From the NCBI GenBank assembly GCA_003707115.1, contig PPNB01000006.1:62001-126000 (forward strand): a DNA stretch of 64,000 nt, read 5' to 3'. Source of the DNA: Tortispora ganteri. Taxonomy: Eukaryota. The notes beneath the pieces are model-generated. The model had not been told where the DNA came from, did not search any database, and was given only the letters and a program-made list of their open reading frames with translations. The translations under genes and the position numbers were made by a program. Shown here piece by piece: positions 1 through 64,000 of the stretch (positions within the stretch are counted from its first letter, which is position 1; the number at the start of each line of letters is the position of its first letter).

Positions 1-971
1 ATACCTCATAGATCTACTTCGTGATCAATTGATACTCTTCGCTCTTGCTCATGGCATAGCTGCACGATTGGCCCTCTTTGGAGAAGAAATTGCAGAATTA
101 TTGTCACTTGTTATTTTTTGCCTATGTCTCAGATGCTTTCCCCGCTTATAATTGGTCGCGCTCCGTGGCCGGCGGTCTTCTCCCCTAAAATGGTCATGAA
201 GAAACCTTAATATTCAACTGCTTTTTTAACTCTCCTGCAACTACGATCAGCAGCGACTTGATTAAGACCGCGCTTTAATGGGTACTCCTTATAACGTTTA
301 CGCATGTGTCTTTTCTTGATCGCCGATAACAGTTTTTGTTTTCCTATTGCTCATTTAGCATAACCGAATTATCTGTAGTGTCGCTAAAAGCGCCTAGCCT
401 AATCTGTGGCTGTTTACAGTTATTCCGAAGTACAAGGCCTAACCTCTTATTTTCCGCCTGCTCGTCTAATCTATTATTCCGCTAGACTCAGCTCATTGTA
501 CTTTGCAGATTTTTCCTTTCTGGGCGGAACCGATGGCAAGCCAATTGCCCTTACTGTCAAGTCTTGTGCGTCAGCCCCGCAGTGTACGCCAATCAGGACC
601 TCTATGATAGAGTATACCGCCTAAATGCACTATTTCCCCTCTTCTTTCCATGTCGGCGTCTTTTCTAAATTGCTCCGCACTTTCCATCTGCGAAGATTGC
701 TGCGTTATTTGCAACATTCCTTTTAGAACAGTGAAATCTGGGCTCTCCTTTGCACAAAGTTAATTAGGTTCGTAACTGAGTCGATATTAGCTAATTCTGC
801 ACGATCGCAGCGGTTATGTGTCTATCGGTACTACCAACTTTATACTCAGTGATTTTTCATCTTTTGTCTCTTCAGAAATATTACTCCTTTTTGGTTCAAT
901 ATTTTCAAGCGAGATAATGATTTTGGCCAGTTCGTTGTTCAACTTGCAATCGCATCTTCCTGTTCGTCCAT
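1..971 (-). pseudogene. Possible decayed ORF (unidentified), running off the window start
   Basis: ATG at 971 reads MDEQEDAIA. A 1-nt shift continues as KLNNELAKIIISLENIEPKRSNISEETKDEKSLSIKLVVPIDT*, followed by further charged, protein-like fragments broken by stops. No intact long ORF. Confidence 0.3.
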
Positions 972-1121
972 GTAACAACCTCTAATTAGTGATATGGTCT
1001 TAGAATGGGACTTTCCTAAAAGGGATGCATTGGGAAAACTGTCGGATCTAGCACCTAAAAAAAATTACCTGCTCTTCAACTACAAGCAAAAGGATCGAAA
1101 TTGCGTCCATTTTGATATATA

Positions 1122-3710
1122 ATGAGCGATTCCGAAACAGATATTACTAATTCTTTGGTTATAGGTGGTGAAAAGCGCAATGCAAAGGTAAATTCATTAT
1201 ATTCAAACTCCAAGCGTCAAAGTGCGAATGTGAACGCTCTGAATCATTCACACTTCAGCGACACTGAAAGCGAACACGATGACCTGCTACCACAAGATTT
1301 ACTGCCATCTAATGTCGACCATGGAAACAACAAAGGTGCTAATAAAGGAACGTTTTTAGGTCTGGGTCTCTCTAATCCTGTCGCTGCGGCTGTGAAACGC
1401 AAAGGTTATAAGCAGCCTACTCCTATCCAACGACGCACTATTCCAGTTATCCTCGAAGGCAAAGATGTTGTAGGTATGGCTCGCACAGGAAGCGGAAAAA
1501 CCGCGGCTTTTATGCTACCAATAATAGACATGCTCAAAAGCCATTCCGCGCAAGTGGGTGCTAGAGCGCTCATACTTACTCCTAGTCGAGAATTGGCTCT
1601 TCAAACAATACGAGTATTTAAGGACTTTTCTTCCGGAACAGATTTGCGCTGTGCTCTTTTAGTAGGTGGAGATAGTCTAGAGGACCAATTTGGTTTCATG
1701 ATGTCTAACCCGGATATTATAATCGCAACTCCTGGCCGTTTCTTGCATCTAAAAGTGGAAATGAACCTCAACCTCAAAACTATTCAATACGTTGTTTTCG
1801 ATGAAGCCGACCGTCTTTTTGAAATGGGATTCTCCTTACAACTTACTAATATTTTGAGCTATCTACCGGAATTCAGACAAAGTCTGCTATTTAGTGCTAC
1901 ATTGCCTAAATCGCTAGTTGAGTTTGCCAAAGCAGGACTGCACGATCCTGTACTTGTTCGCTTAGATGCTGAACAGAAGATCCCTGAGAACCTTGAAATG
2001 GCTTTTTTTGGAATTAGATCATCAGAGCGTGATGCAGCGTTAGTGTACCTTCTCTCTCATGTCATAAAAATGCCTTTTGCAAACGAAGCCGCTTCAAAAA
2101 AACCTGGAAAAGTACGTGCAGGTGAAATACCATCTCCTCACTCAACTATTGTATTTGTCCCCACAAAGCACCATGTTGAACACGTATCTACATATCTGCG
2201 AGAGCTAGGTTACGCTGTATCATTTATCTATGGTTCACTTGACCAGCATGCGCGAAAAGAACAGTTGCAGAAGTTTCGTGCCGGTCTAACCACCGTCATG
2301 GTTGTTACTGATGTAGCGGCCAGAGGTATTGACATTCCAGTATTGGCTAATGTCATCAACTACACCTTTCCCAGCTCTCCAAAGATTTTCATTCACAGAG
2401 TCGGTCGTACTGCTCGTGCAGGAAACCACGGCTGGGCCTATTCGATTATAAAAGAGGCTGATTTGCCCTATCTCTTAGATCTAGAGCTTTTTTTAGGTCT
2501 GAAACTAAGCCTGAGCTGCGATATCACTGCTAACTCTGATGTTTCTTTTAGAAATTCTCTGGTGGTCGGCGGATTTCCGCGCGATGAACTCGAAACTATC
2601 TTTGAAGAGATAGAAAGCCTTCATAAAGAAAATTATGATCTTTTACTTATGCGAAATACCTCCTTAAAGGGTGAGAAACTATTTCTCAAAACTAGAAATC
2701 CTGCGTCAAGTGAAAGTGTCAGGAGGGCTAAGCAGGTCACAGGTTCAGATTGGATGCAACGACATGCGCTGTTGAAGGCCAAAAAGACTGATTCGGCTGA
2801 AACTGACCGTAAGGAAGCAGAAAGACTTGCATTCCTGGCAAAACTAGAGAATTACAGGCCTACAGAGACAGTGTTTGAACTGAACAAAAAGTCAAACGCT
2901 TTTGGTGAAATGTCTGATCTGATGACTCGTAGAAGGAAAGAAGTTGCTCATATTCAAGAACGATTGAAGGACCGCAGAGAGCTGCTAAATAAGGAGAAAT
3001 CGTTAAAAGAAGAGGTATCAGAGGAATCATCTAACACTCTTGTTGTGGACATGACTCCAGCCACTATGGATGATATAGACCACACATTCAAGTCCCAGAT
3101 CAGCGGGTCAAAGAAGCTGAAATCCTTCAAGGATCCTAATTTCTACATCAGCCATACAGATAAGGATGATGCTACTGAGAAAGGATACACCGTGAATTCT
3201 TTTGCAGACCAGGCGAAGAACGTTACATTTGATTTGATGCGGGACGACGACGAAGGAAAGTCAAAAAATGGCATGAAGTGGGACCGCAAGAAAGGCAGGT
3301 ACGTACAGTCGAACGGGGGTTTAGATGAGAATGGAAAGGGCACGAAATGGATAAAAGGCGAGAACGGTTTGCGCATTCAAGCATCTTTTAAGAGCGGCAA
3401 GTACGAGGCGTGGAAGGCAGCCCATAAGGTATCAGATATTAATGAAGGCGGGGAAGAGTATGCTCCTGGAAAGAAGGGACATGTTGGATTCAAGTTCCGG
3501 CACACGAAAATTCAGACTCCAAAAAAGGCTGATAAGGCTCGCGATGACTATAAAACGCAGCTAAAGAAGGTTGAGCTGGCTAAAGAGAGGATGGGATCTG
3601 CTCAGAACAGAAAGACGATAAGATCTAGTCGTGAAATTGCCAAAGGACGACATGAGAAAGAAAAGCGCAGGGAAAAGAACGCCCGGCCGTCGAAGAAACG
3701 CAAGAGATGA
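1122..3710 (+). CDS. DBP10: DEAD-box RNA helicase Dbp10 (DDX54), 60S biogenesis
   Basis: Q motif (PTPIQ), ARTGSGKT, DEAD, SAT and HRVGRTAR motifs; C-terminal WDRKKGRY...GENGLRIQASFKSGKY typical of Dbp10. Confidence 0.95.
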   Translation: MSDSETDITNSLVIGGEKRNAKVNSLYSNSKRQSANVNALNHSHFSDTESEHDDLLPQDLLPSNVDHGNNKGANKGTFLGLGLSNPVAAAVKRKGYKQPTPIQRRTIPVILEGKDVVGMARTGSGKTAAFMLPIIDMLKSHSAQVGARALILTPSRELALQTIRVFKDFSSGTDLRCALLVGGDSLEDQFGFMMSNPDIIIATPGRFLHLKVEMNLNLKTIQYVVFDEADRLFEMGFSLQLTNILSYLPEFRQSLLFSATLPKSLVEFAKAGLHDPVLVRLDAEQKIPENLEMAFFGIRSSERDAALVYLLSHVIKMPFANEAASKKPGKVRAGEIPSPHSTIVFVPTKHHVEHVSTYLRELGYAVSFIYGSLDQHARKEQLQKFRAGLTTVMVVTDVAARGIDIPVLANVINYTFPSSPKIFIHRVGRTARAGNHGWAYSIIKEADLPYLLDLELFLGLKLSLSCDITANSDVSFRNSLVVGGFPRDELETIFEEIESLHKENYDLLLMRNTSLKGEKLFLKTRNPASSESVRRAKQVTGSDWMQRHALLKAKKTDSAETDRKEAERLAFLAKLENYRPTETVFELNKKSNAFGEMSDLMTRRRKEVAHIQERLKDRRELLNKEKSLKEEVSEESSNTLVVDMTPATMDDIDHTFKSQISGSKKLKSFKDPNFYISHTDKDDATEKGYTVNSFADQAKNVTFDLMRDDDEGKSKNGMKWDRKKGRYVQSNGGLDENGKGTKWIKGENGLRIQASFKSGKYEAWKAAHKVSDINEGGEEYAPGKKGHVGFKFRHTKIQTPKKADKARDDYKTQLKKVELAKERMGSAQNRKTIRSSREIAKGRHEKEKRREKNARPSKKRKR

Positions 3711-3738
3711 TGTATTACAGGCTGAGTTTATGTTTATG

Positions 3739-3768
3739 ACTACTACTACTACGACTACGACTACTACT
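3739..3768. repeat. Imperfect (ACT/ACG)n trinucleotide microsatellite between the convergent DBP10 and FAD1 3' ends
   Basis: actactactactacgactacgactactact read directly. Confidence 0.8.
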
Positions 3769-3865
3769 TCTTATGATAACCTAAAACTACAAAAAAAAAA
3801 AGAATAGAATAGATTTACAATATAAAAGTCGTAGGATACATTGCTGAATGCTATAGGATTGTACG

Positions 3866-4690
3866 TTAATTTCTGCCCAGACGTTCTTTCGCGTCGTCTA
3901 AGAGTATCGGACCGCGTAAATATGAAACAGATCCATTCTCTGTCTCAGTGCGGAGTGCCGGGTTTGGCTTAGTGTCTGTGGTGGAGCCGATCGATGTGTA
4001 GCCCTTGTCGTAGAGAGAGCAGTAGGGTATGTTGGCGCCAGTGAGGAAGTCCCATATAGTAGCCAGTTTCCAATCGAGGATCGGGCAGATCCGCATAAAC
4101 TCCGGGAAATCGCCGTCTGTGGGGGAGAAGGTAGTGAGATGTTCGCCGTGTGGGTCTGTGCGTCTAGTGCCGATGAGTATGGCTTTTATGGAGGGCATAG
4201 ATTTGAGGTACTCGTGAAGAGCTTGCTTCAGAGGAAGTGATATCCATTGTATATCTAGCGAGTATACTGCGGCGCATTGCTGTATGAAGTCTTCTAGTTC
4301 CGTGAAAGGATCGGTAGAACGGACATAGACGCAAGGGATTTTTCTGATTCTAGCGAGATAGTCTGGGTTAAGATGTAGTACAGCGAGAAAGAGAATGAGC
4401 ATTACTTGACAGTCTTTGCCGCCGTTAAACGACATGGCAATCTGTTCTGGCGGGTAACGGTTTATAGCAGTCTCGAGGGCATACATTGACTGCTGAACTA
4501 ATGATTTGGTGTGAGATCGGGCGGGCGAAGCATCTGCTGACGAGCTAAGAAACTCCGATACAGCTCTGTACGCCGCCTCTGCAGAAACGATCAGTGGGTT
4601 CATCGACGTAGTTTCTGCTGTTTTTGAGAATATCACCGGAGATACTTGGCCTAAATGAGAAGAGGCCTTTGAAATCGGTTCGGACAGCAT
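3866..4690 (-). CDS. FAD1: FAD synthetase (FMN adenylyltransferase, PAPS-reductase fold)
   Basis: SFNGGKDC PP-loop, GTRRTDP, PILDW, YCSLYDKGYTSIG and ERLGR. The ORF-track start is a TTG; the first ATG is at 4690, with an alternative at 4603. Confidence 0.92.
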   Translation of the reverse strand: MLSEPISKASSHLGQVSPVIFSKTAETTSMNPLIVSAEAAYRAVSEFLSSSADASPARSHTKSLVQQSMYALETAINRYPPEQIAMSFNGGKDCQVMLILFLAVLHLNPDYLARIRKIPCVYVRSTDPFTELEDFIQQCAAVYSLDIQWISLPLKQALHEYLKSMPSIKAILIGTRRTDPHGEHLTTFSPTDGDFPEFMRICPILDWKLATIWDFLTGANIPYCSLYDKGYTSIGSTTDTKPNPALRTETENGSVSYLRGPILLDDAKERLGRN

Positions 4691-5516
4691 ATGGATGTGT
4701 TGTAAATGCGGGATGTGCAAGTGCTGGTGTGTTTCCAGTAAACTCTGGGAGAGCGGGGGAGAGTGCAGTGCCTGTGTCTATGTCCCGTGTTCCTTTAACG
4801 GCCAAAATGTGAGTACAGTGGTAAGCGACGTGTAGGCTTTTCTTAAAGCACAGAATTCGACAAAGAGGAATTAAAAAATATTAGAATAAATTTGAGACCA
4901 ATATTTAAATAAAAAGAATAGAAGCGCGACGTAACTGCTTGCCGAAGGAAATTTGTAAAAGCCTCCAAATAACAATATATGAAAGCTTGAGAATTAGAGT
5001 TTATGTTAAGCAAATAGGCTTGTTAACTACAACATTAAAAGTGCAATGGTAATAGTGCACCTTTCAGTTTCTATAGATGCAGCAAAGCCTTATTGTGAGC
5101 CAAGTTAATTAATAATCAACTGTACAGCGCGATGATCTCTACGCCACAATTATACTCCGCCTCTTAGACAACCCTACCTTAAATCATATGGCCCGCAAAA
5201 AAACCGTTCCGCAAATCACTATAGATCTCCTCCTTCCCCCCATAATAAAGTTAATCAAGATTTAGCCAATCAGAGTTGTCTCGCGTAACACCGAGGTTCT
5301 TTACAATTACAAGCTTTAAATGTTAGTACCTACTAGAACAGAGAGCATACCTAACTGGTCTTATCTTTAACCACAGTTATATTTAGCCACCGTTATATTT
5401 AACCCCTATTTATCGATTTCTCCCTTTTTTTTTCTGAATTTATTAATCGTTATTAATCGTTTTATTGCTGTGCCTTATTTTCCTACTGAACACTTCCATT
5501 ATTATCGCCATTCAAA

Positions 5517-8129
5517 ATGTCATCTAATCTACCTACAGACCTGCCCGTACTGTCAGTCGATACAAAGTCAATCCTTCTGCCGAGCACCATCGTGCGCCTG
5601 CGTGTTGCACCCACAAACCGCGACCTCATGTCAAATCTGTCTCAAAAAGTAGTCCGCACTAGTGACGCAAACCCCGTTTATGTCGCATGTCTTATCCGCA
5701 TCAACACTCCGCTGAAATCGAGCCTCAATGTCTCCGACTTCCAGAAAACGGGTACACTCGCCGAAATAACGCAAATCGACAGAGTCGGACCTCTAGACTT
5801 CGTCGTCATACTTCGTGGTATCTCTAGAATCGGCCTCATCTCGGTGGCGTCCACACCCGATACCGGTTACTCTACCTGTGTCGTTCGTCATTTGCCTGAT
5901 ATCGTATCCAGTGATTCCGACGCCGTATTGGCCAGTTTCGAACGCATGAAGTCTGCCGCCGTAGATATGCTCAATCTCATGGGTGCAGAAAACCTCAACA
6001 CCGCCGTCCTTCGGAGACTCTCGGGCTTCCTCACCCGCGCCACGGTCGAGGACGCCGGCGCGCTCGCGGACTTCTTGGCATCCACTATGGCCTTGACTTC
6101 CGAACAGAAGATCAAAGTACTCGAGAGTATAGACGTTATCACCAGAATGGACATCGTCTCAGATGCCATTACCACTAAGGTCGGTACCGTACAACTATCA
6201 AATAAAATATCAAACGATATCACCTCTAAGCTCTCGAAGCAACAGCGCGAAATGATTTTGAGACAGCAGCTCAAAGCCATCCAGGAAGAGCTTGGCGAGG
6301 GAAAAGAAGCTTCCGAGAAAGACGGTGCAGATGATTTGGCTTCAAGGCTCGAGGCTGCGAAGTTGCCGCCTGATGCTTACAAAATTGCTCAAAATGAACT
6401 GAAGCGTCTCAGAGGTATGCATCCAACGCAAGCAGAATATCACGTCTGCCGCACATACCTTGAAACTTTGAGCGAGATTCCCTGGTCAAAGTCTACAGTA
6501 GATAACTTGGACGCCAACACAATACCTCGTGCACGGGCTCAACTTGACGGTGACCATTACGGCCTCGAAATAGTGAAGAAGAGGCTCCTCGAATACTTAG
6601 CTGTTTTAAGACTTAAGCAGTCCCGCTTAACAGAGGCTTCCCAATCTATGGCACTCGTGCCTGCAAGAAGTTTCCCTGCTGACAAGTTAATGTCTGATAC
6701 CACAGATGCTTCTCAGAAATCGGCTCAAGATGCTAACTCTAATACATCTGCACTTCTGGGCAAAGCTCCAATCATTCTACTTGTCGGTCCTCCAGGTGTT
6801 GGCAAGACATCTTTGGCTCGAAGTATCGCCGATACCCTTAACCGCAAATTCTACCGCATATCTTTAGGAGGAGTGCGCGATGAAGCAGAAATTAGAGGTC
6901 ACAGAAGGACGTATGTTGGTGCTATGCCTGGGTTAATTGTACAAGGGCTCCGCAAAGTTGGTGTGAACAATCCTGTGTTTTTGCTGGATGAGATAGACAA
7001 AATTAGCGGTAATAACTTCCATGGTGATCCTTCTGCTGCTATGCTTGAAGTACTGGATCCCGAGCAAAATCACACTTTCAACGATCACTATGTTAATATC
7101 CCAATAGATCTTTCGAAGACCTTGTTCATTGCGACTGCTAACAGTCTGGACACTATTCCTGCTCCCTTACTTGATCGAATGGAGGTCATTCAGCTTCCTG
7201 GGTACACCTTTTTGGAAAAGACTGAAATTGCCAGCAGATATCTCCTTCCTAAGCAGATCAAAGCCAATGGATTACAACCTAATGACATATCTGTTTCCAA
7301 AGATGTTATTATGCAGATCGCTACAATGTATACCCGTGAAGCTGGTGTAAGAAACCTTGAACGTGAGATTGCTTCAATTTGCAGAGGAAAAGCAGTAGAA
7401 TACGCGCAGTATTTGGATAGCAAGGATAAAGACTCGTCAGCCAGTTACGATCCCGTTGTGACCTTTGATGATTTGGCAAAATATTTGGGTCCGGAGAAAT
7501 ACGATGCAGAAATTGCAACTGAAGATGGCGTTTTTGGCCGAATTGGTGTTGTTACCGGTTTGGCGTATATGGGAAGCGGCAATGGTGGTATAATGTTGAT
7601 TGAAGCCACTTCGATGCCAGGTACCGGCCAATTGAAATTGACAGGCAAACTGGGAGATGTAATAAAGGAAAGTGCCATGATATCATACTCGTGGGTGAAA
7701 GCTAACGCTTATCATCTAGGATTGGCTGATAATGACTCAACTAACATATCCAAAGGTATTGATGTGCATATACATGCGCCTGCTGGTGCAGTTCCTAAAG
7801 ATGGCCCGTCTGCTGGTGTCGCGATTACATTGGCACTGGTGTCTCTGTTTAGCAAGCGCCGAGTTCCTGTGGATATCGCGATGACAGGTGAAATGACTCT
7901 TCGTGGAAGGGTGCTGCCTGTCGGGGGTATCAAGGAGAAGGTGTTGGGTGCACACCGGGCTGGTGTGAAGACCATTATACTTCCTATTCGAAATAAAAAG
8001 GATGTGGAAACAGATATGCCTGAAGAGATTGTGAGCTCTTTAGATTTTGTCTATGTCAAGAATATCTGGGAAGTTTTCAGCAAGATCTGGAACATATCAC
8101 AGGAACCGGTAATTCAGAGTAACCTTTGA
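5517..8129 (+). CDS. Peroxisomal Lon protease (LONP2/Pln type)
   Basis: Lon N-domain, Walker A GPPGVGKTS, Walker B LLDEIDK, catalytic PKDGPSAG and GGIKEK. No mitochondrial presequence; ends in PTS1-like SNL. Confidence 0.9.
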   Translation: MSSNLPTDLPVLSVDTKSILLPSTIVRLRVAPTNRDLMSNLSQKVVRTSDANPVYVACLIRINTPLKSSLNVSDFQKTGTLAEITQIDRVGPLDFVVILRGISRIGLISVASTPDTGYSTCVVRHLPDIVSSDSDAVLASFERMKSAAVDMLNLMGAENLNTAVLRRLSGFLTRATVEDAGALADFLASTMALTSEQKIKVLESIDVITRMDIVSDAITTKVGTVQLSNKISNDITSKLSKQQREMILRQQLKAIQEELGEGKEASEKDGADDLASRLEAAKLPPDAYKIAQNELKRLRGMHPTQAEYHVCRTYLETLSEIPWSKSTVDNLDANTIPRARAQLDGDHYGLEIVKKRLLEYLAVLRLKQSRLTEASQSMALVPARSFPADKLMSDTTDASQKSAQDANSNTSALLGKAPIILLVGPPGVGKTSLARSIADTLNRKFYRISLGGVRDEAEIRGHRRTYVGAMPGLIVQGLRKVGVNNPVFLLDEIDKISGNNFHGDPSAAMLEVLDPEQNHTFNDHYVNIPIDLSKTLFIATANSLDTIPAPLLDRMEVIQLPGYTFLEKTEIASRYLLPKQIKANGLQPNDISVSKDVIMQIATMYTREAGVRNLEREIASICRGKAVEYAQYLDSKDKDSSASYDPVVTFDDLAKYLGPEKYDAEIATEDGVFGRIGVVTGLAYMGSGNGGIMLIEATSMPGTGQLKLTGKLGDVIKESAMISYSWVKANAYHLGLADNDSTNISKGIDVHIHAPAGAVPKDGPSAGVAITLALVSLFSKRRVPVDIAMTGEMTLRGRVLPVGGIKEKVLGAHRAGVKTIILPIRNKKDVETDMPEEIVSSLDFVYVKNIWEVFSKIWNISQEPVIQSNL

Positions 8130-8207
8130 TTTTAAAAAGACACTATAATAGTAAACATAATGTATTATAATGAGAGTCGCAACTTGAAATAGTAGTAGGT
8201 TTGAATA

Positions 8208-8867
8208 TTAACCCAAAAATCCTTTATCGCTTTTCTTCTGAATTGATTTGCTTTTGCGGAACTGCCGCCAAGAGCCCATTCTTTGCTGTCTTGTCTGTTC
8301 CCATTTCTCTTGGAATGATTTCTTTAATGATGCTGACTGGATTTGCTCTTCTTCAGCCATTTGTTTGCGCAGTTCATCTTTTTGTTGAAGTTTTAGCTTT
8401 TTAGCTTTTGATTTTTCTTGCTCTAACAACAACAAGTTGACTACCTGTCTAAGTAACGATACTTCGGAATCTGAGAGTTTTATGTAGTCTGTAGTTGACA
8501 GTTTTCCATCATTATATAGCTGCATTGATCCTTCTTTGTACAAATTATCAAGATTAAGAACTGATGCTTTGTCTTTGAGAGCATTCATTGCTTTATTTAA
8601 ACGATCGAACGCACCTTTAGCGCCCTCGGCTGGATTCTTGTCTGGGTGGACAAGGAGTGACTTGCGGCGGAAAACCGACTTGATCTTTGCGTCATCTAAC
8701 CCTGGAATAATGTCCAGTATCGCGTAGTAATTCAGTTCAAATTGGTCGAGTATTCTTTGGACTTCTTTCTGTTTTGTGAAATCACTGGCTTCCGAAGAAA
8801 GCAGGTCGTCAATCTCAGCGTTCGAAGACGACATTATGGTAGCGCGCGTCTTGCTCTTTGGGAACAT
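8208..8867 (-). CDS. J-domain protein, DNAJC8/Spf31-like
   Basis: HPD motif in RRKSLLVHPDKN; C-terminal WEQTRQQRMGSWRQF resembles the DNAJC8 family. The start may be the second ATG (8834). Confidence 0.8.
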   Translation of the reverse strand: MFPKSKTRATIMSSSNAEIDDLLSSEASDFTKQKEVQRILDQFELNYYAILDIIPGLDDAKIKSVFRRKSLLVHPDKNPAEGAKGAFDRLNKAMNALKDKASVLNLDNLYKEGSMQLYNDGKLSTTDYIKLSDSEVSLLRQVVNLLLLEQEKSKAKKLKLQQKDELRKQMAEEEQIQSASLKKSFQEKWEQTRQQRMGSWRQFRKSKSIQKKSDKGFLG

Positions 8868-9035
8868 TGTGTAGCGGAACCCAGTTTATATGAACAATAA
8901 GATGCTGCTATTGGGTACACAAAAACTTTAAATCCTGTTTAGAATTCTATGCGAAAAATAAATTTGTATCTGTTGTTTTTGCGTACCTTTCTTTTGCCAG
9001 AAACGACTGCGCCAGCATTTGTTGGTTTTTAAAAA

Positions 9036-11282
9036 ATGGCGCCAAAAAGCAAAACCGTTACAAAAAACACTAAACATAACGCGAAAAAGGAGTTGCGAGA
9101 AAAAGAGCTGAAGGTGCTTGCTGATCTCAAACAACGGGCAGCCGAGCTCGATGATACTTCTATTGAAAAGTTCAGTGATTTGCCAATATCTGAGCCAACG
9201 GCTTCGGGTCTTGCTAAGCAAGCGTTTACAGAAATGACTGAAATTCAAAGGAAATCAATCCCGTTAGCCTTGAAAGGCAGAGACATTCTCGGAGCTGCGA
9301 GAACGGGTTCTGGTAAAACTCTAGCATTTTTGATCCCACTTCTAGAGAAACTTGTGCACGAACAATGGACCCCAAATGATGGTCTAGGTGCACTGGTTAT
9401 CTCTCCAACGAGAGAATTGGCTGTACAAATATTCGATGTGCTTAGATCGATTGGCAAGTTTCACACGTTCTCTGCGGGCCTGGCAATCGGCGGAAAGAAC
9501 GTTCACGAAGAAATCTCAAGGGTGGGTCGTATGAACATCATGATTTGCACACCTGGAAGAATTCTGCAGTTACTAGATCAAGCTGTTGATTTTGATACTT
9601 CAAATCTTAAAATGCTTGTGCTAGATGAAGCAGATCGCATTTTGGACATGGGCTTCAAAGGTACAATGGATGCTATCTTAGAACATCTACCGAAAGATCG
9701 ACAAACTATGCTCTTCTCAGCTACACAGACGAAAAAACTATCAGATCTTGCTAGACTTAGCTTGAATGAACCTGAATATATATCCATTCACGATTCTACA
9801 GTGTATAGCATACCAGAATCTCTGATGCAACATTACATAGTTAGCCCGCTGCCTGACAAACTATCTATTCTTTACTCATTCTTGCGCACACATCTCAAAT
9901 CAAAAATAATTGTATTTTTCTCTTCCGGGAAGCAAGTGCGGTTCGCATTCGAGGCCTTTCGTCATATTCGTCCAGGTATACCGCTGGCACATTTACATGG
10001 CAGACAAAAGCAGACGACAAGAATAGAAACAGTCACCCAGTTCTCTAATGCAAAGTACTCCTGCCTTTTCGCTACTGATATCGTTGCTCGTGGACTCGAT
10101 TTCCCTTCTGTAGACTGGGTCATACAGGTCGACGCGCCTGAAGATGTGCCTACATATGTTCATCGAGTAGGCAGAACTGCTAGGTTTGACAAGGACGGTC
10201 ACGCTCTATTGTTTCTGACGCCAAGCGAGGAAACCCCCATGATAGAAAAACTTGAAGCAAAGAAAATACACGTCGAAAACCTCAAAATTCGCGAATCAAT
10301 GAAGCAGAGCATCAAAAAACAGCTACAAGGGCTCTGTTTTAAGGACACTGAAATCAAGTATCTGGCGCAGAAAGCATTCATCTCCTACGTTAGGTCAGTG
10401 TATCTGCAGCACGATAAAGACATTTTCAAATTCGACTCTATACCATTGGAAGAATACGCAGAAAGTCTTGGACTTCCTGGTGCGCCTAAAGTGAAGCTAC
10501 AAGGAGGTGCAAGTTTGAAGGAACGAAAGAATATTTCACGCCAACTTGCCCATGTAGCAGACGACGGAGAACAGAAGACGCAAGACGCTCCAAAGACAAA
10601 ATACGATAGAATGTTCAGCAGGGTTAACCAGGACATTCTGTCTGAGCACTACAACAAAGTAATTGAGCAAGAAGACCCGTCTGACAGTGAGGACATTCTA
10701 CAACCGAAAAATCAGAACAGCTACTTAGATAAAGAAGATTCTGAGCCGGCTAATATTGTCTCTAAACGGCAACTAAAGGCCGCCACCTCCAAGAAGCAGA
10801 TGTTAAAATACAAAGAAAGGCCTACAAAGCTGGTATTCGACGACGAAGGTAATGCCCATTCATTGTATGAGTTCCAGAAAGAGGAGGATTTTCTGAAAGA
10901 GGGCAAGCCAAAAGAACAAATTGACCGGTTCATCGAGGCAGAAAAGAAAGTCATGGATGATGCTGATTCTCAGGATAAAGAGATAGCGCGGGAGAAACGT
11001 TTAGCGAAGAAGAGGAAGAGAAGAGAAGCGGCTGAGAGCGCTAACAGATACGAAGAGGATGCGGAAGAAGAAGATGTCATTCCGTTTGAACAGGATGAAG
11101 ATCTGCTTGCAGAATTGAATAGGCAGATGGAGAGTTATGGAGAAGAGAAGAGAGAAAAGCGCGTCAAGATCGATTATCGTCGGAATAAGAATGAGCGTCA
11201 AAGTGCTAACGATAGCGACGCAGAGAGTTACAGCTCTTTGGAAGACCTTGAGGCGCTGACTGCGAAGCTGATCGAGGGCTAA
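9036..11282 (+). CDS. DBP4: DEAD-box RNA helicase Dbp4/Hca4 (DDX10), 40S biogenesis
   Basis: ARTGSGKTLAF, DEADRILDMGF, HRVGRTAR, KAFISYVRSVY...SLGLPGAP and KTKYDRMF. Confidence 0.95.
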   Translation: MAPKSKTVTKNTKHNAKKELREKELKVLADLKQRAAELDDTSIEKFSDLPISEPTASGLAKQAFTEMTEIQRKSIPLALKGRDILGAARTGSGKTLAFLIPLLEKLVHEQWTPNDGLGALVISPTRELAVQIFDVLRSIGKFHTFSAGLAIGGKNVHEEISRVGRMNIMICTPGRILQLLDQAVDFDTSNLKMLVLDEADRILDMGFKGTMDAILEHLPKDRQTMLFSATQTKKLSDLARLSLNEPEYISIHDSTVYSIPESLMQHYIVSPLPDKLSILYSFLRTHLKSKIIVFFSSGKQVRFAFEAFRHIRPGIPLAHLHGRQKQTTRIETVTQFSNAKYSCLFATDIVARGLDFPSVDWVIQVDAPEDVPTYVHRVGRTARFDKDGHALLFLTPSEETPMIEKLEAKKIHVENLKIRESMKQSIKKQLQGLCFKDTEIKYLAQKAFISYVRSVYLQHDKDIFKFDSIPLEEYAESLGLPGAPKVKLQGGASLKERKNISRQLAHVADDGEQKTQDAPKTKYDRMFSRVNQDILSEHYNKVIEQEDPSDSEDILQPKNQNSYLDKEDSEPANIVSKRQLKAATSKKQMLKYKERPTKLVFDDEGNAHSLYEFQKEEDFLKEGKPKEQIDRFIEAEKKVMDDADSQDKEIAREKRLAKKRKRREAAESANRYEEDAEEEDVIPFEQDEDLLAELNRQMESYGEEKREKRVKIDYRRNKNERQSANDSDAESYSSLEDLEALTAKLIEG

Positions 11283-11345
11283 TTAACGACTATAACGAAA
11301 AAATAAATAGATCAATTATAAGCCGTAAGCAACGTTGTGAAGGGG

Positions 11346-11870
11346 CTATAGGAGCCAATTGGGGGCAGTTTCTTTGCGGACCTGGAAAGAGGTGGCGTCG
11401 AAAGCCTCTATGTGTAATTCTATTGATATTCGCGGGCGGCTACCGGCAAAACGTCTGTACTCTTCGTCTACGGATGCGAGATTCCAACGTTGAAGCCTAC
11501 GAAGACAGCCTATGACAGTCCCAGTTCTGTGACGACCCATTGTACAGCATACCAGTATGGGGAACTGCGTTTTGTCTGTGATTATGCGTAGGGCGTCATT
11601 TATTGCATTTTCAGTGAGACCTTCCCATGCGTGTGCACCCTCTGTGGCGAGGCCAAGGTGATGAAGGGTGATATCGTTGTCATCGGTGAAGGCGAGGAAG
11701 GCCTCACTTGGGTCCTCTACAGCGAGCCAAACGACAGTGCGGAGATTAAGCTGTGCAATGAACGGGAAGTTAATTGGTACGGGTTGGCCTGATCTGAAAA
11801 GTCCTGCCTCAACGGGACAAAAGTTAAGAGGCGGAACTAATTTGTTTATGGAGTAGCTAGTGTGATCCAT
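11346..11870 (-). CDS. OCA1: Siw14-family tyrosine phosphatase-like protein Oca1
   Basis: VPPLNFCPVE..RSGQP, CCTMGRHRTGTVIGCLRR and WNLASVDEEYRRF match Oca1 rather than Oca2 or Siw14. Confidence 0.88.
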   Translation of the reverse strand: MDHTSYSINKLVPPLNFCPVEAGLFRSGQPVPINFPFIAQLNLRTVVWLAVEDPSEAFLAFTDDNDITLHHLGLATEGAHAWEGLTENAINDALRIITDKTQFPILVCCTMGRHRTGTVIGCLRRLQRWNLASVDEEYRRFAGSRPRISIELHIEAFDATSFQVRKETAPNWLL

Positions 11871-12000
11871 TCTCGCGGATTATGTGAAGGTAGAAAGGCG
11901 AAAAGACGATAGAGTTTCTGCCACAGACACACTTTCGGGAGGGTGTACGAATTGACGTGCGTCTACGACGCTTTTATTTTTTTTGGCACAGAATTCAAAA

Positions 12001-12645
12001 ATGAGAGGTAAAACACTGTATATCCGGAACTTGAACGTGAAGTTAGGCGTACGTGATTTCAAGGAATCGCTAAATACGATATTCAGCGAGTTCGGCCCTG
12101 TAATAGAGGTATCAGTCAAGAAGAACTTGCGGATGCGCGGTCAGGCTTTTGTATCGTTTGCACATAGTGAGGATGCTGATCATGCACTGAATGAAATGCA
12201 AGGGTTTCCGCTGTTTGGACAGCCTATGGACATACAGTATGCTAAAATTCCGTCTGATATAGTGGTGTTGCAGGAGAACGATACTGAACAACTTGAACAC
12301 CACAAACTCGAGCGCATAAAAGCCAAAGAGAAACGGTTGGCTGAACTAGCTAATAAACCACAGTTTCAAAAACTCTCTAGAACTTCAAGGAACCAGGGTG
12401 ATGACTTTTTGCCGCCTAACAGGACGCTCTTCATCCAAAACCTACCGCCACACTCTACTGCCGACGATCTTGCTACAATCTTCGATGCATACCCGAACCT
12501 CAAAGACATCAGAGTGGTTCCAGGTGGTACTGGCTTAGCGTTTGTTGAGTACGAAGATGAGTCCAGTGCGGTAACTGCGAAACAGGCATTAAGCAAATTG
12601 GTTGTGGAAGATCACGAAGTTCACGTGACGTATGCCAGAAAATAG
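12001..12645 (+). CDS. U1A/U2B''-family snRNP protein with two RRMs, probably U1A
   Basis: TLYIRNLN...MRGQAFV (RRM1) and PPNRTLFIQNLP (RRM2). First ATG at 12001; the track start is a TTG. Confidence 0.88.
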   Translation: MRGKTLYIRNLNVKLGVRDFKESLNTIFSEFGPVIEVSVKKNLRMRGQAFVSFAHSEDADHALNEMQGFPLFGQPMDIQYAKIPSDIVVLQENDTEQLEHHKLERIKAKEKRLAELANKPQFQKLSRTSRNQGDDFLPPNRTLFIQNLPPHSTADDLATIFDAYPNLKDIRVVPGGTGLAFVEYEDESSAVTAKQALSKLVVEDHEVHVTYARK

Positions 12646-12852
12646 ATAATACACTCCAACCAATCCGCCTCTCCTTGTGATAATGAATAACATCTAATGA
12701 CATATTACGAAGTACAAAATAATAATTGTGGCATAAGTTATTGTTAGAAAGATAGTTTCCGGTTTCAGTAAACGTGGGGCAGTACCAAATGGAGTCGAGT
12801 GGAGTAGAAGCGAATCGTGTAGATCGTGAACACTGTTCAAACCGTTACAAAC

Positions 12853-13683
12853 TTAAAAGATAACGTCTTCATCATTTTCTGATATCAATTGGCCAGGTTC
12901 ATCTACTAATTTGCTTCCTTCTAATTCGGCTTCTGCTTTCAATGCAGCATCAAGTTCTCTTTCAAGGTCAGCAGCAGCAACGTCCTTCTGTTTCTTGTCT
13001 TGAACCTTTTTCAGTCTATAGAACTCCTCGCGATCCAGCTCATCCAATTCAGACATAATGTACTTAATTGTGTTCTCTGTTCTAGGAATAATAACGTGTT
13101 CAATAGCGTTGACACGTCTATTAGTGACTTTAATGACCTCATCCAAAATAACGAAGGCAGTCTGCAATGAAGCAAGATCTACTAAAGTCTCAACTGCTCT
13201 AGAATAAACATCCTTAGCCTTTTGAATTTGTTGACCACCTCGACCTAATCCAGTCAATTGGAAGTCGTTACTTTCCTCCTCGTAAGCCTCAAATTGTGGT
13301 AGGTATACTCCGGATACGTTCTCCTGACGGGCTCTGACGCGGAACCTGGCGGACTTGGCAGCCTCCTGAATTTGGTAACCAATATTCTCACCCGTAGCGT
13401 AATTCACTTCCGCCAGCGAAAATGCCGCTACCTGCATGACTTTACCCATTTTGCGTTTAGCCTCGTCAATTCGTCGAGTAATTTCTCGAAACCGTTTTGT
13501 CAATGCTTCTGACTTCCGCTTAAGTAAACTGTGGCCAGTAGTTGCGCCTTTCAGTTTGATTTTCATGCCCGTCAGCGACATACGAGTCGGAAACACTTGT
13601 TCGCTATTCAGTTAGATATCTATTTCCTCTTTTTTCCTGCTTTTTCTCGTCAATTCTACTTACCGGTTGCCTGCGCCAGACAT
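12853..13683 (-). CDS. VMA8: V-ATPase V1 subunit D; exons 13683-13664 and 13603-12853, intron 13604-13663
   Basis: Splicing GTAAGT...CTAAC TGAATAG restores [36 protein letters not shown] and [12 protein letters not shown] present. Confidence 0.95.
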
Positions 13684-13872
13684 TGTTGGTCGATTTAATG
13701 TGGTGGGTGTAAAAGACTAGGTAAGGGTTGTTGTAGCCTGGCCTTGGCCTGTCCTTACCACCAGCCTGTGTATCTTAGTTACAACATCTTGGGACCAACT
13801 TTTAGACCCACCAATAAAATACTCACAACTTGATCGCCCACCCCTCCCACCACTACTCCCTCCATAATCATC

Positions 13873-16134
13873 ATGAATCTAGACCGGTCCGACATCCCCT
13901 ACGAGCTAGATGTTCTCCAACATCCAGACTCTCTGAATGCATGGTTGCGCTATATTAATCATCTACAGTCTCACGAACGACCAGCACTAACTCTTGTAGT
14001 CGTGTTCGAAAGGGCTTGTGCATATCTTGATCGCTCTTACAAACTCTGGAAGCTTTATCTCGATTACCGTGTCCAGTACCTAAGAAACGTTTCCCCTATC
14101 GACAACCCAGAACAGTTTACTGCAGTCAATGACTGCTATGAAAATGCCCTTACACTGCTCTACGATATGCCCGTCATATGGCTAGACTATATCGCTTTCC
14201 TCCAACTGCAACCTTCACTGACGCAGATCCGTCACACATTTGATCGCGCTCTCAGATCTCTCCCAGTCTCGCAACACCACTTAATTTGGCCACTATACCT
14301 GGAGTTTGCCGAAACGGTTGGTGGCAAAACCTTCGCCTCAATATGGTTGCGCTATGTCCAATTCGCTCCAAAGAAACGTGAAATTCTCATTGAAAAACTT
14401 CAGCACCTCGAGCTGTATACCGACGCCGCTTCACATTACAGACACATACTTTCAGATAGGTACTACAAATCTCACAACGGCAAAAGCATGTATCAGCTAC
14501 ATGCTGACTTTGCTGCCTTGCTCGTTCACCACGCGGTCGACCTCCCTAACTTCTCTACTCCGGCTTTCATTCGCCAGTCGTTTCACAAATTCCCTGACCA
14601 AACAGGGAAACTATATACCGAGTTGGCAAAATACTACATTGTAAATAACAACCTTGAAAGAGCACGGGACACCTTTAAAGAAGCGTTGTCTACTGTCACT
14701 ACTATCAGAGACTTTGTGCATGTCTTTGAGGCATACACCTCCTTTCAAGAACTTGAGATCTCTAAGCTCATGAGCCAAATAGAATCTTTAGATACCAAAG
14801 AACTAGAGTTAGAAGCGTTGTTAGATCTGCGCATGTTCCAGTTTGAAGAAACGCTCTCTAGTCGTATGCTTCTACTAAGCGATGTTCGTTTACGACAAGA
14901 TGCAAACAACATTCAAGAATGGATCAACAGATTTGACATTGTTACTACATACGACGCTAAAGTTCAGGTATTTGTTGACGCTGTTGAAAAAATTGATCCG
15001 AAAAACGTTCATGGTAACTTGTCTGAGCTCTGGGTACTTTTTGCGCACTTCTACGAGTCCTACGAGGAATTTGATAATGCACGAGCTATTTACAACAAAG
15101 CTACCAATGTTTTTTACCGGTCTCCACACGAACTGAGCGATATTTGGATTGAATGGGCTAAGTTTGAGATTCGTTTAGACCGTGTTGAAGCAGCATTAGA
15201 GGTTCTGAAAACTGCAACTAATCATGATCCCAATGTTAATATCGATTTTCTGGATAGTTCAATACCGTCACAGCAAAGACTACACAAGTCAATAAAGTTA
15301 TGGACATTTTATGCTAGTGTTGTTGAAGCAACTGGATCAGTAGACGCCATCAAAAGTGTCTATGATCAGATGTTTACATTGAAAATCGCTACAGTTGGCT
15401 CAGTTGCAAGATACGCGCAGGCTCTGCAAGAATATGGTTATTACGAGGATTCCTTTAAAGTCTATGAACAGGGAATAGAAATTTTTGCCTATCCAGCTGC
15501 GTTTGAACTCTGGAATGTCTATTTACCGCGAGCAATGGAACGCAACCCGCCTATTGAACGAATGCGACAGTTGTTTGAACAAGCACTGATTGATTGCCCT
15601 GCAGAACTGTCTAAATATATATACATTGCCTACGCATTATATGAAGAGCAAAAAGGGCTATTCTCGTTTGCTCTTAAATTTATAAAGCAAGCTGTTGAGA
15701 AAGCTGTCACAAAAGATAAAGTGACATTGCTGGACTATTACATAAGCAAATGCTGTGTGCTAGAAGGAGTTGATACAGCGCGAAAAGCCTTTGAGTTTGC
15801 GATTCAACAATGTGCTGACAAAGACGCTTCTCTATTTTGTTTGAGGTATGCTGAAGCTGAGATATCAGTCAATGAAATAGTCAGAGCCCGTGAAATATTC
15901 AAGTATGGAACGCAGCTAGCTGACCCGCGAATAGATACCCAGTTCTGGGAGACCTTTAAAGAATTTGAAGAAACTAATGGCGATGAGGAATCAATCAAAG
16001 AAATGATAAGACTGAAAGAATTGGTGGAACATGAAAGAAATACTAGTAAAGACTACGTTTTTGTCCAAGCAAGAAATGCTTTGGAACAGGATCGACAGCC
16101 GGTTGGTTTCGTTAAATCAAACGAAGGCTCATGA
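13873..16134 (+). CDS. SYF1: Pre-mRNA splicing factor Syf1 (XAB2), HAT repeats
   Basis: N-terminal YE..LQHP.S..W.RY, FERA...SYKLWKLYL, LRQDANNIQEW and LHKSIKLW. Confidence 0.92.
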   Translation: MNLDRSDIPYELDVLQHPDSLNAWLRYINHLQSHERPALTLVVVFERACAYLDRSYKLWKLYLDYRVQYLRNVSPIDNPEQFTAVNDCYENALTLLYDMPVIWLDYIAFLQLQPSLTQIRHTFDRALRSLPVSQHHLIWPLYLEFAETVGGKTFASIWLRYVQFAPKKREILIEKLQHLELYTDAASHYRHILSDRYYKSHNGKSMYQLHADFAALLVHHAVDLPNFSTPAFIRQSFHKFPDQTGKLYTELAKYYIVNNNLERARDTFKEALSTVTTIRDFVHVFEAYTSFQELEISKLMSQIESLDTKELELEALLDLRMFQFEETLSSRMLLLSDVRLRQDANNIQEWINRFDIVTTYDAKVQVFVDAVEKIDPKNVHGNLSELWVLFAHFYESYEEFDNARAIYNKATNVFYRSPHELSDIWIEWAKFEIRLDRVEAALEVLKTATNHDPNVNIDFLDSSIPSQQRLHKSIKLWTFYASVVEATGSVDAIKSVYDQMFTLKIATVGSVARYAQALQEYGYYEDSFKVYEQGIEIFAYPAAFELWNVYLPRAMERNPPIERMRQLFEQALIDCPAELSKYIYIAYALYEEQKGLFSFALKFIKQAVEKAVTKDKVTLLDYYISKCCVLEGVDTARKAFEFAIQQCADKDASLFCLRYAEAEISVNEIVRAREIFKYGTQLADPRIDTQFWETFKEFEETNGDEESIKEMIRLKELVEHERNTSKDYVFVQARNALEQDRQPVGFVKSNEGS

Positions 16135-16238
16135 GTAATGACTAAATTATGAAATATCACGCATAATAATTCTAATACATTTACAGGGAATAATTTGGTT
16201 GATTATATTATAAATATGAAAATCTATAAAAAATAATA

Positions 16239-16310
16239 CTTCGGTACCGGGAATCGAACCCGGATCTGCCCGGTGAAAGCGGACCGTGCTAGCCGTTACA
16301 CTATACCGAA
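16239..16310 (-). tRNA. tRNA-Glu (anticodon TTC), intronless
   Basis: Minus strand TTCGGTATAGTGTAACGGCTAGCACGGTCCGCTTTCACCGGGCAGATCCGGGTTCGATTCCCGGTACCGAAG: 7-bp acceptor stem, A box, CTTTCAC loop, GTTCGA B box, and a T-run terminator at ~16228-16233. Confidence 0.96.
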
Positions 16311-16314
16311 TTGC

Positions 16315-16685
16315 TGTTGTAAGCATTACTTCTTTGAAGTATATAAGGTTGCAACTTATAGAAAGCTTAATTAGAGATTCTATATCTCATATCTCACTAT
16401 TGCATTCTATACACTGTCAGATCGAAATAAGCATACTGTTAATTTATAAGTGTTTATACAGCTACTAAAGCATTTTCAGCATTTGTAGTAAGCAGGTGAA
16501 TAATTCAGGTATCACGATTGATAAGAAAAGGGTTATTAGGGCGATTACGAGTTGGAACCTCGTCGTATAAATAACGGACCCAATCAAAGCGTTGCTTTTT
16601 GCGTAAACTTATGATAGTTTTATAGTCTTTACATGATTTTAGTTCAGCTCATAATGTATCTGAATATGCAAAGTGGATCACAACA
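16315..16685. mobile_element. Candidate degenerate solo LTR next to the tRNA 5' end
   Basis: 371 bp bounded by TGTTGT...ACAACA with internal TATA-like motifs, but no matching target-site duplication. Confidence 0.27.
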
Positions 16686-17215
16686 GTTAATAGGGTGAGA
16701 CCTTGAGAAATGGGCGTTCTGCATCCGAGGGTCTCTCTGAGAGACCACATGTATCAACATACAAGCGCATTAAATGACTGTACAGGAAATTTATGCACAA
16801 ATCATAGCACTGTTAGCTTGCAATTAGCATCAGATCATTGTGGTCGTTCTTTAGCAGGGAATAAGTCACAGTAAGTGCAATGTTTTCGTGTAATTGCGTT
16901 CAATCTAACAAAAATATAAGGTTTCAACGGCTATGTTGCATGCATGTTGCATTTGGAATGGGATAGCGACACAGGGACCTTTTGCCCTTTTCTTTGAGGT
17001 TCCTGGTAACGTGTTCTTGAGTTGGCCCCAGATTCTTAGAAAAACCAATCACATTTTGTTAACATTTTTGCGAATCTAATTACGCAAACTATTAAGGGTT
17101 TTTAATAAAAGGGACTAGTAATTTTGAATAGATACAAGAAGGGCATCCGGTATAAAGTTGACTCGCCTCAAATTGTGACACCTTGGTCGACAGTATAACG
17201 TGAAATAAAAGAAAA

Positions 17216-18154
17216 ATGGCATTAAGATCAGGACTTGCATACCGGCCAGAGCCGACTATTGGCAGATATGAAATGCCTAGTTCACCTATTGACGGACAAG
17301 GATTTTCATTTGGTAATGATAATAGCGGTGTTTTGGGCTCAATTAAGACTAAAGCGGAACAATTCGAAAATGTCATTAACCCAGTCTCGAACGCTCTTAG
17401 ACCATATTTGCCATCAATTGGAAGAATGCTCGTCATTCTTACTTTCTTGGAAGACTCTCTAAGACTATTAACGCAATGGAACCAACAAGCCTTCTATTTG
17501 AGAAACTACAGACACATTCCTTACATTTTTGTCGCTGTATTCCTGCTATCGAACATATGCTCCATGTTGATTGGATCTGCATTGATTATGTTGCAAAAAC
17601 AGGTTATGTTTGCTGTGTGCTTACTACTCGCTGTTGTAGTGGGTCAAGCTCTGATATACGGCCTTATTTTTGATCTCTCATTTCTTTCTAGAAACCTGTC
17701 TCTGGTAGGCGGCCTGGTCATGGTACTCAGCGACTCCGTAATGCGTAACAATGTCTCGCGTGGGTTCCCAGGTTTGCCAGAGCTTGAGGAGAAAGACCGA
17801 AAACGTTACTACCAGTTAGCAGGCCGGATCATGCTTGTCTTCTTATTTATTACGTTTTTGTTCTCTGGCCAATGGACTATCCCACGTCTCGTTGTATCGG
17901 TGCTCTCGTTGGCGCTCTGCCTAATGGTGGTGCTTGGCTTTAAGACGAAACTGTCAGCCGCTTTGCTCGTCTTTATTCTCAGTATTTATAATTTCTCTGC
18001 AAACCACTTCTGGACCTACGCGACTACTAGCGCTCGACGCGACTTTTTGAGATACGAATTCTTTCAGACTATGTCCATTGTAGGCGGTCTCATTCTCGTG
18101 GCTTCCTCCGGCGCTGGTGCCATCAGTTTCGACGAAAAGAAAAAGGTTTACTAA
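17216..18154 (+). CDS. ERV29: COPII cargo receptor Erv29 (SURF4)
   Basis: PYLPSIGRMLVILTFLEDSLR, RDFLRYEFFQTMSIVGG, multiple TM segments and C-terminal DEKKKVY. Confidence 0.95.
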   Translation: MALRSGLAYRPEPTIGRYEMPSSPIDGQGFSFGNDNSGVLGSIKTKAEQFENVINPVSNALRPYLPSIGRMLVILTFLEDSLRLLTQWNQQAFYLRNYRHIPYIFVAVFLLSNICSMLIGSALIMLQKQVMFAVCLLLAVVVGQALIYGLIFDLSFLSRNLSLVGGLVMVLSDSVMRNNVSRGFPGLPELEEKDRKRYYQLAGRIMLVFLFITFLFSGQWTIPRLVVSVLSLALCLMVVLGFKTKLSAALLVFILSIYNFSANHFWTYATTSARRDFLRYEFFQTMSIVGGLILVASSGAGAISFDEKKKVY

Positions 18155-18512
18155 CTCTTCTTGGCAATCCTCTTTGACCTACACCCTACCAGAATACGAA
18201 CCAATCGAGCAAACGAAAAGCACATATTTTATGATCTAACCTGTAATTTCTCGCGACATGTTAAATATAAGAAATTACTTCACTAGCGTTCTGCAAAACA
18301 CTTAAGACCAGTAGTCATTAGTCCCTGTTATAACCAAATACTGTTGTTCCATTACTGGGTCCCGCTCCCCTCAGAGCGTTGCTATGCCAGACAAAGGGGG
18401 CGCTTGTTTCCCTTGACCTACGAATACACTCTGGCTCTTTCCTTCCTAACTACCACTTTTCTTTACTCCGTTTGTCAACCTCTCCTCTCCCCCTAAAAAA
18501 AGAGCTGCAAAA

Positions 18513-19587
<1,075 letters not shown>

Positions 19588-19724
19588 ATATTTACAGTTC
19601 TGCTACTTGGAGTTTGTATGACTATATAATTTCCCTATAGCTATATGTGCAGTAGATTTATCCAAATATTAGCACACTATCCTAGTGTACATTAGTAGCC
19701 AAAACATGTGGGTCATTGAATTCG

Positions 19725-20792
19725 CTAAAACAGTGCGGAGACAAACGATCCGTACTGGTCACATCCTGCCATGTGGTATCTATCCTGAGCTTGACTCTGC
19801 AGATCAATGAGTGCTTTTCGTCGCTTCTCATCACTCGGATGTGTTTGTAAGAAGTCAAATTTGGGCGAACCAGCTAAGCCATACTGCCTCATAGCTTTCT
19901 CCATGCGCGACCAGAATTGTGGCGCGTCTGCGGGATTGTAGCAAGCGGACGACATCAGCATCAGGCCTATAGCGTCGGCCTCAGATTCCTGAGCTCTGCT
20001 AGACGGCAGTTCAAACAGTAGATTTTGCAGATTTGAAATACTGTTCGGAATTCCGGCAGAGATGGCCAGCAGCGAAATGAATAGGGAAACCGGTACTCTT
20101 GAGGTCTTCTCAGCGATATGTCTGGCCACAACGTGCGATATCTCATGTGAGAGCACTGTGGCGAGTCCCGCATCATTTTGGGCAATAGGCAGAATGGAAG
20201 TGAACACAAAAACGTGGCCGTTTGCAAGAACAAAGGCGTTCGGGGGATCATTCGAGTTGATAACGGTGACTTTCCAGTCGATGTTGCGCATGTGATCCGG
20301 CCACAGGTCTCGAGGTGGATTCTTCGTCAGTCTTCGCACTATTTCCTTTACTTTGCGCACTGTGGGGTGTCCGTCAGGTAATATATAGTTTCTGTATGAC
20401 CTAATTGTAGATCGTTCTGCGCTTCTGGCCAGATACATATCTAGCCAGGACGGCGCCAGTATCACCCTCAGGCGTTGAGTGACAGGTGCTCGGTCCAGAT
20501 TGGCCACTGCTATGATACCTACAAACCCTCCAACGTATGCGACCCATTTTAGTACAGCGCGGCTACAGAAGAATGCGATACGACGCTCATTAAGTGTATA
20601 GTATCTGTCCTCGCCGAAACGTCTGTACACCGATTGTCTCGCTGGTATAGATCTATGGAAGGTCCGCGCTCCGCTCGGGCCCGTTGCCTGCGCACAAGCG
20701 GTTAACCGCGTAGAACTCGCCAAAACAAAACAGCTGTTCGTGCGCAATGGTAAACCTGAAAAAAATATACGTGAACAGCGCTGGACGTTCAT
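19725..20792 (-). CDS. OMA1: Mitochondrial M48 metalloendopeptidase Oma1
   Basis: Arg/Ser-rich presequence, PNAFVLANG, HEISH zinc motif, QESEADAIG and FLQTHP. Confidence 0.92.
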   Translation of the reverse strand: MNVQRCSRIFFSGLPLRTNSCFVLASSTRLTACAQATGPSGARTFHRSIPARQSVYRRFGEDRYYTLNERRIAFFCSRAVLKWVAYVGGFVGIIAVANLDRAPVTQRLRVILAPSWLDMYLARSAERSTIRSYRNYILPDGHPTVRKVKEIVRRLTKNPPRDLWPDHMRNIDWKVTVINSNDPPNAFVLANGHVFVFTSILPIAQNDAGLATVLSHEISHVVARHIAEKTSRVPVSLFISLLAISAGIPNSISNLQNLLFELPSSRAQESEADAIGLMLMSSACYNPADAPQFWSRMEKAMRQYGLAGSPKFDFLQTHPSDEKRRKALIDLQSQAQDRYHMAGCDQYGSFVSALF

Positions 20793-21030
20793 GGCAGATA
20801 TGCTAATCGAAAGAAAGCTTAGTCTGGGAGGCTCTACTACTTAGATATCGATTGTGTTACTCATACCAGATGTCTATCATTGACGCTGTAAATATAAAAT
20901 TCATATTTAAAACACTATTTGTAGCGTAAAATATGTAAACAGGTGTACTTAGCTATAAGTGTTCCACCTTACATCTCTACGTAAAAATATAGCACATACT
21001 CATCAAACAGTCATTTACCTTTGCCATTAG

Positions 21031-23856
21031 CTATTTCCGGTTGGTTATTTCGTATTGGGCTAGAAGTACCTTGTCTTTCCTAATGCTTCTCTGCCACGTT
21101 ATACCACACATAAGCTCCACTAGCTCCGGCTCAATTAGTTCTTGGAATAAGTGAGGGTGGTACAGATACTTAGTTGCGTCGTCCAGTTCCACCATGAGCG
21201 CTAGTGCCAGGTCTTCGTCCATCATCCTGTTGTTGAGCATTACAATTAACTCGTTTTTCCCCTCCTTCAGCAACTGAAGGGCTTTGCCTGGTTGTCCGCT
21301 AATGTACCTTCTGGCCTTACCCAAAGCTTGACAGACTTTCAGCTCCGCGTACCTTTGATAAACATCTCCGCGCCATTCCTGTAACGTGGTCGCTTCATCT
21401 CGTCTACAAACCAACGGCAGGCTGCTAAAAGAAATCGTCTGTCCATTGTACATCTCTAGACTGAGATTTGCATGCAGTATCCCCGTTGAACTGGCACTGA
21501 AGTCTTCGGATATAGAAAGCAGCACCGAATTCTTACTACCCAACCGCAGCGCACCTAGCTTGAGAATGATCTCTGATCCAGACACGCGATCGACCTGCAC
21601 GGACTTCCACTCCACTCCTAAATTTACTTCATCCAATGGCATGGTACTGCTCAAGTGTACAACCGCCTCCTTGATCGACAGAGCCCTGCTGGAGTTGCAG
21701 CATCCAATGGCTACTGATGGCATGTCAAACCAGTCCGTCACATACATGTGCATGCCGCCCGGCGTCTCATTCGAAAGCTGTGCTAAGTGCGATCCGTCTC
21801 CAATGTCAATAGTGTAAATGGTCGGGAGATCTCTGGTATCTTCAAGCTGATCTACTCCGAACGCAAATTCGGAGCAGAACAAAATAGAAGACACATACAA
21901 CTTTCCCGCGGATTCACATGTTCCTGAATCAGAACGCGGTTTAGTCAGCCGGATGGCTAAGTTCAGCGCGTTTGCTGCTTCTTTGGCACTATCCATTTCA
22001 CCAAACATACGCTCCACTACCAACCCGGGTCCTTGCATCATGTGCTTACAGATTTTGTCGTTCAAGGACGATGATATATCAGACATAATCGCATCCCAAC
22101 CTGTCCAGCTACAGCTGCATGGCCCTATTCCGATCACATCATGTTCAGGTTCAACTTCAGGTGGAATATCGTAAAGCACTAGGCTAAGTGTGTCACCGTC
22201 GCTAGCTTCGGAAATCACTGCTCTTATTGTCTCGACAATTGCACTCCATCTGGCCACCCCGGCCAAAACACCGTTGCTTGTCTGTCCACCGATTGGAAAT
22301 ACCAAAACTGTATTGGTGTTCATCCAATTCCCGGCCTGTGCAAATCGGCTGATCGACTCCGCGGTAAAGGCAGGATCTTTTGGTTCTACCGGCATTTTAT
22401 ACCGTTTGATCGACAGACTCTCCACTTCTTCCTCTAAAGATGCGTGACGGAACTGCAGTGCGTACGACCACCGTGACAATAGCTGGTTAGTGGGGAACGA
22501 CAAGTAGAACTCCTCAAATCCTGCTGAGGAGAGCTTAAGTTTGAGCGTTGTCGAGTTGATCTCAATAACCGAAATAAGGTGCTGGCTAACCAAAATGACT
22601 CCTCTTAGACAGAATCTACTGTTCTCGTGCTGGAGACACACCAGCGCATTCTCAAACAGATAAAGCTGCGTATCAGACCAACCTTTTTGCGGGTCTTTGC
22701 TAGCTCTTCCCATACTGCAGAGGCGAAGCTTTTTGTATTTGTCCAAGTCAATTTCATTTTTATCCACAGCAGATTTCAAAGCAGCGAGAATCACGTCATT
22801 GTTATTGTTATGTACTATTGACCGTCTTCCCGCCAGCGTCAACGAGGTGTGGCCCGAGTGACGCGGATTCTCAGTCATACTCGATTTGCGATCTTGCATA
22901 CTGGAGCCTTTAGGATGCTCGACCGGGATATCCGGGATGTTTATGTGAAGCAATGAAGTTATACCTTGGCCCAGAACACTATGCCTTGCTTGCGTTAATC
23001 CGAACACGCCTGGGTCATTTATAAATGCTTGGCTATTGTTGCTTGATGAAGTTTGTCTGCCAGGATGCGTGGTAGACCTGACTGACCCGGAAGAGGCATT
23101 ACTATAAGATCGAGTAGCCCATCGGTGCGCCTCCGGGAACAGCATCCCGCGAATCGTCTCGAGGGTCATAGACGATTCTGAGCCGCTCATTTCTGCATTT
23201 GACGAGGATCCGCTGAGTGTGTCGCGGTCTAGTAACTGGCGAAATGACTCTTTATTGCGATAGCAGTACTCATCGTCGCTGTCGTCCATGCTAACAGGTG
23301 TGAGAGCGCTGTAAGCGTCTGTGTGGTAGCTTGTACGCTCTGCTTCTGTAATGGAGAAGCCTGCTGACACAGATTTCTTCTTGGTCGGTGTTGTGAAGAA
23401 GGGCTCCGAGATTTTGCCCGGGGAGCTGGTCATGGATGACGGTGTAGACCAGGTGCCGATGGTAATATTGCTTTGTGGAGAGGCACGGGAATGCTTTGCG
23501 TTATCAGGAGAAAACGGATTGCTTGCAATAGTTGGAGAAGGAGTTGCAAATGCTCCAATGTTTGGTCTGCATCTAGGACAGTCGTCTCCTGCGGTAGTTG
23601 CGAACCTTTCTATATCGATGTCGCTGATGCAGTCTCTGTGAGCCAAGTGACCACACGAGTACTCTATAGGGCGTTCGCCAGGCATAAGGAAGAACATACT
23701 CTCATGACAGATGCAGCAGGGCATGTTCGGCTGCACCGCGCTCATGGGCCTGGCATTGAGTGAATCGGTGGTTTTGGCCCAAAGATCGGCAGGATGCGAA
23801 TCGTGATGTTTGGATTTGACAAACGCGTTTTTTAGTGCTTTTCTCATACCAGTCAT
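21031..23856 (-). CDS. RING-H2 + PH + vWA scaffold, Far1/Ste5 family
   Basis: CCICHESM...SCGHLAHRDC...CPRC RING; LYLFENALVCL...LLSRW PH-like region; C-terminal vWA-like region (DTLSLVLY, IYTIDIG). Confidence 0.7.
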   Translation of the reverse strand: MTGMRKALKNAFVKSKHHDSHPADLWAKTTDSLNARPMSAVQPNMPCCICHESMFFLMPGERPIEYSCGHLAHRDCISDIDIERFATTAGDDCPRCRPNIGAFATPSPTIASNPFSPDNAKHSRASPQSNITIGTWSTPSSMTSSPGKISEPFFTTPTKKKSVSAGFSITEAERTSYHTDAYSALTPVSMDDSDDEYCYRNKESFRQLLDRDTLSGSSSNAEMSGSESSMTLETIRGMLFPEAHRWATRSYSNASSGSVRSTTHPGRQTSSSNNSQAFINDPGVFGLTQARHSVLGQGITSLLHINIPDIPVEHPKGSSMQDRKSSMTENPRHSGHTSLTLAGRRSIVHNNNNDVILAALKSAVDKNEIDLDKYKKLRLCSMGRASKDPQKGWSDTQLYLFENALVCLQHENSRFCLRGVILVSQHLISVIEINSTTLKLKLSSAGFEEFYLSFPTNQLLSRWSYALQFRHASLEEEVESLSIKRYKMPVEPKDPAFTAESISRFAQAGNWMNTNTVLVFPIGGQTSNGVLAGVARWSAIVETIRAVISEASDGDTLSLVLYDIPPEVEPEHDVIGIGPCSCSWTGWDAIMSDISSSLNDKICKHMMQGPGLVVERMFGEMDSAKEAANALNLAIRLTKPRSDSGTCESAGKLYVSSILFCSEFAFGVDQLEDTRDLPTIYTIDIGDGSHLAQLSNETPGGMHMYVTDWFDMPSVAIGCCNSSRALSIKEAVVHLSSTMPLDEVNLGVEWKSVQVDRVSGSEIILKLGALRLGSKNSVLLSISEDFSASSTGILHANLSLEMYNGQTISFSSLPLVCRRDEATTLQEWRGDVYQRYAELKVCQALGKARRYISGQPGKALQLLKEGKNELIVMLNNRMMDEDLALALMVELDDATKYLYHPHLFQELIEPELVELMCGITWQRSIRKDKVLLAQYEITNRK

Positions 23857-24870
23857 AGCTTATAGACTTAAGGCGGCAGAATATAGTAAAACGAAGAATC
23901 AAGAATGTTTCAGAGAAGTTCAATGCATGAAAATATATATCTGAATGATTTCTTTTGAAGCAAAGAAACGATCCATCCAGTGATAAAGTTAGATTTAGAG
24001 TGCTAATTAATGCCGGGTATCCAATCATCATCAGCAGTTATATCTAGCTGAACCTTACTTTTAGATGCTAAAAATGCCAGGCGGCTGATGATTGGTTTGT
24101 CGAAGAACCTTAAATTTCAAAGAGACTGCTAGCTATAGGAATTTCTAGCATCGTGCCCGAGCTGTACGAGCTTTTCAAATGATAAGCACGCTATAGACGC
24201 ATTAACTGTATGGTCCCACAATTCTATGACGGCCATTATGCGCGATTTGTCTGCTTACTAAGTGAGAAGTTTTGAGGCTTCTCTCCGCCGATTGTCGCCT
24301 CAGATAGCATCAACAGAAGTACAAGGGAATATCATCCGAACCGCTATGCGCGCAATATATTAAAGAAATAAGAAATTTAACTTCAAAAAAGTGATAAAAT
24401 CACTGAAAGTTTGAACCCGTCCAGTAGAAAGCCATGATTAGTGATTTTCATACTTCCATTCGGGATGCAATATAACTTTGCAGATCGACAATGACAGGAG
24501 GGGCAATGTGACTGCAGCGCTCAAAGGAGATCATAATAGAATAACTTAAGTAAATTAAGTAGATCTAGTTAGCTTAGCTTACATGCTTATTAGTTCTCTA
24601 GGTTGCTGCTTTGTCACTGGCGGCTAAACAGGCAGTACTAGAGTCAAAATCGCTCGTGCCAGCTTCGGTTTGTAAACGAATTGTAGGCGTTAAGAGAGCG
24701 ACAAACAAGCTTACCGGAAGGGATATACTTCAGTGTCAAAAACGTAAAAAGTGCTAGTGGCTTTGTTTTTTGATCGTTTGTTCGTTGTTTCCCTTATATC
24801 TACACGCAAGGCGCATTCGTTGAAATACTTTAGTTGCCGTATTGGAAATGGAAGTATGGGAGTATAATCA

Positions 24871-24971
24871 GTGGGGGTGTGGTGGGAGGGTGGGATACTA
24901 GAAAACTGAAATGGCTGTTCCCTCCCGGCAAATACAAAACCGTGGGGGTGGGACTTGGACGATTGGGGTGG
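24871..24971 (+). promoter_or_regulatory. G-tract cluster upstream of PDA1 (G-quadruplex-forming motif and Mig1/CreA-like GTGGGG sites)
   Basis: GGGGG-TGTGGT-GGG-A-GGG-T-GGG at 24873-24894; second GTGGGGGTGGG at ~24942. Confidence 0.45.
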
Positions 24972-25145
24972 ATTTGGTCAGAGGGAGGCAGGCAAAAGCG
25001 AGGGAAAAACCAACACCTTAGTATCCTTTTTCATCAACCCTTTTTGGTACTGCGTTGCACGCCAACTCGACGATAACATCGAAGTTCACACATAGGGATT
25101 AAAAGGAACGAATTGTCCTTGATAGTTATTGAAAAATAGTATTCA

Positions 25146-26330
25146 ATGTTGCGCAATCAGTTTCAGAGATTGTGCACTCGCAGTGCCAGGGCAAGTGTTC
25201 CCGTCCGTGGGCTTGCTTCCGCCGCAGATAACAGTAAAACGGTTGAGGTAAATCTTCCTGAAGATTCTTTTGATCTTTATATGCTGGAAGAGGGTCCGAA
25301 GACGAATTTCGAAATTTCAAAGGATGAATTGCTTACTCTCTTCAGAGATATGAATATCGTTCGTCGCCTAGAGATGGCTTGCGATGCTCTGTACAAAGCT
25401 AAGAAGATCCGTGGTTTCTGCCATCTCTCAACTGGCCAAGAAGCCGTTTCAGTTGGCATGGAACATGCAGTTACTAAAGAGGATTCTATGATTACTGCAT
25501 ACAGATGCCACGGTTTCACTTATATGCGAGGCGCGTCTGTGAAAGCCGTTATCGCCGAACTTTTAGGTCGCCGTGCTGGTGTATCTTTCGGAAAAGGTGG
25601 ATCTATGCATATGTACTGGAAAAACTTTTACGGAGGTAACGGAATTGTTGGCGCACAAGTTCCTCTAGGTGCTGGTCTAGGTTTTGCTCACCAATACCTC
25701 AACGAAAAGTGTGCTGCTTTTGCTCTCTACGGAGACGGCGCTTCTAACCAAGGACAGGTATTCGAAGCTTTCAATATGGCTAAGTTGTGGAGTTTACCTG
25801 TTGTATTTGTTTGTGAGAACAACAAGTATGGCATGGGTACTGCAGCTGCTCGCTCTTCTGCCATGACTGAGTACTATAAGCGCGGTCAATACATGCCCGG
25901 TCTTAGAGTCAATGGTATGGATGTGTTGGCAGTAAAAGAGGCTACTGCTTTTGCTCGCGACTGGTGCATTTCTGGAAAAGGCCCTCTCGTAATGGAATTT
26001 GTCACTTACAGATACGGTGGTCATTCTATGTCTGATCCGGGTACGACTTATAGAACTCGTGAGGAAATTCAGAATATGCGCTCCAAGAACGACCCTATTG
26101 CAGGCCTTCGCCATCATATTTTGGATTGGGGCATTGCTACAGAAGCTGAACTCAAGGCAATTGACAAGGAGGTCCGTGAGAACGTTAACAAAGAAGTTGC
26201 TGAAGCTGAAGCTAGCCCTCCTCCAGAAGCTAAGTTGCAAATTCTCTTCGAAGACACCTACGTTCGTGGATCTGAACCACCTTTCCAGCGTGGTCGCATT
26301 CCAGAAGAAAACTACACTTTCAAACAGTAA
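25146..26330 (+). CDS. PDA1: Pyruvate dehydrogenase E1 alpha subunit, mitochondrial
   Basis: IRGFCHL, GKGGSMHMY, TPP motif GDGASNQGQ...ENN and YRYGGHSMSDPG. Confidence 0.98.
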   Translation: MLRNQFQRLCTRSARASVPVRGLASAADNSKTVEVNLPEDSFDLYMLEEGPKTNFEISKDELLTLFRDMNIVRRLEMACDALYKAKKIRGFCHLSTGQEAVSVGMEHAVTKEDSMITAYRCHGFTYMRGASVKAVIAELLGRRAGVSFGKGGSMHMYWKNFYGGNGIVGAQVPLGAGLGFAHQYLNEKCAAFALYGDGASNQGQVFEAFNMAKLWSLPVVFVCENNKYGMGTAAARSSAMTEYYKRGQYMPGLRVNGMDVLAVKEATAFARDWCISGKGPLVMEFVTYRYGGHSMSDPGTTYRTREEIQNMRSKNDPIAGLRHHILDWGIATEAELKAIDKEVRENVNKEVAEAEASPPPEAKLQILFEDTYVRGSEPPFQRGRIPEENYTFKQ

Positions 26331-26457
26331 TCTTTTCTAATATCTACTTATAATCGTATCACTAAGTCGTATCACCAGAGTTCGTACTACTGCAGCACTA
26401 CTGATATTAGTAATCTTTTAACATGGCAACTCATTGATATACAGAAGGCATAAACGT

Positions 26458-27060
26458 TTAGTAGCCGTACTGAGCAAGGGCTTTGCTAGCATCAGAATCG
26501 GCAAGAGCAGCTTCGGCATCGGCAAGTTTCTTGGCAGCAGCTTGCTTCTTAGCGAAGTAAGCAGCTCCCTTTACTTTTCGTCGTTCCTCAAGACGAGCAA
26601 CAACATCTTGGTATTTCCAGCCAACCTCGTGGCTGACACGACCAATAGTAGTATACTTGCGGCCAGGCTTGAGACGCAATACACGAAGTGCTTGGGGAAC
26701 AACTACACGTTTCTTGTGGTCATAAGGAGGAGGGACACCCTCAAAAACTTTGAGACGCTTAAGAGCGGCTTTTCCACGGGCAGTCTTATGCTGAATCATA
26801 CCGCGAACAGCCTTATAAAAGATACGAGAAGGTGCACGGAAATGGAAAGGACCTCTTTGTTTGTTGAAGTTGGTAGCCTTACGCAAGTAGGCGTGGTATT
26901 TGAGCTTGGTACGGAAGAACTCACCAGACATGTTGAGATCCTCGCATCGAACAACAACAATATGCTGTCCTTCAAGGATCTGCTTTGCAACAATAGATGC
27001 AAGGCGTCCGACGAGGTGTCCCTTACCGTCAATGACAACTAAGTTATCGAAGTTGCTCAT
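26458..27060 (-). CDS. RPL16: 60S ribosomal protein L16 (uL13)
   Basis: [32 protein letters not shown] and [17 protein letters not shown]. Confidence 0.97.
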
Positions 27061-27322
27061 TCTCTAGTTTCTTTAAAATGTAGTGTAGAGAGGTTTGGTA
27101 CTGTGATATCTGCTTGGGTAGTTACCAATGCGTCCCAGCACTGACCCAATGTTCTAACGTGACTGGTGTTAACGTATAACCCTGACTGTTGCCCCTGACA
27201 ACAATGCCCTATTTTAGTTGTGCTTTAATCCGTAGTGTTCCACTCCTAACGAAGCCCTTCAACTTTACCTGACCGCGTTCTGCAAGGCATACTCTACCTT
27301 TTACTCCTATACAAGCTTGGAT

Positions 27323-29011
27323 ATGTCATTATCGTTACCATCTGCTCCGGGAGCTCAGCTTTTTAAGAGTGGTTATCAAACGCAGTCTGCTGAAGATGGT
27401 GCCGTTCAGCGTAATATTTTGGCCTGTAATGAGGTCTCAGAGATCGTTCGTACCTCTGTAGGTCCGACTGGCCGCTCAAAACTTGTTGTAAACCGGATTG
27501 GTAAGGTCTTTCTCAGTTCTGATGCAGCAACTATTGTCGGCGAACTAGAAGTTGTTCACCCTGCTGCAAAACTGTTAGTGATGGCCTCTTTGCAACAAGA
27601 AGCCGAGTTCGGCGATGCCACTAATTTAGTCATCGTGTTTGCAGGCGAACTCCTTTCACAAGCGCTAAAACTGATCAATCTTGGTCTTCATCCGACAGAA
27701 ATTGCCCAAGGTTATGAAGTTGCATGCTCTAAAGTCTCTGCTTTGCTGGACTCGCCTGCTTTCACTTCCTATACACTTGAGAATATATTTGACCACAAAC
27801 AGCTCGTCAAGGCTATATCCTCTTCCATAGCATCAAAACAATATGGATCTGAAGAGCTAATTTCTGATCTTGTAGCTCAAGCTTGCTTGCAAGTTATGCC
27901 TCCTGAAAGGCCAAAGGCATTTAATGTGGACAACATTCGTGTAGTGAAAGTCATGGGCGCTTCCTTGGAACAATCTTATGTTGTTAGAGGAATGGTGTTT
28001 CCAAGAGAACCCGAAGGTCAGATTAAGAAACTCGCTGCCCCTATTCAAGGAGGTGTACATAAAGTTGCTGTTTATACTTGTGCAATTGATGCTGGGCATA
28101 CTGAAACTAAAGGAACGGTGCTACTAAAGAATGCTGAAGAAATGCTCAACTTCTCTAAAGGTGAAGAGGTCCAGGTTGAAGCTTTAATTAAATCTATTGC
28201 TGATACAGGAGTACGTATTGTTGTTGCTGGTTCCACCGTCTCGGAGCTTGCTCTGCATTTCTTGGATAGAGCTGGTATTCTATGCATTAAGGTTCCCTCT
28301 AAGTTTGACATTAGACGCTTATGTCGTGTTGTGAATGCTACTCCACTAGGCTACTTTGCTGCGCCTGGACCGCAAGAAGCAGGTTCAATTGACGCTGTCA
28401 CTACAATGGAGATTGGAGGCGATAGAGTTACTGTTTTTGAACAATCTGCTGAGCACCGTGCTAGAACCACTACAATCTTGTTAAGAGGTGCCACCAAAAA
28501 CGCTCTAGATGATATTGAACGTGCTATAGATGATGCAGTTAATGTTGTCAAGTGCTTAACTGTTGATCCTAGGATGGCTACTGGTGCAGGTTCTACTGAG
28601 ATCGAACTAGCGAGTCAGTGCGCGGAAATTGGTGAACGCACACCTGGACTCTTGCAACACGCTATAAAGGGCTTTGCAAAAGCCTTTGAAGTTATCCCCA
28701 GAACTTTGGCAGAGAATGCAGGATTGGATGCTACTGACGTTCTCTCTAAACTATATGCCGCGCATGCTAAAGATTCGTCTTCAGCAGTTTCATCAATAGG
28801 CGTGGACGTTGATGACAGCGAAGGAACTGGAATATTTGACGCCGCGGCTGCTAATATTTATGATGCTCTCGCTATAAAGTCATCAGCTATCAAACTTGCT
28901 ACTGATGCGGCAACCACTATTCTTACTGTAGACCAGATTGTCATGGCTAAGAGGGCAGGTGGGCCTGCAATGCCCCAGTCTCGTCCTGGAAACTGGGATA
29001 CCGATGATTAG
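27323..29011 (+). CDS. CCT8: Chaperonin CCT theta subunit
   Basis: MSLSLP..., VHPAAK, GDATN, VDNIRVVKVMG, TETKGTVLLKNA and VDQIVMAKRAGGP...NWD. First ATG at 27323. Confidence 0.96.
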   Translation: MSLSLPSAPGAQLFKSGYQTQSAEDGAVQRNILACNEVSEIVRTSVGPTGRSKLVVNRIGKVFLSSDAATIVGELEVVHPAAKLLVMASLQQEAEFGDATNLVIVFAGELLSQALKLINLGLHPTEIAQGYEVACSKVSALLDSPAFTSYTLENIFDHKQLVKAISSSIASKQYGSEELISDLVAQACLQVMPPERPKAFNVDNIRVVKVMGASLEQSYVVRGMVFPREPEGQIKKLAAPIQGGVHKVAVYTCAIDAGHTETKGTVLLKNAEEMLNFSKGEEVQVEALIKSIADTGVRIVVAGSTVSELALHFLDRAGILCIKVPSKFDIRRLCRVVNATPLGYFAAPGPQEAGSIDAVTTMEIGGDRVTVFEQSAEHRARTTTILLRGATKNALDDIERAIDDAVNVVKCLTVDPRMATGAGSTEIELASQCAEIGERTPGLLQHAIKGFAKAFEVIPRTLAENAGLDATDVLSKLYAAHAKDSSSAVSSIGVDVDDSEGTGIFDAAAANIYDALAIKSSAIKLATDAATTILTVDQIVMAKRAGGPAMPQSRPGNWDTDD

Positions 29012-29122
29012 AAATTTTAAGAAATAATCTTTACGACCATATTCATGTTTATCTCTTCTTTTATGCTAATTACAATTGTATACTATCTGTTAATGTTCTC
29101 TCTCTTTAATACGATATTTTCA

Positions 29123-29130
29123 GTCACGTG
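29123..29130. promoter_or_regulatory. GTCACGTG E-box (Cbf1/Tye7-type) upstream of the NHP10-like gene
   Basis: Exact RTCACGTG in the intergenic region, ~170 bp before ATG 29299. Confidence 0.4.
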
Positions 29131-29298
29131 ATATGTATTGTCTTGCAGTTCATTTCTCCCACTCCACCACCGAGAACAAGCCAAGGGGTTTGATAACTTG
29201 ACTTTGTCATCGCCGGTTTCGTAATTTCATTGATCGACGTATATAGTGAGTATTTGGAAGTAATAACATCAAATATAACAAAATTGGCTAAAGGAGTA

Positions 29299-30255
29299 AT
29301 GGCGGAGCAGAAAGATAAGTCGAGTCAAAAAGATGGAATCTCCACACTTGTACCAGAAACTGTGAACTCTAGACGATTAAGTGGATCTGAAGAGAAATAT
29401 CGATTAAAATGCAAAGCGTTGAAGAGACGTATAAAGGACATATGCAGTAACAACGACGCTTTGCTTATTAGAATTCGTCGAACGGAAAAGGCGATTCTTC
29501 GGATGCGCCTGGAAAGGGCTTTATTGATGCAGAAAGTGGAGATGACCACTCTGCTACCAGCTGAAGATTCAGAGTCGGAAAAAGATTTAGACGATTCTGC
29601 TCTATATAGTGTACCTCAAAGTGAATTTGCGAAAATTGAAGCTTTACTTCCAGCTAACGGAACGGAAATGTCACCAGCCAGTACAGGTGCTATTGCAGAG
29701 CCGGGTTCTACTAGCAAAAAAGCAAAAAAAGCGAAAACAGCGAAAGATGATATATCAAATATCCGTATTCGCAAAACTATATCGGCCTACCAGCTCTTTT
29801 GTGATCACGAAAAGGAGCGTATAAGAGCAGATATAGAGTCTGGTCGCATACCAGGCAAAGGCGATTATCATGCATTAAAGCGTGCAATGGGTGAAGCCTG
29901 GAGATCCTTGGATCCCGATCAACGGGCACATTGGCAGAAGAAATCAGAACAGGCTAAAAATGAATTTATATCACAGTACTTAAAAAATGCTGGTATTGAG
30001 CAAGCCGAGAAACCTGGAGACGAGGATGGTGATGAAGATGATACTGATGGCGGTACTCTATCTGATACAGAACACACAGAGAAAAATACGACATGTAAGT
30101 CCAGTACGAATAATGGAGAACTGCATGTGAAAAATGAATCGACAGATGAGGCTGAAACTTCTCTAACACCCATTGATGGGCCGTTGAACGATTTGAATAA
30201 CTCTGATAATGTCGACACCGACCAGGAAATGAAAGATGTTGCGGAAACAACATAA
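29299..30255 (+). CDS. NHP10: HMG-box protein Nhp10-like (INO80 complex)
   Basis: KYRLKCKALKRRI...RMRLERALL coiled coil followed by an HMG box (SAYQLFC...GEAWRSL). First ATG at 29299. Confidence 0.8.
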   Translation: MAEQKDKSSQKDGISTLVPETVNSRRLSGSEEKYRLKCKALKRRIKDICSNNDALLIRIRRTEKAILRMRLERALLMQKVEMTTLLPAEDSESEKDLDDSALYSVPQSEFAKIEALLPANGTEMSPASTGAIAEPGSTSKKAKKAKTAKDDISNIRIRKTISAYQLFCDHEKERIRADIESGRIPGKGDYHALKRAMGEAWRSLDPDQRAHWQKKSEQAKNEFISQYLKNAGIEQAEKPGDEDGDEDDTDGGTLSDTEHTEKNTTCKSSTNNGELHVKNESTDEAETSLTPIDGPLNDLNNSDNVDTDQEMKDVAETT

Positions 30256-30364
30256 AACCAAATTTTATGCTTACAGGATTTATAAGTTTTGTGTATATGT
30301 CAGTTTTTTTTCTATTTCCCTAATACGGTAGAAAGTCATCACAAGTGATGTTAGATTGTTGTCA

Positions 30365-31969
30365 TTATTGAATGGGCAAATGTCTTGGTGGCAAAGGCTC
30401 CACTTCAAGAGCATCGGGGTCTGGCTGAAACGAAAGCACTTTCAAATGTGCATCTATTCTTTCATATGCAAGTATTACCAGATACTGTTCTGAAAACTCT
30501 AGCCGCCATATACCTTGATAATTATCATGTAGTTCTCGAATTAAATGTCCAGTTTCCATATCCCAAATCTTCACTCTACCATCAGATCCACCTGTAATTA
30601 ATCGATGGTCATCAAACTGTAAGCATGTTACAGAGTTGTCATGCGCTGCAAGACGTAGTTCACACGTCATGGACTTCAGATCCCAGACTCTTACAGCACC
30701 ATCCGAACCCCCAGTAACCAAAGTATCACCTCGCAGTTGCAATAAAGCGACAAGAGAAGTGTGGCCCTGCAGCAATGCAATACAATTACCTGTATTTGCA
30801 TCCCAAACTCTCACATTCGTATCTAGAGACCCCGTAATTACACGCGATCCATCAAAGACTATAGCATAGATTTGAGACAGGTGTCCGTTGAGGGTATGCA
30901 AAAGTTCACCTGTAGATATGCGCCAGATCTTTGCAGTGGAGTCATAAGACCCAGATACAACATAATCACCAAATAAATCAATGCATCTCACAGATGCCTC
31001 ATGATTGCTCAGTCGATGTAAGCAGGTTTTAGCATTCAAATCCCAGATTCTGATTGTGGAGTCTCTGCTACAAGATACAGCAGTATCCTTGCTTGCCATT
31101 TTAACGCATCTGATAGTGGAGGAATGGCCTTTGAGTACTGCTAAACACTCGCCAGACGCAACGGACCAAACTCGTAAGTTCCTATCGCACCCGCCGGACA
31201 CAAGGATACCATCACATTCAGCTAACGCCCATACTCCCTGAGTATGTCCAACATAAGTCCGAACTGGCTCTCCTGCATAACTGTAATGTGATATACGTGA
31301 ATTATCTTGAGAAAATATGATTCCCTCGTTTATGAGCAACAAACATGTCACTACTCCTTCACTGCCAGTGAGTATGCTGGACACTTGTGAGCCGCCGTGA
31401 TTCCAAGCCCGTTCAAGTAAGTAATTCTTTCGATAAAGACGCTTGTATGAAGCCTTAAACTGCTCCTGAAGAACATAGTTAGATATATGTCGGTTTACAG
31501 TGTCATCCACTGTCTTGTAATGACTATTCTGCATCAAATTCTTCCATACATGATCGTCATTAAGAACAGAATACCAGAGTCTCGAAACTTGAGAAGCGTT
31601 TGCAAACGAGATCGGATCATTCAGTTCAGCTAAAATTCTCAGTCTTATATCGTAAGGAAGCGAAACAAACGGATCTCTGCATAAACGAGGACTGATGAAC
31701 TGATACAAAGAGGAAACTAGCTTATCGGGACATCTGTCTAACAATATCTGCATGGCTTTCTCCTTGTGCGCTAAAGACAGTAGATCAAATGACTCGAGCA
31801 GTGAATCAAACGATTCTTTTAAATCATTCGAAGTAATATTATAAGAAAGCGAAGCTCTAGAAAGCTTTTCAGAAACGTTAGCAGGTGAAGGACTAGGCGC
31901 CGGAGTCGGAGGCGAGAGTTGCCCAGATGTCGACGGTAGACTCTCCAATCGCAACATGTTGATGTTCAT
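30365..31969 (-). CDS. F-box/WD40 protein, Cdc4/FBXW7-like
   Basis: Dimerisation-like region, F-box (DPFVSLPYDIRLRIL...SQVSRLW) and at least 6 GH...WD repeats. Confidence 0.88.
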   Translation of the reverse strand: MNINMLRLESLPSTSGQLSPPTPAPSPSPANVSEKLSRASLSYNITSNDLKESFDSLLESFDLLSLAHKEKAMQILLDRCPDKLVSSLYQFISPRLCRDPFVSLPYDIRLRILAELNDPISFANASQVSRLWYSVLNDDHVWKNLMQNSHYKTVDDTVNRHISNYVLQEQFKASYKRLYRKNYLLERAWNHGGSQVSSILTGSEGVVTCLLLINEGIIFSQDNSRISHYSYAGEPVRTYVGHTQGVWALAECDGILVSGGCDRNLRVWSVASGECLAVLKGHSSTIRCVKMASKDTAVSCSRDSTIRIWDLNAKTCLHRLSNHEASVRCIDLFGDYVVSGSYDSTAKIWRISTGELLHTLNGHLSQIYAIVFDGSRVITGSLDTNVRVWDANTGNCIALLQGHTSLVALLQLRGDTLVTGGSDGAVRVWDLKSMTCELRLAAHDNSVTCLQFDDHRLITGGSDGRVKIWDMETGHLIRELHDNYQGIWRLEFSEQYLVILAYERIDAHLKVLSFQPDPDALEVEPLPPRHLPIQ

Positions 31970-32287
31970 ACTTGGTAAGGATGAGACTTCCGGATCAAAC
32001 TATTTATTTCGTATAGAAGCAATAATATCAGCGAAATTCCTATTTCCCCAGTAGGGATAAGTTTAAGATTCTGTCTAAGGTGACCCTGCGTTGTTTTTCA
32101 AAGACTAGTAAGTATATTGGAAACTGCAAAGGGGGAAAACAAAGAGAAATATATCAAAAGCTTAATCCGGTACGCGGATAATCTTATTGTATCTCTAAAT
32201 TAATACTATTGCTATAATTAAAGCACCAGCAATTACGAAATATTGTTTTTTTATGTTTTTACCGTTCGGCATTTTATTACTAGTGTC

Positions 32288-33628
32288 CTATAATTGACGC
32301 GATGCAGCCTCTGCTGCTAAATCAACAACAATGTTAACTATGGCGAAAAGAACCTCAACGCCGATCAGCACAATTACTATAAATTCTAGGTATTCTCCGT
32401 GTGAATGCGATAACTGCTCCTTTAACATCTGCAGTAGATCTGAAATTACTTCAAGTCTTTGGTTTAGCAAGGAAACTCTTTGATTTATTTCAAGGTAAGA
32501 TCGTGCAGCAAGGTATATCGGCTCTAGATGAGGCTCAGACCACATCAGTTCGGGTGAATCGAGGATCGATCCATGCAAATTCACATTAATTCGTAGAATG
32601 AAAAGTTCACCTATCCACATCATAATTTTCTTTCGACCCATGTGAATTTTTCCTGAAAGAGCAATTTCTTGTGGTAAAGCTTGGGTATCTTCTATTGTAT
32701 CGTCAACCAACTCCTCAAATAACGATATCTTAACGCTCTGAGCAATTGCATGTGAAATAGATAACTTGGTCATGTAGCTTCTTGCATCTTTTAGAGTAAT
32801 GAAGTCATTATAGATGCGTGGTTGATAATCTTGTGTTATGTAATAGTTGAACTCTTCAACTTCAATGTCATCATTATCCAGTTTTTCAACCTCAAAGCGT
32901 TCAAGCTCTCTCAAAAACCGACGCTCTTCGGCTTCCGTAAATCCCCAAAGCACACAAACACCGTACTCAAAGATAAAAATATCCCCAAGTCCAACAAATC
33001 CAATACTCACTGCTCTGTCATCCTCTTCGCTGATCCGTACAAACCCTTCCTCAGGTTGCTGCTGACCGTGTAGCACAAATGAGTATGGAGTGTATAGGCA
33101 CTCATCAAAAAGTTTAGGGGCCGCTCGAAAGGCTTTCCGTGAGTTCATATATTTAATCAGATCTTTCATTCTGTATGAACTTGCAGTACAATAAGCAGTT
33201 ACCCTAGGCAATTTAGACCGTTCTTCTCTTCCGAGTCTTTCAGCGTCGCCTCGCGCAGCGGCATCTTTAATGTGTGTCACCTGTGAGTATACATCTCTTC
33301 CTGACTCTTCGTCATCCGGATATGGTTCGTCCGGCAATAGTTTAAGTTTTTGTGCTACACGTGAAGTTCTTTGAGGGCCCAATCGGTGTTGGGCTGGTGT
33401 GCCCGCAGATTCCGCCGTCATCGACGGCGGTAGCACAACAGGGCGTTTACCAATAGATGGAGAAGCATTGCTTCCTACAGAAACATGGGAAAATGAGTTG
33501 GAGTTTCGTCTTCTAGTTGTTGATGCAGTCCCAGGGTTAGCAATGGCGGAACCAGAAGTTATGCTTCCTAAGGAGTCTGCACCTCCAGGTTTCTTGGTAA
33601 TCAGTGGCGTTCTTTCAGGCTCTTCCAT
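32288..33628 (-). CDS. RMD1: Rmd1 (DUF155 family)
   Basis: GPQRTSRVAQKLKLLP, LPRVTAYCTA, FIFEYGV, SHAIAQSVK, YLEINQRV and LEFIVIVLI. First ATG at 33628. Confidence 0.9.
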   Translation of the reverse strand: MEEPERTPLITKKPGGADSLGSITSGSAIANPGTASTTRRRNSNSFSHVSVGSNASPSIGKRPVVLPPSMTAESAGTPAQHRLGPQRTSRVAQKLKLLPDEPYPDDEESGRDVYSQVTHIKDAAARGDAERLGREERSKLPRVTAYCTASSYRMKDLIKYMNSRKAFRAAPKLFDECLYTPYSFVLHGQQQPEEGFVRISEEDDRAVSIGFVGLGDIFIFEYGVCVLWGFTEAEERRFLRELERFEVEKLDNDDIEVEEFNYYITQDYQPRIYNDFITLKDARSYMTKLSISHAIAQSVKISLFEELVDDTIEDTQALPQEIALSGKIHMGRKKIMMWIGELFILRINVNLHGSILDSPELMWSEPHLEPIYLAARSYLEINQRVSLLNQRLEVISDLLQMLKEQLSHSHGEYLEFIVIVLIGVEVLFAIVNIVVDLAAEAASRQL

Positions 33629-34039
33629 TGAAAACAAAGTTGTATTACTTTTGAGTCACAATTTTACACTCCTTTAACTTTCTAATAATTCAAGACACTC
33701 AGCTATTGGAGACGTAAAATGCAAACAAAGCTTACACCTATTTAAAAAAAGAAGGGGAATGTTGGTGGTTACATAACTTCATCAATGTGTTAACTAACTT
33801 AAAAATGTGCAGTATGAGTCGTGGATTGGTCTCCTTAACTCCCAATCAGAAAGCTTAGTCAATTTTTGTTTAATAACGGATCACTAGATATATTTTCTTT
33901 CGTAACTTTACCACCCTTAAGCCAACCATACAAGGAATAGAAATCCTTGAAGCTTGAATACAACTCAAAACCTATCTCAAGAGATCTTGAAGATCTTGAC
34001 TGACTTTTTGACTCCTTTTTTCTATTGATTTGTAAAACG

Positions 34040-35868
34040 ATGAAATACGTAGTAGTATCTGGAGGTAAGTAAACTATTGCTAAAGCACGACCGTAACGGC
34101 CTTGTGCACTTTTTTAGGCTGAGATATTTTATCTTTATACTTGGTACTAACTTGCCATTTAGGTGTCATTTCTGGTATTGGCAAAGGTGTTATTGCTTCT
34201 TCAACGGGTCTTCTACTTAAAACTTTAGGCTTACGTGTCACATCCATAAAGATAGATCCTTATGTGAATATAGATGCAGGAACGATGAGTCCTCTAGAAC
34301 ATGGCGAAGTTTTTGTTCTGGACGATGGCGGTGAAGTTGACCTAGATCTAGGAAACTATGAGCGTTATTTAAATGTATCATTGACGCGTGAAAATAACAT
34401 TACCACAGGTAAAATTTATTCCCGTGTCATCGAACGTGAACGCAAAGGAGACTACTTGGGTAAGACGGTTCAGGTAGTCCCTCATGTCACCGATACGATC
34501 CAGAATTGGATAGAAGAAGTGGCACATCATCCTGTAGATGATTCAGGATGTGAGCCAGATGTTTGTATAGTCGAATTAGGCGGAACCGTCGGTGACATAG
34601 AGTCAGCTCCGTTTGTCGAAGCTCTCAGACAGTTCCAATTTCGCGTTGGAAGAGAGAATTTTGCCCTGATTCACGTATCTCTTGTACCAACGATTTCTGG
34701 GGAGCAAAAGACAAAACCCACGCAGGCCGCTATTCGTGACCTCCGTAGTCTTGGTCTGTCTCCTGATATCATTGCATGTCGCTGCTCAGAAAAATTAGAG
34801 AAGCAAACTGTTGATAAACTTGCTATGTTTTGCCATGTCACACCTGATCAAGTGTTGGTGGTGCATGATTTACGTTCTATTTACTTGGTTCCCGTTCTTC
34901 TTGAAGAGCAGAAGCTCTTGAAGTCTCTTGATTTAAAGATTCAACTTAATACCATCATGCTTCCTCCTGAAAGAGCTCGCGCAGGTACTGATCTATGGTC
35001 AGAATGGAAATCTCTTACTGCTAGAGATAACCGCTCATTTGACAAGATAACCATTGCATTAGTAGGGAAATACACGCACCTCAAAGATTCTTACATCTCA
35101 GTGGTCAAGTCTCTCGAGCATTCAGCTATGCACGTTGGTCGCGTTCTGGAAATTGTTTGGGTTGAAGCTTCAGACCTTGAGGCTGAAACTTCCACTGCGG
35201 AAAAAGTTAAGTTTCATAAAGCGTGGCACGACGTTTGTTCTGCAGATGGTATCCTTGTTCCTGGCGGTTTCGGTACCCGAGGCACAGAAGGTATGATAGC
35301 AGCTGCTAAATGGGCTCGCGAAAACAACGTACCTTATTTAGGAATCTGTCTCGGCCTACAGCTGGCTGCTGTGGAATATTTGCGAAACGTTGCTGGCGTT
35401 ATAGATGCTTCCTCCGAAGAATTTGATCCGGAACTCAGCGGCAGTAATAAAGCTGTTGTGTTCATGCCAGAAGTCTCGAAAACTCATCTTGGAGGTACCA
35501 TGCGGCTTGGACTAAGATCAACCAAGTTTCAACCTAATACAGAGTGGAGCCGCATTCGCAAGCTTTACAATAATTCTGAAGAAATATTCGAGCGCCATCG
35601 TCATCGCTATGAAGTTAACCCTGATCTGGTACCTCTGTTGGAAGAAAAAGGTCTTCACTTCGTAGGCAAAGATGAATCTGGCATAAGAATGGAAATTCTT
35701 GAACTTAAGGACCATCCGTATTATGTCGCTACTCAGTTTCATCCTGAATACATTTCAAAAGTGTTAAATCCCTCTAAACCTTTCTTGGGTCTAGTTGCAG
35801 CAAGTGCCGGTATCTTGGATAATGTTATAGCTGAAATTGGACGAAAAGACGGTAAATCCTCTTTTTAA
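34040..35868 (+). CDS. URA7: CTP synthase; exons 34040-34064 and 34163-35868, intron 34065-34162
   Basis: Splicing GTAAGT...TACTAAC...TTTAG restores [17 protein letters not shown]. GATase motifs GICLG and QFHPE present. Confidence 0.97.
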
Positions 35869-35925
35869 TCATTACCTACTTAAAAAATAGCAAAGAAAAT
35901 ATGTGAAAGTCGAATTCTGAGAATA

Positions 35926-36678
35926 TCATGAGAAACGTTTAATTAATATTTCTAGCTCCTTTGCCAGTTCAGGTTTTGGAATTTCCTTCAAGTAGATATC
36001 CCTTGCCTTTTTGGCGGCTACCAATGACCCTTTCTCAATCGCTTTCATGTAATAATAAAGCGAATCTTTAGTATTAGCTGACTTAATCGCATCTCCTATA
36101 CCAATACATACGTCCGGGTATTCTGTTTTGTTCGTGATTTGTGTCAAATATGTCAGCTTATCATCGGGATCAGAAGTTAGTGAAGCTAACTGCCTTAGCG
36201 CTAAGTCTTTTATGTCTGTATATATCTCATTGTTGTCTTTTGCAGTCCATTCTACGACCTGACGATACATTTGAGTTGCTTCATTTACTCTTTTGTTATG
36301 TAGAAGGACATCTCCATACAGCTTTGATGCAACAGGATCTTGCGTCGCTAACTCTCTCAAATCATTGGTTGATTTTCTGCTTTGCTTCATAGCATTTTCA
36401 AAAGCCATCAATGCTTGTGCAGATCGGCTGCCCCTTTTAGATGCATCACTTACTAGTTTTAGTTCTATACTGATATACTCTTTATTCACAATTCCAGAAG
36501 AGAGTCGGAATCTTTCAAAGGAACGCTTAAGTGTGTATAGATCACTTCCGCTGATGTTTTCTGGAATGGGTTTGTTATCAGAGTATGAGCTGATAACTGT
36601 CAAAGCAGAAGTTCGTGAAACTGAAGAGCCGATTCCTTTCAAATATGGCTTAATATCTCGATATGCTGCAGCGGCCAT
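35926..36678 (-). CDS. MSS2: Mss2-like TPR protein (Cox2 export); the 5' end may be incomplete
   Basis: GSDLYTLKRSFERFR...NKEYISIELKLVSDASKRG..AQALMAF and KLYGDVLLHNK resemble recalled Mss2 segments. No clear presequence. Confidence 0.6.
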   Translation of the reverse strand: MAAAAYRDIKPYLKGIGSSVSRTSALTVISSYSDNKPIPENISGSDLYTLKRSFERFRLSSGIVNKEYISIELKLVSDASKRGSRSAQALMAFENAMKQSRKSTNDLRELATQDPVASKLYGDVLLHNKRVNEATQMYRQVVEWTAKDNNEIYTDIKDLALRQLASLTSDPDDKLTYLTQITNKTEYPDVCIGIGDAIKSANTKDSLYYYMKAIEKGSLVAAKKARDIYLKEIPKPELAKELEILIKRFS

Positions 36679-37163
36679 TATGCTAAGAACATCTAGTCGC
36701 CCAAATGTGAAGTCCTCTACCTACAGTCACTACGACATTTACATTTATATCCCAATTCTATTTTGCTTATAAGGTCAGAGAACACAATGCACTTATCTAC
36801 TTATATACTTTCCTTGTTTCGCATTGTGTCGACTGGAAAATATATGAACCTATTGATAATTTACTACTAATATCTGGTAAGCCGCTCTACCATTGTAACT
36901 ATGTATCGGATTTTTTATAGACCTACACCCTATCGATCGATCCCTTTATTGGAGATTCTACGGCGCGAATGAGGTGTTATGGCAGGGTAACGAAATGACC
37001 AATAAGAGAGCGAGTTAGCTCAACAGTATATTCGAAGCTTAACAATTTTAACAGGCAACGAATGTCTAGTTCTCGACGAGAATAATATTTAAAAGTATCT
37101 CATCCCTAGAGGAAGGTGGTTGATTGAGAAGCTGAAAATAAAGAGACAAACATAATCGCAGAT

Positions 37164-37778
37164 ATGGTGCAGACAAGAAGGTCAGCAAGATTAGAAGAAA
37201 AAGAAAAAGGTGTAGATCATGAAGAGGATGAGATAACTGAGAAACTTATACCACATGATTCTGAAGATGAAGATCGGAGTGATAGTGATGATGAAGCACC
37301 TGAAGAATTATCTTTCTCAGGTACAAAAAAAATTGCCAAGGAGCAGCAAATGGCTGCAGAGATTGCTCGGCGGAGAGCTATCGAGGAAGAAAAGGAAAAA
37401 AATCGCACTAGAACGCTTAAGCTGCAGCAACAAGCTAAAGAAAAAGCAGAAAGAATGTCGCATCAGAAGTTAGAGAAGTTAGATGCAGAAGACTCGGACG
37501 ATCTTAATGATGAGTTACCGGAAAATATTCTCGATGCAGTCGATTTTGAGACTTCTGTTATCAAAGACGTTGCATCTAAAGATAGCGCCAAATCGTTAAA
37601 TGAAGCCACGAAAAATGAGAAACATAAACGCTTTGATGACAACGATCCTGAAATTAGAAAAGGTCCAATAAAAGTGAAGATATTAAAGAAGCTCAAAGCT
37701 ATGCCACCGCCTGCAGCTAGCAAAGTCGTTGATTTCAGAACTCAGTTGTTGAATCGGAAAACCATTGATCGGCGGTGA
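37164..37778 (+). CDS. BUD21: Bud21/Utp16-like U3 snoRNP-associated protein
   Basis: DSDDEAPEELS motif, charged coiled coil, ELPENIL, HKRFDD and PP...FR..LL.R C-terminus. Confidence 0.6.
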   Translation: MVQTRRSARLEEKEKGVDHEEDEITEKLIPHDSEDEDRSDSDDEAPEELSFSGTKKIAKEQQMAAEIARRRAIEEEKEKNRTRTLKLQQQAKEKAERMSHQKLEKLDAEDSDDLNDELPENILDAVDFETSVIKDVASKDSAKSLNEATKNEKHKRFDDNDPEIRKGPIKVKILKKLKAMPPPAASKVVDFRTQLLNRKTIDRR

Positions 37779-37814
37779 AGACATGATCCTATCCGCAGAA
37801 TGTGAATTTATATA

Positions 37815-38768
37815 CTACTCTGGTACTAGATATGTCAAAAATGGTATGCACATTCCGAAAACTGAACACATCAAATCAATAAATGCAACGACTTTACCTG
37901 AATCAGCATGGAAAGAATCTGCATTTACCTCTTGCATGACATGGATGGCAACGTAAAGGAATGTTCCGCCAGAAAATACCAATATAACACCGGTCCACCA
38001 TTGAATAGAGTTAATAATGACATCTGATTCAGTACTATCAGTAGATCCACCCGTTATCAACATTGTGATGGCCCATGTTAGTAAAGCTCCAACTGGCGCA
38101 GCCAATGAAAAAGTCAGTAGGTGCAGCCGGATTTGATAGTAAGGAATACCTTGTCGTAGCAGAAGTGCTACCAAGCTGAAAGCAGCAGGTGCCTTGTGTA
38201 CCAGTACCGCTAAAAACACTATAGTTTCAAGAGTCGAGTTATCGGAAAGAGCAGACGCACCTATTGCAATACCATCGGCCACTGCGTGGACAATTAACCC
38301 AAATGTAGTGAAGCTTGAATCTGATTGCACCTTAACAGTATTGCCAGCAGAATTCTCATTCTCCGTGATGTGAGATTCTGCGAACCTACCACCCCTTATC
38401 TCCGTCAGATCAACGCGTGAGTGAATAGGTTCTTTAGATGCAGCTAATTTAGGAACCTGGTCTATTATGTGCATCAACAAGAATCCTAAAACAAGCGCCA
38501 CGCCTATGGCTCTATCAAAATTAGCAGTCGGATCTATTGATTTAGGCTTCCCCTCAAGACCACCCAGGGTAACAGAGTGGTATAAAGTCTCCACTCCTTC
38601 TGGAATCACAACTTCCATTGATGTGCCAACCAGTATGCCCATTCCTATCATGGAAATGGCTCGAATCCGTCGGTCTGATAAGGTCACCATCATAGGTAGT
38701 AATCCAGCCAGGAAAGACGCCACACCCATTAATATACATAGTAACACAAGGTTTAGAAAGGTACTCAT
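37815..38768 (-). CDS. ATX2: ZIP-family metal transporter, Atx2/ZIP9-like
   Basis: GILVGT..VVIPEGVETL, GLIVHAVADGIAIG, HKAPAAF and FSGGTFLYVA. Confidence 0.88.
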   Translation of the reverse strand: MSTFLNLVLLCILMGVASFLAGLLPMMVTLSDRRIRAISMIGMGILVGTSMEVVIPEGVETLYHSVTLGGLEGKPKSIDPTANFDRAIGVALVLGFLLMHIIDQVPKLAASKEPIHSRVDLTEIRGGRFAESHITENENSAGNTVKVQSDSSFTTFGLIVHAVADGIAIGASALSDNSTLETIVFLAVLVHKAPAAFSLVALLLRQGIPYYQIRLHLLTFSLAAPVGALLTWAITMLITGGSTDSTESDVIINSIQWWTGVILVFSGGTFLYVAIHVMQEVNADSFHADSGKVVAFIDLMCSVFGMCIPFLTYLVPE

Positions 38769-39166
38769 TTCTTTTCTCAGTTTGCAAGCTCGTTGCTTCA
38801 GACAAAATAGTTACCCAATAGACGATAGAAAATAAAGCTGGAGCGCGCTCGGTACTACTCCGAAGTCCTGTCAATCCCAAGCTTGTAAGTAAGAACCTTA
38901 TTAACGGAAAATATACACCAGTCGCACTTCATATAGCCACACGCATGTTTGACCTGTTAATTACTGCAATCACTTGTTTCTAATTAATATATTTACTCTT
39001 TGACTGATCATGTAGTTTGTAGCTCCGCTGCGGGTATGTGATACCCAGCATTTGGCAATCGCATTATAAATACAATACGAAGAAATGACTGAAACGGGGG
39101 CAGGAGCAAGTCGCGTAAATTAATTAGAAATGAAGCTTAACCTAACCTTTGACAACCTGAAAGAAA

Positions 39167-40378
39167 ATGGACGAATATACCGTGAATAGCAATGAAGCCA
39201 TTACTATTTGTCTATCAGGCTTCGAAAAACATGATTTTAATCCAGATATGACTTACTCTGTTTTTGGAGAAAATGAAACAATATATGGTTATAAAGACTT
39301 GAAAATTAAGATAATGGTCGATGCTTCCACTTTTCTTATGTACCTAGATGTATCCTACTCGGACAAAAAACCCGATGCAATTGATATTGAGAACACGCTC
39401 TCTCATCTATTACCTGAAGATGCATACTCATCGGAAGAAGCATGGATGAAAGCTATACAGGATGAGAAACACAATATCCCTTACGGCACACTGATAAATT
39501 CAGGTGATACGATCGCAGTTTCTAGATTCCGGGCATACGACTATCCAGAACTTACTCGCAGACTTGAAACGTTTGTGCCGCTTTTTATTGAGGCAGGAAC
39601 AGTTATAGATACTCATGATAAACGATGGGAAGTATATTTGATGTATGCTCCTAACACTTACGATATCATAGGGTTTACAACAGTATATGACTGTTTTTAT
39701 TTTAACGCACAAGAATCAAACACTGTTCCAACAGAAGAGAAATCTTCAGCTGTGGAAGATATTATTGCCAGTTGTGTCAATATGCCTATGCTGGATGACG
39801 ATCCCTTGATCCTGAGTCGAAAAAGAATATCTCAGTTTCTTATTCTTCCTCCGTATCAACGAAGTGGAAATGGACGCACATTATATACAATAGTATTTGA
39901 TTCACTATTTTCAGATGGATCTGTAAGGGAAATTTGTGTTGAAGACCCTTCTGAGGCCTTTGATGATATGAGAGATGTCAGCGATTTAATCAGGCTGAGT
40001 CGTCCTCGAGGGACGTACCCACCATTATGGGAATCTGGGTTTTTTGATATGGCTGACCCTGCGGCAATTAAATCACAAGCAAAGACTGAAAAAATAGTCC
40101 TGCGGCAGTTCCAGAGATTAGTTGAAATGGCGCGTCTTAAGAATCTTAATTCAAAAAGTAAGGCAGAAAAGAAAGCACTTAGGATTGCTATCAAGAAGCG
40201 CTTGTTTTTACACAATAAAGAAGCTCTGAAAGATCTTGAGAGACCCGATCAAATGCAAAGATTAGATCAAGCCTATGACTCCGTCATTGAGCATTACAAA
40301 GAGATCTTAAATACGGTTAAAAGACTTGATAAACCTAGGTCTAGTGCCGATCAATCGCGCAAAAAGCAGAAATCATAG
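39167..40378 (+). CDS. HAT1: Histone acetyltransferase type B catalytic subunit
   Basis: FGENETIYGYKDL, LFIEAG, RISQFLILPPYQRSGNG and VEDPSEAFDDMRD. Confidence 0.94.
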   Translation: MDEYTVNSNEAITICLSGFEKHDFNPDMTYSVFGENETIYGYKDLKIKIMVDASTFLMYLDVSYSDKKPDAIDIENTLSHLLPEDAYSSEEAWMKAIQDEKHNIPYGTLINSGDTIAVSRFRAYDYPELTRRLETFVPLFIEAGTVIDTHDKRWEVYLMYAPNTYDIIGFTTVYDCFYFNAQESNTVPTEEKSSAVEDIIASCVNMPMLDDDPLILSRKRISQFLILPPYQRSGNGRTLYTIVFDSLFSDGSVREICVEDPSEAFDDMRDVSDLIRLSRPRGTYPPLWESGFFDMADPAAIKSQAKTEKIVLRQFQRLVEMARLKNLNSKSKAEKKALRIAIKKRLFLHNKEALKDLERPDQMQRLDQAYDSVIEHYKEILNTVKRLDKPRSSADQSRKKQKS

Positions 40379-40428
40379 ATTCCAGGAAGATTAACTGAGC
40401 ATACTCATGGTTCAAGACATATAATCAC

Positions 40429-41175
40429 CTATGCCTTATATTTTCGGTCTTTCTGGTTATAGTAATCCACATACTCTTGTAAGTATCGAGGTATCGGAAT
40501 CTGATTCTCTACGTACGATGCAGAAACAGGTTCACCGAATGTTTGATTCAAAGGCACATTGCCTACCCAAATTGTACCCAGAGTACTCGGATCATAATTA
40601 GCTGACTTTTCGTTGCCTTGTCCTGTCCTTGCCTTGTACGTTCCTGATGCCACTTTCACCTTAATTATCGAAGTAGTAGCAATTTCAGCGGGTAGTGGAG
40701 GACCATTACAGTTTTCCCATCGATCTGGAACAATCGAGTTTGTAATTAATTTCATGGCATAAAGTTTTTCTTCTTCGTCAGTTACTAAAGTAGCATCACC
40801 ATGAATTACAGCAGACCTGTAGTTCATACTATGAGAGAATGGAGTAGATGTTAGCACTAATGCATCTACTATATGTCCTGAAAGGCAAATAGGTATGCCT
40901 TCATCTCCTGCTTCACGAAGAAGGTTAGCTAGGTGAAAGGAGACATAACCATGTACATACGCATCCAATGGCTCATCAAACTCCGACGAAGGATTCTCAA
41001 ATGACCCCATTGCAGCTATCATCGGTATACACACAGGTCTGTTGTCAACGACGAAAGATACTGTAACTGAAGGTAGTTCGTGAATAAGGCGTTGAATCGG
41101 CTCTAACTCATATACATCTCTGTTAAGCCCTCTAGTAGGTGTGTTGAGCTTTGTTTTAGGAAATTTTAGATTCAT
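40429..41175 (-). CDS. Flavin-nucleotide-binding protein (pyridoxamine-5'-phosphate-oxidase-like / NimA family)
   Basis: PVCIPM, YVHG, VDALVL...FSHSMNYRSAVIHG, EEKLYAM..I...VPDRW and KARTG. Confidence 0.82.
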   Translation of the reverse strand: MNLKFPKTKLNTPTRGLNRDVYELEPIQRLIHELPSVTVSFVVDNRPVCIPMIAAMGSFENPSSEFDEPLDAYVHGYVSFHLANLLREAGDEGIPICLSGHIVDALVLTSTPFSHSMNYRSAVIHGDATLVTDEEEKLYAMKLITNSIVPDRWENCNGPPLPAEIATTSIIKVKVASGTYKARTGQGNEKSANYDPSTLGTIWVGNVPLNQTFGEPVSASYVENQIPIPRYLQEYVDYYNQKDRKYKA

Positions 41176-42241
41176 TAGATAATGTAATATCAGTGTTTCC
41201 CAGTCTGAAAAGTAAAATGGGCTGTCTATATGTACTCCTACTATCCGATAACGCGCTTACCCCACATGAAACTACCGCTGATAGCGCGCGCCCCGTTACG
41301 CAATGTCCATATCTCCCATATATATCCTCCTCCTCTCATTGGTTGATTATCAGTAAAAATAGGTTTCCGATACGATGAGTCATTATTGGCTTAAACTAAT
41401 CAGTTATCCCAACACACCTGCAGATGTTAAGACAAACTGACTTCTATAAACCTGTCGAATTCTTTTTAGCAATAAGGGTAAATAATTAGTTGTCTAAGGT
41501 TTATGCTTACTTCTCAGCAGATACCTGAAAACAAACAGTTAGTTCCATCGACTTGCACCTTGGAAAAAAGGTCAGGTCGGATTCTTCAACAGGTTTGTCT
41601 TCCTGACTCATTGATATGGGGTTGTATAATCAGTTGAGCTACTTGGAAATCGATCTAATTCAATGAAAAATACCAAGCGCATTATGGAGATGCTTCTTTC
41701 TAAATGCCGCTGAGCAGGAGCTTGCTTACCTATTGGTTTAACACGTCCTTAATCGATGCACCAAGTGCCCATCTCAGCGCCACACATAACATTTGTAACT
41801 CATACTAATTGAACTAATGATGACCCTTAATATGCTCCTATAATTAAAAAAAAATGATGTGTACCGAATACTTAAATAAGTTTCATATAGTCTTGTGCCA
41901 AACACCGTAAAAAAGCCGTAGTTATACAAATCTAACAAAACGCCAATCAACGGATGCCTACAATATCCATTTGTTCAGTGGACCGAAGAAAAAATCTTGC
42001 TTACTTTACCGTCAGTAACAATCACTGGTTGAGATTGTATCTAGCACTAAAACATGGTAAAATAATCAAATTGTTGCAGGTAAATTGCCTTACCACGTGC
42101 ATGAATCACCGCAATATCAGTGAAGTCATGTGGCGTGTGCAAAAGTATACAATCTCATATAGCTCAATAATCTCTAATCAACGCTGGAAGGTTTACCATA
42201 TTTATATCCATCATTTTACTTATTGAGCTTTCATAATGTCC

Positions 42242-42594
42242 TTCCGATAATCAAAGAGCGCCACTTTGTATACGCAAATCTGTTTCACAATAGTAGCCAT
42301 GTTCATGAAAATTATAGTACGCCACATAGAAATTACATTTAGACGAATTTCCCTGATATTCCCAGTCATACTATTAATAATTACTTGGCCAGACATTACT
42401 TGCTTTTTTTCCTTATAAGGGCAATATAATACACATGCATACACTGAATTCTTAACAGCCCATAATAATGCTAGTTAACAAACCGCCACACTTTTACTAT
42501 AATTTGCCACCATTGCTTACTACCGCCCTGTTGTTGCTAGACATAGTCTATTTTTATTTAGCCGTTACACTAATAACATCCATGGCTCAATAAA
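42242..42594 (+). repeat. Diverged direct repeat, copy 1 (~355 bp)
   Basis: Collinear blocks shared with 42711-43064: AGCGCCAC, TAGCCAT..CATGAAAAT, AATTACA.TTAGACGA, ACATTACTTGCT, GCATACACTGAA, ACCGCCAC, CCATTGCTT, TTATTTAGCCG and ATGGCTCAAT. Confidence 0.9.
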
Positions 42595-42710
42595 ATTTTA
42601 TAATGATTGAGCTATTTTTTTAATGATTTTACTCGAAAGCTTTAGAATAGTCATTGAATGCGTGCATGGTTTTAATCTACCGCTATGAACTGTGCTATTA
42701 TTTTATTTTC

Positions 42711-43064
42711 CTCCAATTATCAAAAAGCGCCACCTTATATACAAAAAGTCCGATTAATAATGATAGCCATCTCCATGAAAATCTGAACGGTGCACATAGG
42801 AATTACAGTTAGACGATTCTCTCTGAATTCTCAGTCTCCATACTATCAGAGAAATTACCGGACGAAACATTACTTGCTCTGCTCCTTATATGAACATTAG
42901 AATACACGCGCATACACTGAAGCCCTAGGTCAACGGTAATAATAATAAAATTATCTACCGCCACTTGAGTACTAGATTTGGCCATTGCTTGCTACCCGAT
43001 TTTCGCTAGGAATACAAGACCCTTATTTAGCCGGTACACGAATAGCATCTATGGCTCAATGAAA
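42711..43064 (+). repeat. Diverged direct repeat, copy 2 (offset ~469 bp)
   Basis: Same ordered blocks as copy 1, with substitutions and small indels. Confidence 0.9.
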
Positions 43065-43404
43065 GCCAAAATAAGTTGTATATACTATAAAATCATTTCT
43101 TAGAACACGAATAATACTATCTATCTCCAGGGACGTGTTGATTATGACGGTCGATCATATGGTTTTGTGCAAAGAAATCGCTAAACCATGTTTAAGAGGG
43201 AGGATTCCCCCGCAGCTAATTTAAACCAAAACAACCCCCCCAGCACCTGCCCTATCGCAACTATCAAACCTCATTCCGTCTATGAATTATACAAATTTGT
43301 TTCTGAGATGAAATCTGCTCTTTTTTCAAGTTCTAGTATCTCCCTATAGTAATTGTTACATATAGCGGAGCAAATTTAGTTGTCCTGTAAAAGACTGCAC
43401 GCGC

Positions 43405-43441
43405 TTATTATTAATTATTAATATTATTATTATTAATATTA
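43405..43441. repeat. Pure A/T low-complexity (TAT/ATT)-type tract
   Basis: ttattattaattattaatattattattattaatatta read directly. Confidence 0.8.
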
Positions 43442-46400
43442 GTATTACTGGAAATAAAATACGCTATTTCTACTAATGCTACATTGTAATGTAACAGCGT
43501 CTACTTTGGCGCTATAACGATTTTCTGGACCTTGCTTATGAGTTTTATTTTCGGTTATTGGTTCTTTGCCGCTAGTCATCTGAGTTAATTGATGCAACAT
43601 AAAAACAAATATACCCGCTAAGCGGCATACCTGTTATATTGTCGACGCCATAATAATATTAATATGGCACTCTGAAATATACATTCTATGGGAATGTGTT
43701 ATTATTATGGCAGAAGCTTATATTTCACTATACAGTAGTGAGAAGCTATGGACCAAACTGATCTAAGCTGTTCACTGCTTTGATCTAAATCCAGATAAGC
43801 TTTATATTTTCTACATAAACTATAGAGAATATGTATTCAATGGGTTTATATGAAACTTCGCAGGAGAATCATTAAGAATTATCTCATATAGCAGCATTCA
43901 CTTCTCTCTGGAAAGAACCTTAATAGCTAGTTCGACAGTTTCCGTTTAGCTTATTATACAGCCTGCACTATATGACGTTTACTAGATCTCGATCCAGATA
44001 GCTAATAGCCTACTAGTGAGGACAAACTCTCGATACTAGCGTACTTTTCAGTGCTTTATCTACAAGCGACTTAAGTGGCGTACTAAAATTTATTTAATCA
44101 CAAATATCAGGCCTAGATGTTGTTCTGGTCAAAACTTTTATACTACTTATCCGCAACATTTGCCACTTCATTACCAGTATAAAAAATTATCATTTGCCAA
44201 CCACATAGCGTTGATGAGACTCATAGTAGATTTTCTTAAGTCTGATGCCAGTTTTATTAAACTACATGCACTTTCCGCGGTAAAAAAAAATCTGGAGTAT
44301 TCCATTAGATTGTGGAGATCTGCTTCCCTCGGATCATGGAGAAAACAACTAGCGTCCAGTGCATTCTACACTCATCAAGGGGTGCTGTTCCGTAGTTTCG
44401 GTGAGTACGCAGGCATCGTGGCGATACCTAATTTCATTAGGATTATACTCTAAAATGAAGTAATGTCCATACTTCACCGAAATCTTGAATCATGCATAAC
44501 GTTGATGTGAAGTGTTAAAAGCTCATAAAAACTGTAGTCTTCATTCTCTTCCATCGCAACCCGAGCATAGCCTAATAAATTTTCACTGCGAACATGTTTA
44601 AACTACTATTAATCAAAAAGTAACATAAAGGCACTCTACATTATTAATTCATAATAGAGTAGACATTCTCTCAATGTACTCTTGGCTACTTCCACTGGCT
44701 TCTTTCCATGCTGTCCGTAAACCCCACTTGACTAGCGAAGAATACCAAAATGAAAGCCATCTATCCCCTTTGAAACACGATACAAGGACCCCTCCGGCTT
44801 GTCTAGTTAATTACTTGCATTTGAGCAGGTCGATCCCACCGCAAGCTGACGAATAAGTTGCAGGAAAATGGTAATAAATCCACGATAATTAATGAGCTTC
44901 ATTATGCAATGGTGTCATTTTATAATATCGCTCTTTTTAATATACGTATTCCACGTCTATAAAGTGGCCTCGTTAGTCTTATCGAATTTCAATATAATCT
45001 ACATCGGAAATATAACCCTTAAAGAAACTATGACAGGCAATTCTAGAAAGGACGTTACTTTAATGACTGTTCACAGCTTTTTTTCTCGTTGAAGTTATAG
45101 GTAGGAACGAGTACTTCTCTATAACTCAATCTGAATATAGAAAAAATCCTAGTAGACTAGGGCAAAAAATATATGAGTTTCTTATTCTTATAGCACGCCG
45201 ATCTTAAGTATTATATTAAACCATAGGACGCCACATGAAACCCAAACTATCACAAAATCGCCCATTTATAAATATATGTTAATTATTTAACCACAATAAA
45301 TAGAACTCCACTTTCTACAGCTAATTCCTGCCACTCGCCATTATAATTTGCTGTATTCACTATGACCCTTTCGTAATATAATTCAATTTATCTTGCGTTG
45401 GAAAAAGCCAATCTAACGGGGAACTAATATATATCATGTAGGGAAGCATAATTACGCCTTGTTATCATTTTTCGCATGGAGACAAGCAACTGACAACATC
45501 TGCGATATACTGAAATAGCTCTACATACTCTACCTTTTTTCTCTTCTCAAACAAATTATGTAAGACTTCTTTCAGGTTTCAATAAAACACCCTGCCAATA
45601 CAGTAGATATTCCGAGTAATTCTCTGAATTATGAACTCACAGCTTTAACCATATGAACCTCTGAGCGCTAACAGAAACTAAAAAATTGTTGTCAAAGTTA
45701 TTATGCTATTTTATTCATACCGGTCACTATGTGGCGTATCCGCATATCCTCTCAATAGTTGGGACAAAGCACCCACCTGTTATATTGTGAAACTGACGAA
45801 GCGAACGACCAAAACAATCATAAACCGCAACTTGCAGTTATTATACTATAATATAATTAAAATTTGTGATCTATGATAATATCCCAATCCGCATAATCAA
45901 ACATCAATTTCAATAATGAAACGCTAGAAGATTTCCTGAGCTAACTAAAATGTTACTTCGTTGATAGTGGCAACAGGCTATCAGAACCTAGCATAGTGAT
46001 ATGGCGGCAGGCTGTGGTCGTGTGGCGTAGTGAGATTGCTCCGAAATGCTGATAAACAGAGTGTTAGAAGTGGCAAGTAGCAACCTCAGCGGTATTGCAG
46101 TGTTCGATGCCCTTGCGGAGTTATAAGCATCATATAGTGAAGTTTTGCTATTTTTACATATGAATTTGATTCAATTCCGGGAAGTATGAGAGAATACGCA
46201 CAATTAGTGAAAGAGGCCTTCTAGAACCCGACGTGATTAGGAAAAAGAAAAGTAAATGGAACACAAGCATAACATGTTCACTCAAAGCCAAGGTCATTAG
46301 GGAAGAATATATGACAATGTTATATACTTTTGTTTCTACAAATGACCTGCTAGATTCAGCATTCAGTGAAACTGACTGATTACCAAATCTTTTCAACAAT

Positions 46401-47313
46401 AGAATAATTATCGAGCTTGGTAACAATACTATTCGACGTTTGAAAGCGTGGATGCGTGGATGAAACTTCGCCTATGACTGCAGTATCGACTATAAGACTC
46501 TAAATCTCGAGTGACTCACTAGTGTGTACATGGCGAACTATGAGTATTTCACAGGGAGTCTAAGCATGGCTATTGTAGCCTAATTCTTTTTAATAACTCG
46601 GTTGATTGATCCAATTTATGACCATGTTCGTTCGCTGAACAATGCTTTTCAAGTTTGGCAGAAAAGATGCTCCGGACCTTTGCTTAACGGACTTGGCAAC
46701 GTGTATTCCATGGGCTGTTCCAGTAGATAATGCAGTGCAGCACGCAATTATTGATTCCTTTACTCAGGACTGTCTTTAAATCGCTCATCGTAAGTGCTCG
46801 TAACATATTGAATTCAATAATCTACTACTGTATTACCAGCAGCAGGTCCTTTAGTTATGTGTTGTCCATCCTGTAGAGTATTTCTACTAGCAAAAACCTT
46901 CAGGTATTTCGCCACTGAATGGATTCCAAAGTTGTGACGCCTCTTTCGCCACAGTAGTGTGACATGTGGCAAACCACGGACTGGACACCCAGATAGTTAT
47001 ATAGTCCACGTTTGCGATAGGAGTGTGGCGAATGGCAAAGCAATGGCAAGATTCACAGTATTGTACTTTCAACTATAGATAGCGCTGAACATTCAGGACG
47101 TAAGAATGCGTTCCAGAAGGTCAAAGAATCGTATAGAATGCATCATTTACTCAGTCTAGTTCTGATACAATGTACTCCCGATTACAACCTGGAAGATTCA
47201 TTTTTTGTGTGAAAACAATGTATGTTGCTCTGAGTAGATTACGGCATACGCAATACATTAGACCATTATGACCAGATACAGACATGTAGCTGATTAAAAT
47301 GCTTTCCTGTTTC

Positions 47314-48093
47314 CTAAGGAAGATCAACACTTGCCGTTAGCCTACGCGCGTTTTGGAGTAAGCGTACTATCAGCGGACAATCACTAACAATTTTCATAGG
47401 CCCGGTAGTCCAATGTATCGATTGTCTTCTTTCGCATTCACTGATACCAGTGTTTTGCCACGTATTAATATGGGTTGAAGGCGTATGCGGCGCAGCGCGT
47501 TGGTACGGACTCGCGCCTTTTTTCATTAAGTAAGCGACTATGGCGTATCAAAAGAAACTCCAGTAACTAGAGAATAAATTCCTACTTCGTTGGTGATGCT
47601 CTCTAACGCTATTATGATCTTCCAAGAAGGGTGTTCGTGGTCTCACCTTCATTGATTTCATCTCATGCAACATCACCATTTCGGACTCCTCACAAAGTCC
47701 GTATTCACGAGCAATATCATACTTGATATATGCTTTTGACAGGTCCAGCCATTTATGGCCAGACTGATCAATAAACTCTTCTGGAAACGTCCTAAGATAA
47801 TTTTTGTTTTCGATGTTCTCAGTTGGCTGAGATCTCCCGGATACGATAAATAATCGTGGTTCAGTAGGGGGAGATGAAGTAGTACATTTAGAGCGCGCTG
47901 CCTTCGAAAAGTCATTGACAGCATGGCTGTTGCTGATGTCGCATGAAATATTATATTCAAATACGACTAAGGCTGTACGACAATTAAATCTCCTTTGCAT
48001 TTTACGGTGAGGTATGCCAGCATCCCTAGAGTTAGAACATATAGAGGAGTAAGTTTGCTTTTGTATATCTTCCTCCATTAATACTAGTTGCAC
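47314..48093 (-). pseudogene. Possible decayed ORF: a single ~260-codon frame with one internal TGA
   Basis: Track ORFs 47548-48093 and 47314-47526 share a frame and are separated only by TGA at 47548-47550. No recognisable motif. Confidence 0.3.
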
Positions 48094-49223
48094 GTAGTGT
48101 CGCCAGTATCTTTATTCCGAGTCTGGCTGCTCACCTTATAGTAATTTGAAAGTACCTTGCAGTGGCACAATACGAAACTTTGATAATAGTCGGACAGAAG
48201 AGACTCTTTCCTTTTCAGCGACAATCTTCTAAGCTACTATTAGAGGGATCTTCAGTAAGAGACCATATGTACTGGTAAAAGTGAACAGGCTGCTGCTAAC
48301 CCTAAAATTGCTATTCAACGGTCTCTTGAATGTCCGAGTATTCTGATACTTAGAGGGAGCTCATCACTTAATATCAGTTTATCTAATTGTCCCGATTTCT
48401 TTTAAGTAATAGATCCTTAGATCTACTCATAAGGCAATCTGCTAGTTAGAAAACACCGGAATAATTTTCGAATCATTTGTTTAGTCCTTGGCACTACCAG
48501 ATAAAGAGCTTAATGACCAGCCCCTTTGCTGGAGCCGTCTCTCCGAACTCCTGCATGGGTTCGCAGAGTTAATGGGTTCATCACCACGGCAGAAACCGAT
48601 GAGGAATGAGTCGCGTAGATTGTCTGACCCACCGGCGTACTGTGGACTTAATCCGTAATAATGGTGTGAGTCACTGAGCACATCGAACACCCCAGTCATA
48701 GCTGTTTTACCTTATAAGCGGTTCTTAACTGTTAGAAGAGTGATATGCCTAGTGTACTAAGGAACGATGTCATCAATTCACAATAGATAGCATCTGTCTA
48801 TGTCTCGGGTGCAACTGCGAGCTGGCACTATACCGTGTGTGATAAATTTTTATGAGAAAATAACTTACTATGCATGCTAGCAATTTATTTATAAGGGCTA
48901 GTGCCCTTTATTCGGTGCATGACGCTCTATGTGAGCCATGAGAAGTGCTACACGTTCTATAAATTATTAACGCATTGCTGCGTGCGCTAAGTGCAATAGG
49001 TACATATAATACAAAGTGCCTTAATCTTAACTGAAGTTTAGTACAAAGCGAATGGTCGCGTCATCTAACCGGATTAATGTGCTTCCTTCGAACTTTTTCT
49101 CCTTCTTAGCAACGGTCCAGCCAGTAAAGAATTACTCATCATCAAACAAAGTAACACTGAACAGCATTTAATTGAATTCGCTGCCAAGAATATACATTTT
49201 ATGTTAAATTTCTAAGCTATTGA

Positions 49224-50276
49224 ATGTTGAAGGCAGTTTTTATATCTAGACACTGTTCTAGAATTGATGCGGAAGATCCTACGTGGAAGGATACAGCTGT
49301 TACACCGTACGATCCGCCCCTTAGCGCTCGTGGTTTTAGTGAGGCTAAAGAGCTAGGAATAAGAGTGAAGCAGGCAATGCATGACTGCGGTGGATCAAAA
49401 CTCAACATACATAGCTCTCCATTTCTCAGATGCATTCAAACTGCTAGTGAAATTGCTAAAGTTGTTGACAATGTGGAATTAAGTATTGACTGCAGCTTAG
49501 GTGAATGGATCACGTCAGACTATTTTACTCATATAACGCCTCCTCCCGAAGATAATCATAGATCTATAGTTGAAACTGCACATCGATACTTGAATAATTC
49601 TACTACACCCGGTGTTAATAACAGAGATGCGTGGAAGTTTGGTAAAGGGGGAGAATACGATGAAGAGTGGTCAGAGATGAATGAACGAGCTCGCAAAGCC
49701 TTGGGATGTATTATAGAAGAGACTCGAATGCGAACTATTAAGCAAGAATCAGCTGATGGGAAAATATTAAGTGATGAGGTGATTTTAATAGTTTCGCATG
49801 GCGCAATCTGTAATTCGCTTATTGGTGGATTAAGTAACAGACCTACGCTGATCAACATTTCTGTAGGATCGTTGTCAATAGCATTGCCGCTCGAAGAAAA
49901 GCCTGCGGTGGACTCTACGTCACAAAGTCTTATTGACCGTATTGGTCACTGGAAGCTGTCTCAGATTGGTGATATGCGCCGGACTAGCAAAAGTGAGAGT
50001 TCTGACGAAGAGGATGTTGCATTGTGGAATTCATCTCCGAGAGAAATGTCAACTGCAAGATCGATACTGTCGCGATCCGGCTCTATTATCACTGATTTTA
50101 ATCATATAAGGTCTAGATCTCGGAGTAAAAGCCGACTACATATGTTGGTTAATGAGGGCACCAAAACGCAGTCTGGGTCTTTGTGGAAACCTCAAGAAGA
50201 TCTCTCAAACAAGTCGGAAGCCACGGGTGAGTTTAGTGAACCAAAGATATGGAACGAGAGCCAAAAACTGGAATAA
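49224..50276 (+). CDS. Histidine phosphatase / phosphoglycerate mutase family protein
   Basis: RHxxR (RHCSR), TPYDPPLS..G, HSSPFLRCIQTA, LGEW and LIVSHG. Confidence 0.85.
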   Translation: MLKAVFISRHCSRIDAEDPTWKDTAVTPYDPPLSARGFSEAKELGIRVKQAMHDCGGSKLNIHSSPFLRCIQTASEIAKVVDNVELSIDCSLGEWITSDYFTHITPPPEDNHRSIVETAHRYLNNSTTPGVNNRDAWKFGKGGEYDEEWSEMNERARKALGCIIEETRMRTIKQESADGKILSDEVILIVSHGAICNSLIGGLSNRPTLINISVGSLSIALPLEEKPAVDSTSQSLIDRIGHWKLSQIGDMRRTSKSESSDEEDVALWNSSPREMSTARSILSRSGSIITDFNHIRSRSRSKSRLHMLVNEGTKTQSGSLWKPQEDLSNKSEATGEFSEPKIWNESQKLE

Positions 50277-50474
50277 TAACAATAGCTGTACTAATTAATA
50301 ATGATCCCTTATTAATGACGTTATATAAATACTATGGAGGCACACTAGCACCAGTTAGTTGAGATAATAGCAATGCTTTTTCTTCGTCTTAACCACCGTC
50401 GTGCTTTCCTCCTAACAGCGGTTGATAACTCTTGATCTTCGACAACAACTTCGACCCTACCCCAATTAATAATT

Positions 50475-50786
50475 ATGAAAACATCTGCACCTGAATTAAA
50501 GAAGGTAAGTTCGCCTTAGAAATACCTGTGAATCTAATTTGCTGAAAACAGAAAAAGCATTAAGGAACCAGACTAACGTATATAGTATTTAGATAAACAG
50601 CTGATTGTTCAGCTGAACAGCGAAAGAGAAATAATTGGAGTCCTGAAAGGGTATGACGTGTTTTTGAATCTTGTATTAGATGAAGTTGTTGAATCGAAAA
50701 AGGATGGCGAAAGACTTTCAATCGGAACTGCCATTATACGCGGCAATTCGATAATTACGATTGAAGCTTTAGACAATACCCAATGA
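50475..50786 (+). CDS. SMX2: Sm protein G (76 aa); exons 50475-50504 and 50586-50786, intron 50505-50585; absent from the ORF track
   Basis: Spliced product MKTSAPELKKYLDKQLIVQLNSEREIIGVLKGYDVFLNLVLDEVVE...IGTAIIRGNSIITIEALDNTQ carries Sm1 and Sm2 motifs. Intron reads GTAAGT...ACTAAC GTATATAG. Confidence 0.94.
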
Positions 50787-51508
50787 ATTTCATAATATTC
50801 CGTAACAGAAGCGTATTCAGGTCTTTTCAGTTGACCAGGTTTAATAAAATTGCGTCTATTAACTTTTCTATGGCGACGTTATTGTTAAAAAAGAAACAAA
50901 AGCAGAATTACAAACAAACGGATGCTGATACGCCGAAGTTGACCATAGACGATTTTTTTGACGTGGAAAATTTTCGATCTGACTACGAATCTGTGATCAA
51001 AGACTTCAAGAATGACCTATTAAATTATAGAAGGCCTATCAGCATAATCATGGAAAAAATTCTCCAAACTCCGGTTCCTTACCCGAATGGAGAGCGTTGT
51101 TCAGTATATGCCACAGTAGCCAAGAGAGGCCCGAGAATGCTCAGCATAGGTGTATACAATGCTCGCGACATGGATAAGATAACGAGCTCCATTCAGGCTG
51201 CTCTTGGTTTGACTCCTCAAAGAGCCAAAAATGTCCCTCAACTGTTGCTTGTAGAGCTGCCACCTTTAACTAAAGAGGATAAGGATAAGAAATTAAAGCA
51301 ATATAATGAAGCCTTTGAACGAAGGCGGAATGGCGCTACCAATTCTTTGGCGTCTATCAGAGAAAAGGCGTTAAAACCTTTGAAGGGGTTAAAAGGTGTT
51401 TCTAAAGACGAGTTAAAGGCTACGCAAGATAAAATCGAAAAAATTCATAAAGCATATACTCAAGAGCTGCGCGATGAGCTGGATAAAGCCAAAGCAGCCA
51501 CCGCTTAG
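50783..51508 (+). CDS. RRF1: Mitochondrial ribosome recycling factor
   Basis: Basic, acid-free presequence; ATVAKRGPRML.I.VY, GLTPQ, ELPPLTKE and SKDE...QDKIEKIHK. Confidence 0.82.
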   Translation: MNFIIFRNRSVFRSFQLTRFNKIASINFSMATLLLKKKQKQNYKQTDADTPKLTIDDFFDVENFRSDYESVIKDFKNDLLNYRRPISIIMEKILQTPVPYPNGERCSVYATVAKRGPRMLSIGVYNARDMDKITSSIQAALGLTPQRAKNVPQLLLVELPPLTKEDKDKKLKQYNEAFERRRNGATNSLASIREKALKPLKGLKGVSKDELKATQDKIEKIHKAYTQELRDELDKAKAATA

Positions 51509-51550
51509 TCTAACCGCATCTATATTTTATTGTATATAGTCTATTAACTA

Positions 51551-52531
51551 TTAGACGTTTGTCCTAATATAGTCAGCAATCTGAACCTTCGTCATTGTAG
51601 AGAAGCTATGGTTTTTCAACAAAGCTTTGCACAGCGTTTCCGAACCTTCTAGCTTAGGCAGATCTAATTCACCATTGATACATTTTCTTATAACCAAATC
51701 CCTGAACTTAGCTAAAGACTCTGCATCCTTCAGTTGGCAAGAAGCTGTTCGGAGCATTTGTAGAGCATGCTCTTCACCGATACTCAAATGATTATGTCCT
51801 ATTTGAGGTGTAATGTCAATAGCAAAATCAGGTTTATGTTCAGCAGAAGAAGAGGCAACTTCTGCTAGTTTTTTTGTGAAATTTTCAAGGTACCTTAGAC
51901 CATCACCTTGCAGAGTGCCAGCTCTAGGTAGTTGAGAATGGACAATTACTCCATCCGCAGCGGTTTTACGCCTATTGTTGGACTTCTTTGTAGCTGCGAC
52001 AGCCAACCTCCCTGTTTTCTTCCTATTTGTAGGCTGGTTAGCTCTCATAGTCGGCTTTCTTCTTCCCTGTTGATTTAAAGGAATTTCTATTGAGATATCT
52101 TCCAAATCAATATCCATATTTTTGGTATTTTTGGTTCTTGTATGAGAACCATTCGAAGCATGAGCTTGAGACGAAGTCTGCTTACTCAAAAGTTCAATTT
52201 GCTTATCGATGAGAGAATCAGAATGACCGGTTCCCTTCGGCCTAAAAATTCTTTTGCTGCTTTGAGGACCCATTCTTTCTCTTCGAATATTTGAGCTGGA
52301 TTTGACAGATTTTGAGGGTACGTTGCCAGAGTTCGGTGTGGTATTAATAGAATTTTTACTCTGCTGCCGTAAACGTTCGAACAGTGACGGTTTGTCTCGA
52401 GTAGCAGGAGAGGGCTTTTTTGAAAGATTAGATAAAGTATCCTGCAAGCTCGAAGGATTTAATTTAATCATGCTCGAACTGCTAGAAGGCGTCGCTTTTG
52501 ACAAATATCGTACATGTTTTAATCTATACAT
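51551..52531 (-). CDS. Hypothetical protein, probably mitochondrial (the ORF extends to ATG 52702)
   Basis: Long ORF. MYRLKHVRYLSK... at 52531 looks like a presequence, followed by a basic low-complexity middle and a helical C-terminus. Confidence 0.6.
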   Translation of the reverse strand: MYRLKHVRYLSKATPSSSSSMIKLNPSSLQDTLSNLSKKPSPATRDKPSLFERLRQQSKNSINTTPNSGNVPSKSVKSSSNIRRERMGPQSSKRIFRPKGTGHSDSLIDKQIELLSKQTSSQAHASNGSHTRTKNTKNMDIDLEDISIEIPLNQQGRRKPTMRANQPTNRKKTGRLAVAATKKSNNRRKTAADGVIVHSQLPRAGTLQGDGLRYLENFTKKLAEVASSSAEHKPDFAIDITPQIGHNHLSIGEEHALQMLRTASCQLKDAESLAKFRDLVIRKCINGELDLPKLEGSETLCKALLKNHSFSTMTKVQIADYIRTNV

Positions 52532-52736
52532 GATTGGATAGTAATGGTAAGGTCGGAAGTTTGGGAGAAACCTACGTTTACTCACCGGGAATGGATATAG
52601 TGCATGCGCTTTTATAAGAGCATGGCGGGCCAACTTTCGTACGATTCTAATGCCGCATTGCAATATATGTAGTAAAATTATTTCGTAATCTGAGTTGTCC
52701 ATTTGATTAACTTATGTACCTGACTAAAACAGAGAT

Positions 52737-53312
52737 TCATTCGATGCTGTTATAAGTCATCTTCTTAGAACTTTGAAATTTGTTGATAGTGGCTTTAATG
52801 AGCTCATTTATTTGCATTTGCAACACCCGATCCTGGTCAATGAGCTTGTCGATAATTTTTGATTCTGATTCGACAACTCGTAATCTTCTGTCATGTGTAT
52901 CCTTAGATGCATCGATTATATCTCTCAGGGAATCTAACCAACCTTTAGAGCCCTTAGGCTTTAGCTGATTTTGACTCTGGTGCTGATAAGTAAGATGTTT
53001 AACAAGATCTTTGTCTATTCTTGAAAGTTGCGATAATTCCCAATTGTCGGAAGAGCCACTGTCATTAATATCGCTCAAAAACAAGTGCGCGTCGCTAATA
53101 TTACTCGTTGCAACTGGGCTTGTCGAATTTAATGGTATTTTGTTCACATCATCTAAAGGCATGTCCGTTTTCGCCCCATTCGTTGCGACCCTTCCCCGGT
53201 TTTCATTTCTGGATTTTTTATTCACCTTATACGATGTCGAAGTATTTAGGTTTGTTTTCTTTCTAGGTCTGGATACTTTTATTGGCCCTTCATCGCTAGA
53301 ATCTGAAGACAT
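52737..53312 (-). CDS. Hypothetical protein with basic NLS-like segment and C-terminal coiled coil
   Basis: 191-aa ORF filling the gap between neighbours; RPRKK; heptad-like C-terminus. Confidence 0.6.
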   Translation of the reverse strand: MSSDSSDEGPIKVSRPRKKTNLNTSTSYKVNKKSRNENRGRVATNGAKTDMPLDDVNKIPLNSTSPVATSNISDAHLFLSDINDSGSSDNWELSQLSRIDKDLVKHLTYQHQSQNQLKPKGSKGWLDSLRDIIDASKDTHDRRLRVVESESKIIDKLIDQDRVLQMQINELIKATINKFQSSKKMTYNSIE

Positions 53313-53523
53313 ATGACAATGTTGAACTTGTCTGTGTTAATGGAAGCTGCGTAACGTAAACTTCAGTTAAGATCGATCCGCATATAGCCCACATTTAATA
53401 AAGCTTATTTTGCTCCCGTTTTAGAATTACCACCACGTTTATCTGACTCCGGTTTATATTCGTACCTTTGCTGCAGACGTTGACGATATTGTATTTCGCC
53501 CTCAAAGACTTGTTCTCCGCGCT

Positions 53524-55203
53524 ATGAATTGTCCCACAAGAGACCAGAATCCCGATGGGATTGCCTCCTACAATCAGCAACCAAATCCTTTCAGTTCAGA
53601 CCTAATATCATCCTCCTCACTTACATCTGCGCGTGATGCCAGGCATGCATCGGTGCTGTCAGGGGCCGATGACATATCGCTCCGTCCAATGGAACCAGAC
53701 AATATACTGATTAAACCTGCATCTAATAGTAACTCTACTGTGGCATCCAGAAGGAATACCACCTTTACGGTCCCCTTAATATCTAAATGGTGGCCTTACA
53801 TAAAGAAATTTGTCAAGTTCATTGGTCCTGGTTTCATGGTTTCAGTCGCTTATATGGATCCAGGCAACTATGCCACAGATGTATCTGCCGGTGCTGAATT
53901 TCAGTACAAACTGCTTTTTATGATTTTATTATCAAACATCATTGCTATATTTTTACAAGTCCTCTGCGCGCGACTTGGTTCTATTACAGGACTGAATCTC
54001 GCTCAAATGTGTCGTTTACACCTCCCTCCATGGCTCAACATATCCCTCTATGTTCTTTCCGAAATTGCGATTATCGCGACTGATCTTGCTGAAGTTATAG
54101 GCACTGCCATTGCTTTGAACATTCTTTTCCATATTCCCCTCCCTGCTGGTGTTGCGATTACTATACTTGACGTTCTACTGGTCATGTTTGCCTACAGACC
54201 CAACGGCACTATGAAAGCGGTCAGGTACTTTGAATTAGCAGTAGCTTTACTAGTTTTTGCTGTTGTTATCTGCTTTTGCATTGAGCTTGCAAATCTACCT
54301 CCCACTTCTGTTGGTGAAGTTTTCTTAGGTTTTGTGCCTTCCAAGGAACTACTTCAAAAGAACGGCTTGATTCAAGCCTGTGGTATTCTTGGCGCCACAG
54401 TAATGCCACATTCTCTCTTTCTTGGCTCCGGAATTGTACAGCCCCGCCTGCAGGAATATGACATATCGCATGGCTATTGGTCCAGACCGACTGACGATAA
54501 TGACCAAGAGCAATTCCTGAAATATCGTCCTACTCTCCAGGCTATTCAGAGTTCGCTTAAGTTTACTATTATTGAACTAACTGTTTCCTTGTTAACTTTT
54601 GCTATGTTTGTTAATTCTGCTATATTGATTCTCGCGGGTGCTACACTTTACAAAGAGGCTGATGCGGAGACTGCTGATTTATTTGCCATTTACAACCTGC
54701 TCTCAAAACTTGTTTCACCTGCCGCAGGTACTATATTTGCTGTTGCTTTGCTCTTCTCAGGGTTTAGTGCCGGAATTGTATGTACCATAGCCGGTCAGAT
54801 GGTATGTGAAGGTTTCATTAAGTGGACTATTCAACCATGGTTGAGACGTTTGGTTACAAGACTTATAGCTATCTTACCATGCTTGGCTATCGCATGCGCA
54901 CTTGGTCGTGATGGTATGGCTGTTGCTCTAACCGCTTCTCAAGTGATTCTTTCGGTTTTGCTTCCTTTTGTATCTGCTCCATTAATTTATTTCACATCTT
55001 GTAAGAAACTTATGAGGGTCGCTATTTCAAACGAACGGGTTATGACAGATCAAGTGGAAGACGAGGAATCTATGCCTCTAACTACATCCTATTTGGACTA
55101 CTCAAGCAACACGTTTGTTATCATTCTTGGTGCTTTGTTGTGGCTATTTATATCTGTCTTAAACATTGCACTTTTGGTTTTGACTTTCAAAGGACTGGCT
55201 TAG
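53524..55203 (+). CDS. NRAMP divalent metal transporter (Smf family)
   Basis: FIGPGFMVSVAYMDPGN, GATVMPH, TIAGQMV.EGF and many TM segments. Confidence 0.95.
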   Translation: MNCPTRDQNPDGIASYNQQPNPFSSDLISSSSLTSARDARHASVLSGADDISLRPMEPDNILIKPASNSNSTVASRRNTTFTVPLISKWWPYIKKFVKFIGPGFMVSVAYMDPGNYATDVSAGAEFQYKLLFMILLSNIIAIFLQVLCARLGSITGLNLAQMCRLHLPPWLNISLYVLSEIAIIATDLAEVIGTAIALNILFHIPLPAGVAITILDVLLVMFAYRPNGTMKAVRYFELAVALLVFAVVICFCIELANLPPTSVGEVFLGFVPSKELLQKNGLIQACGILGATVMPHSLFLGSGIVQPRLQEYDISHGYWSRPTDDNDQEQFLKYRPTLQAIQSSLKFTIIELTVSLLTFAMFVNSAILILAGATLYKEADAETADLFAIYNLLSKLVSPAAGTIFAVALLFSGFSAGIVCTIAGQMVCEGFIKWTIQPWLRRLVTRLIAILPCLAIACALGRDGMAVALTASQVILSVLLPFVSAPLIYFTSCKKLMRVAISNERVMTDQVEDEESMPLTTSYLDYSSNTFVIILGALLWLFISVLNIALLVLTFKGLA

Positions 55204-55494
55204 TCTTTTGAGCATTCTTGAAAACACGTATATTGTTCGATTCGCATAATGTATAACATAAAATCGTTTTATATTAAGTAACTAGTGAAATCAGTCTCCG
55301 CTATTATAATGTGGATAAACCTCAGAGGAGGAACTAAACATAATATACAAGGAACAGCGGACGTCTAAGAAATATACTAGTCAAAGTCTAAAAGAAATCA
55401 TGGACTATCGTTGCTATGTGTCCTCTACCACAGCCTATTTGGTAAACTCGCAGGTAAAAGTCTTGAGAACCACTTAACATTTTCACTATAACCA

Positions 55495-56058
55495 ATGTCT
55501 GACCAACCGATTAACGAAAATCCCACTGTACTAAGTGCTAATGATCTACCACAGCGAGAAGATGCTGCAAATTATACTAAGAATATTCTGCTCGATATTG
55601 TATCGGCCCCTCTAACTATACCTCTCTACGATTCGGATACTTCTTCTATTTCTGATTCCGACGAAGAAGAACCAATTGATGCGCAAGAAATATTTGATTT
55701 AATCTCATCAATATCCGACCCAGAACACCCATTGTCTTTGGGTCAACTCGCAGTTGTTAATCTTCCGGATATCTCTGTTAAACACCCTACTTCTACTGAT
55801 TATGGGTTGATACATGTAGTTATCACGCCAACTATTACTCACTGCTCTCTCGCCACACTCATAGGTCTAGGCATCAGAATCAGGCTAGAGCGTTCGTTGC
55901 CCCCATCTTACAGGATTGATATAACAGTTAAACCAGGCTCTCATCAAAGTCAAAATCAAGTGAATCGGCAACTTAATGACAAAGAACGAGTCGCCGCCGC
56001 CTGCGAGAACGATCAGCTTATGGGAGTAGTGACTCAAATGTTATCGACATGCAGATAA
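55495..56058 (+). CDS. CIA2: Cytosolic Fe-S assembly factor Cia2 (MIP18/FAM96B)
   Basis: ISDPEHPLSLGQLAVV, TPTITHCSLATLIGLGIR and QLNDKERVAAACEN. Confidence 0.95.
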   Translation: MSDQPINENPTVLSANDLPQREDAANYTKNILLDIVSAPLTIPLYDSDTSSISDSDEEEPIDAQEIFDLISSISDPEHPLSLGQLAVVNLPDISVKHPTSTDYGLIHVVITPTITHCSLATLIGLGIRIRLERSLPPSYRIDITVKPGSHQSQNQVNRQLNDKERVAAACENDQLMGVVTQMLSTCR

Positions 56059-56128
56059 ACAAATTGTGGCTAATGAAGAGATTTTCATACAAGCTTGTTT
56101 AATGTTATCCTAAAAGGGTTGAGACAAT

Positions 56129-58987
56129 TCATGAAGTGATCCCTAGTTCTTTGAATGCTTCGAGAACCTCCTCATCTAGGTACTTCGCAATATTTGGCTC
56201 AACCGATAACCCCTTTCTTTTTCTTGTTTTTAGCAGAAAATCTCGAGCTAGATCTGTTCCTTCAGCTACCTCTAAGTCTCCAACAATTGAATCTTTGTCA
56301 AGAGGATCACCGGGAACAACATCCCATTTTTCAAATACCAGCACCACCGAAGCCTGCCCTTGTGTTGCAACTCTCACATCTATCTCAAATCCAAATGAGT
56401 CTATCACAGGTATATGCACGTTAAAATAGTAAAGTTGTGTACCTGGAATAGGGCGTTTCTGAATGATCATACCTCGTCGCTTATTGATGATCTTTCTCAA
56501 TGGTAACTCCATGTCTTCCGGCCCATTGATATGGCCAGAGTATATTGGTTCTAACAACGCAGGTGTAGCCATTAGGAAAGCTATATACGCGACTCGTCTC
56601 GATGTCGGTATAATTTGGCCTCCATTTCTTGACGGTGCATTATCTGATATTTCCGCATTGGTTAGTTTAAACCGAACATTTCGAAGAGGTTCCTCAACTA
56701 AAGGTCCTTCCAATGTCGCCCACTGAAATCCTTGTTGTATATATTCTCTGCATGTCTCCAATAACTTCTTATTGACTCCTTCAATCTCTAAGGTGTCATC
56801 TTGCAGTATATTTGGTCCATATGTGCCTGGCCCAAAAGCCCAAATGGATCTCGCTGCTAAAACATCCCATCCGTACTGTTCTTGAAAATGTTTGGCTAAG
56901 ACCTTGCTCGTCCAAGATGCATCGATTACATGATTTTCAATGTCATTCACAATGACAGGTTCAAGAGGTTCTGCAATCATAGTCAATTTATTCTGCCCGT
57001 TTGGTGAAATGGCATAACATTGTAGTGCAGATCTATCTAACACAGTCTCAGCAAATCTTGTGGCGGGATCAGACACCTTTATATCGATTTTAGCGTGTAT
57101 TTTCCTTAGACTATATAGAACACAATCCATGTAAAGTTCTCCTGATCCAAGAAGTATGTGCTCTCCAGACTCTTCAACTCTAGTTTGAAGACTAGGAAAC
57201 GTTCGGTTTAAGTCGCGAAGCCCTTCAATCATTTTCGGTAATTCGCTCAGATTCACAGGCTCCACCGAAACTTTTACAACCGGCTCATTTATAAACTCCA
57301 GCGGTTTGAATCCAAATATTTCATCACTCCAATCAGCAGAGATTATAGTGCAGCTTTTATTAATTGTAGAGACAAAGCTGCCGCTTAAGAGTATTAAACA
57401 TCCTGGCCCAGCTCTATCCAGAGGTATTTTATATCGGCTTCCAGCCAAAAAGATCTCGTCGACACTGTAATCCACCGTATCTTCTAAGTCTAACTCAGTC
57501 ATATCCTCGCTAACAAGTTTGACTTTCATGTTTCTGGTGACTTCGCCGCTGAATATTCTACCTAAGCCTAGAAATATAGATGTATTATCCAGACAGACAC
57601 GAGTAACATGAACAACTAGGGGTCCTTGTGAATCTAGATCAATGATAGATTCAGTCAACTTTGAAGTCGCTGGCCCTTGGAAAAGGCGCTGAGTTCTTTC
57701 CTTGACAACTTTGGGAAGAGTAGGAATACTTTTAGCTATAGCGTCAACTAGTCCAGTGGATTCACCAAAAAATTCAGAGCAAACTATTTTCAGAAGCGGT
57801 TTGGCATCTAGTTTTAGCTGAACCGGAGAAATATGTATATTGAGAGATTCGAGCACAGTTAGCAACCTTGTTGGAGTTTCTGATATGACAGCAATAAACA
57901 GTTTATACACTGGCTCGAGCACAAAACTTGTGAACGCTCTAGGTAATACCCCATTGAATGGTACAAATTTTTGGGCTTGCGGGTCGTATGATATATCACC
58001 CCAGAGGCGCTCCGACAAAAATTCAGTATCTATTTCTATAGGGTAGTTAGATGCATATTGGCTCAAAGTAAATGACCAATGGTACTTAGCCGACGCAAAA
58101 ACGACATTGCCAGCTTGAGGTGACAGTATAGGAGCGTTGGTGTATAAAGATTGAATAATTCCATTTGCTGAATCAATTAAGTATTTTAGTTTATCATAAG
58201 CGTCGGAAGGGGGTATACGTAATTCTGTAATGAGTCGATCCAATTTATTAATGATCAGAACAATAGGAAGATTTCGTCTCGCAGCAAGTCGAATAATCGG
58301 GTAAGTTGATGGTTGCAAACCAGTAATCGTGTCGATTACTAGCACAATTCCATCACATAGTTCCATAGCGCATGCAGTTTGATCATAAAAATCAGGATGC
58401 CCTGGAGTGTCTATTAGATTAATAACATGCGACTTTCCTTTGCTGTTTGGAAGCAACAAAGTGATTGGATTCGCATTAATTGTGAGACCACGATCGCGTT
58501 CATATTGATGAATGTCAGTATACCTGAGTTGCTCATCTTGTCTCTTACCTATAAACAACGGAAAATCATGGGTCTGATAAACAAGCGAGTCAATTAGAGA
58601 TGTTTTACCCGATCTGAAATCACCAACAACAGCAACTGTACGAGACCATTCTGGGAAAGGCAAATTGTCTATCAGAAATTGTTTGGCGTAATATGTCTCG
58701 GGTACCTGGGATTCTTCCAGATTAAAATTATTGCGTACCTTTGGATTCACTATTGGCTCATCTATGTTTCGGGTGTCTTCTGTTTTATGCAGAACTTGAA
58801 CATCGCTACCAAAAACTTCATGCGAATCAGGGTAGTATTGTTTATCTTCGTGAAGCACTACAGCCTGTTCCCGCTGGTCATCCTGATCCATATAATTATC
58901 GGACAGCTCATTTACAGAAATAGACGCGGATTCAGAGGTGCTCTCTGCTTCTATCAGATTACCAAATTCGTCATATTCATCATTCAT
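56129..58987 (-). CDS. SNU114: U5 snRNP GTPase Snu114 (EFTUD2)
   Basis: YDEFGN, VVLHEDKQYYP, GKTS, DTPGH, NKLD, WDVLAARSIWAFGP and ARDFLLKTRKRKGL. Confidence 0.96.
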   Translation of the reverse strand: MNDEYDEFGNLIEAESTSESASISVNELSDNYMDQDDQREQAVVLHEDKQYYPDSHEVFGSDVQVLHKTEDTRNIDEPIVNPKVRNNFNLEESQVPETYYAKQFLIDNLPFPEWSRTVAVVGDFRSGKTSLIDSLVYQTHDFPLFIGKRQDEQLRYTDIHQYERDRGLTINANPITLLLPNSKGKSHVINLIDTPGHPDFYDQTACAMELCDGIVLVIDTITGLQPSTYPIIRLAARRNLPIVLIINKLDRLITELRIPPSDAYDKLKYLIDSANGIIQSLYTNAPILSPQAGNVVFASAKYHWSFTLSQYASNYPIEIDTEFLSERLWGDISYDPQAQKFVPFNGVLPRAFTSFVLEPVYKLFIAVISETPTRLLTVLESLNIHISPVQLKLDAKPLLKIVCSEFFGESTGLVDAIAKSIPTLPKVVKERTQRLFQGPATSKLTESIIDLDSQGPLVVHVTRVCLDNTSIFLGLGRIFSGEVTRNMKVKLVSEDMTELDLEDTVDYSVDEIFLAGSRYKIPLDRAGPGCLILLSGSFVSTINKSCTIISADWSDEIFGFKPLEFINEPVVKVSVEPVNLSELPKMIEGLRDLNRTFPSLQTRVEESGEHILLGSGELYMDCVLYSLRKIHAKIDIKVSDPATRFAETVLDRSALQCYAISPNGQNKLTMIAEPLEPVIVNDIENHVIDASWTSKVLAKHFQEQYGWDVLAARSIWAFGPGTYGPNILQDDTLEIEGVNKKLLETCREYIQQGFQWATLEGPLVEEPLRNVRFKLTNAEISDNAPSRNGGQIIPTSRRVAYIAFLMATPALLEPIYSGHINGPEDMELPLRKIINKRRGMIIQKRPIPGTQLYYFNVHIPVIDSFGFEIDVRVATQGQASVVLVFEKWDVVPGDPLDKDSIVGDLEVAEGTDLARDFLLKTRKRKGLSVEPNIAKYLDEEVLEAFKELGITS

Positions 58988-59134
58988 GGTATGGTATCAG
59001 CGGTGTAATAAATAGAGTTCTTCTGATACAGAGCCTCGGGAGAAAAAAGTAACTGTTGTCCCTCGGGACAGTTGACTAACTCCAGCCTGATTTCCTTCAT
59101 AGCGACTCATTCCCCCTTCTTCCTGGCAAATACA

Positions 59135-60331
59135 ATGGTTCCTCCTGTTTATATCGTTTCTTACGCTAGAACTCCTATTGGAAGATTTATGGGCCAACTG
59201 GCCCCGCTTTCGGCTACAGATTTAGGAGGTATTGCTGCCAAAGCTGCTCTTGAAAAAGTGCCTCAGATCCCCTTAGGTGACATCGATGAAGTGATTTTTG
59301 GTAATGTTATGTCGGCAAATGTCGGTCAAGCACCTGCTCGTCAGATTGCCCGTAAAGCCGGACTTCCAGACTCTGTACCTGCAACTACCCTTAATAAAGT
59401 GTGTGCTTCTGGAATGAAAGCTGCTATTGTAGGTGCGCAGTCTATTATCTGTGGCTCTGATATTGTCCTTGTTGGTGGCGCCGAATCTATGACAAATGTC
59501 CCATATTACTCTCCCTCTACTCGCTCTGGGGCTCGTTTTGGTGGCACTACACTAGTAGATGGCCTTGATGATGGTCTTCAAGACGCTTACGACAAAGTAG
59601 CTATGGGTGTCTTCGCAGAAGAAACCGCAGCTGAGTACAAAATCACCCGGGAACAGCAGGATGATTTCTCAATTCGTTCCTTCAAACGAGCACAAGCTGC
59701 ATATGCCAATAAGAAACTTGAGTACGAAATTACTCCGGTAATTGTCCCTGGGCGCAAGCCGACTACCGTCACAGTTGACGAGAATCTCTCTAGACTCGAT
59801 GAAGAGAAGCTGAGAGCTGCAAGACCTGCTTTTAGCAAAGACCCCAATGCTACTGTAACTGCTCCGAACTCTTCTGCATTAAATGACGGTGCTGCTGCTC
59901 TTGTTCTGGTCTCAGAGCGTAAACTTAAAGAGCTCAATCTGACCCCTATCGCTCAGATTATCGGCTGGGGTGATGCTGAACAACGTCCTCAGCGCTTTAC
60001 TACCGCCCCATCTTTGGCTGTTCCCAAGGCTATCAAACATGCTGGTCTCACTCCTAGCGATATCAGTTTCTACGAACTTAATGAGGCTTTTGCTGTTGTT
60101 GGACTGGCTAATTGTCAAATCATGAATCTCAAGCCTGAACAGGTTAATGTTTATGGTGGTGCTGTCGCTATTGGACACCCTCTCGGTTGCTCAGGTGCAC
60201 GTATCATTTGTACGCTTGCCTCTGTTCTTACTAATGAAGGTGGAAAGTATGGCGTTGCTGGTGTATGTAACGGCGGAGGTGGTGCTTCTGCCATAGTTAT
60301 TGAGCGTATCAGGCAAAGTGGACGTCTTTAA
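59135..60331 (+). CDS. ERG10: Acetyl-CoA C-acetyltransferase (thiolase II)
   Basis: VYIVSYARTPIG, NKVCASG, NEAF, GHPLGCSGAR and CNGGGG. First ATG at 59135. Confidence 0.94.
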   Translation: MVPPVYIVSYARTPIGRFMGQLAPLSATDLGGIAAKAALEKVPQIPLGDIDEVIFGNVMSANVGQAPARQIARKAGLPDSVPATTLNKVCASGMKAAIVGAQSIICGSDIVLVGGAESMTNVPYYSPSTRSGARFGGTTLVDGLDDGLQDAYDKVAMGVFAEETAAEYKITREQQDDFSIRSFKRAQAAYANKKLEYEITPVIVPGRKPTTVTVDENLSRLDEEKLRAARPAFSKDPNATVTAPNSSALNDGAAALVLVSERKLKELNLTPIAQIIGWGDAEQRPQRFTTAPSLAVPKAIKHAGLTPSDISFYELNEAFAVVGLANCQIMNLKPEQVNVYGGAVAIGHPLGCSGARIICTLASVLTNEGGKYGVAGVCNGGGGASAIVIERIRQSGRL

Positions 60332-60433
60332 GTACCTGAGTTTATTATATAAAAAAAATCGTAACCAGTAAAAACTATTGAGAAAAAAAAAATAATAATC
60401 TTTTTATTTTGATAACTTTCCTCACTTATCGCA

Positions 60434-63400
60434 TTATTTTCCCCTCTTCTTTGACTTCTTCTTCAGCTTCTCTACAGCAGCCATTTCTTCAGTATAGATT
60501 TCGTGCGCTTTTCTCTTCGAATCAGCTGCAGTTTTGTTACCAGTTTTAACGCTGAGAACACCTTGACCTTTAGATGCAACATTTTTGGCTCCCTTCTCAA
60601 CCGCATTCCATTCATCATCATCTCCACCAATCTCATACTGACTAAGGTCTAACGAATCAATTAGCGCACGTTGTTTCTCACGAAGTGCAGACTTGACCTC
60701 TGTAGATGCTTCGTGAAGATCTTCTTCTAATGGGATTTCCATAGGTCGCAACCCCATAGTGTCGTCTTCCAAATCTTCGATAGCACCTTCAATCCGTTTC
60801 TGCGTTATAGGAGCAGGCATTTCCGCTTCTATGGCTTTCGCGACAACTGTTTGCAGAAATCCAGTGGCTTTACGAACAGTTTTCGCAAACATAGCAATAA
60901 CTTGATTGTGAGGAAGTCCAAGTTCCTTACTCAAAGTGTCAAGTGTCTTTCTTTGTAATCCAGTTCCGAGAAGGATGGCCTGTTGAACACCTGAAAGGCT
61001 AACATCGGATCCGAACCTTCCAGTGAAATATAGTTGCGCAAGTAGCGGAAGCAGATCAACGATTACATGATAGTCAAGCAAATTGTTGGCATATGACTCA
61101 AGGCGTTTCATGTCAAATGGCGACAAAACAAAGTCCAGCTGCTCTTTCGAAATGGTCTTGACATCAAACTTAGGAACTGCTTCAATAACAGCAAGACCTT
61201 GGACAGCCGTGAACTTCGAAAAGTCATAAGATAGTAATGAAAGAAACCTTCTATGAAAATCTTTTGCAAACTCAGGAAGCCACGAAGAACTGCGGCTGTT
61301 TCCAAGCGCTCTCAATACAACAGATGAGTGTTCTCCTGTTAATTCATTGGGTGTCTGTCTAAGATAAACGGGGACAAACTCCAATCTTTTCCAAAACTTA
61401 AAAAGCTCAGTAGTCATACCAAAAGAAACACCTATATAGTGTAGTAGATTGGGCTTCTTTTCCGTAAGTTTAAGAAGCAACGGCGGCAGCACCTTAGAGT
61501 CTCTCACTCTCACATCATCCTTATCGTGTAAGGTATTACGACCGATATCTGCATCTGTCACTCTTTTTAAGCTGTATTCATCGCTCTCAGATATAGACAG
61601 TGATTCATCCAAAGGCGTAAATTTGCCTTCAAAATAATCTATTAAAAGCCTAATGGCACGAGATCCATAACCCATATTCATGTAATCTGGGTGAGTAGCA
61701 ATTCGCACTACACGAGCTCCCGATAAAGTCGCAAATTCCGAATCTTGAAACTGCTGCGAAACTAACCAAGGTATTAAATCTCCACCACCTCGCTGACCTT
61801 TAGACAGTGCCGACATAACGCTCTTTTTAGAGATCTTGCCTTCTAATGCAATTTGTATCACGCATAATGGTTCAGGAAGTCTTCCGTTTCCCTCGTCTAC
61901 TGGAGGAAGTAGAGCATAAAGTTGATGCGCAGGAGCATCAGACATTAACTGAAGATCATTAGGCGAGTTTTTGTAATGTGAGGAGACGTATAGAGTCATC
62001 ATTTTCCTCAGAAATACTTCAGAGACTGCATGATAGGAAAACAACGTGTCCCTGTTGACATAGAAAAGCTGACAGTCATCCGGATGCGGATAATTGGTCG
62101 GTTGTGTAATCGCACGCAGTCCTTTAGTAGGTGTACCAACGTCCAAGCATAGAAGATCGTTAAGCCATTTCTCTACAGGGTCACCAGGTGCATAACGTAT
62201 AGGTTCCTCAAGTGTAATTTCACGCAATGATCTAGCAGAGACAGAAGAACTGCTATCGGATGAAGACCTACCGGCAGATTGCTGGCGAAGCTGTTGCAAG
62301 AGTTTAAGGGAAAGAGATCTGCCTGTACCTTCATAACCATTGATAGTAGAAGCCATAAAAATCAAGTAATTACCCAGTAGCTTTTGAACTATAGGTAGTG
62401 GAATTGCTGCAGCTTCATCGATAACCAAAAGTTCAGCCTGTCCCAGCACATGAGCATCTGAAGGTTGGATGTATTGAATAGTTTGTCTGTGAGACCTGGT
62501 AATATTGACCCGAACAATAGCTTTGTTGAAAGCGGCATGGTTGGACTGCAGAATATCATAGTCAAGGTGTTCTTGGTAGCCGAGTGCATCAAAACCTTTA
62601 AATACAAACTGGAAAAGGGTTTTCAAGTTTTCGGGGGAGGGTGAAGTAATGAAAATGTTAGAATAACCATGTGCAATTGCAGCTGCTATCGCAAGCCCCA
62701 TAGCAGCTGATTTACCGCGGCCACGCGCAGCAGTAAGTGATACTGTCGCGCGCAATGTTTTCTCGGTTATAGCTTCAACAAAAGTAAGTACAGCATTGGC
62801 CTGATCAAGAGTTCTAGCAACAGATACAATAGATCCAACAGGTTGAGTATCTTTAAGCTTTTCCTTCAGTTCTTTTAGCTCTTCAGAGACTTTCGTTACT
62901 GGCTCAGCGTAAGGAAGTGCCTTGACATTTCTTGCACCTGAAATTGGTAAAACATTCAATTCATCATCAACAACTAAACAATTCGGATTGCTGCCTAGTG
63001 ATAATATAAATCTTTCGTTAAATCTACCCACAATATCGCCATGTGCTTCTGTTCTATATCGAGAGTGAACATCCATGGAAAGAGAATAAAGCTGTTTCAG
63101 AGAGTTCATTGAACGAAGCATCAAAACAATAAGTCCTCCGCCTTCAACAGTTTCTATGGTGCGAGCAAGAATATTAGGTGTCATGGCTTCAAAATCTTGA
63201 AGTATACACATACCGTATGTATTACCAAGAATTTTGTCAGTTTCCTTGTAGTATACATAACGGATATTTTGAACGGTTAAAAAAAGCTCAAACGGGTCTT
63301 CCTGGTTCACTTCACGTGTGCCTCTTTTTACCTCTTTTCTAATCTTCTTTTCTCTTTTTTTTCTATGTGATGTGAATCCGAGCAGCTCTGTTTTATAAGC

Positions 63401-63571
63401 CCATAAAACAGATCTAGTAGCCTTCACATCGACTGACGACAAAAGGTAGTGAAGGTTAGGCAGTTGATCTCTGGCTCTATCTCCCACAATAATGATAAAA
63501 GAACGTGTTTTTGTTTGGTGACCATTCCGTATCAGCGCAGGTATTCGCGAATCTATCGCTTTTTTGCCCAT
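60434..63571 (-). CDS. KRE33: RNA cytidine acetyltransferase Kre33 (NAT10)
   Basis: KKAIDSRI, TAARGRGKSAA, DEAAAIP, SHYKNSPNDLQ and RIATHPDYMNMGYG. ATG at 63571; the track start is a GTG. Confidence 0.97.
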   Translation of the reverse strand: MGKKAIDSRIPALIRNGHQTKTRSFIIIVGDRARDQLPNLHYLLSSVDVKATRSVLWAYKTELLGFTSHRKKREKKIRKEVKRGTREVNQEDPFELFLTVQNIRYVYYKETDKILGNTYGMCILQDFEAMTPNILARTIETVEGGGLIVLMLRSMNSLKQLYSLSMDVHSRYRTEAHGDIVGRFNERFILSLGSNPNCLVVDDELNVLPISGARNVKALPYAEPVTKVSEELKELKEKLKDTQPVGSIVSVARTLDQANAVLTFVEAITEKTLRATVSLTAARGRGKSAAMGLAIAAAIAHGYSNIFITSPSPENLKTLFQFVFKGFDALGYQEHLDYDILQSNHAAFNKAIVRVNITRSHRQTIQYIQPSDAHVLGQAELLVIDEAAAIPLPIVQKLLGNYLIFMASTINGYEGTGRSLSLKLLQQLRQQSAGRSSSDSSSSVSARSLREITLEEPIRYAPGDPVEKWLNDLLCLDVGTPTKGLRAITQPTNYPHPDDCQLFYVNRDTLFSYHAVSEVFLRKMMTLYVSSHYKNSPNDLQLMSDAPAHQLYALLPPVDEGNGRLPEPLCVIQIALEGKISKKSVMSALSKGQRGGGDLIPWLVSQQFQDSEFATLSGARVVRIATHPDYMNMGYGSRAIRLLIDYFEGKFTPLDESLSISESDEYSLKRVTDADIGRNTLHDKDDVRVRDSKVLPPLLLKLTEKKPNLLHYIGVSFGMTTELFKFWKRLEFVPVYLRQTPNELTGEHSSVVLRALGNSRSSSWLPEFAKDFHRRFLSLLSYDFSKFTAVQGLAVIEAVPKFDVKTISKEQLDFVLSPFDMKRLESYANNLLDYHVIVDLLPLLAQLYFTGRFGSDVSLSGVQQAILLGTGLQRKTLDTLSKELGLPHNQVIAMFAKTVRKATGFLQTVVAKAIEAEMPAPITQKRIEGAIEDLEDDTMGLRPMEIPLEEDLHEASTEVKSALREKQRALIDSLDLSQYEIGGDDDEWNAVEKGAKNVASKGQGVLSVKTGNKTAADSKRKAHEIYTEEMAAVEKLKKKSKKRGK

Positions 63572-64000
63572 ATTTTTGCTCTGTTTCACAAAAGGTAGCT
63601 TTGGTCGTACCGAAGAAAAAGAGGAACGTAAGGATGAAAGAAAAAAATAACTTCTTGAACCCTAACCCGATGACATCTCCCAAATTTGGCGAGTGGTGTT
63701 GGCCTTAGATACAGGATTATCCCGTCCGCACATTGATCGCTTTTGCCTTCTACATAACATACATGGAATGTCCGTTATGCGGGTTCCAGCGCAGACGAAT
63801 GCTATGCCGGCGCTGTACCAATAACTTAGTGCTAGGTCGGAGACTGGCGCTTGTCGCAATGCTAGAAGAGCGGCATCAGGCTAGCAGTAAGATCAAAGAG
63901 CTACTTGGGAAAGCGAGCGATGGAAGACGAAAGGCAACTTTCACGATGCTAGTTAAGGCTAGAAGAACTAATGCTGGAATTAGTGAAGCAATTGAAACGG

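Follow-up and report, generated by a model that had tools for sequence, protein, structure and literature searches.

Centromeres carrying a short motif in several copies have been described in Malassezia, whose short regional centromeres are reported as unique, intergenic GC-troughs of 3-5 kb, in each of which an enriched motif of 12 bp occurs 7-13 times (PMC7025860). This motif is described there as enriched at but not exclusive to centromeres, without orientation bias and with its function given as unknown, and the authors suggest that it recruits transcription factors. Other centromeres are also described as sites of transcription-factor action, with Cbf1 at CDEI and, in fission yeast, the GATA factor Ams2 at the central core (PMC7025860, PMC4570208). 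In Clavispora lusitaniae and Yarrowia lipolytica, centromeres are described in gene-free local GC minima of unique sequence within wider GC3-poor domains, and the abstract of PMC2997560 mentions no sequence motif for these troughs. Cbf1 is also reported as the partner of Met31/Met32 in the Met4 complex, and the Met31/Met32 core found in vitro on protein-binding arrays is TGTGGCG, with CTGTGGCGCT as the 10-bp matrix (PMC3350556, PMC3737730). In almost all hemiascomycetes, methionine genes were found to be preceded by Met31/32 elements; Rpn4 sites include GGTGGCAAA and AGTGGCAACA, both bound by Rpn4 in vitro (PMC526180).

Here we analysed a 64-kb stretch of Tortispora ganteri DNA (the window) with a GTGGCG cluster in a gene-free gap. 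The initial annotation proposed that a zinc-finger factor may mark a centromere through these dispersed sites, an arrangement it did not know to be described. Given the Malassezia centromeres, this claim of novelty was too strong.

The gene-free gap and its neighbourhood

The gap, its parts and its neighbours are as follows.

41176..47547, unstranded: gene-free gap with the motif cluster, 6372 bp
41400..45900, unstranded: GC-poor core, 33.7-37.5% GC in 600-bp windows, GC skew uniformly negative (-0.04 to -0.23)
43278..43477, unstranded: AT maximum of the window at the 200-bp scale, 73.5% AT, in the middle of the gap
47548..49223, unstranded: probable non-coding extension (P0003, a 176-aa ORF at 47548-48078, plus 1145 bp intergenic), without GTGGCG
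40429..41175, minus strand: P0002, the left neighbour gene (Pyridox_ox_2 family), pointing away from the gap
49224..50276, plus strand: P0004, the right neighbour gene (histidine phosphatase superfamily), likewise pointing away from the gap, provided that P0003 is spurious

No other non-coding stretch of the window is as long as the gap, which measures 6.4 kb, compared with at most 1.1 kb for other intergenic spacers. It contains no ORF of at least 150 aa, its 28 stop-to-stop frames of at least 51 aa gave no credible Pfam match, and an Rfam search of it returned 0 matches. The period-3 signal does not rise above noise (0 of 202 windows above 3, compared with 59% of coding windows). In runs X1 and X2 the gap is single-copy, with flat depth and only colinear contigs matching at 80% likeness or more. 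P0003 is doubtful as a gene. It has 0 homologues among 1.84 billion representatives, no Pfam family, a codon score of 0.059 per codon compared with 0.170 in true ORFs, period-3 values (0.87-2.24) under the coding quartile, and 3 SNPs in 531 bp. The non-coding region probably spans about 8 kb (6.4-8 kb) including this stretch.

The gap holds a local GC minimum (34-37%, compared with about 42%). AT content peaks at 85% over 80 bp at 43405-43484, and the AT-richest 200 bp fall within a 1.1-kb motif-free interval, 42965-44074. Near 45.9 kb the GC skew switches from negative to positive; the positive stretch that follows on the right is weak, at +0.03 to +0.14, and extends for just ~1.2 kb. Gene GC3 drops from 0.40-0.53 at 1-24 kb to 0.32-0.43 at 27-64 kb, with the two lowest values, 0.317 and 0.324, in the genes adjoining the gap. 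Right of the gap, GC3 shows no recovery over 16 kb and drifts down (rho -0.77, n=9). Within the window, the gap sits off-centre in the GC3-poor domain, and the minimum of the trough may lie elsewhere.

The GTGGCG cluster

The cluster of GTGGCG/CGCCAC hexamers is real beyond reasonable doubt. All 15 copies reported in the gap were reproduced at their start positions, dispersed over 5.3 kb on both strands, compared with 0.91, 1.03, and 1.5 expected under order 0, order 1, and order 2 Markov models, respectively. This density is ~15 times chance, and the earlier rough estimate of 0.6-1.7 chance copies is consistent with these expectations. Order 3 and order 4 models, both of which absorb the motif itself, expect 4.4 and 9.0 copies. 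The motif had been noticed post hoc, and the enrichment holds after correction across all 2080 canonical hexamers, among which GTGGCG ranks first in the gap (Bonferroni 9e-10 at order 1 and 1.7e-7 at order 2). The most extreme hexamer in 500 dinucleotide-preserving shuffles of the gap reached p=4.2e-7, compared with 4.4e-13 for GTGGCG. TGTGGCG is the top 7-mer, with 9 copies seen and 0.34 expected.

When the core and its 18 single-substitution variants were counted, only GTGGCG (15 vs 1.0 expected) and GTGGCA (7 vs 2.0) were enriched in the gap, and the other 17 variants stayed near expectation. The GTGGCA variants noted earlier at 42505, 44161, and 46966 are present, together with four more at 45329, 45967, 46070, and 47456. 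The overall consensus of these 22 GTGGCR sites (15 GTGGCG and 7 GTGGCA) is approximately W-GTGGC-R. GTGGCAA is present 6 times within the gap, compared with 2 times in the remaining 57.6 kb of the window.

The whole window holds 32 GTGGCG/CGCCAC copies, compared with a shuffle expectation of 13.4 (sd 3.7), and 0 of 100 shuffles reached at least 32. Outside the gap, 16 copies lie in 45.5 kb of coding DNA and the densest 5.3 kb holds 4. The hexamer is not equally common in other intergenic DNA of the window, where 12,118 bp contain 1 copy. The individual sites are listed below.

41778..41783, minus strand: GTGGCG, TGTGGCGCT
42130..42135, plus strand: GTGGCG, ATGTGGCGT
42259..42264, minus strand: GTGGCG, AGTGGCGCT; unit 1, paralogue of 42728
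42320..42325, minus strand: GTGGCG, ATGTGGCGT; unit 1, lost in unit 2
42484..42489, minus strand: GTGGCG, TGTGGCGG; unit 1, paralogue of 42959
42728..42733, minus strand: GTGGCG, GGTGGCGCT; unit 2
42959..42964, minus strand: GTGGCG, AGTGGCGG; unit 2
44075..44080, plus strand: GTGGCG, AGTGGCGT
44418..44423, plus strand: GTGGCG, CGTGGCGA
45229..45234, minus strand: GTGGCG, ATGTGGCGT
45731..45736, plus strand: GTGGCG, ATGTGGCGT
46022..46027, plus strand: GTGGCG, TGTGGCGT
46910..46915, minus strand: GTGGCG, AGTGGCGAA
46947..46952, minus strand: GTGGCG, CTGTGGCGAA
47025..47030, plus strand: GTGGCG, TGTGGCGAA
42505..42510, minus strand: GTGGCA variant, GGTGGCAAA; exact Rpn4 element, unit 1
44161..44166, minus strand: GTGGCA variant, AGTGGCAAA
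45329..45334, minus strand: GTGGCA variant, AGTGGCAG
45967..45972, plus strand: GTGGCA variant, AGTGGCAACA
46070..46075, plus strand: GTGGCA variant, AGTGGCAAG
46966..46971, plus strand: GTGGCA variant, TGTGGCAAA
47456..47461, minus strand: GTGGCA variant, CGTGGCAAA
5142..5147, minus strand: sole GTGGCG (TGTGGCG) among 12.1 kb of intergenic DNA outside the gap, located ~450 bp upstream of ORF 3866-4690 for a PAPS reductase (MET16-like)
42243..42711, plus strand: tandem duplication unit 1, carrying 42259, 42320, 42484, and the GTGGCA at 42505
42712..43180, plus strand: tandem duplication unit 2, carrying 42728 and 42959

Identity and independence of the sites

The proposed resemblance to C2H2 zinc-finger sites is borne out by the published Met31/Met32 core TGTGGCG and the Rpn4 elements GGTGGCAAA and AGTGGCAACA. 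Of the 15 gap sites, 9 contain TGTGGCG exactly and three agree with the GTGGCGCT part of the 10-bp Met31/Met32 matrix, and the copy upstream of the PAPS reductase gene recalls the Met31/Met32 regulon. Known Met31/Met32 sites, however, are single or paired, at most 500 bp from sulfur genes, near a Cbf1 box and with an A-rich 5' flank, whereas here 15-22 sites spread across 5 kb of gene-free DNA. In the gap, the full AAACTGTGG element is absent (0 copies) and the Cbf1 box CACGTG is present once. Six of the seven GTGGCA variants continue as GTGGCAA, like the Rpn4 proteasome-associated control element (RGTGGCAA), with one exact GGTGGCAAA and one exact AGTGGCAACA (PMC526180). A proteasome gene is absent from the flanks of the gap, and the prevailing form, GTGGCG preceded by T at position -1, departs from the Rpn4 consensus.

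Tandem duplication gave rise to two pairs of paralogous sites (42259/42728 and 42484/42959), leaving 13 independent sites of the 15. The ~470-bp units are 71% identical over 365 bp and 63% over 460 alignment columns, and nhmmer with an HMM of the unit recovered just the two. Besides overlapping segments and tandem pairs, site flanks were at most slightly more similar than a random-anchor control, and this comparison found no extended repeat common to them apart from the duplication. Without paralogues, flanking-position information was not significant, being equalled or exceeded by 64% of random-anchor sets. Two copies are indeed retained in both diverged units, as the initial annotation stated, and the retention of 2 of 4 GTGGCR sites at 63-71% identity is not significant (calculated p ~0.09). 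Of the 28 variants that distinguish the window from runs X1 and X2, 0 fall in a site, where only 0.4 were expected. Overall, the GTGGCG/GTGGCA sites are likely to be selected binding sites.

Centromere array and alternatives

Non-coding, single-copy, GC-poor, and inside a GC3-poor domain, the gap fits a small regional centromere of the type known from Candida, Clavispora and Malassezia, and the surrounding GC3 pattern matches the GC-poor troughs described at yeast centromeres (PMC2997560). It is the best candidate in the window, with a chance that we place at even or slightly above. Like a Malassezia centromere, it is a unique intergenic GC-trough with a short motif repeated several times in both orientations. 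The Malassezia motif, however, is described as AT-rich, 12 bp long, and concentrated in a core of <1 kb that is itself AT-rich, and its enrichment is therefore partly a matter of composition, whereas here a GC-rich hexamer lies over 5.3 kb of GC-poor DNA and is absent from the AT-richest middle. Malassezia centromeres were established by ChIP (PMC7025860), whereas the gap is a candidate. The gap also resembles the C. lusitaniae and Y. lipolytica centromeres, whose troughs are given as 100-300 kb wide (PMC2997560), more than a 64-kb window can span. A Cbf1 site occurs once per point centromere, unlike the many putative sites here, and neither a CDEI nor a CDEIII pattern is present in the gap.

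Several observations count against a centromere-linked array. The GC3-poor domain is off-centre, with no recovery to the right, and four GTGGCG sites (46022-47030) fall outside the GC-poor, skewed core. The GTGGCG upstream of the PAPS reductase gene, in its promoter, speaks for an ordinary role in transcription, and the flanking genes probably diverge from the gap, as genes with a common upstream regulatory region do. A direct sign of selection was not seen in the variants or between the tandem units. For the unique regional centromeres in Candida and Clavispora species, we know of no report of a common motif.

Ordinary transcriptional control, already raised as an alternative in the initial annotation, is about as likely as a centromere array, although unlikely in itself. 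On this reading, Met31/32-type (and Rpn4-type) sites would make up a homotypic cluster that serves as a long enhancer or promoter unrelated to chromosome segregation and responds to sulfur supply or proteotoxic stress. It would act on the divergent flanking genes, above all on the Pyridox_ox_2 gene, which lies 600 bp from the closest site, or on an unannotated minus-strand long non-coding RNA. The Met31/32 core itself, the sole other intergenic copy upstream of a sulfur-assimilation gene, and flanking genes that both face away if P0003 is spurious favour such control. The excess of C over G, uniform across 41.4-45.9 kb, could reflect minus-strand transcription towards P0002, and 8 of the 22 GTGGCR sites (45731-47025) lie just upstream of this domain. 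To our knowledge, however, neither flanking-gene family is known as sulfur- or proteasome-regulated. An 8-kb control region is out of scale with other spacers of the window, the GC3-poor domain is left unexplained, and sulfur promoters pair the AAACTGTGG and CACGTG elements (PMC526180) that number 0 and 1 in the gap.

It is improbable that the cluster is a non-functional by-product of local duplication of a hexamer-bearing segment, or of local mutation or repair bias, with no protein reader. The region does grow by duplication, as the 470-bp tandem with 2-3 sites per unit demonstrates, and the lack of direct evidence of constraint and the uninformative flanking positions fit such an origin. 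Beyond the two units, however, the site flanks are dissimilar. At such divergence a neutral hexamer would survive in just a few per cent of copies, so 13 independent exact copies must have been either selected or formed very recently, and the dissimilar flanks rule out recent formation. Decay products of GTGGCG would also be expected, yet the 17 variants besides GTGGCA are near expected counts.

A replication origin or fork-related element, boundary/insulator, or silencer array, in or next to a centromere or elsewhere, is more improbable still: the dispersed sites on both strands and the skew polarity near 45.9 kb, as expected at an origin, are offset by the weakness and shortness of the positive skew, by the absence of a Pol III B-box/A-box pattern from the gap, and by our knowing of no origin or boundary factor with a GTGGC core.

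Of the centromere zinc-finger reading, the real and specific enrichment, the fit of the core to C2H2 sites, and the centromere-like region stand; protein binding at the sites, the centromere identity of the region, and their connection we infer. The complete chain, a centromere-linked array of zinc-finger sites, is our preferred explanation but is put forward tentatively, as less likely than not and less probable than its centromere component. In it, a Met31/Met32-type or Rpn4-type C2H2 zinc finger would read an array of independent GTGGC-core sites, which would concentrate this sequence-specific protein on either side of the AT-rich, motif-free middle (42965-44074). Like Cbf1 at CDEI and Ams2, which are described as promoter-type DNA-binding factors with centromeric sites supporting the kinetochore or CENP-A stability, the putative zinc-finger protein may support centromeric chromatin or low-level centromeric transcription.

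Enrichment of GTGGCG in the gene-free gap

Pattern search of the 64-kb window detected 32 copies of GTGGCG/CGCCAC on both strands, compared with 13.4 (sd 3.7) in dinucleotide-preserving shuffles. Fifteen of these copies lie in the gap (41176-47547), the sole long stretch of the window without an ORF of at least 150 aa, and their starts match exactly those that the initial annotation had listed for 41778-47030. Read on the plus strand, nine are CGCCAC and six are GTGGCG. Markov models fitted to the gap sequence predicted 0.91 (order 0), 1.03 (order 1), and 1.5 (order 2) copies; orders 3 and 4 predicted 4.4 and 9.0, respectively, with the motif already included in both models. Because the motif had been chosen post hoc, all canonical k-mers were tested. 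GTGGCG ranked first among the 2080 hexamers in the gap, with Bonferroni-corrected values of 9e-10 (order 1) and 1.7e-7 (order 2). The top two 5-mers were GCCAC and CGCCA, and the top 7-mer was TGTGGCG (9 vs 0.34 expected). When the gap was shuffled 500 times with dinucleotides preserved, the lowest p obtained for any hexamer was 4.2e-7, compared with 4.4e-13 observed. Outside the gap, the window holds 17 copies, 16 of which fall within ORFs. This leaves 1 copy in 12,118 bp of other intergenic DNA, and 5.3-kb windows avoiding the gap contained at most 4 copies each. An equal frequency in other intergenic DNA and a loss of significance after correction, both named in the initial annotation as outcomes that would refute its reading, are contradicted by these results. 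Descent of the hexamer from former coding DNA was rejected because its density is 2.35 copies per kb in the gap and 0.35 in coding DNA.

When the core was compared with its 18 single-substitution variants, enrichment was confined to GTGGCG (15 vs 1.0 expected) and GTGGCA (7 vs 2.0), together GTGGCR; GAGGCG, GTGGCT, GTGGCC, and the remaining variants stayed near their expected counts in the gap. The position preceding the core was A or T at 12 of 13 independent sites. GTGGCA continued to GTGGCAA in six of the seven gap variants, with just two GTGGCAA in the other 57.6 kb. Flanking positions further out carried no significant information at the gap sites. A bipartite form, GTGGCG-N7-AT, was seen at 8 of the 15 gap sites but at none of the 17 sites outside. 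It failed once paralogous members were removed and all positions were tested, because 64% of random-anchor sets reached an equally small best p.

Apart from one tandem duplication of two units (42243-42711 and 42712-43180), the gap has no repeat; the units are 71% identical in a BLAST match of 365 bp and 63% identical across 460 aligned columns. This duplication explains two paralogous site pairs, 42259/42728 and 42484/42959, and therefore 13 sites are independent. The initial annotation had correctly described hexamer copies as retained in both repeat units. Two sites of unit 1, GTGGCG at 42320 and GTGGCA at 42505, are missing from unit 2, and GTGGCR retention between the units (2 of 4) is not significant. 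An nhmmer search with an HMM of the 470-bp unit recovered no third, older copy. Pairwise local alignment of 150-nt flanks with the motif masked revealed no longer repeat shared around the sites; with overlapping segments and duplication pairs set aside, flank alignment scores exceeded the random-anchor range slightly at most. As the flanks share no repeat, the sites are, judged from sequence, a bare 6-7-nt word that recurs independently in unrelated surroundings, which is the signature of selected protein-binding sites and not of a repeat family. An origin of the sites from a retroelement or repeat family was rejected on the lack of a Pfam match, single-copy depth, and dissimilar flanks.

Coding content, borders, and copy number

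No credible Pfam match was obtained in 28 stop-to-stop frames of at least 51 aa in the gap (the best, E = 0.023, fell below the cutoff); one 59-aa frame that overlaps the beginning of P0002, the left flanking gene, lay outside this set. The two longest gap frames had codon scores of about 0. In 202 windows of the gap, the period-3 statistic never exceeded 3 (median 0.88), whereas in 1149 coding windows it did so in 59% (median 3.32). Rfam gave 0 matches at E <=1 over 40000-49500, and the gap contains no tRNA and no Pol III A-/B-box pattern. A GC-rich element ahead of a T-run at 47330-47526 folded no better than shuffles (z = 0.72). A bacterial promoter/terminator scan was set aside as having no bearing on a yeast.

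The gap is bounded on the right by one doubtful ORF.

Right border of the gap
47548-48078, minus strand: P0003, a 176-aa ORF

P0003 matches no Pfam family, and a search of 1.84 billion representative proteins gave no homologue. It is weak in both codon score and period-3 signal and carries 3 SNPs in 531 bp. P0003 is probably not a gene; therefore, the non-coding region, 6372 bp as delimited by ORFs, probably reaches 49223, for a total of 8.05 kb (8048 bp). The extended region would probably separate two genes that are transcribed away from it.

Contigs assembled from X1 and X2, two coded sequencing runs of the same organism, were colinear over the gap at a flat depth of about 80, and nothing else matched at >=80% likeness, so the gap is single-copy. 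X1 and X2 appear to represent a single data set and were not counted as independent. Beside the AT-rich middle, at 43465-43584 (120 nt), two contigs occurred at depths of 34.5 and 45.3, one equal to the window and the other with 3 SNPs (43495, 43525, and 43554). The sequenced culture thus has two haplotypes at this heterozygous bubble. The histone acetyltransferase adjoining the gap shares 88% identity with that of Tortispora caseinolytica and at most 39% with any other match, which assigns the organism to Tortispora.

Elsewhere in the window, five ORFs of 187-941 aa had no Pfam family at E <=1e-5.

ORFs of the window without a Pfam family
21031-23856
35926-36678
51551-52702
52737-53312
55495-56058

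The Arf GTPase ORF (19093-19587) and the CTP synthase ORF (34285-35868) begin at profile positions 15 and 49, respectively. In both genes, a short upstream exon followed by a 5' intron is probable, in agreement with the high intron numbers of T. caseinolytica (PMC5499181), for which the same paper lists about six scaffolds.

Zinc-finger classes with similar binding sites

The 7-mer TGTGGCG, found at 9 of 15 gap sites, equals the Met31/Met32 core, and GTGGCGCT is the continuation at three sites. The alternative core, CTGTGGC, occurs at 1 of 15. In PMC3350556, TGTGGCG is the core obtained from protein-binding arrays for Met31 as well as Met32. The same core, together with the 10-bp matrix CTGTGGCGCT, appears in PMC3737730, and the Met31 entry tabulated in PMC551538 is also TGTGGCG. 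Met31/32 elements precede methionine genes in almost all hemiascomycetes (PMC526180). Unlike the Met31/Met32 element, the gap sites lack the A-rich 5' flank AAACTGTGG, which occurs 0 times in the gap and twice elsewhere in the window. Elements of the sulfur regulon lie about 500 bp or less upstream of sulfur-metabolism genes, near a Cbf1 box, whereas the gap neighbors belong to the Pyridox_ox_2 and His_Phos_1 families and the gap holds a single Cbf1 box (CACGTG). An ordinary, oversized regulatory cluster serving the flanking genes or a minus-strand non-coding RNA is an alternative reading of the array, which we consider somewhat unlikely, slightly more so than the centromere-linked reading proposed below.

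The lone GTGGCG in other intergenic DNA is itself a TGTGGCG, at 5142-5148 on the minus strand, about 450 bp upstream of ORF 3866-4690, which Pfam identifies as PAPS reductase, a sulfur-assimilation enzyme. This placement hints at a likely sulfur-regulon element of this yeast, and it is a hint only because the chance of such placement is about 7% (826 of 12,118 bp).

Rpn4 binds GGTGGCAAAA and AGTGGCAACA (PMC526180). The Rpn4 element (PACE), with the core GGTGGCAAA or AGTGGCAA, lies upstream of proteasome genes. The gap contains six GTGGCAA and, among the GTGGCA variants, one exact GGTGGCAAA and one exact AGTGGCAACA; no proteasome gene adjoins the gap by Pfam. The Crz1 consensus is GNGGCK. A Crz1-type reading was rejected, with GAGGCG present once vs 1.0 expected and GTGGCT 0 times vs 1.9 expected in the gap.

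Base composition and comparison with centromere types

GC content is lowest at 42-46 kb, at 35.0-36.0% in 2-kb bins vs 39-48% elsewhere in the window. Over the core at 41.4-45.9 kb, GC content is 33.7-37.5% and skew is uniformly negative (-0.04 to -0.23), with a sign flip near 45.9 kb. The most AT-rich 200 bp of the window (43278-43477, 73.5% AT) falls inside a site-free 1.1-kb interval, with seven sites within 1.2 kb on its left and five within 2 kb on its right. A low-complexity ATT/ATTA run at 43403-43455, at which the contigs of X1 and X2 stop, forms part of the 85% AT maximum. GC-rich ACGCGC/GCGCGT words cluster at both gap ends (41251, 47344-47351, and 47495), with 6 in the gap vs 1.7 expected (order 3), and may belong to the promoters of the flanking genes.

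GC3, the GC content at third codon positions, was 0.40-0.53 in the 13 ORFs at 1-24 kb and 0.32-0.43 in the 20 ORFs beyond 27 kb. The lowest values, 0.317 and 0.324, belong to the two genes immediately left of the gap. On the right, GC3 did not recover over 16 kb, and the right edge of the domain is not seen; therefore, the window cannot show the gap to be the trough center. The step at 24000-27000 may mark the left edge of a low-recombination domain.

Three centromere types were rejected. A point centromere (CDEI-CDEII-CDEIII) comprises RTCACRTG, about 80 bp of >86% AT, and a TTCCGAA core. With these patterns, the gap yielded 0 CDEI, 0 TTCCGAA, and no combined pattern, and its best 80-bp AT content was 85%. 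Inverted-repeat centromeres (Komagataella, Candida tropicalis, and fission yeast) were not matched, as the gap has no long inverted repeats and no inverted match in self-BLAST; the only inverted pairs detected were two short, imperfect ones of 20 and 31 nt. A 10-nt inverted match at the gap ends, spotted by eye, was ascribed to chance because about 39 such matches are expected. Retrotransposon-cluster centromeres (Debaryomyces, Scheffersomyces, and Ogataea) consist of genome-repeated Ty5-like elements or LTR relics, whereas the gap is single-copy and its 28 frames gave 0 reverse transcriptase, integrase, or gag Pfam matches.

The gap is most like the small unique regional centromere of the Candida/Clavispora/Malassezia type, which is likewise a gene-free region of several kb and of unique sequence. 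Centromeres of this type also lie at a local GC minimum within a wider GC3-poor trough. GC-poor troughs mark the centromeres of Clavispora lusitaniae, Scheffersomyces stipitis, and Yarrowia lipolytica (PMC2997560). The GC3-poor domain with its minimum beside the gap resembles these troughs, although no recovery of GC3 was seen on the right within the window. Dispersed sites at a centromere, put forward in the initial annotation as an arrangement not known to be described, have a precedent in Malassezia, where each short regional centromere holds an enriched 12-bp motif, its function unknown, in 7-13 copies (PMC7025860). That motif is AT-rich and sits in an AT-rich core, whereas the word in the gap is GC-rich, in GC-poor DNA, and enriched beyond composition.

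Herein, our findings reveal that the GTGGCR array is real, and its sequence properties suggest that it most likely functions as a set of protein-binding sites. We tentatively propose, as a possibility still short of probable, a centromere-linked zinc-finger site array, a chain that would be modeled on Cbf1 at CDEI and Ams2 at the fission-yeast core, as cited in PMC7025860. That the array is a non-functional relic appears improbable. Variants relative to the window are denser in the gap (24 SNPs and 4 indels over 6.4 kb) than in the flanks (11 SNPs and 1 indel over 7.6 kb), and the gap rate is close to that of the neighboring intergenic spacer; the 0 variants inside motif sites, with only 0.4 expected, give no power to detect constraint. 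Another chromosomal function is more improbable still. Extended to the genome, the centromere proposal would predict a single gene-free GC minimum, dense in Met31/32-type GTGGCR, on each Tortispora chromosome, where a zinc finger of the Met4-cofactor set helps to specify or stabilize the centromere. We regard this wider form as unlikely.

Within the full-text literature covered, with subscription journals outside it, no description of centromeres was found for Tortispora, Trigonopsis, caseinolytica, or Trigonopsidales. Within the same limits, no title or abstract among the matches listed for the hexamer and centromeres concerned such a motif. If the array is a regulatory cluster instead, it would still be an unusually large homotypic site array for such a compact genome and would indicate a locus, as yet unannotated, that responds to sulfur or stress. 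If the centromere proposal is true for every chromosome, an early-branching budding yeast, of the lineage of Tortispora, Trigonopsis, and Trigonopsidales, would have a partly sequence-defined regional centromere. Sulfur-regulon DNA binders (Cbf1 and Met31/32) would then be tied to kinetochores beyond the point-centromere lineage. A regional centromere with dense promoter-type zinc-finger sites would constitute a concrete intermediate between purely epigenetic regional centromeres and the sequence-defined point centromeres of Saccharomyces, and a stronger one if the factor belongs with the protein set of Cbf1, the CDEI binder.

Follow-up and report, generated by a model that had tools for sequence, protein, structure and literature searches.

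The question raised by this locus is what an 8-kb stretch without recognisable genes is doing in a small and tightly packed yeast genome, the contigs of which sum to about 9.5 million letters. The window, i.e. the whole 64-kb stretch of Tortispora ganteri DNA submitted to analysis, carries 34 genes separated by short spacers. Two divergently transcribed genes leave between them an interval of 8,048 bp (41176-49223), referred to below as the gap, while the second-largest intergenic interval of the window measures 1,289 bp; the statement of the original prediction that this is the only multi-kb gap present is confirmed. Among the 41 ATG-initiated ORFs of at least 100 aa found in the window, a single one lies inside the gap, on its right side, and with the caveat of this orphan ORF of 176 aa the gap is an unusually large ORF-free interval of unique sequence. 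A regional centromere, small in size and of unique sequence, appears to be the best single explanation, and this candidate can be given a probability of roughly 45%. The features discussed below are collected in Table 1.

Table 1. Coordinates of the gap, of its inner elements and of the neighbouring genes, given as positions in the 64-kb window.
Feature	Position	Strand	Remarks
HAT1 orthologue, two genes to the left of the gap	39167..40378	+	88% identity to T. caseinolytica ODV92373.1
Left flanking gene, Pyridox_ox_2 family	40429..41175	-	Points away from the gap; GC3 0.317, lowest of the window
Gap, whole interval	41176..49223	.	8,048 bp; unique, single-copy; without recognised gene or RNA
Lower-GC core, candidate centromere core	~41800..46000 (4.2 kb)	.	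GC 0.358; 300-bp GC 0.32-0.40
Degenerate tandem duplication, two units ~470 bp apart (42243-42595, 42712-43064)	42243..43064	+	71% identity over 365 nt
(TTA)n microsatellite	43405..43447	.	
Hairpin, perfect 12-bp arms (43647-43658 / 43700-43711)	43647..43711	.	Local fold z-score -3.5
137-codon open frame	44040..44450	+	Codon score ~0; without genuine homologue; 4 SNPs, one 3-bp indel
Orphan open frame, 187 codons stop-to-stop	47317..48111	-	ATG ORF 47548-48078, 176 aa; 77 further in-frame codons past one TGA
CTAACCCTAA, 1.67 units complementary to TTAGGG	48296..48305	+	Found once in the window; weak candidate for a telomerase-RNA template
Right flanking gene, histidine phosphatase family	49224..50276	+	Points away from the gap; 91% identity to T. 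caseinolytica ODV92375.1

The gap is single-copy and correctly assembled. Contigs derived from the public runs X1 and X2 are collinear with the window over 36-55 kb, display no joints and an even depth of about 80, and are interrupted solely at a small allelic bubble. Two alleles are present in these runs over 43465-43584, next to the (TTA)n microsatellite. Over the 19 kb compared with the same runs, 35 SNPs and 6 indels were found, of which 31 SNPs and 4 indels fall in the gap, 16 of these SNPs and 3 of these indels being located in the core (41800-46000). The SNP density of the gap, 3.85/kb, is to be compared with 0.22/kb in flanking coding DNA (P=9e-9) and 1.14/kb in flanking intergenic DNA (P=0.049); for SNPs and indels taken together, the density of variants in the gap does not differ significantly from that of the flanking intergenic DNA (P=0.15).

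The gap was searched for genes and RNAs by several means. One tRNA is found in the whole window, at 16239-16310 and thus outside the gap; beyond it, Rfam returned nothing in the window at gathering score, and zero matches at E<=1 over 40800-49600. None of the 57 open frames of at least 45 aa in the gap reaches the Pfam cut-off, and none of its six whole reading frames, with stop codons read as X, contains a Pfam family at E<=0.1. Relics of reverse transcriptase, integrase or gag are absent from all six frames. The 72 open frames of at least 40 codons located in the gap all have a codon score of 0.163 per codon or less, and 24 of the 34 genes of the window score 0.2 or more. The window contains 27 intron-like motif sets; 4 of them lie in the gap, for a length-proportional expectation of about 3.4. 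Sliding RNA folds gave mean z-scores of -0.12 (102 windows) and -0.30 (60 windows); just 11 windows display z < -2.5 and, as these are mostly found on both strands, they point to small hairpins rather than to an RNA gene. The absence of any recognisable gene or tRNA claimed by the original prediction therefore holds for the tRNA, Rfam and Pfam searches and has to be qualified for the 176-aa ORF, which is longer than expected by chance. A mitochondrial insertion was also considered and rejected: no mitochondrial or other domain is seen when stops are read through, and the lengthening of the frames under genetic codes 3 and 4 (to 265, 171 and 142 codons) is expected upon removal of one stop codon.

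The base composition of the gap agrees in part with its initial description as AT-rich. At 0.380 (38.0%), the GC content of the whole gap equals that of the other intergenic DNA (0.383, or 38.3%), and the modest AT-richness that stands is that of the core at about 41.8-46.0 kb. Windows of 1 kb over 41-46 kb have GC values of 0.343-0.388 against 0.420 for the window, and the run of such windows below 0.39 extends over 5.7 kb at the gap and over at most 2.2 kb elsewhere in the window, some ordinary spacers of which are equally low (0.346-0.361). The segment at 46.0-49.2 kb has an ordinary GC of 0.409. Since these right 3 kb combine a normal GC with a non-random orphan ORF, the candidate core should be limited to about 4-5 kb rather than 8 kb. 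The core also displays a sustained excess of C over G on the plus strand, with a skew of -0.145 to -0.147.

The flanking genes, which had been described as AT-richer at third positions, do belong to a measurable zone of low GC3, which spans no less than 37 kb at about 0.32-0.34, compared with 0.44 farther to the left. According to gene position, GC3 is 0.40-0.53 at 1-24 kb, 0.32-0.37 at 27-41 kb and 0.33-0.43 at 49-63.6 kb. The lowest five-gene GC3s mean of the window (0.313-0.316) is found at the left edge of the gap. To the right of the gap, GC3s drops with distance (Spearman -0.80), to a renewed low of 0.325 where the window ends. As the zone continues up to that end, its centring on the gap cannot be shown and, given this rightward fall, the bottom of the trough may lie outside the window; according to PMC2997560, the troughs published for yeast centromeres extend over 100-300 kb.

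The proposal of a regional centromere can be retained on account of the largest gap, its unique DNA, the lack of detected genes, the pattern in the sister species described below and the GC3 minimum at its edge, and has to be toned down as regards AT-richness, GC3 centring and the extent of 8 kb. The centromere of the chromosome would correspond to the lower-GC core at about 41.8-46.0 kb, and perhaps to more of the 8-kb interval. Its identity would be set epigenetically, through Cse4/CENP-A nucleosomes and not through a DNA motif, and it would be devoid of inverted repeats and of a retrotransposon cluster. A kinetochore would then assemble on this Cse4-occupied DNA, with one such site per chromosome. 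Suppression of recombination around the centromere would generate the wide low-GC3 zone of the neighbouring genes, and the centromere DNA itself would be free to evolve, a lack of constraint with which the high SNP density of the gap agrees.

The gap can be compared in turn with the known types of yeast centromeres. In Candida (Clavispora) lusitaniae, candidates of 3.2-5.8 kb were chosen by taking, within the trough, the longest intergenic region (Lynch et al. 2010, PMC2997560). The gap is likewise the largest intergenic region, with a 4.2-kb core in 8 kb, and lies among the lowest-GC3 genes without motif or repeat; the same heuristic predicted the centromeres in that species. One deep trough per chromosome is described genome-wide in C. 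lusitaniae (about 40% against peaks of 70%), whereas the GC3 drop reported here is shallower (0.44 to 0.32), concerns a single 64-kb window and is not established as centred on the gap. The C. lusitaniae centromeres have reportedly been mapped by Cse4 at a later date. The gap also resembles the centromeres of Candida albicans, which are described as 3-5 kb of unique and fast-evolving DNA located in an ORF-free gap and deprived of any conserved motif (PMC5499181). It differs from these in that C. albicans centromeres are reported not to lie in GC-poor troughs (PMC2997560), in that Cse4 binding is proven there and predicted for the gap, and in that the two yeasts belong to different orders.

Extensive gene-free DNA within a GC-poor trough is equally reported for the Ty5-like retrotransposon-cluster centromeres of Debaryomyces hansenii, Scheffersomyces stipitis and Ogataea (PMC2997560, PMC13017519). 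In contrast to these, the gap contains no cluster of LTR or retroelement fragments: none of its 6 frames holds a retroelement relic or a Pfam family, a family of LTR-like repeats was not detected, and the k-mer depth (about 80) matches single-copy DNA, with the reservation that very old and diverged LTR relics could escape a single-locus search. A gap of several kb between genes is further described for the inverted-repeat centromeres of Komagataella phaffii, Candida tropicalis and some Barnettozyma (PMC12711049). The T. ganteri gap differs from these by the absence of kb-scale inverted repeats around it. The longest inverted repeat detected over 38-52 kb is of 31 nt at 77% complementarity, and comparison of the gap to the window by self-BLAST yielded no inverted match and one internal duplication at 42243-43064, the only repeat that the gap has in this window.

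In point centromeres, a very AT-rich CDEII of about 80 bp lies between CDEI and CDEIII. A search of the window for a CDEI-spacer-CDEIII-like pattern produced a single match, within a gene (20044-20150) and with a GC-rich spacer, and none in the gap. Both exclusions made by the original prediction, i.e. of the Komagataella type for want of a long flanking inverted repeat and of the point type for want of a CDEI-II-III layout, are therefore borne out. Yarrowia lipolytica belongs to the Dipodascales, the nearest order with cloned centromeres; its centromeres are described at the bottom of GC3 troughs, in an early-branching yeast which also lacks classical heterochromatin (PMC2997560). Those centromeres were defined by plasmid function, whereas the gap is a candidate picked from its sequence. 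The centromeres of Y. lipolytica are short, and the gap is much larger.

The surroundings of the gap can be followed in the sister species T. caseinolytica, to which the flanking proteins are 88-91% identical, a similarity that places the window in a Tortispora-like yeast of the order Trigonopsidales. ODV92373.1 (HAT1) and ODV92375.1 (right flank) share one T. caseinolytica contig of 3,117,240 bp and their numbers are two apart. Such numbering leaves room for one annotated protein, so that no gene would be annotated in the equivalent interval, assuming that accession numbers follow map order; the deduction is drawn from protein accessions. It suggests that the interval is gene-free in T. caseinolytica too. 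A metagenome scan using the right-flank protein as a query found no relative.

The first alternative is that of a functionless spacer left after gene decay. One or several lineage-specific genes would have died, and their DNA, not yet deleted, would be drifting towards an AT-rich and highly polymorphic neutral state. The two longest open frames of the gap (187 and 137 codons) would be accounted for as possible remains of dead genes, frames this long having arisen in 3 of 1000 simulations in each case; the continuation of the longer frame past its single TGA and the occurrence of 2 of the 3 SNPs of the 176-aa ORF at codon position 2 go in the same direction. The gap also has the GC of ordinary intergenic DNA and a variant density at the level of unconstrained DNA, and the strand skew of the core could mark an old transcription unit. 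However, no domain relic appears in any frame when stops are read through, and both long frames lack a homologue. The gene-free state is apparently common to T. caseinolytica, whose flanking proteins are just 88-91% identical; any gene death would therefore be old, and yet 8 kb survive in a very compact genome. A frame interrupted by one stop cannot be as old as this shared state implies, and decay leaves the low-GC3 zone around the gap unexplained. Decay is considered an unlikely origin of the gap.

Taken by itself, the frame at 47317-48111 could be an orphan gene, a proto-gene or a young pseudogene. Its 176-aa ORF has a codon score of 0.054 per codon and an ESM recognition score of 1499, compared with the 2300 reached by most real families, and a homologue search with this ORF found none. 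The two matches of the 137-codon frame in a representative library (E 3e-32 and 4e-4) were rejected as artefacts, being long perfect tandem-repeat proteins without any single matching stretch.

The second alternative, which fares worse and is held to be distinctly improbable, is that the gap harbours one or more noncoding RNA genes or an unusually long regulatory region, for example a telomerase RNA at about 48.3 kb, with CTAACCCTAA as its template, or a long transcript running through the core. The one-sided GC skew of the core would fit long-term transcription in one direction. The single CTAACCCTAA of the window falls inside the gap and was matched in 5 of 100 whole-window shuffles. It lies in a segment poor in SNPs (48163-49172, 1 SNP in 1,010 bp against about 3.9/kb across the gap) and is followed downstream by a set made of a 5' splice site, a branch point and an AG (48666-48786). 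A template-like motif in a gene-free stretch of at least 1 kb is reminiscent of fungal telomerase RNA genes, from which the locus differs by the emptiness of Rfam at E<=1 and the want of a structural signal, 200-nt folds over 48.2-49.1 kb having z-scores of -1.8 to +1.1. The core structure expected of a telomerase RNA (pseudoknot, three-way junction, Sm site or 3'-end signal) is not indicated by Rfam or by these fold scores. A telomerase-RNA template should comprise 1.3 or more units complementary to the telomere repeat of the species, and TTAGGG may not be the repeat of Tortispora, the only telomere repeat reported for the family in the supplement of PMC7857110 being a putative TTAGCGAGGTG in Trigonopsis vinaria. 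Five motif variants were tried and the CTAACCCTAA match is not significant after correction; the motif doubles as a branch-point-like GCTAAC, and an RNA of 1-2 kb would be too small for an 8-kb gap.

Missed protein-coding genes, either fast-evolving orphans or genes with many small exons, are more improbable still: the 176-aa ORF has a non-random length, a review (PMC5499181) portrays T. caseinolytica as comparatively rich in introns and introns exist in genes of the window (the CTP synthase ORF begins at position 49 of its Pfam profile and the ARF ORF at position 15, and intron-like signals immediately precede them at 34065-34162 and 18561-19089), but Pfam is empty in every frame of the gap, codon scores are low throughout, the 176-aa ORF is neither matched by a homologue nor recognised by ESM at the level of real families, three 1-bp indels between strains fall in the gap, intron-like signals are no commoner there than elsewhere, and the equivalent T. 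caseinolytica interval, judging from accession order, has no annotated protein.

The structure of centromeres is already known from mapping in many orders of budding yeasts. The Trigonopsidales branch between the heterochromatin-bearing Lipomycetales and the remaining budding yeasts. A full-text literature search returned no description of a centromere for Tortispora, Trigonopsis or their order and family, and the order goes unmentioned in the searchable text of some recent centromere-evolution papers. The path inferred in PMC13017519 leads from heterochromatin-based repeat centromeres to Ty5-cluster centromeres and then to point centromeres. Should the gap be a centromere, centromeres resembling those of C. 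albicans would be placed close to the root of the budding-yeast tree, shortly after the loss of classical heterochromatin and well before the proposed Ty5-cluster stage, and a unique-sequence centromere would provide a new data point at the Trigonopsidales node. It is tentatively proposed, with a little less assurance than the centromere reading itself, that the gap would be the first centromere located in the Trigonopsidales and of the unique-sequence, repeat-free, transposon-free and epigenetic kind. A confirmed centromere would also make a well-defined locus to probe by Cse4 ChIP or Hi-C in a genome of 9-10 Mb; if the gap is just a decaying spacer, the finding becomes an ordinary one.

A minor observation concerns the position of the HAT1 orthologue. 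By the systematic naming rule, YPL001W is the first ORF left of CEN16 in S. cerevisiae. This ORF is given as HAT1 in a table of PMC8619191, and according to PMC12711049 three yeast orders share conserved centromere positions. The text and text supplements of the latter, where gene names sit in figures, make no mention of HAT1, and CIT3, DEG1 and LOC1 are likewise unnamed in its text supplements. The observation was made post hoc, and the chance of such a coincidence is about 2% (~4 genes x 32 centromere-adjacent genes / ~5,500 genes). The HAT1-CEN16 synteny lends weak support to a centromere and may be due to chance; that it would reflect a centromere that has stayed in place since the lineage shared an ancestor with S. 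cerevisiae seems very unlikely. A similar idea, based on SPB4, a CEN6-adjacent gene in S. cerevisiae, was dropped as the helicase encoded at 9036-11282 matches HAS1/DDX18/DDX10 far better than SPB4 (1e-113 vs 4e-60).

A single multi-kilobase gap is present in the window, as the original prediction held: 8,048 bp (41176-49223) against 1,289 bp for the next largest intergenic interval. The remaining genes of the window are ordinary housekeeping genes. Contigs of two public DNA runs of one organism (X1 and X2) span 36-55 kb collinearly and free of joints. Their k-mer depth stays even at about 80, which rules out an assembly artefact and leaves no multi-copy repeat anywhere in the gap. Ninety percent of the gap's sampled words are present in these runs. 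Their contig sets sum to about 9.5 million letters, and we take the genome of this Tortispora-like yeast to be of ~9.5 Mb. A unique 8-kb interval in so compact a genome is unlikely to be accidental. Since CTG is common among leucine-family codons (for instance 17/83 in the first gene of the window), a CUG-Ser code looks unlikely here.

Judged from the sequence, the best single explanation of the gap would be a candidate small regional centromere centred on its lower-GC core (probability about 0.45). This reading is favoured because no gene, RNA or transposon is detectable in the gap, because the corresponding interval of Tortispora caseinolytica is apparently gene-free too and because the genes of lowest GC3 in the window adjoin the gap. 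Different readings can apply to separate parts of the gap simultaneously, and some of the probability falls to none of those considered here.

The AT-rich core expected from the first inspection was recovered at about 41.8-46.0 kb only, where GC is 0.358 (0.32-0.40 in 300-bp windows), whereas the entire gap (0.380) is on a par with other intergenic DNA (0.383); the 46.0-49.2 kb part reaches 0.409. The longest low-GC run of the window, 5.7 kb, is the one at this core, as compared to at most 2.2 kb elsewhere. On the plus strand, C exceeds G with a skew of -0.145 across 41.2-46.0 kb, ending sharply at 46.0 kb; the coding strands of the 34 genes, pooled, show a far weaker skew (+0.027). The lower GC3 anticipated for the flanking genes was confirmed, with 0.32-0.37 at 27-41 kb and 0.33-0.43 at 49-63.6 kb versus 0.40-0.53 at 1-24 kb, and the two 5-gene windows touching the gap display the lowest GC3s means (0.313 and 0.316). 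On the right side GC3s climbs to 0.36, then drops to 0.325 at the end of the window (Spearman -0.80 with distance, falling away from the gap). Lynch et al. (PMC2997560) describe yeast centromere troughs 100-300 kb wide, the candidate being the largest intergenic region of the lowest 15-gene window, of 3.2-5.8 kb in C. lusitaniae. The pattern around the gap fits this picture as far as a 64-kb window reaches, and the bottom of the trough may lie outside it.

The HAT1-family protein encoded second to the left of the gap (39167-40378) is 88% identical to that of T. caseinolytica NRRL Y-17796 (next best 35-39%) and the right-flank protein 91% (next match 36%). Both orthologues, ODV92373.1 and ODV92375.1, are located on one 3,117,240-bp contig. 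If GenBank numbers track map order, a single protein would lie between them, presumably that of the Pyridox_ox_2 gene, which would leave the corresponding interval devoid of annotated genes. Tortispora is placed in the order Trigonopsidales, in line with the family heading in PMC6692504. Full-text literature searches turned up no description of a centromere for either Tortispora or Trigonopsis; if confirmed, the gap would be a centromere of known type in an order not sampled before.

The strongest alternative, a decaying spacer, is less likely. The variation between the window and X1/X2 would be expected of a centromere as much as of plain spacer. The tables of X1 and X2 are near-identical, perhaps one data set filed twice, and were counted as a single comparison. 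Over 19 kb aligned, 35 SNP rows and 6 indels were obtained, of which 31 SNPs and 4 indels in the gap. Per kb, SNPs number 3.85 in the gap, as compared to 0.22 in the coding DNA on its flanks (P=9e-9) and 1.14 in the intergenic DNA there (2 in 1,762 bp, P=0.049); with SNPs and indels pooled, gap and flanking intergenic DNA do not differ (P=0.15). These rates indicate that the gap is under no constraint and may evolve a little faster than the DNA around it. Two alleles occur in X1/X2 at 43465-43584, with depths of 34.5 and 45.3; one matches the window exactly, its counterpart differs by 3 SNPs. This site adjoins the (TTA)n microsatellite. Further contig breaks at 40543, 47845-47875 and 49121 may be variable sites too. 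The tandem duplication in the low-GC core is old, with a better kept 42-nt block (~90%; 42554-42595 / 43023-43064).

Features located in the gap and upstream of two other genes (window numbering)
Feature	Position	Strand	Remarks
Degenerate tandem duplication, unit ~470 bp	42243-42595 vs 42712-43064		71% identity over 365 nt; sole repeat found in gap
(TTA)n microsatellite	43405-43447
Hairpin, 12-bp arms	43647-43711
Second long frame, 137 codons	44040-44450		codon score ~0; 4 SNPs and a 3-bp indel
Orphan frame, 187 codons stop-to-stop	47551-48111	-	ATG ORF 176 aa; with extension 47317-48111
CTAACCCTAA	48296-48305	+	single occurrence in window; SNP-poor stretch
Likely 5' intron	18561-19089		GTACGT...TACTAAC...AG, just upstream of ARF ORF
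Likely 5' intron	34065-34162		GTAAGT...TACTAAC...AG, just upstream of CTP-synthase ORF

A noncoding RNA or regulatory region is a rather improbable reading. Both flanking genes, of the Pyridox_ox_2 (left, minus strand) and histidine phosphatase (right, plus strand) families, are transcribed away from the gap, which therefore carries two promoters. At gathering score, Rfam yielded nothing in the whole window beyond the tRNA at 16239-16310, and no match at E<=1 within 40800-49600. Within the gap, the local fold signal peaks in the orphan ORF, at 47600-47900, where 200-nt windows of either strand give z of -3.4 to -4.2 and a 301-nt fold gives -2.6. As a candidate telomerase-RNA template, CTAACCCTAA is a weak lead: it is the complement of 1.67 units of TTAGGG, which may not be the telomere repeat of Tortispora itself, and 5/100 shuffles of the window gave a match to the motif, one of five repeat variants tried. 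The only telomere repeat reported for the family is the putative TTAGCGAGGTG of Trigonopsis vinaria (PMC7857110, supplement). Local folds around CTAACCCTAA revealed no structure, and the motif can also be read as a branch-point-like GCTAAC. Even if true, a telomerase RNA would account for ~1 kb at the right edge of the gap, not for the core.

Missed genes are very unlikely to explain the gap. The absence of recognisable genes and tRNAs claimed at the outset stands for tRNAs (the sole one of the window lies elsewhere) and for Rfam and Pfam families, and is qualified by one 176-aa orphan ORF, the only one in the gap among the 41 ATG-ORFs of at least 100 aa in the window. None of 57 open frames of at least 45 aa reached the Pfam cut-off (six weak matches, E 0.023-0.23), nor did the six whole gap frames, with stops read as X, match any family at E<=0.1; this lack of domain relics speaks against a cluster of retrotransposons, an inserted piece of mitochondrial DNA or a pseudogene that can still be recognised. 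The 72 gap open frames of at least 40 codons all score at most 0.163 per codon, as compared to at least 0.2 for 24/34 genes of the window, on which the codon model was itself trained. Intron-like signal sets are no denser in the gap than elsewhere (4 wholly inside and 1 across the left edge, of 27 in the window). Two frames are longer than chance would give: of 1000 locally matched Markov simulations, 3 produced a longest frame of at least 187 codons, and 3 a second-longest of at least 137 codons. The 187-codon frame is followed, after one TGA, by 77 further codons in the same frame. It has no Pfam family, no homologue among the proteins of 102-328 aa compared, a codon score of 0.054 and a low ESM recognition score; two of the 3 SNPs in its ORF fall at codon position 2. 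It may be an orphan gene, a proto-gene or a young pseudogene. The sole library matches of the 137-codon frame were tandem-repeat artefacts.

By the systematic naming rule, YPL001W is the first ORF left of CEN16. YPL001W is HAT1 of S. cerevisiae (PMC8619191, table), and Hession et al. (PMC12711049) report conserved centromere positions over Saccharomycetales, Saccharomycodales and Phaffomycetales, ~208 Myr; they do not cover Trigonopsidales, and HAT1 is absent from their text and text supplements. As a curiosity, HAT1 beside the gap may reflect chance or a very old centromere-linked synteny. At 59135-60331, the thiolase gene is possibly ERG10 (YPL028W), which lies on the S. cerevisiae arm that carries HAT1. 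SPB4 was discarded as a second synteny candidate, the helicase at 9036-11282 being HAS1/DDX10-like. Pfam matches of the ARF and CTP-synthase ORFs begin at profile positions 15 and 49, respectively. Given the likely 5' introns upstream of both, some of the larger 'intergenic' gaps of the window would therefore contain first exons and introns.

Follow-up and report, generated by a model that had tools for sequence, protein, structure and literature searches.

In Tortispora ganteri, the gene for the spliceosomal core protein SmG and the gene for the mitochondrial ribosome recycling factor RRF1 lie on the same strand and share four nucleotides, such that the start codon of RRF1 (ATG at 50783) overlaps the stop codon of SmG (TGA at 50784-50786) within the sequence ATGA (50783..50786, forward strand). 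This overlap is real: it had been proposed in a first-pass annotation of the 64-kb window (the whole stretch of DNA analysed here) and is borne out by the sequence together with the spliced frame of SmG. As members of known families both genes are ordinary, and the proteins that they encode are normal; the part that is missing is the intergenic spacer, and what is new is the overlapping arrangement of the two genes in a compact genome. The overlap is unusual for its neighbourhood; any translational coupling across it is hypothetical. That annotation had offered two mechanisms, either a bicistronic mRNA with termination-reinitiation or an RRF1 promoter inside SmG with the SmG 3' UTR inside RRF1. 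The evidence leans to the latter, and we are inclined to favour two separately transcribed, overlapping genes, where RRF1 transcripts would start within the last ~75 nt of SmG. In the literature outside subscription journals and supplements, no paper was found that deals with the SmG-RRF1 pair or with nuclear genes of yeasts overlapping by ATGA.

The upstream partner is encoded by two exons on the forward strand. SmG exon 1 (50475..50504, +) consists of 10 codons (30 nt) and has an A at position -3 of its start codon. The intron of 81 nt (50505..50585, +) has a GTAAGT donor, an ACTAAC branch site at 50572 and an AG acceptor; it also contains an A5 tract (50552) and, overlapping the acceptor, a TATATA at 50579. 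Exon 2 (50586..50786, +) carries the LSM domain (PF01423, E 9.9e-20), contains three out-of-frame ATGs (50653, 50680 and 50704) and is 95% identical to ODV92376.1 of Tortispora caseinolytica. The spliced product has 76 aa, and SmG matches a protein named snRNP G at 63%. SmG is of ordinary length, its C-terminal part from the conserved RGN onwards having 15 residues as compared to 14-29 in 35 readable loci, and no longer or fused SmG forms were present among 121 candidates, which is weak evidence.

The downstream partner, RRF1 (50783..51508, +), is an ORF of 241 aa which matches the RRF domain (PF01765, E 3.5e-21) and has best homologs that are named mitochondrial RRF; the identities first assigned to both genes are supported. 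With no open RRF1 frame before 50765, the ATG at 50783 is the first one available, and the next in-frame ATG (Met30) is at 50870..50872 (+). In an alignment of homologs, the Met30 column lies inside the consensus RxFSxSxxxLKKK, which marks the end of the family presequence. All 28 full-length homologs have further residues in front of this column (17-52, median 32) and none has a Met there. The alignment comprises 29 of 87 matches, picked mainly for their reach towards the N-terminus and thus favouring full-length models, and the truncated RRF1 model of T. caseinolytica was left out of the count of 28; the location of Met30 within the motif is independent of which homologs were chosen. The N-terminus is basic and acid-free and ends in the F-S...KKK motif of the family, with the Arg two residues before the Phe, common in homologs, replaced by Ile. 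The presequence region (residues 1-36; 50783..50890, +) has 4 Arg, 2 Lys and no Asp or Glu, and is encoded by AT-rich DNA that resembles a 3' flank. The assignment of 50783 as the start of RRF1, made earlier from the composition of the N-terminus, is thus well supported by comparison with homologs.

The closest named relative is T. caseinolytica, with an RRF1 that is 90% identical over 189 residues. Its SmG and RRF1 are ODV92376.1 and ODV92377.1, and as these accessions are consecutive, the adjacency looks conserved; the accession numbers, on which this point rests, suggest the same order on the T. caseinolytica scaffold. The SmG of this species ends in the same residues as that of T. ganteri. 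Its RRF1 model starts at the position of residue 53, so lacking the first 52 residues and the presequence, and such a truncation is what would be expected from a gene caller that avoids overlaps. The ODV92376.1 model is also partial, and both records probably need re-annotation. A metagenome scan with RRF1 yielded no relative, and one with the SmG alignment yielded 46 loci, of which those with a readable SmG end are from other lineages. None of the 46 had a match to the RRF profile, but at least 1000 nt of downstream sequence was present in only 26 of them. The pairing is therefore unsupported outside Tortispora and appears to be lineage-restricted, as judged from a thin sample of distant lineages with no budding-yeast DNA in it. 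Exact look-up of six proteins from the window, both RRF1 forms included, found none of them in the collection.

The description of the locus as “operon-like” was too strong, as ATGA is a common stop context, ending 6 of the window's 35 annotated genes, and none of the known stop-restart elements was detected. At the other five ATGA stops, the ATG opens only 4-20 codons; the longest of these follows the ORF 52737-53312 (-), which has no Pfam match and, with a tandem neighbour downstream, ends in an ATGA that opens 20 codons. In the metagenome SmG loci, ATGA occurs at 10 of 35 readable stops and opens 13-84 codons. By itself, ATGA is weak evidence for coupling.

The spacing is more informative. 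With the first ATG of each ORF taken as the start, the nine tandem pairs of the window have gaps of 1081, 938, 318, 291, 287, 238, 198, 34 and -4 nt, so that the -4 gap is an outlier and not the tail of many near-zero gaps, albeit in a small sample of nine pairs. The 34-nt gap involves the ORF 51551-52702 (-), which has no Pfam match and a first ATG 34 nt from the upstream gene. Its true start is probably Met58 (52531), where a presequence-like stretch follows and TATA-like words precede, and the gap would then probably become 205 nt. A tRNA-Glu(TTC) at 16239-16310 (-) in the SYF1-SURF4 gap explains part of that long tandem distance. If a start were drawn at random within 100 nt after the stop, the overlapping ATG would be picked ~7% of the time, and the exact -4 spacing therefore favours coupling several-fold. 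We put the likelihood ratio for coupling at roughly 5, against a low prior, both figures being our own estimates.

In the reading that we favour, SmG would be driven by its own promoter, with a TATA-like word at 50322, 153 nt upstream of the gene, and its transcript would be spliced. Polyadenylation may occur inside the presequence-coding region of RRF1, near AATAAA (50843..50848, +), a candidate positioning signal located 57 nt after the SmG stop and within the RRF1 coding sequence. A capped RRF1 mRNA would begin in SmG exon 2 at a point beyond 50704, the last internal AUG, and ordinary scanning would lead to its translation from 50783. Intergenic DNA may have been lost, or recruited as presequence-coding DNA, with the RRF1 ATG supplied free by the A that precedes the TGA stop.

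We favour overlapping mRNAs because ordinary machinery suffices, the 5' end of RRF1 is 3'-flank-like, and precedents exist. Overlapping transcription units are described for the compacted genomes of the microsporidia Encephalitozoon cuniculi and Antonospora locustae (PMC3629993), poly(A) sites within downstream coding regions for S. cerevisiae (10.1101/2022.11.02.514956), and expression mostly as single-gene mRNAs for yeasts with a captured operon (10.1101/399394). The likeness to the microsporidia, as they are presented in PMC3629993, is that a promoter or terminator is pushed into the coding DNA of the neighbour. T. ganteri differs from them in that it is a free-living yeast in which the coding sequences themselves overlap, and its transcript ends are putative; most of its remaining tandem gaps fall at about 200-320 nt.

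The resemblance to a 3' flank was scored against the 35 annotated genes with first-ATG starts, using flank and promoter models trained on about 30 genes; ARF, URA7, ERG10, RRM and VMA8, with their doubtful starts, were excluded from the promoter model. Over its first 120 coding nt, RRF1 has the highest AT content of the 35 genes (0.68, tied with HAT1), and the 3'-flank score of its first 100 nt is above that of 33/33, 32/33 and 26/33 other coding starts when di-, tri- and tetranucleotides are used, respectively. AATAAA occurs in 1/33 other coding starts as compared to 4/34 3' flanks. The tetranucleotide score of the 100 nt after the SmG stop is nevertheless below that of 33 of 34 true 3' flanks. 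These 100 nt lack TATA, which is present after 27 of the 34 other stops, and also lack TATATA, TATGTA and TACATA; given the absence of TATA-type words, SmG termination may be weak. F, Y, I, N and K, the residues whose codons are AT-rich, make up a fraction of 0.54 of the RRF1 presequence, the highest of the 29 aligned sequences (median 0.185). The AT-rich 5' end could be a relic of an intergenic origin and be without a present role.

As to the promoter, an RRF1-only mRNA should start after 50706 because of the three internal AUGs in SmG, and the ATG positions leave an AUG-free stretch of 76 nt (50707..50782, +) as its putative start zone. At word lengths 2, 3 and 4, respectively, 23, 29 and 28 of the 29 true upstream regions have a higher promoter score than the 100 nt before the RRF1 ATG; among coding ends this stretch is unremarkable and mid-range, and the score is confounded by the fact that the DNA encodes SmG. 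The sole TATA-like word within SmG is the one that coincides in part with the intron acceptor (50579), 5' of all three internal AUGs. The modelled evidence for an RRF1 promoter inside SmG is thus neutral to negative. Divergent gaps of 130-168 nt indicate that small promoters are possible in this genome, although two of these three gaps involve doubtful first ATGs. SNU114 and ERG10 are divergent with a very short gap (58987-59085), and a candidate 37-nt intron near the ERG10 start (59049-59085) would leave about 60 nt between their start codons. Points counted against overlapping mRNAs include the non-promoter-like upstream region, the lack of TATA after the stop, the ~7% spacing, and a C at -3 of the RRF1 start.

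If overlapping mRNAs are the correct explanation, the locus would represent extreme genome compaction in a free-living yeast, with about 75 nt of SmG coding sequence doubling as promoter and about 100 nt of presequence DNA as terminator. Overlaps also produce truncated gene models, an example being the T. caseinolytica RRF1 record without its presequence.

The main competitor, which we regard as a tentative and rather unlikely possibility, is a bicistronic mRNA with coupled termination and reinitiation. Readthrough of a weak SmG poly(A) site would extend the transcript to the RRF1 terminator, and ribosomes ending SmG at the UGA might conceivably restart at the overlapping AUG, so that RRF1 output would be a few percent of that of SmG. 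The improbable spacing and its outlier status among the nine tandem gaps speak for this mechanism, as do the lack of a TATA word after the SmG stop and the poor promoter character of the DNA before RRF1. The apparently kept adjacency in T. caseinolytica, with an identical SmG end and an RRF1 model that may have been cut to avoid an overlap, points in the same direction. Against reinitiation stand the 3'-flank-like 5' region of RRF1 with its AATAAA and the fact that the two products share no function. A bicistron would also carry 720 nt after the SmG stop, for which nonsense-mediated decay would be expected. Overlapping monocistronic mRNAs can coexist with reinitiation on a readthrough mRNA.

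The AUGA geometry is exactly that described for victoriviruses, which use fungal cytosolic ribosomes: in HvV190S, ORF2 is likewise in the -1 frame, and the AUGA has a pseudoknot directly upstream (PMC6631646). SmG and RRF1 differ as a nuclear, spliced and capped pair with a hypothetical bicistronic mRNA, and no H-type pseudoknot directly upstream of their AUGA is supported. A stop/start overlap after a long ORF is also described for the TURBS of caliciviruses and influenza B and for the cellular CASQ2 and GAD mRNAs, with a UGGGA core in caliciviruses (PMC5972666). SmG is unlike these in having no UGGGA core (none occurs in 50475-50800) and no Asp-rich C-terminus of the kind found in CASQ2. Engineered constructs are reported in which fungal ribosomes can reinitiate downstream of a long ORF (PMC10352335, PMC11952965), and readthrough transcripts are reported to be common in mushroom fungi (PMC4503453). 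The polycistronic units of Agaricomycetes (PMC4503453) and IGG1/IGG6 of Glarea (PMC10352335) resemble our locus as tandem fungal genes with a possible shared readthrough transcript. They differ in having a spacer, which averages 364 nt in Agaricomycetes and is 9 nt long for IGG6, the latter being described as working by reinitiation (PMC10352335); SmG and RRF1 have none.

A search for structure near the SmG stop gave a mixed result. In the 50 nt before the stop, the first window tried, the pseudoknot score was 19 and unremarkable, with 7 of the 35 genes scoring higher. When the window was widened post hoc to 80 nt, a crude stem and pseudoknot score ranked first among the 35 genes, with 2.6% and 1.0% of 1000 synonymous shuffles doing as well. 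The predicted hairpin (50717..50765, +) has an outer stem of 8 bp (50717-50724 with 50758-50765) that ends 18 nt before the stop, and six inner pairs of this stem have pairing probabilities of 0.96-0.97. The crossing stem needed for a pseudoknot has a pairing probability of 0.01 in the nested model. Energy tests, which count against reinitiation, gave nothing: folding energy near the stop had a z of -0.37 to -0.92 against dinucleotide shuffles and ranked 26, 11 and 26 of 35 against synonymous shuffles, the hairpin being no more stable than its synonymous controls. We thus consider the predicted structure a post hoc lead only. In these models, no well-supported pseudoknot was found upstream of the stop, and no known stop-restart element at the locus; Rfam and tRNA searches had no match there either. 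The strongest 3' coding fold of the 35 genes occurs elsewhere, at the end of a DBP4-like helicase gene (11184-11282, +), where the last 60-99 coding nt have a z of -2.5 to -3.6 against synonymous shuffles.

Were reinitiation to operate, one spliced mRNA would yield a core protein of the spliceosome and also a translation factor imported into mitochondria, by an AUGA stop-restart that dispenses with any known viral element, an outcome that we consider doubtful but not far-fetched. It would be a native yeast case of reinitiation after a long ORF, unreported according to a 2025 paper, and would provide a small natural cassette for two-gene expression. A native nuclear bicistron, maintained in two or more species of the Tortispora type, would also give victorivirus reinitiation a natural counterpart in the host, and this compact lineage may then hold more such pairs, truncated by gene callers.

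An absence of functional overlap, with RRF1 starting at Met30 (50870), 83 nt past the SmG stop, or further downstream, is improbable. The gap of 83 nt would leave some room for a promoter, and the database model of T. caseinolytica begins even later. However, the position of Met30 within the presequence motif and the extension of every full-length homolog beyond it argue against this start, the product of which would have almost no targeting peptide. It would also ignore 29 open codons upstream that specify 4 Arg, 1 Lys and no Asp or Glu. A start at 50870 (MATLL), named in the first-pass annotation as the finding that would overturn the overlap, has become unlikely in the light of the homolog alignment and the presequence motif, and we reject it as the main start of RRF1.

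Leaky scanning on a bicistronic mRNA, in the style of green algae, is very unlikely. As in the algal loci, a short first ORF is closely followed by a longer one, here with no spacer, and five of the features tested are dispensable for a low output. In the algal bicistrons, the start is described as weak for the first ORF and strong for the second, with AUGs scarce ahead of ORF2 (PMC11892635), whereas the contexts are reversed in our pair, with A at -3 in SmG and C at -3 in RRF1. Internal out-of-frame AUGs are not depleted in SmG (3 observed, where synonymous codon use predicts 2.42), and those at 50653 and 50704 have an A at -3.

We give as little credence to alternative splicing from a single promoter, by which SmG exon 1 would be joined in frame to an acceptor CAG (50828-50830) in the RRF1 presequence. 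This CAG is pyrimidine-rich and coincides with a codon boundary that matches the phase of the 30-nt exon 1. However, the interval from the SmG stop to this CAG contains no CTAAC or CTGAC branch site, CTAAC being seen in each of the SmG, URA7, ERG10, ARF and VMA8 introns, and the open, presequence-like codons 1-16 of RRF1 would be left unexplained. A programmed -1 frameshift producing an SmG-RRF1 fusion was rejected, as the spliced SmG coding sequence has no slippery heptamer and a fusion would bury the presequence.

Gene orientation mostly alternates in the window, the 34 gene pairs being 13 convergent, 12 divergent and 9 tandem. Gaps of the 13 convergent pairs range over 36-207 nt, and with the smallest at 36-57 nt, overlap of neighbouring 3' UTRs is probably frequent. 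In this otherwise gene-dense window, a region of about 8 kb (41256-49224) has no Pfam-matched ORF among those scanned; GC is 0.34-0.38 over 41500-46000, and the region is possibly a regional centromere or a degenerate element.
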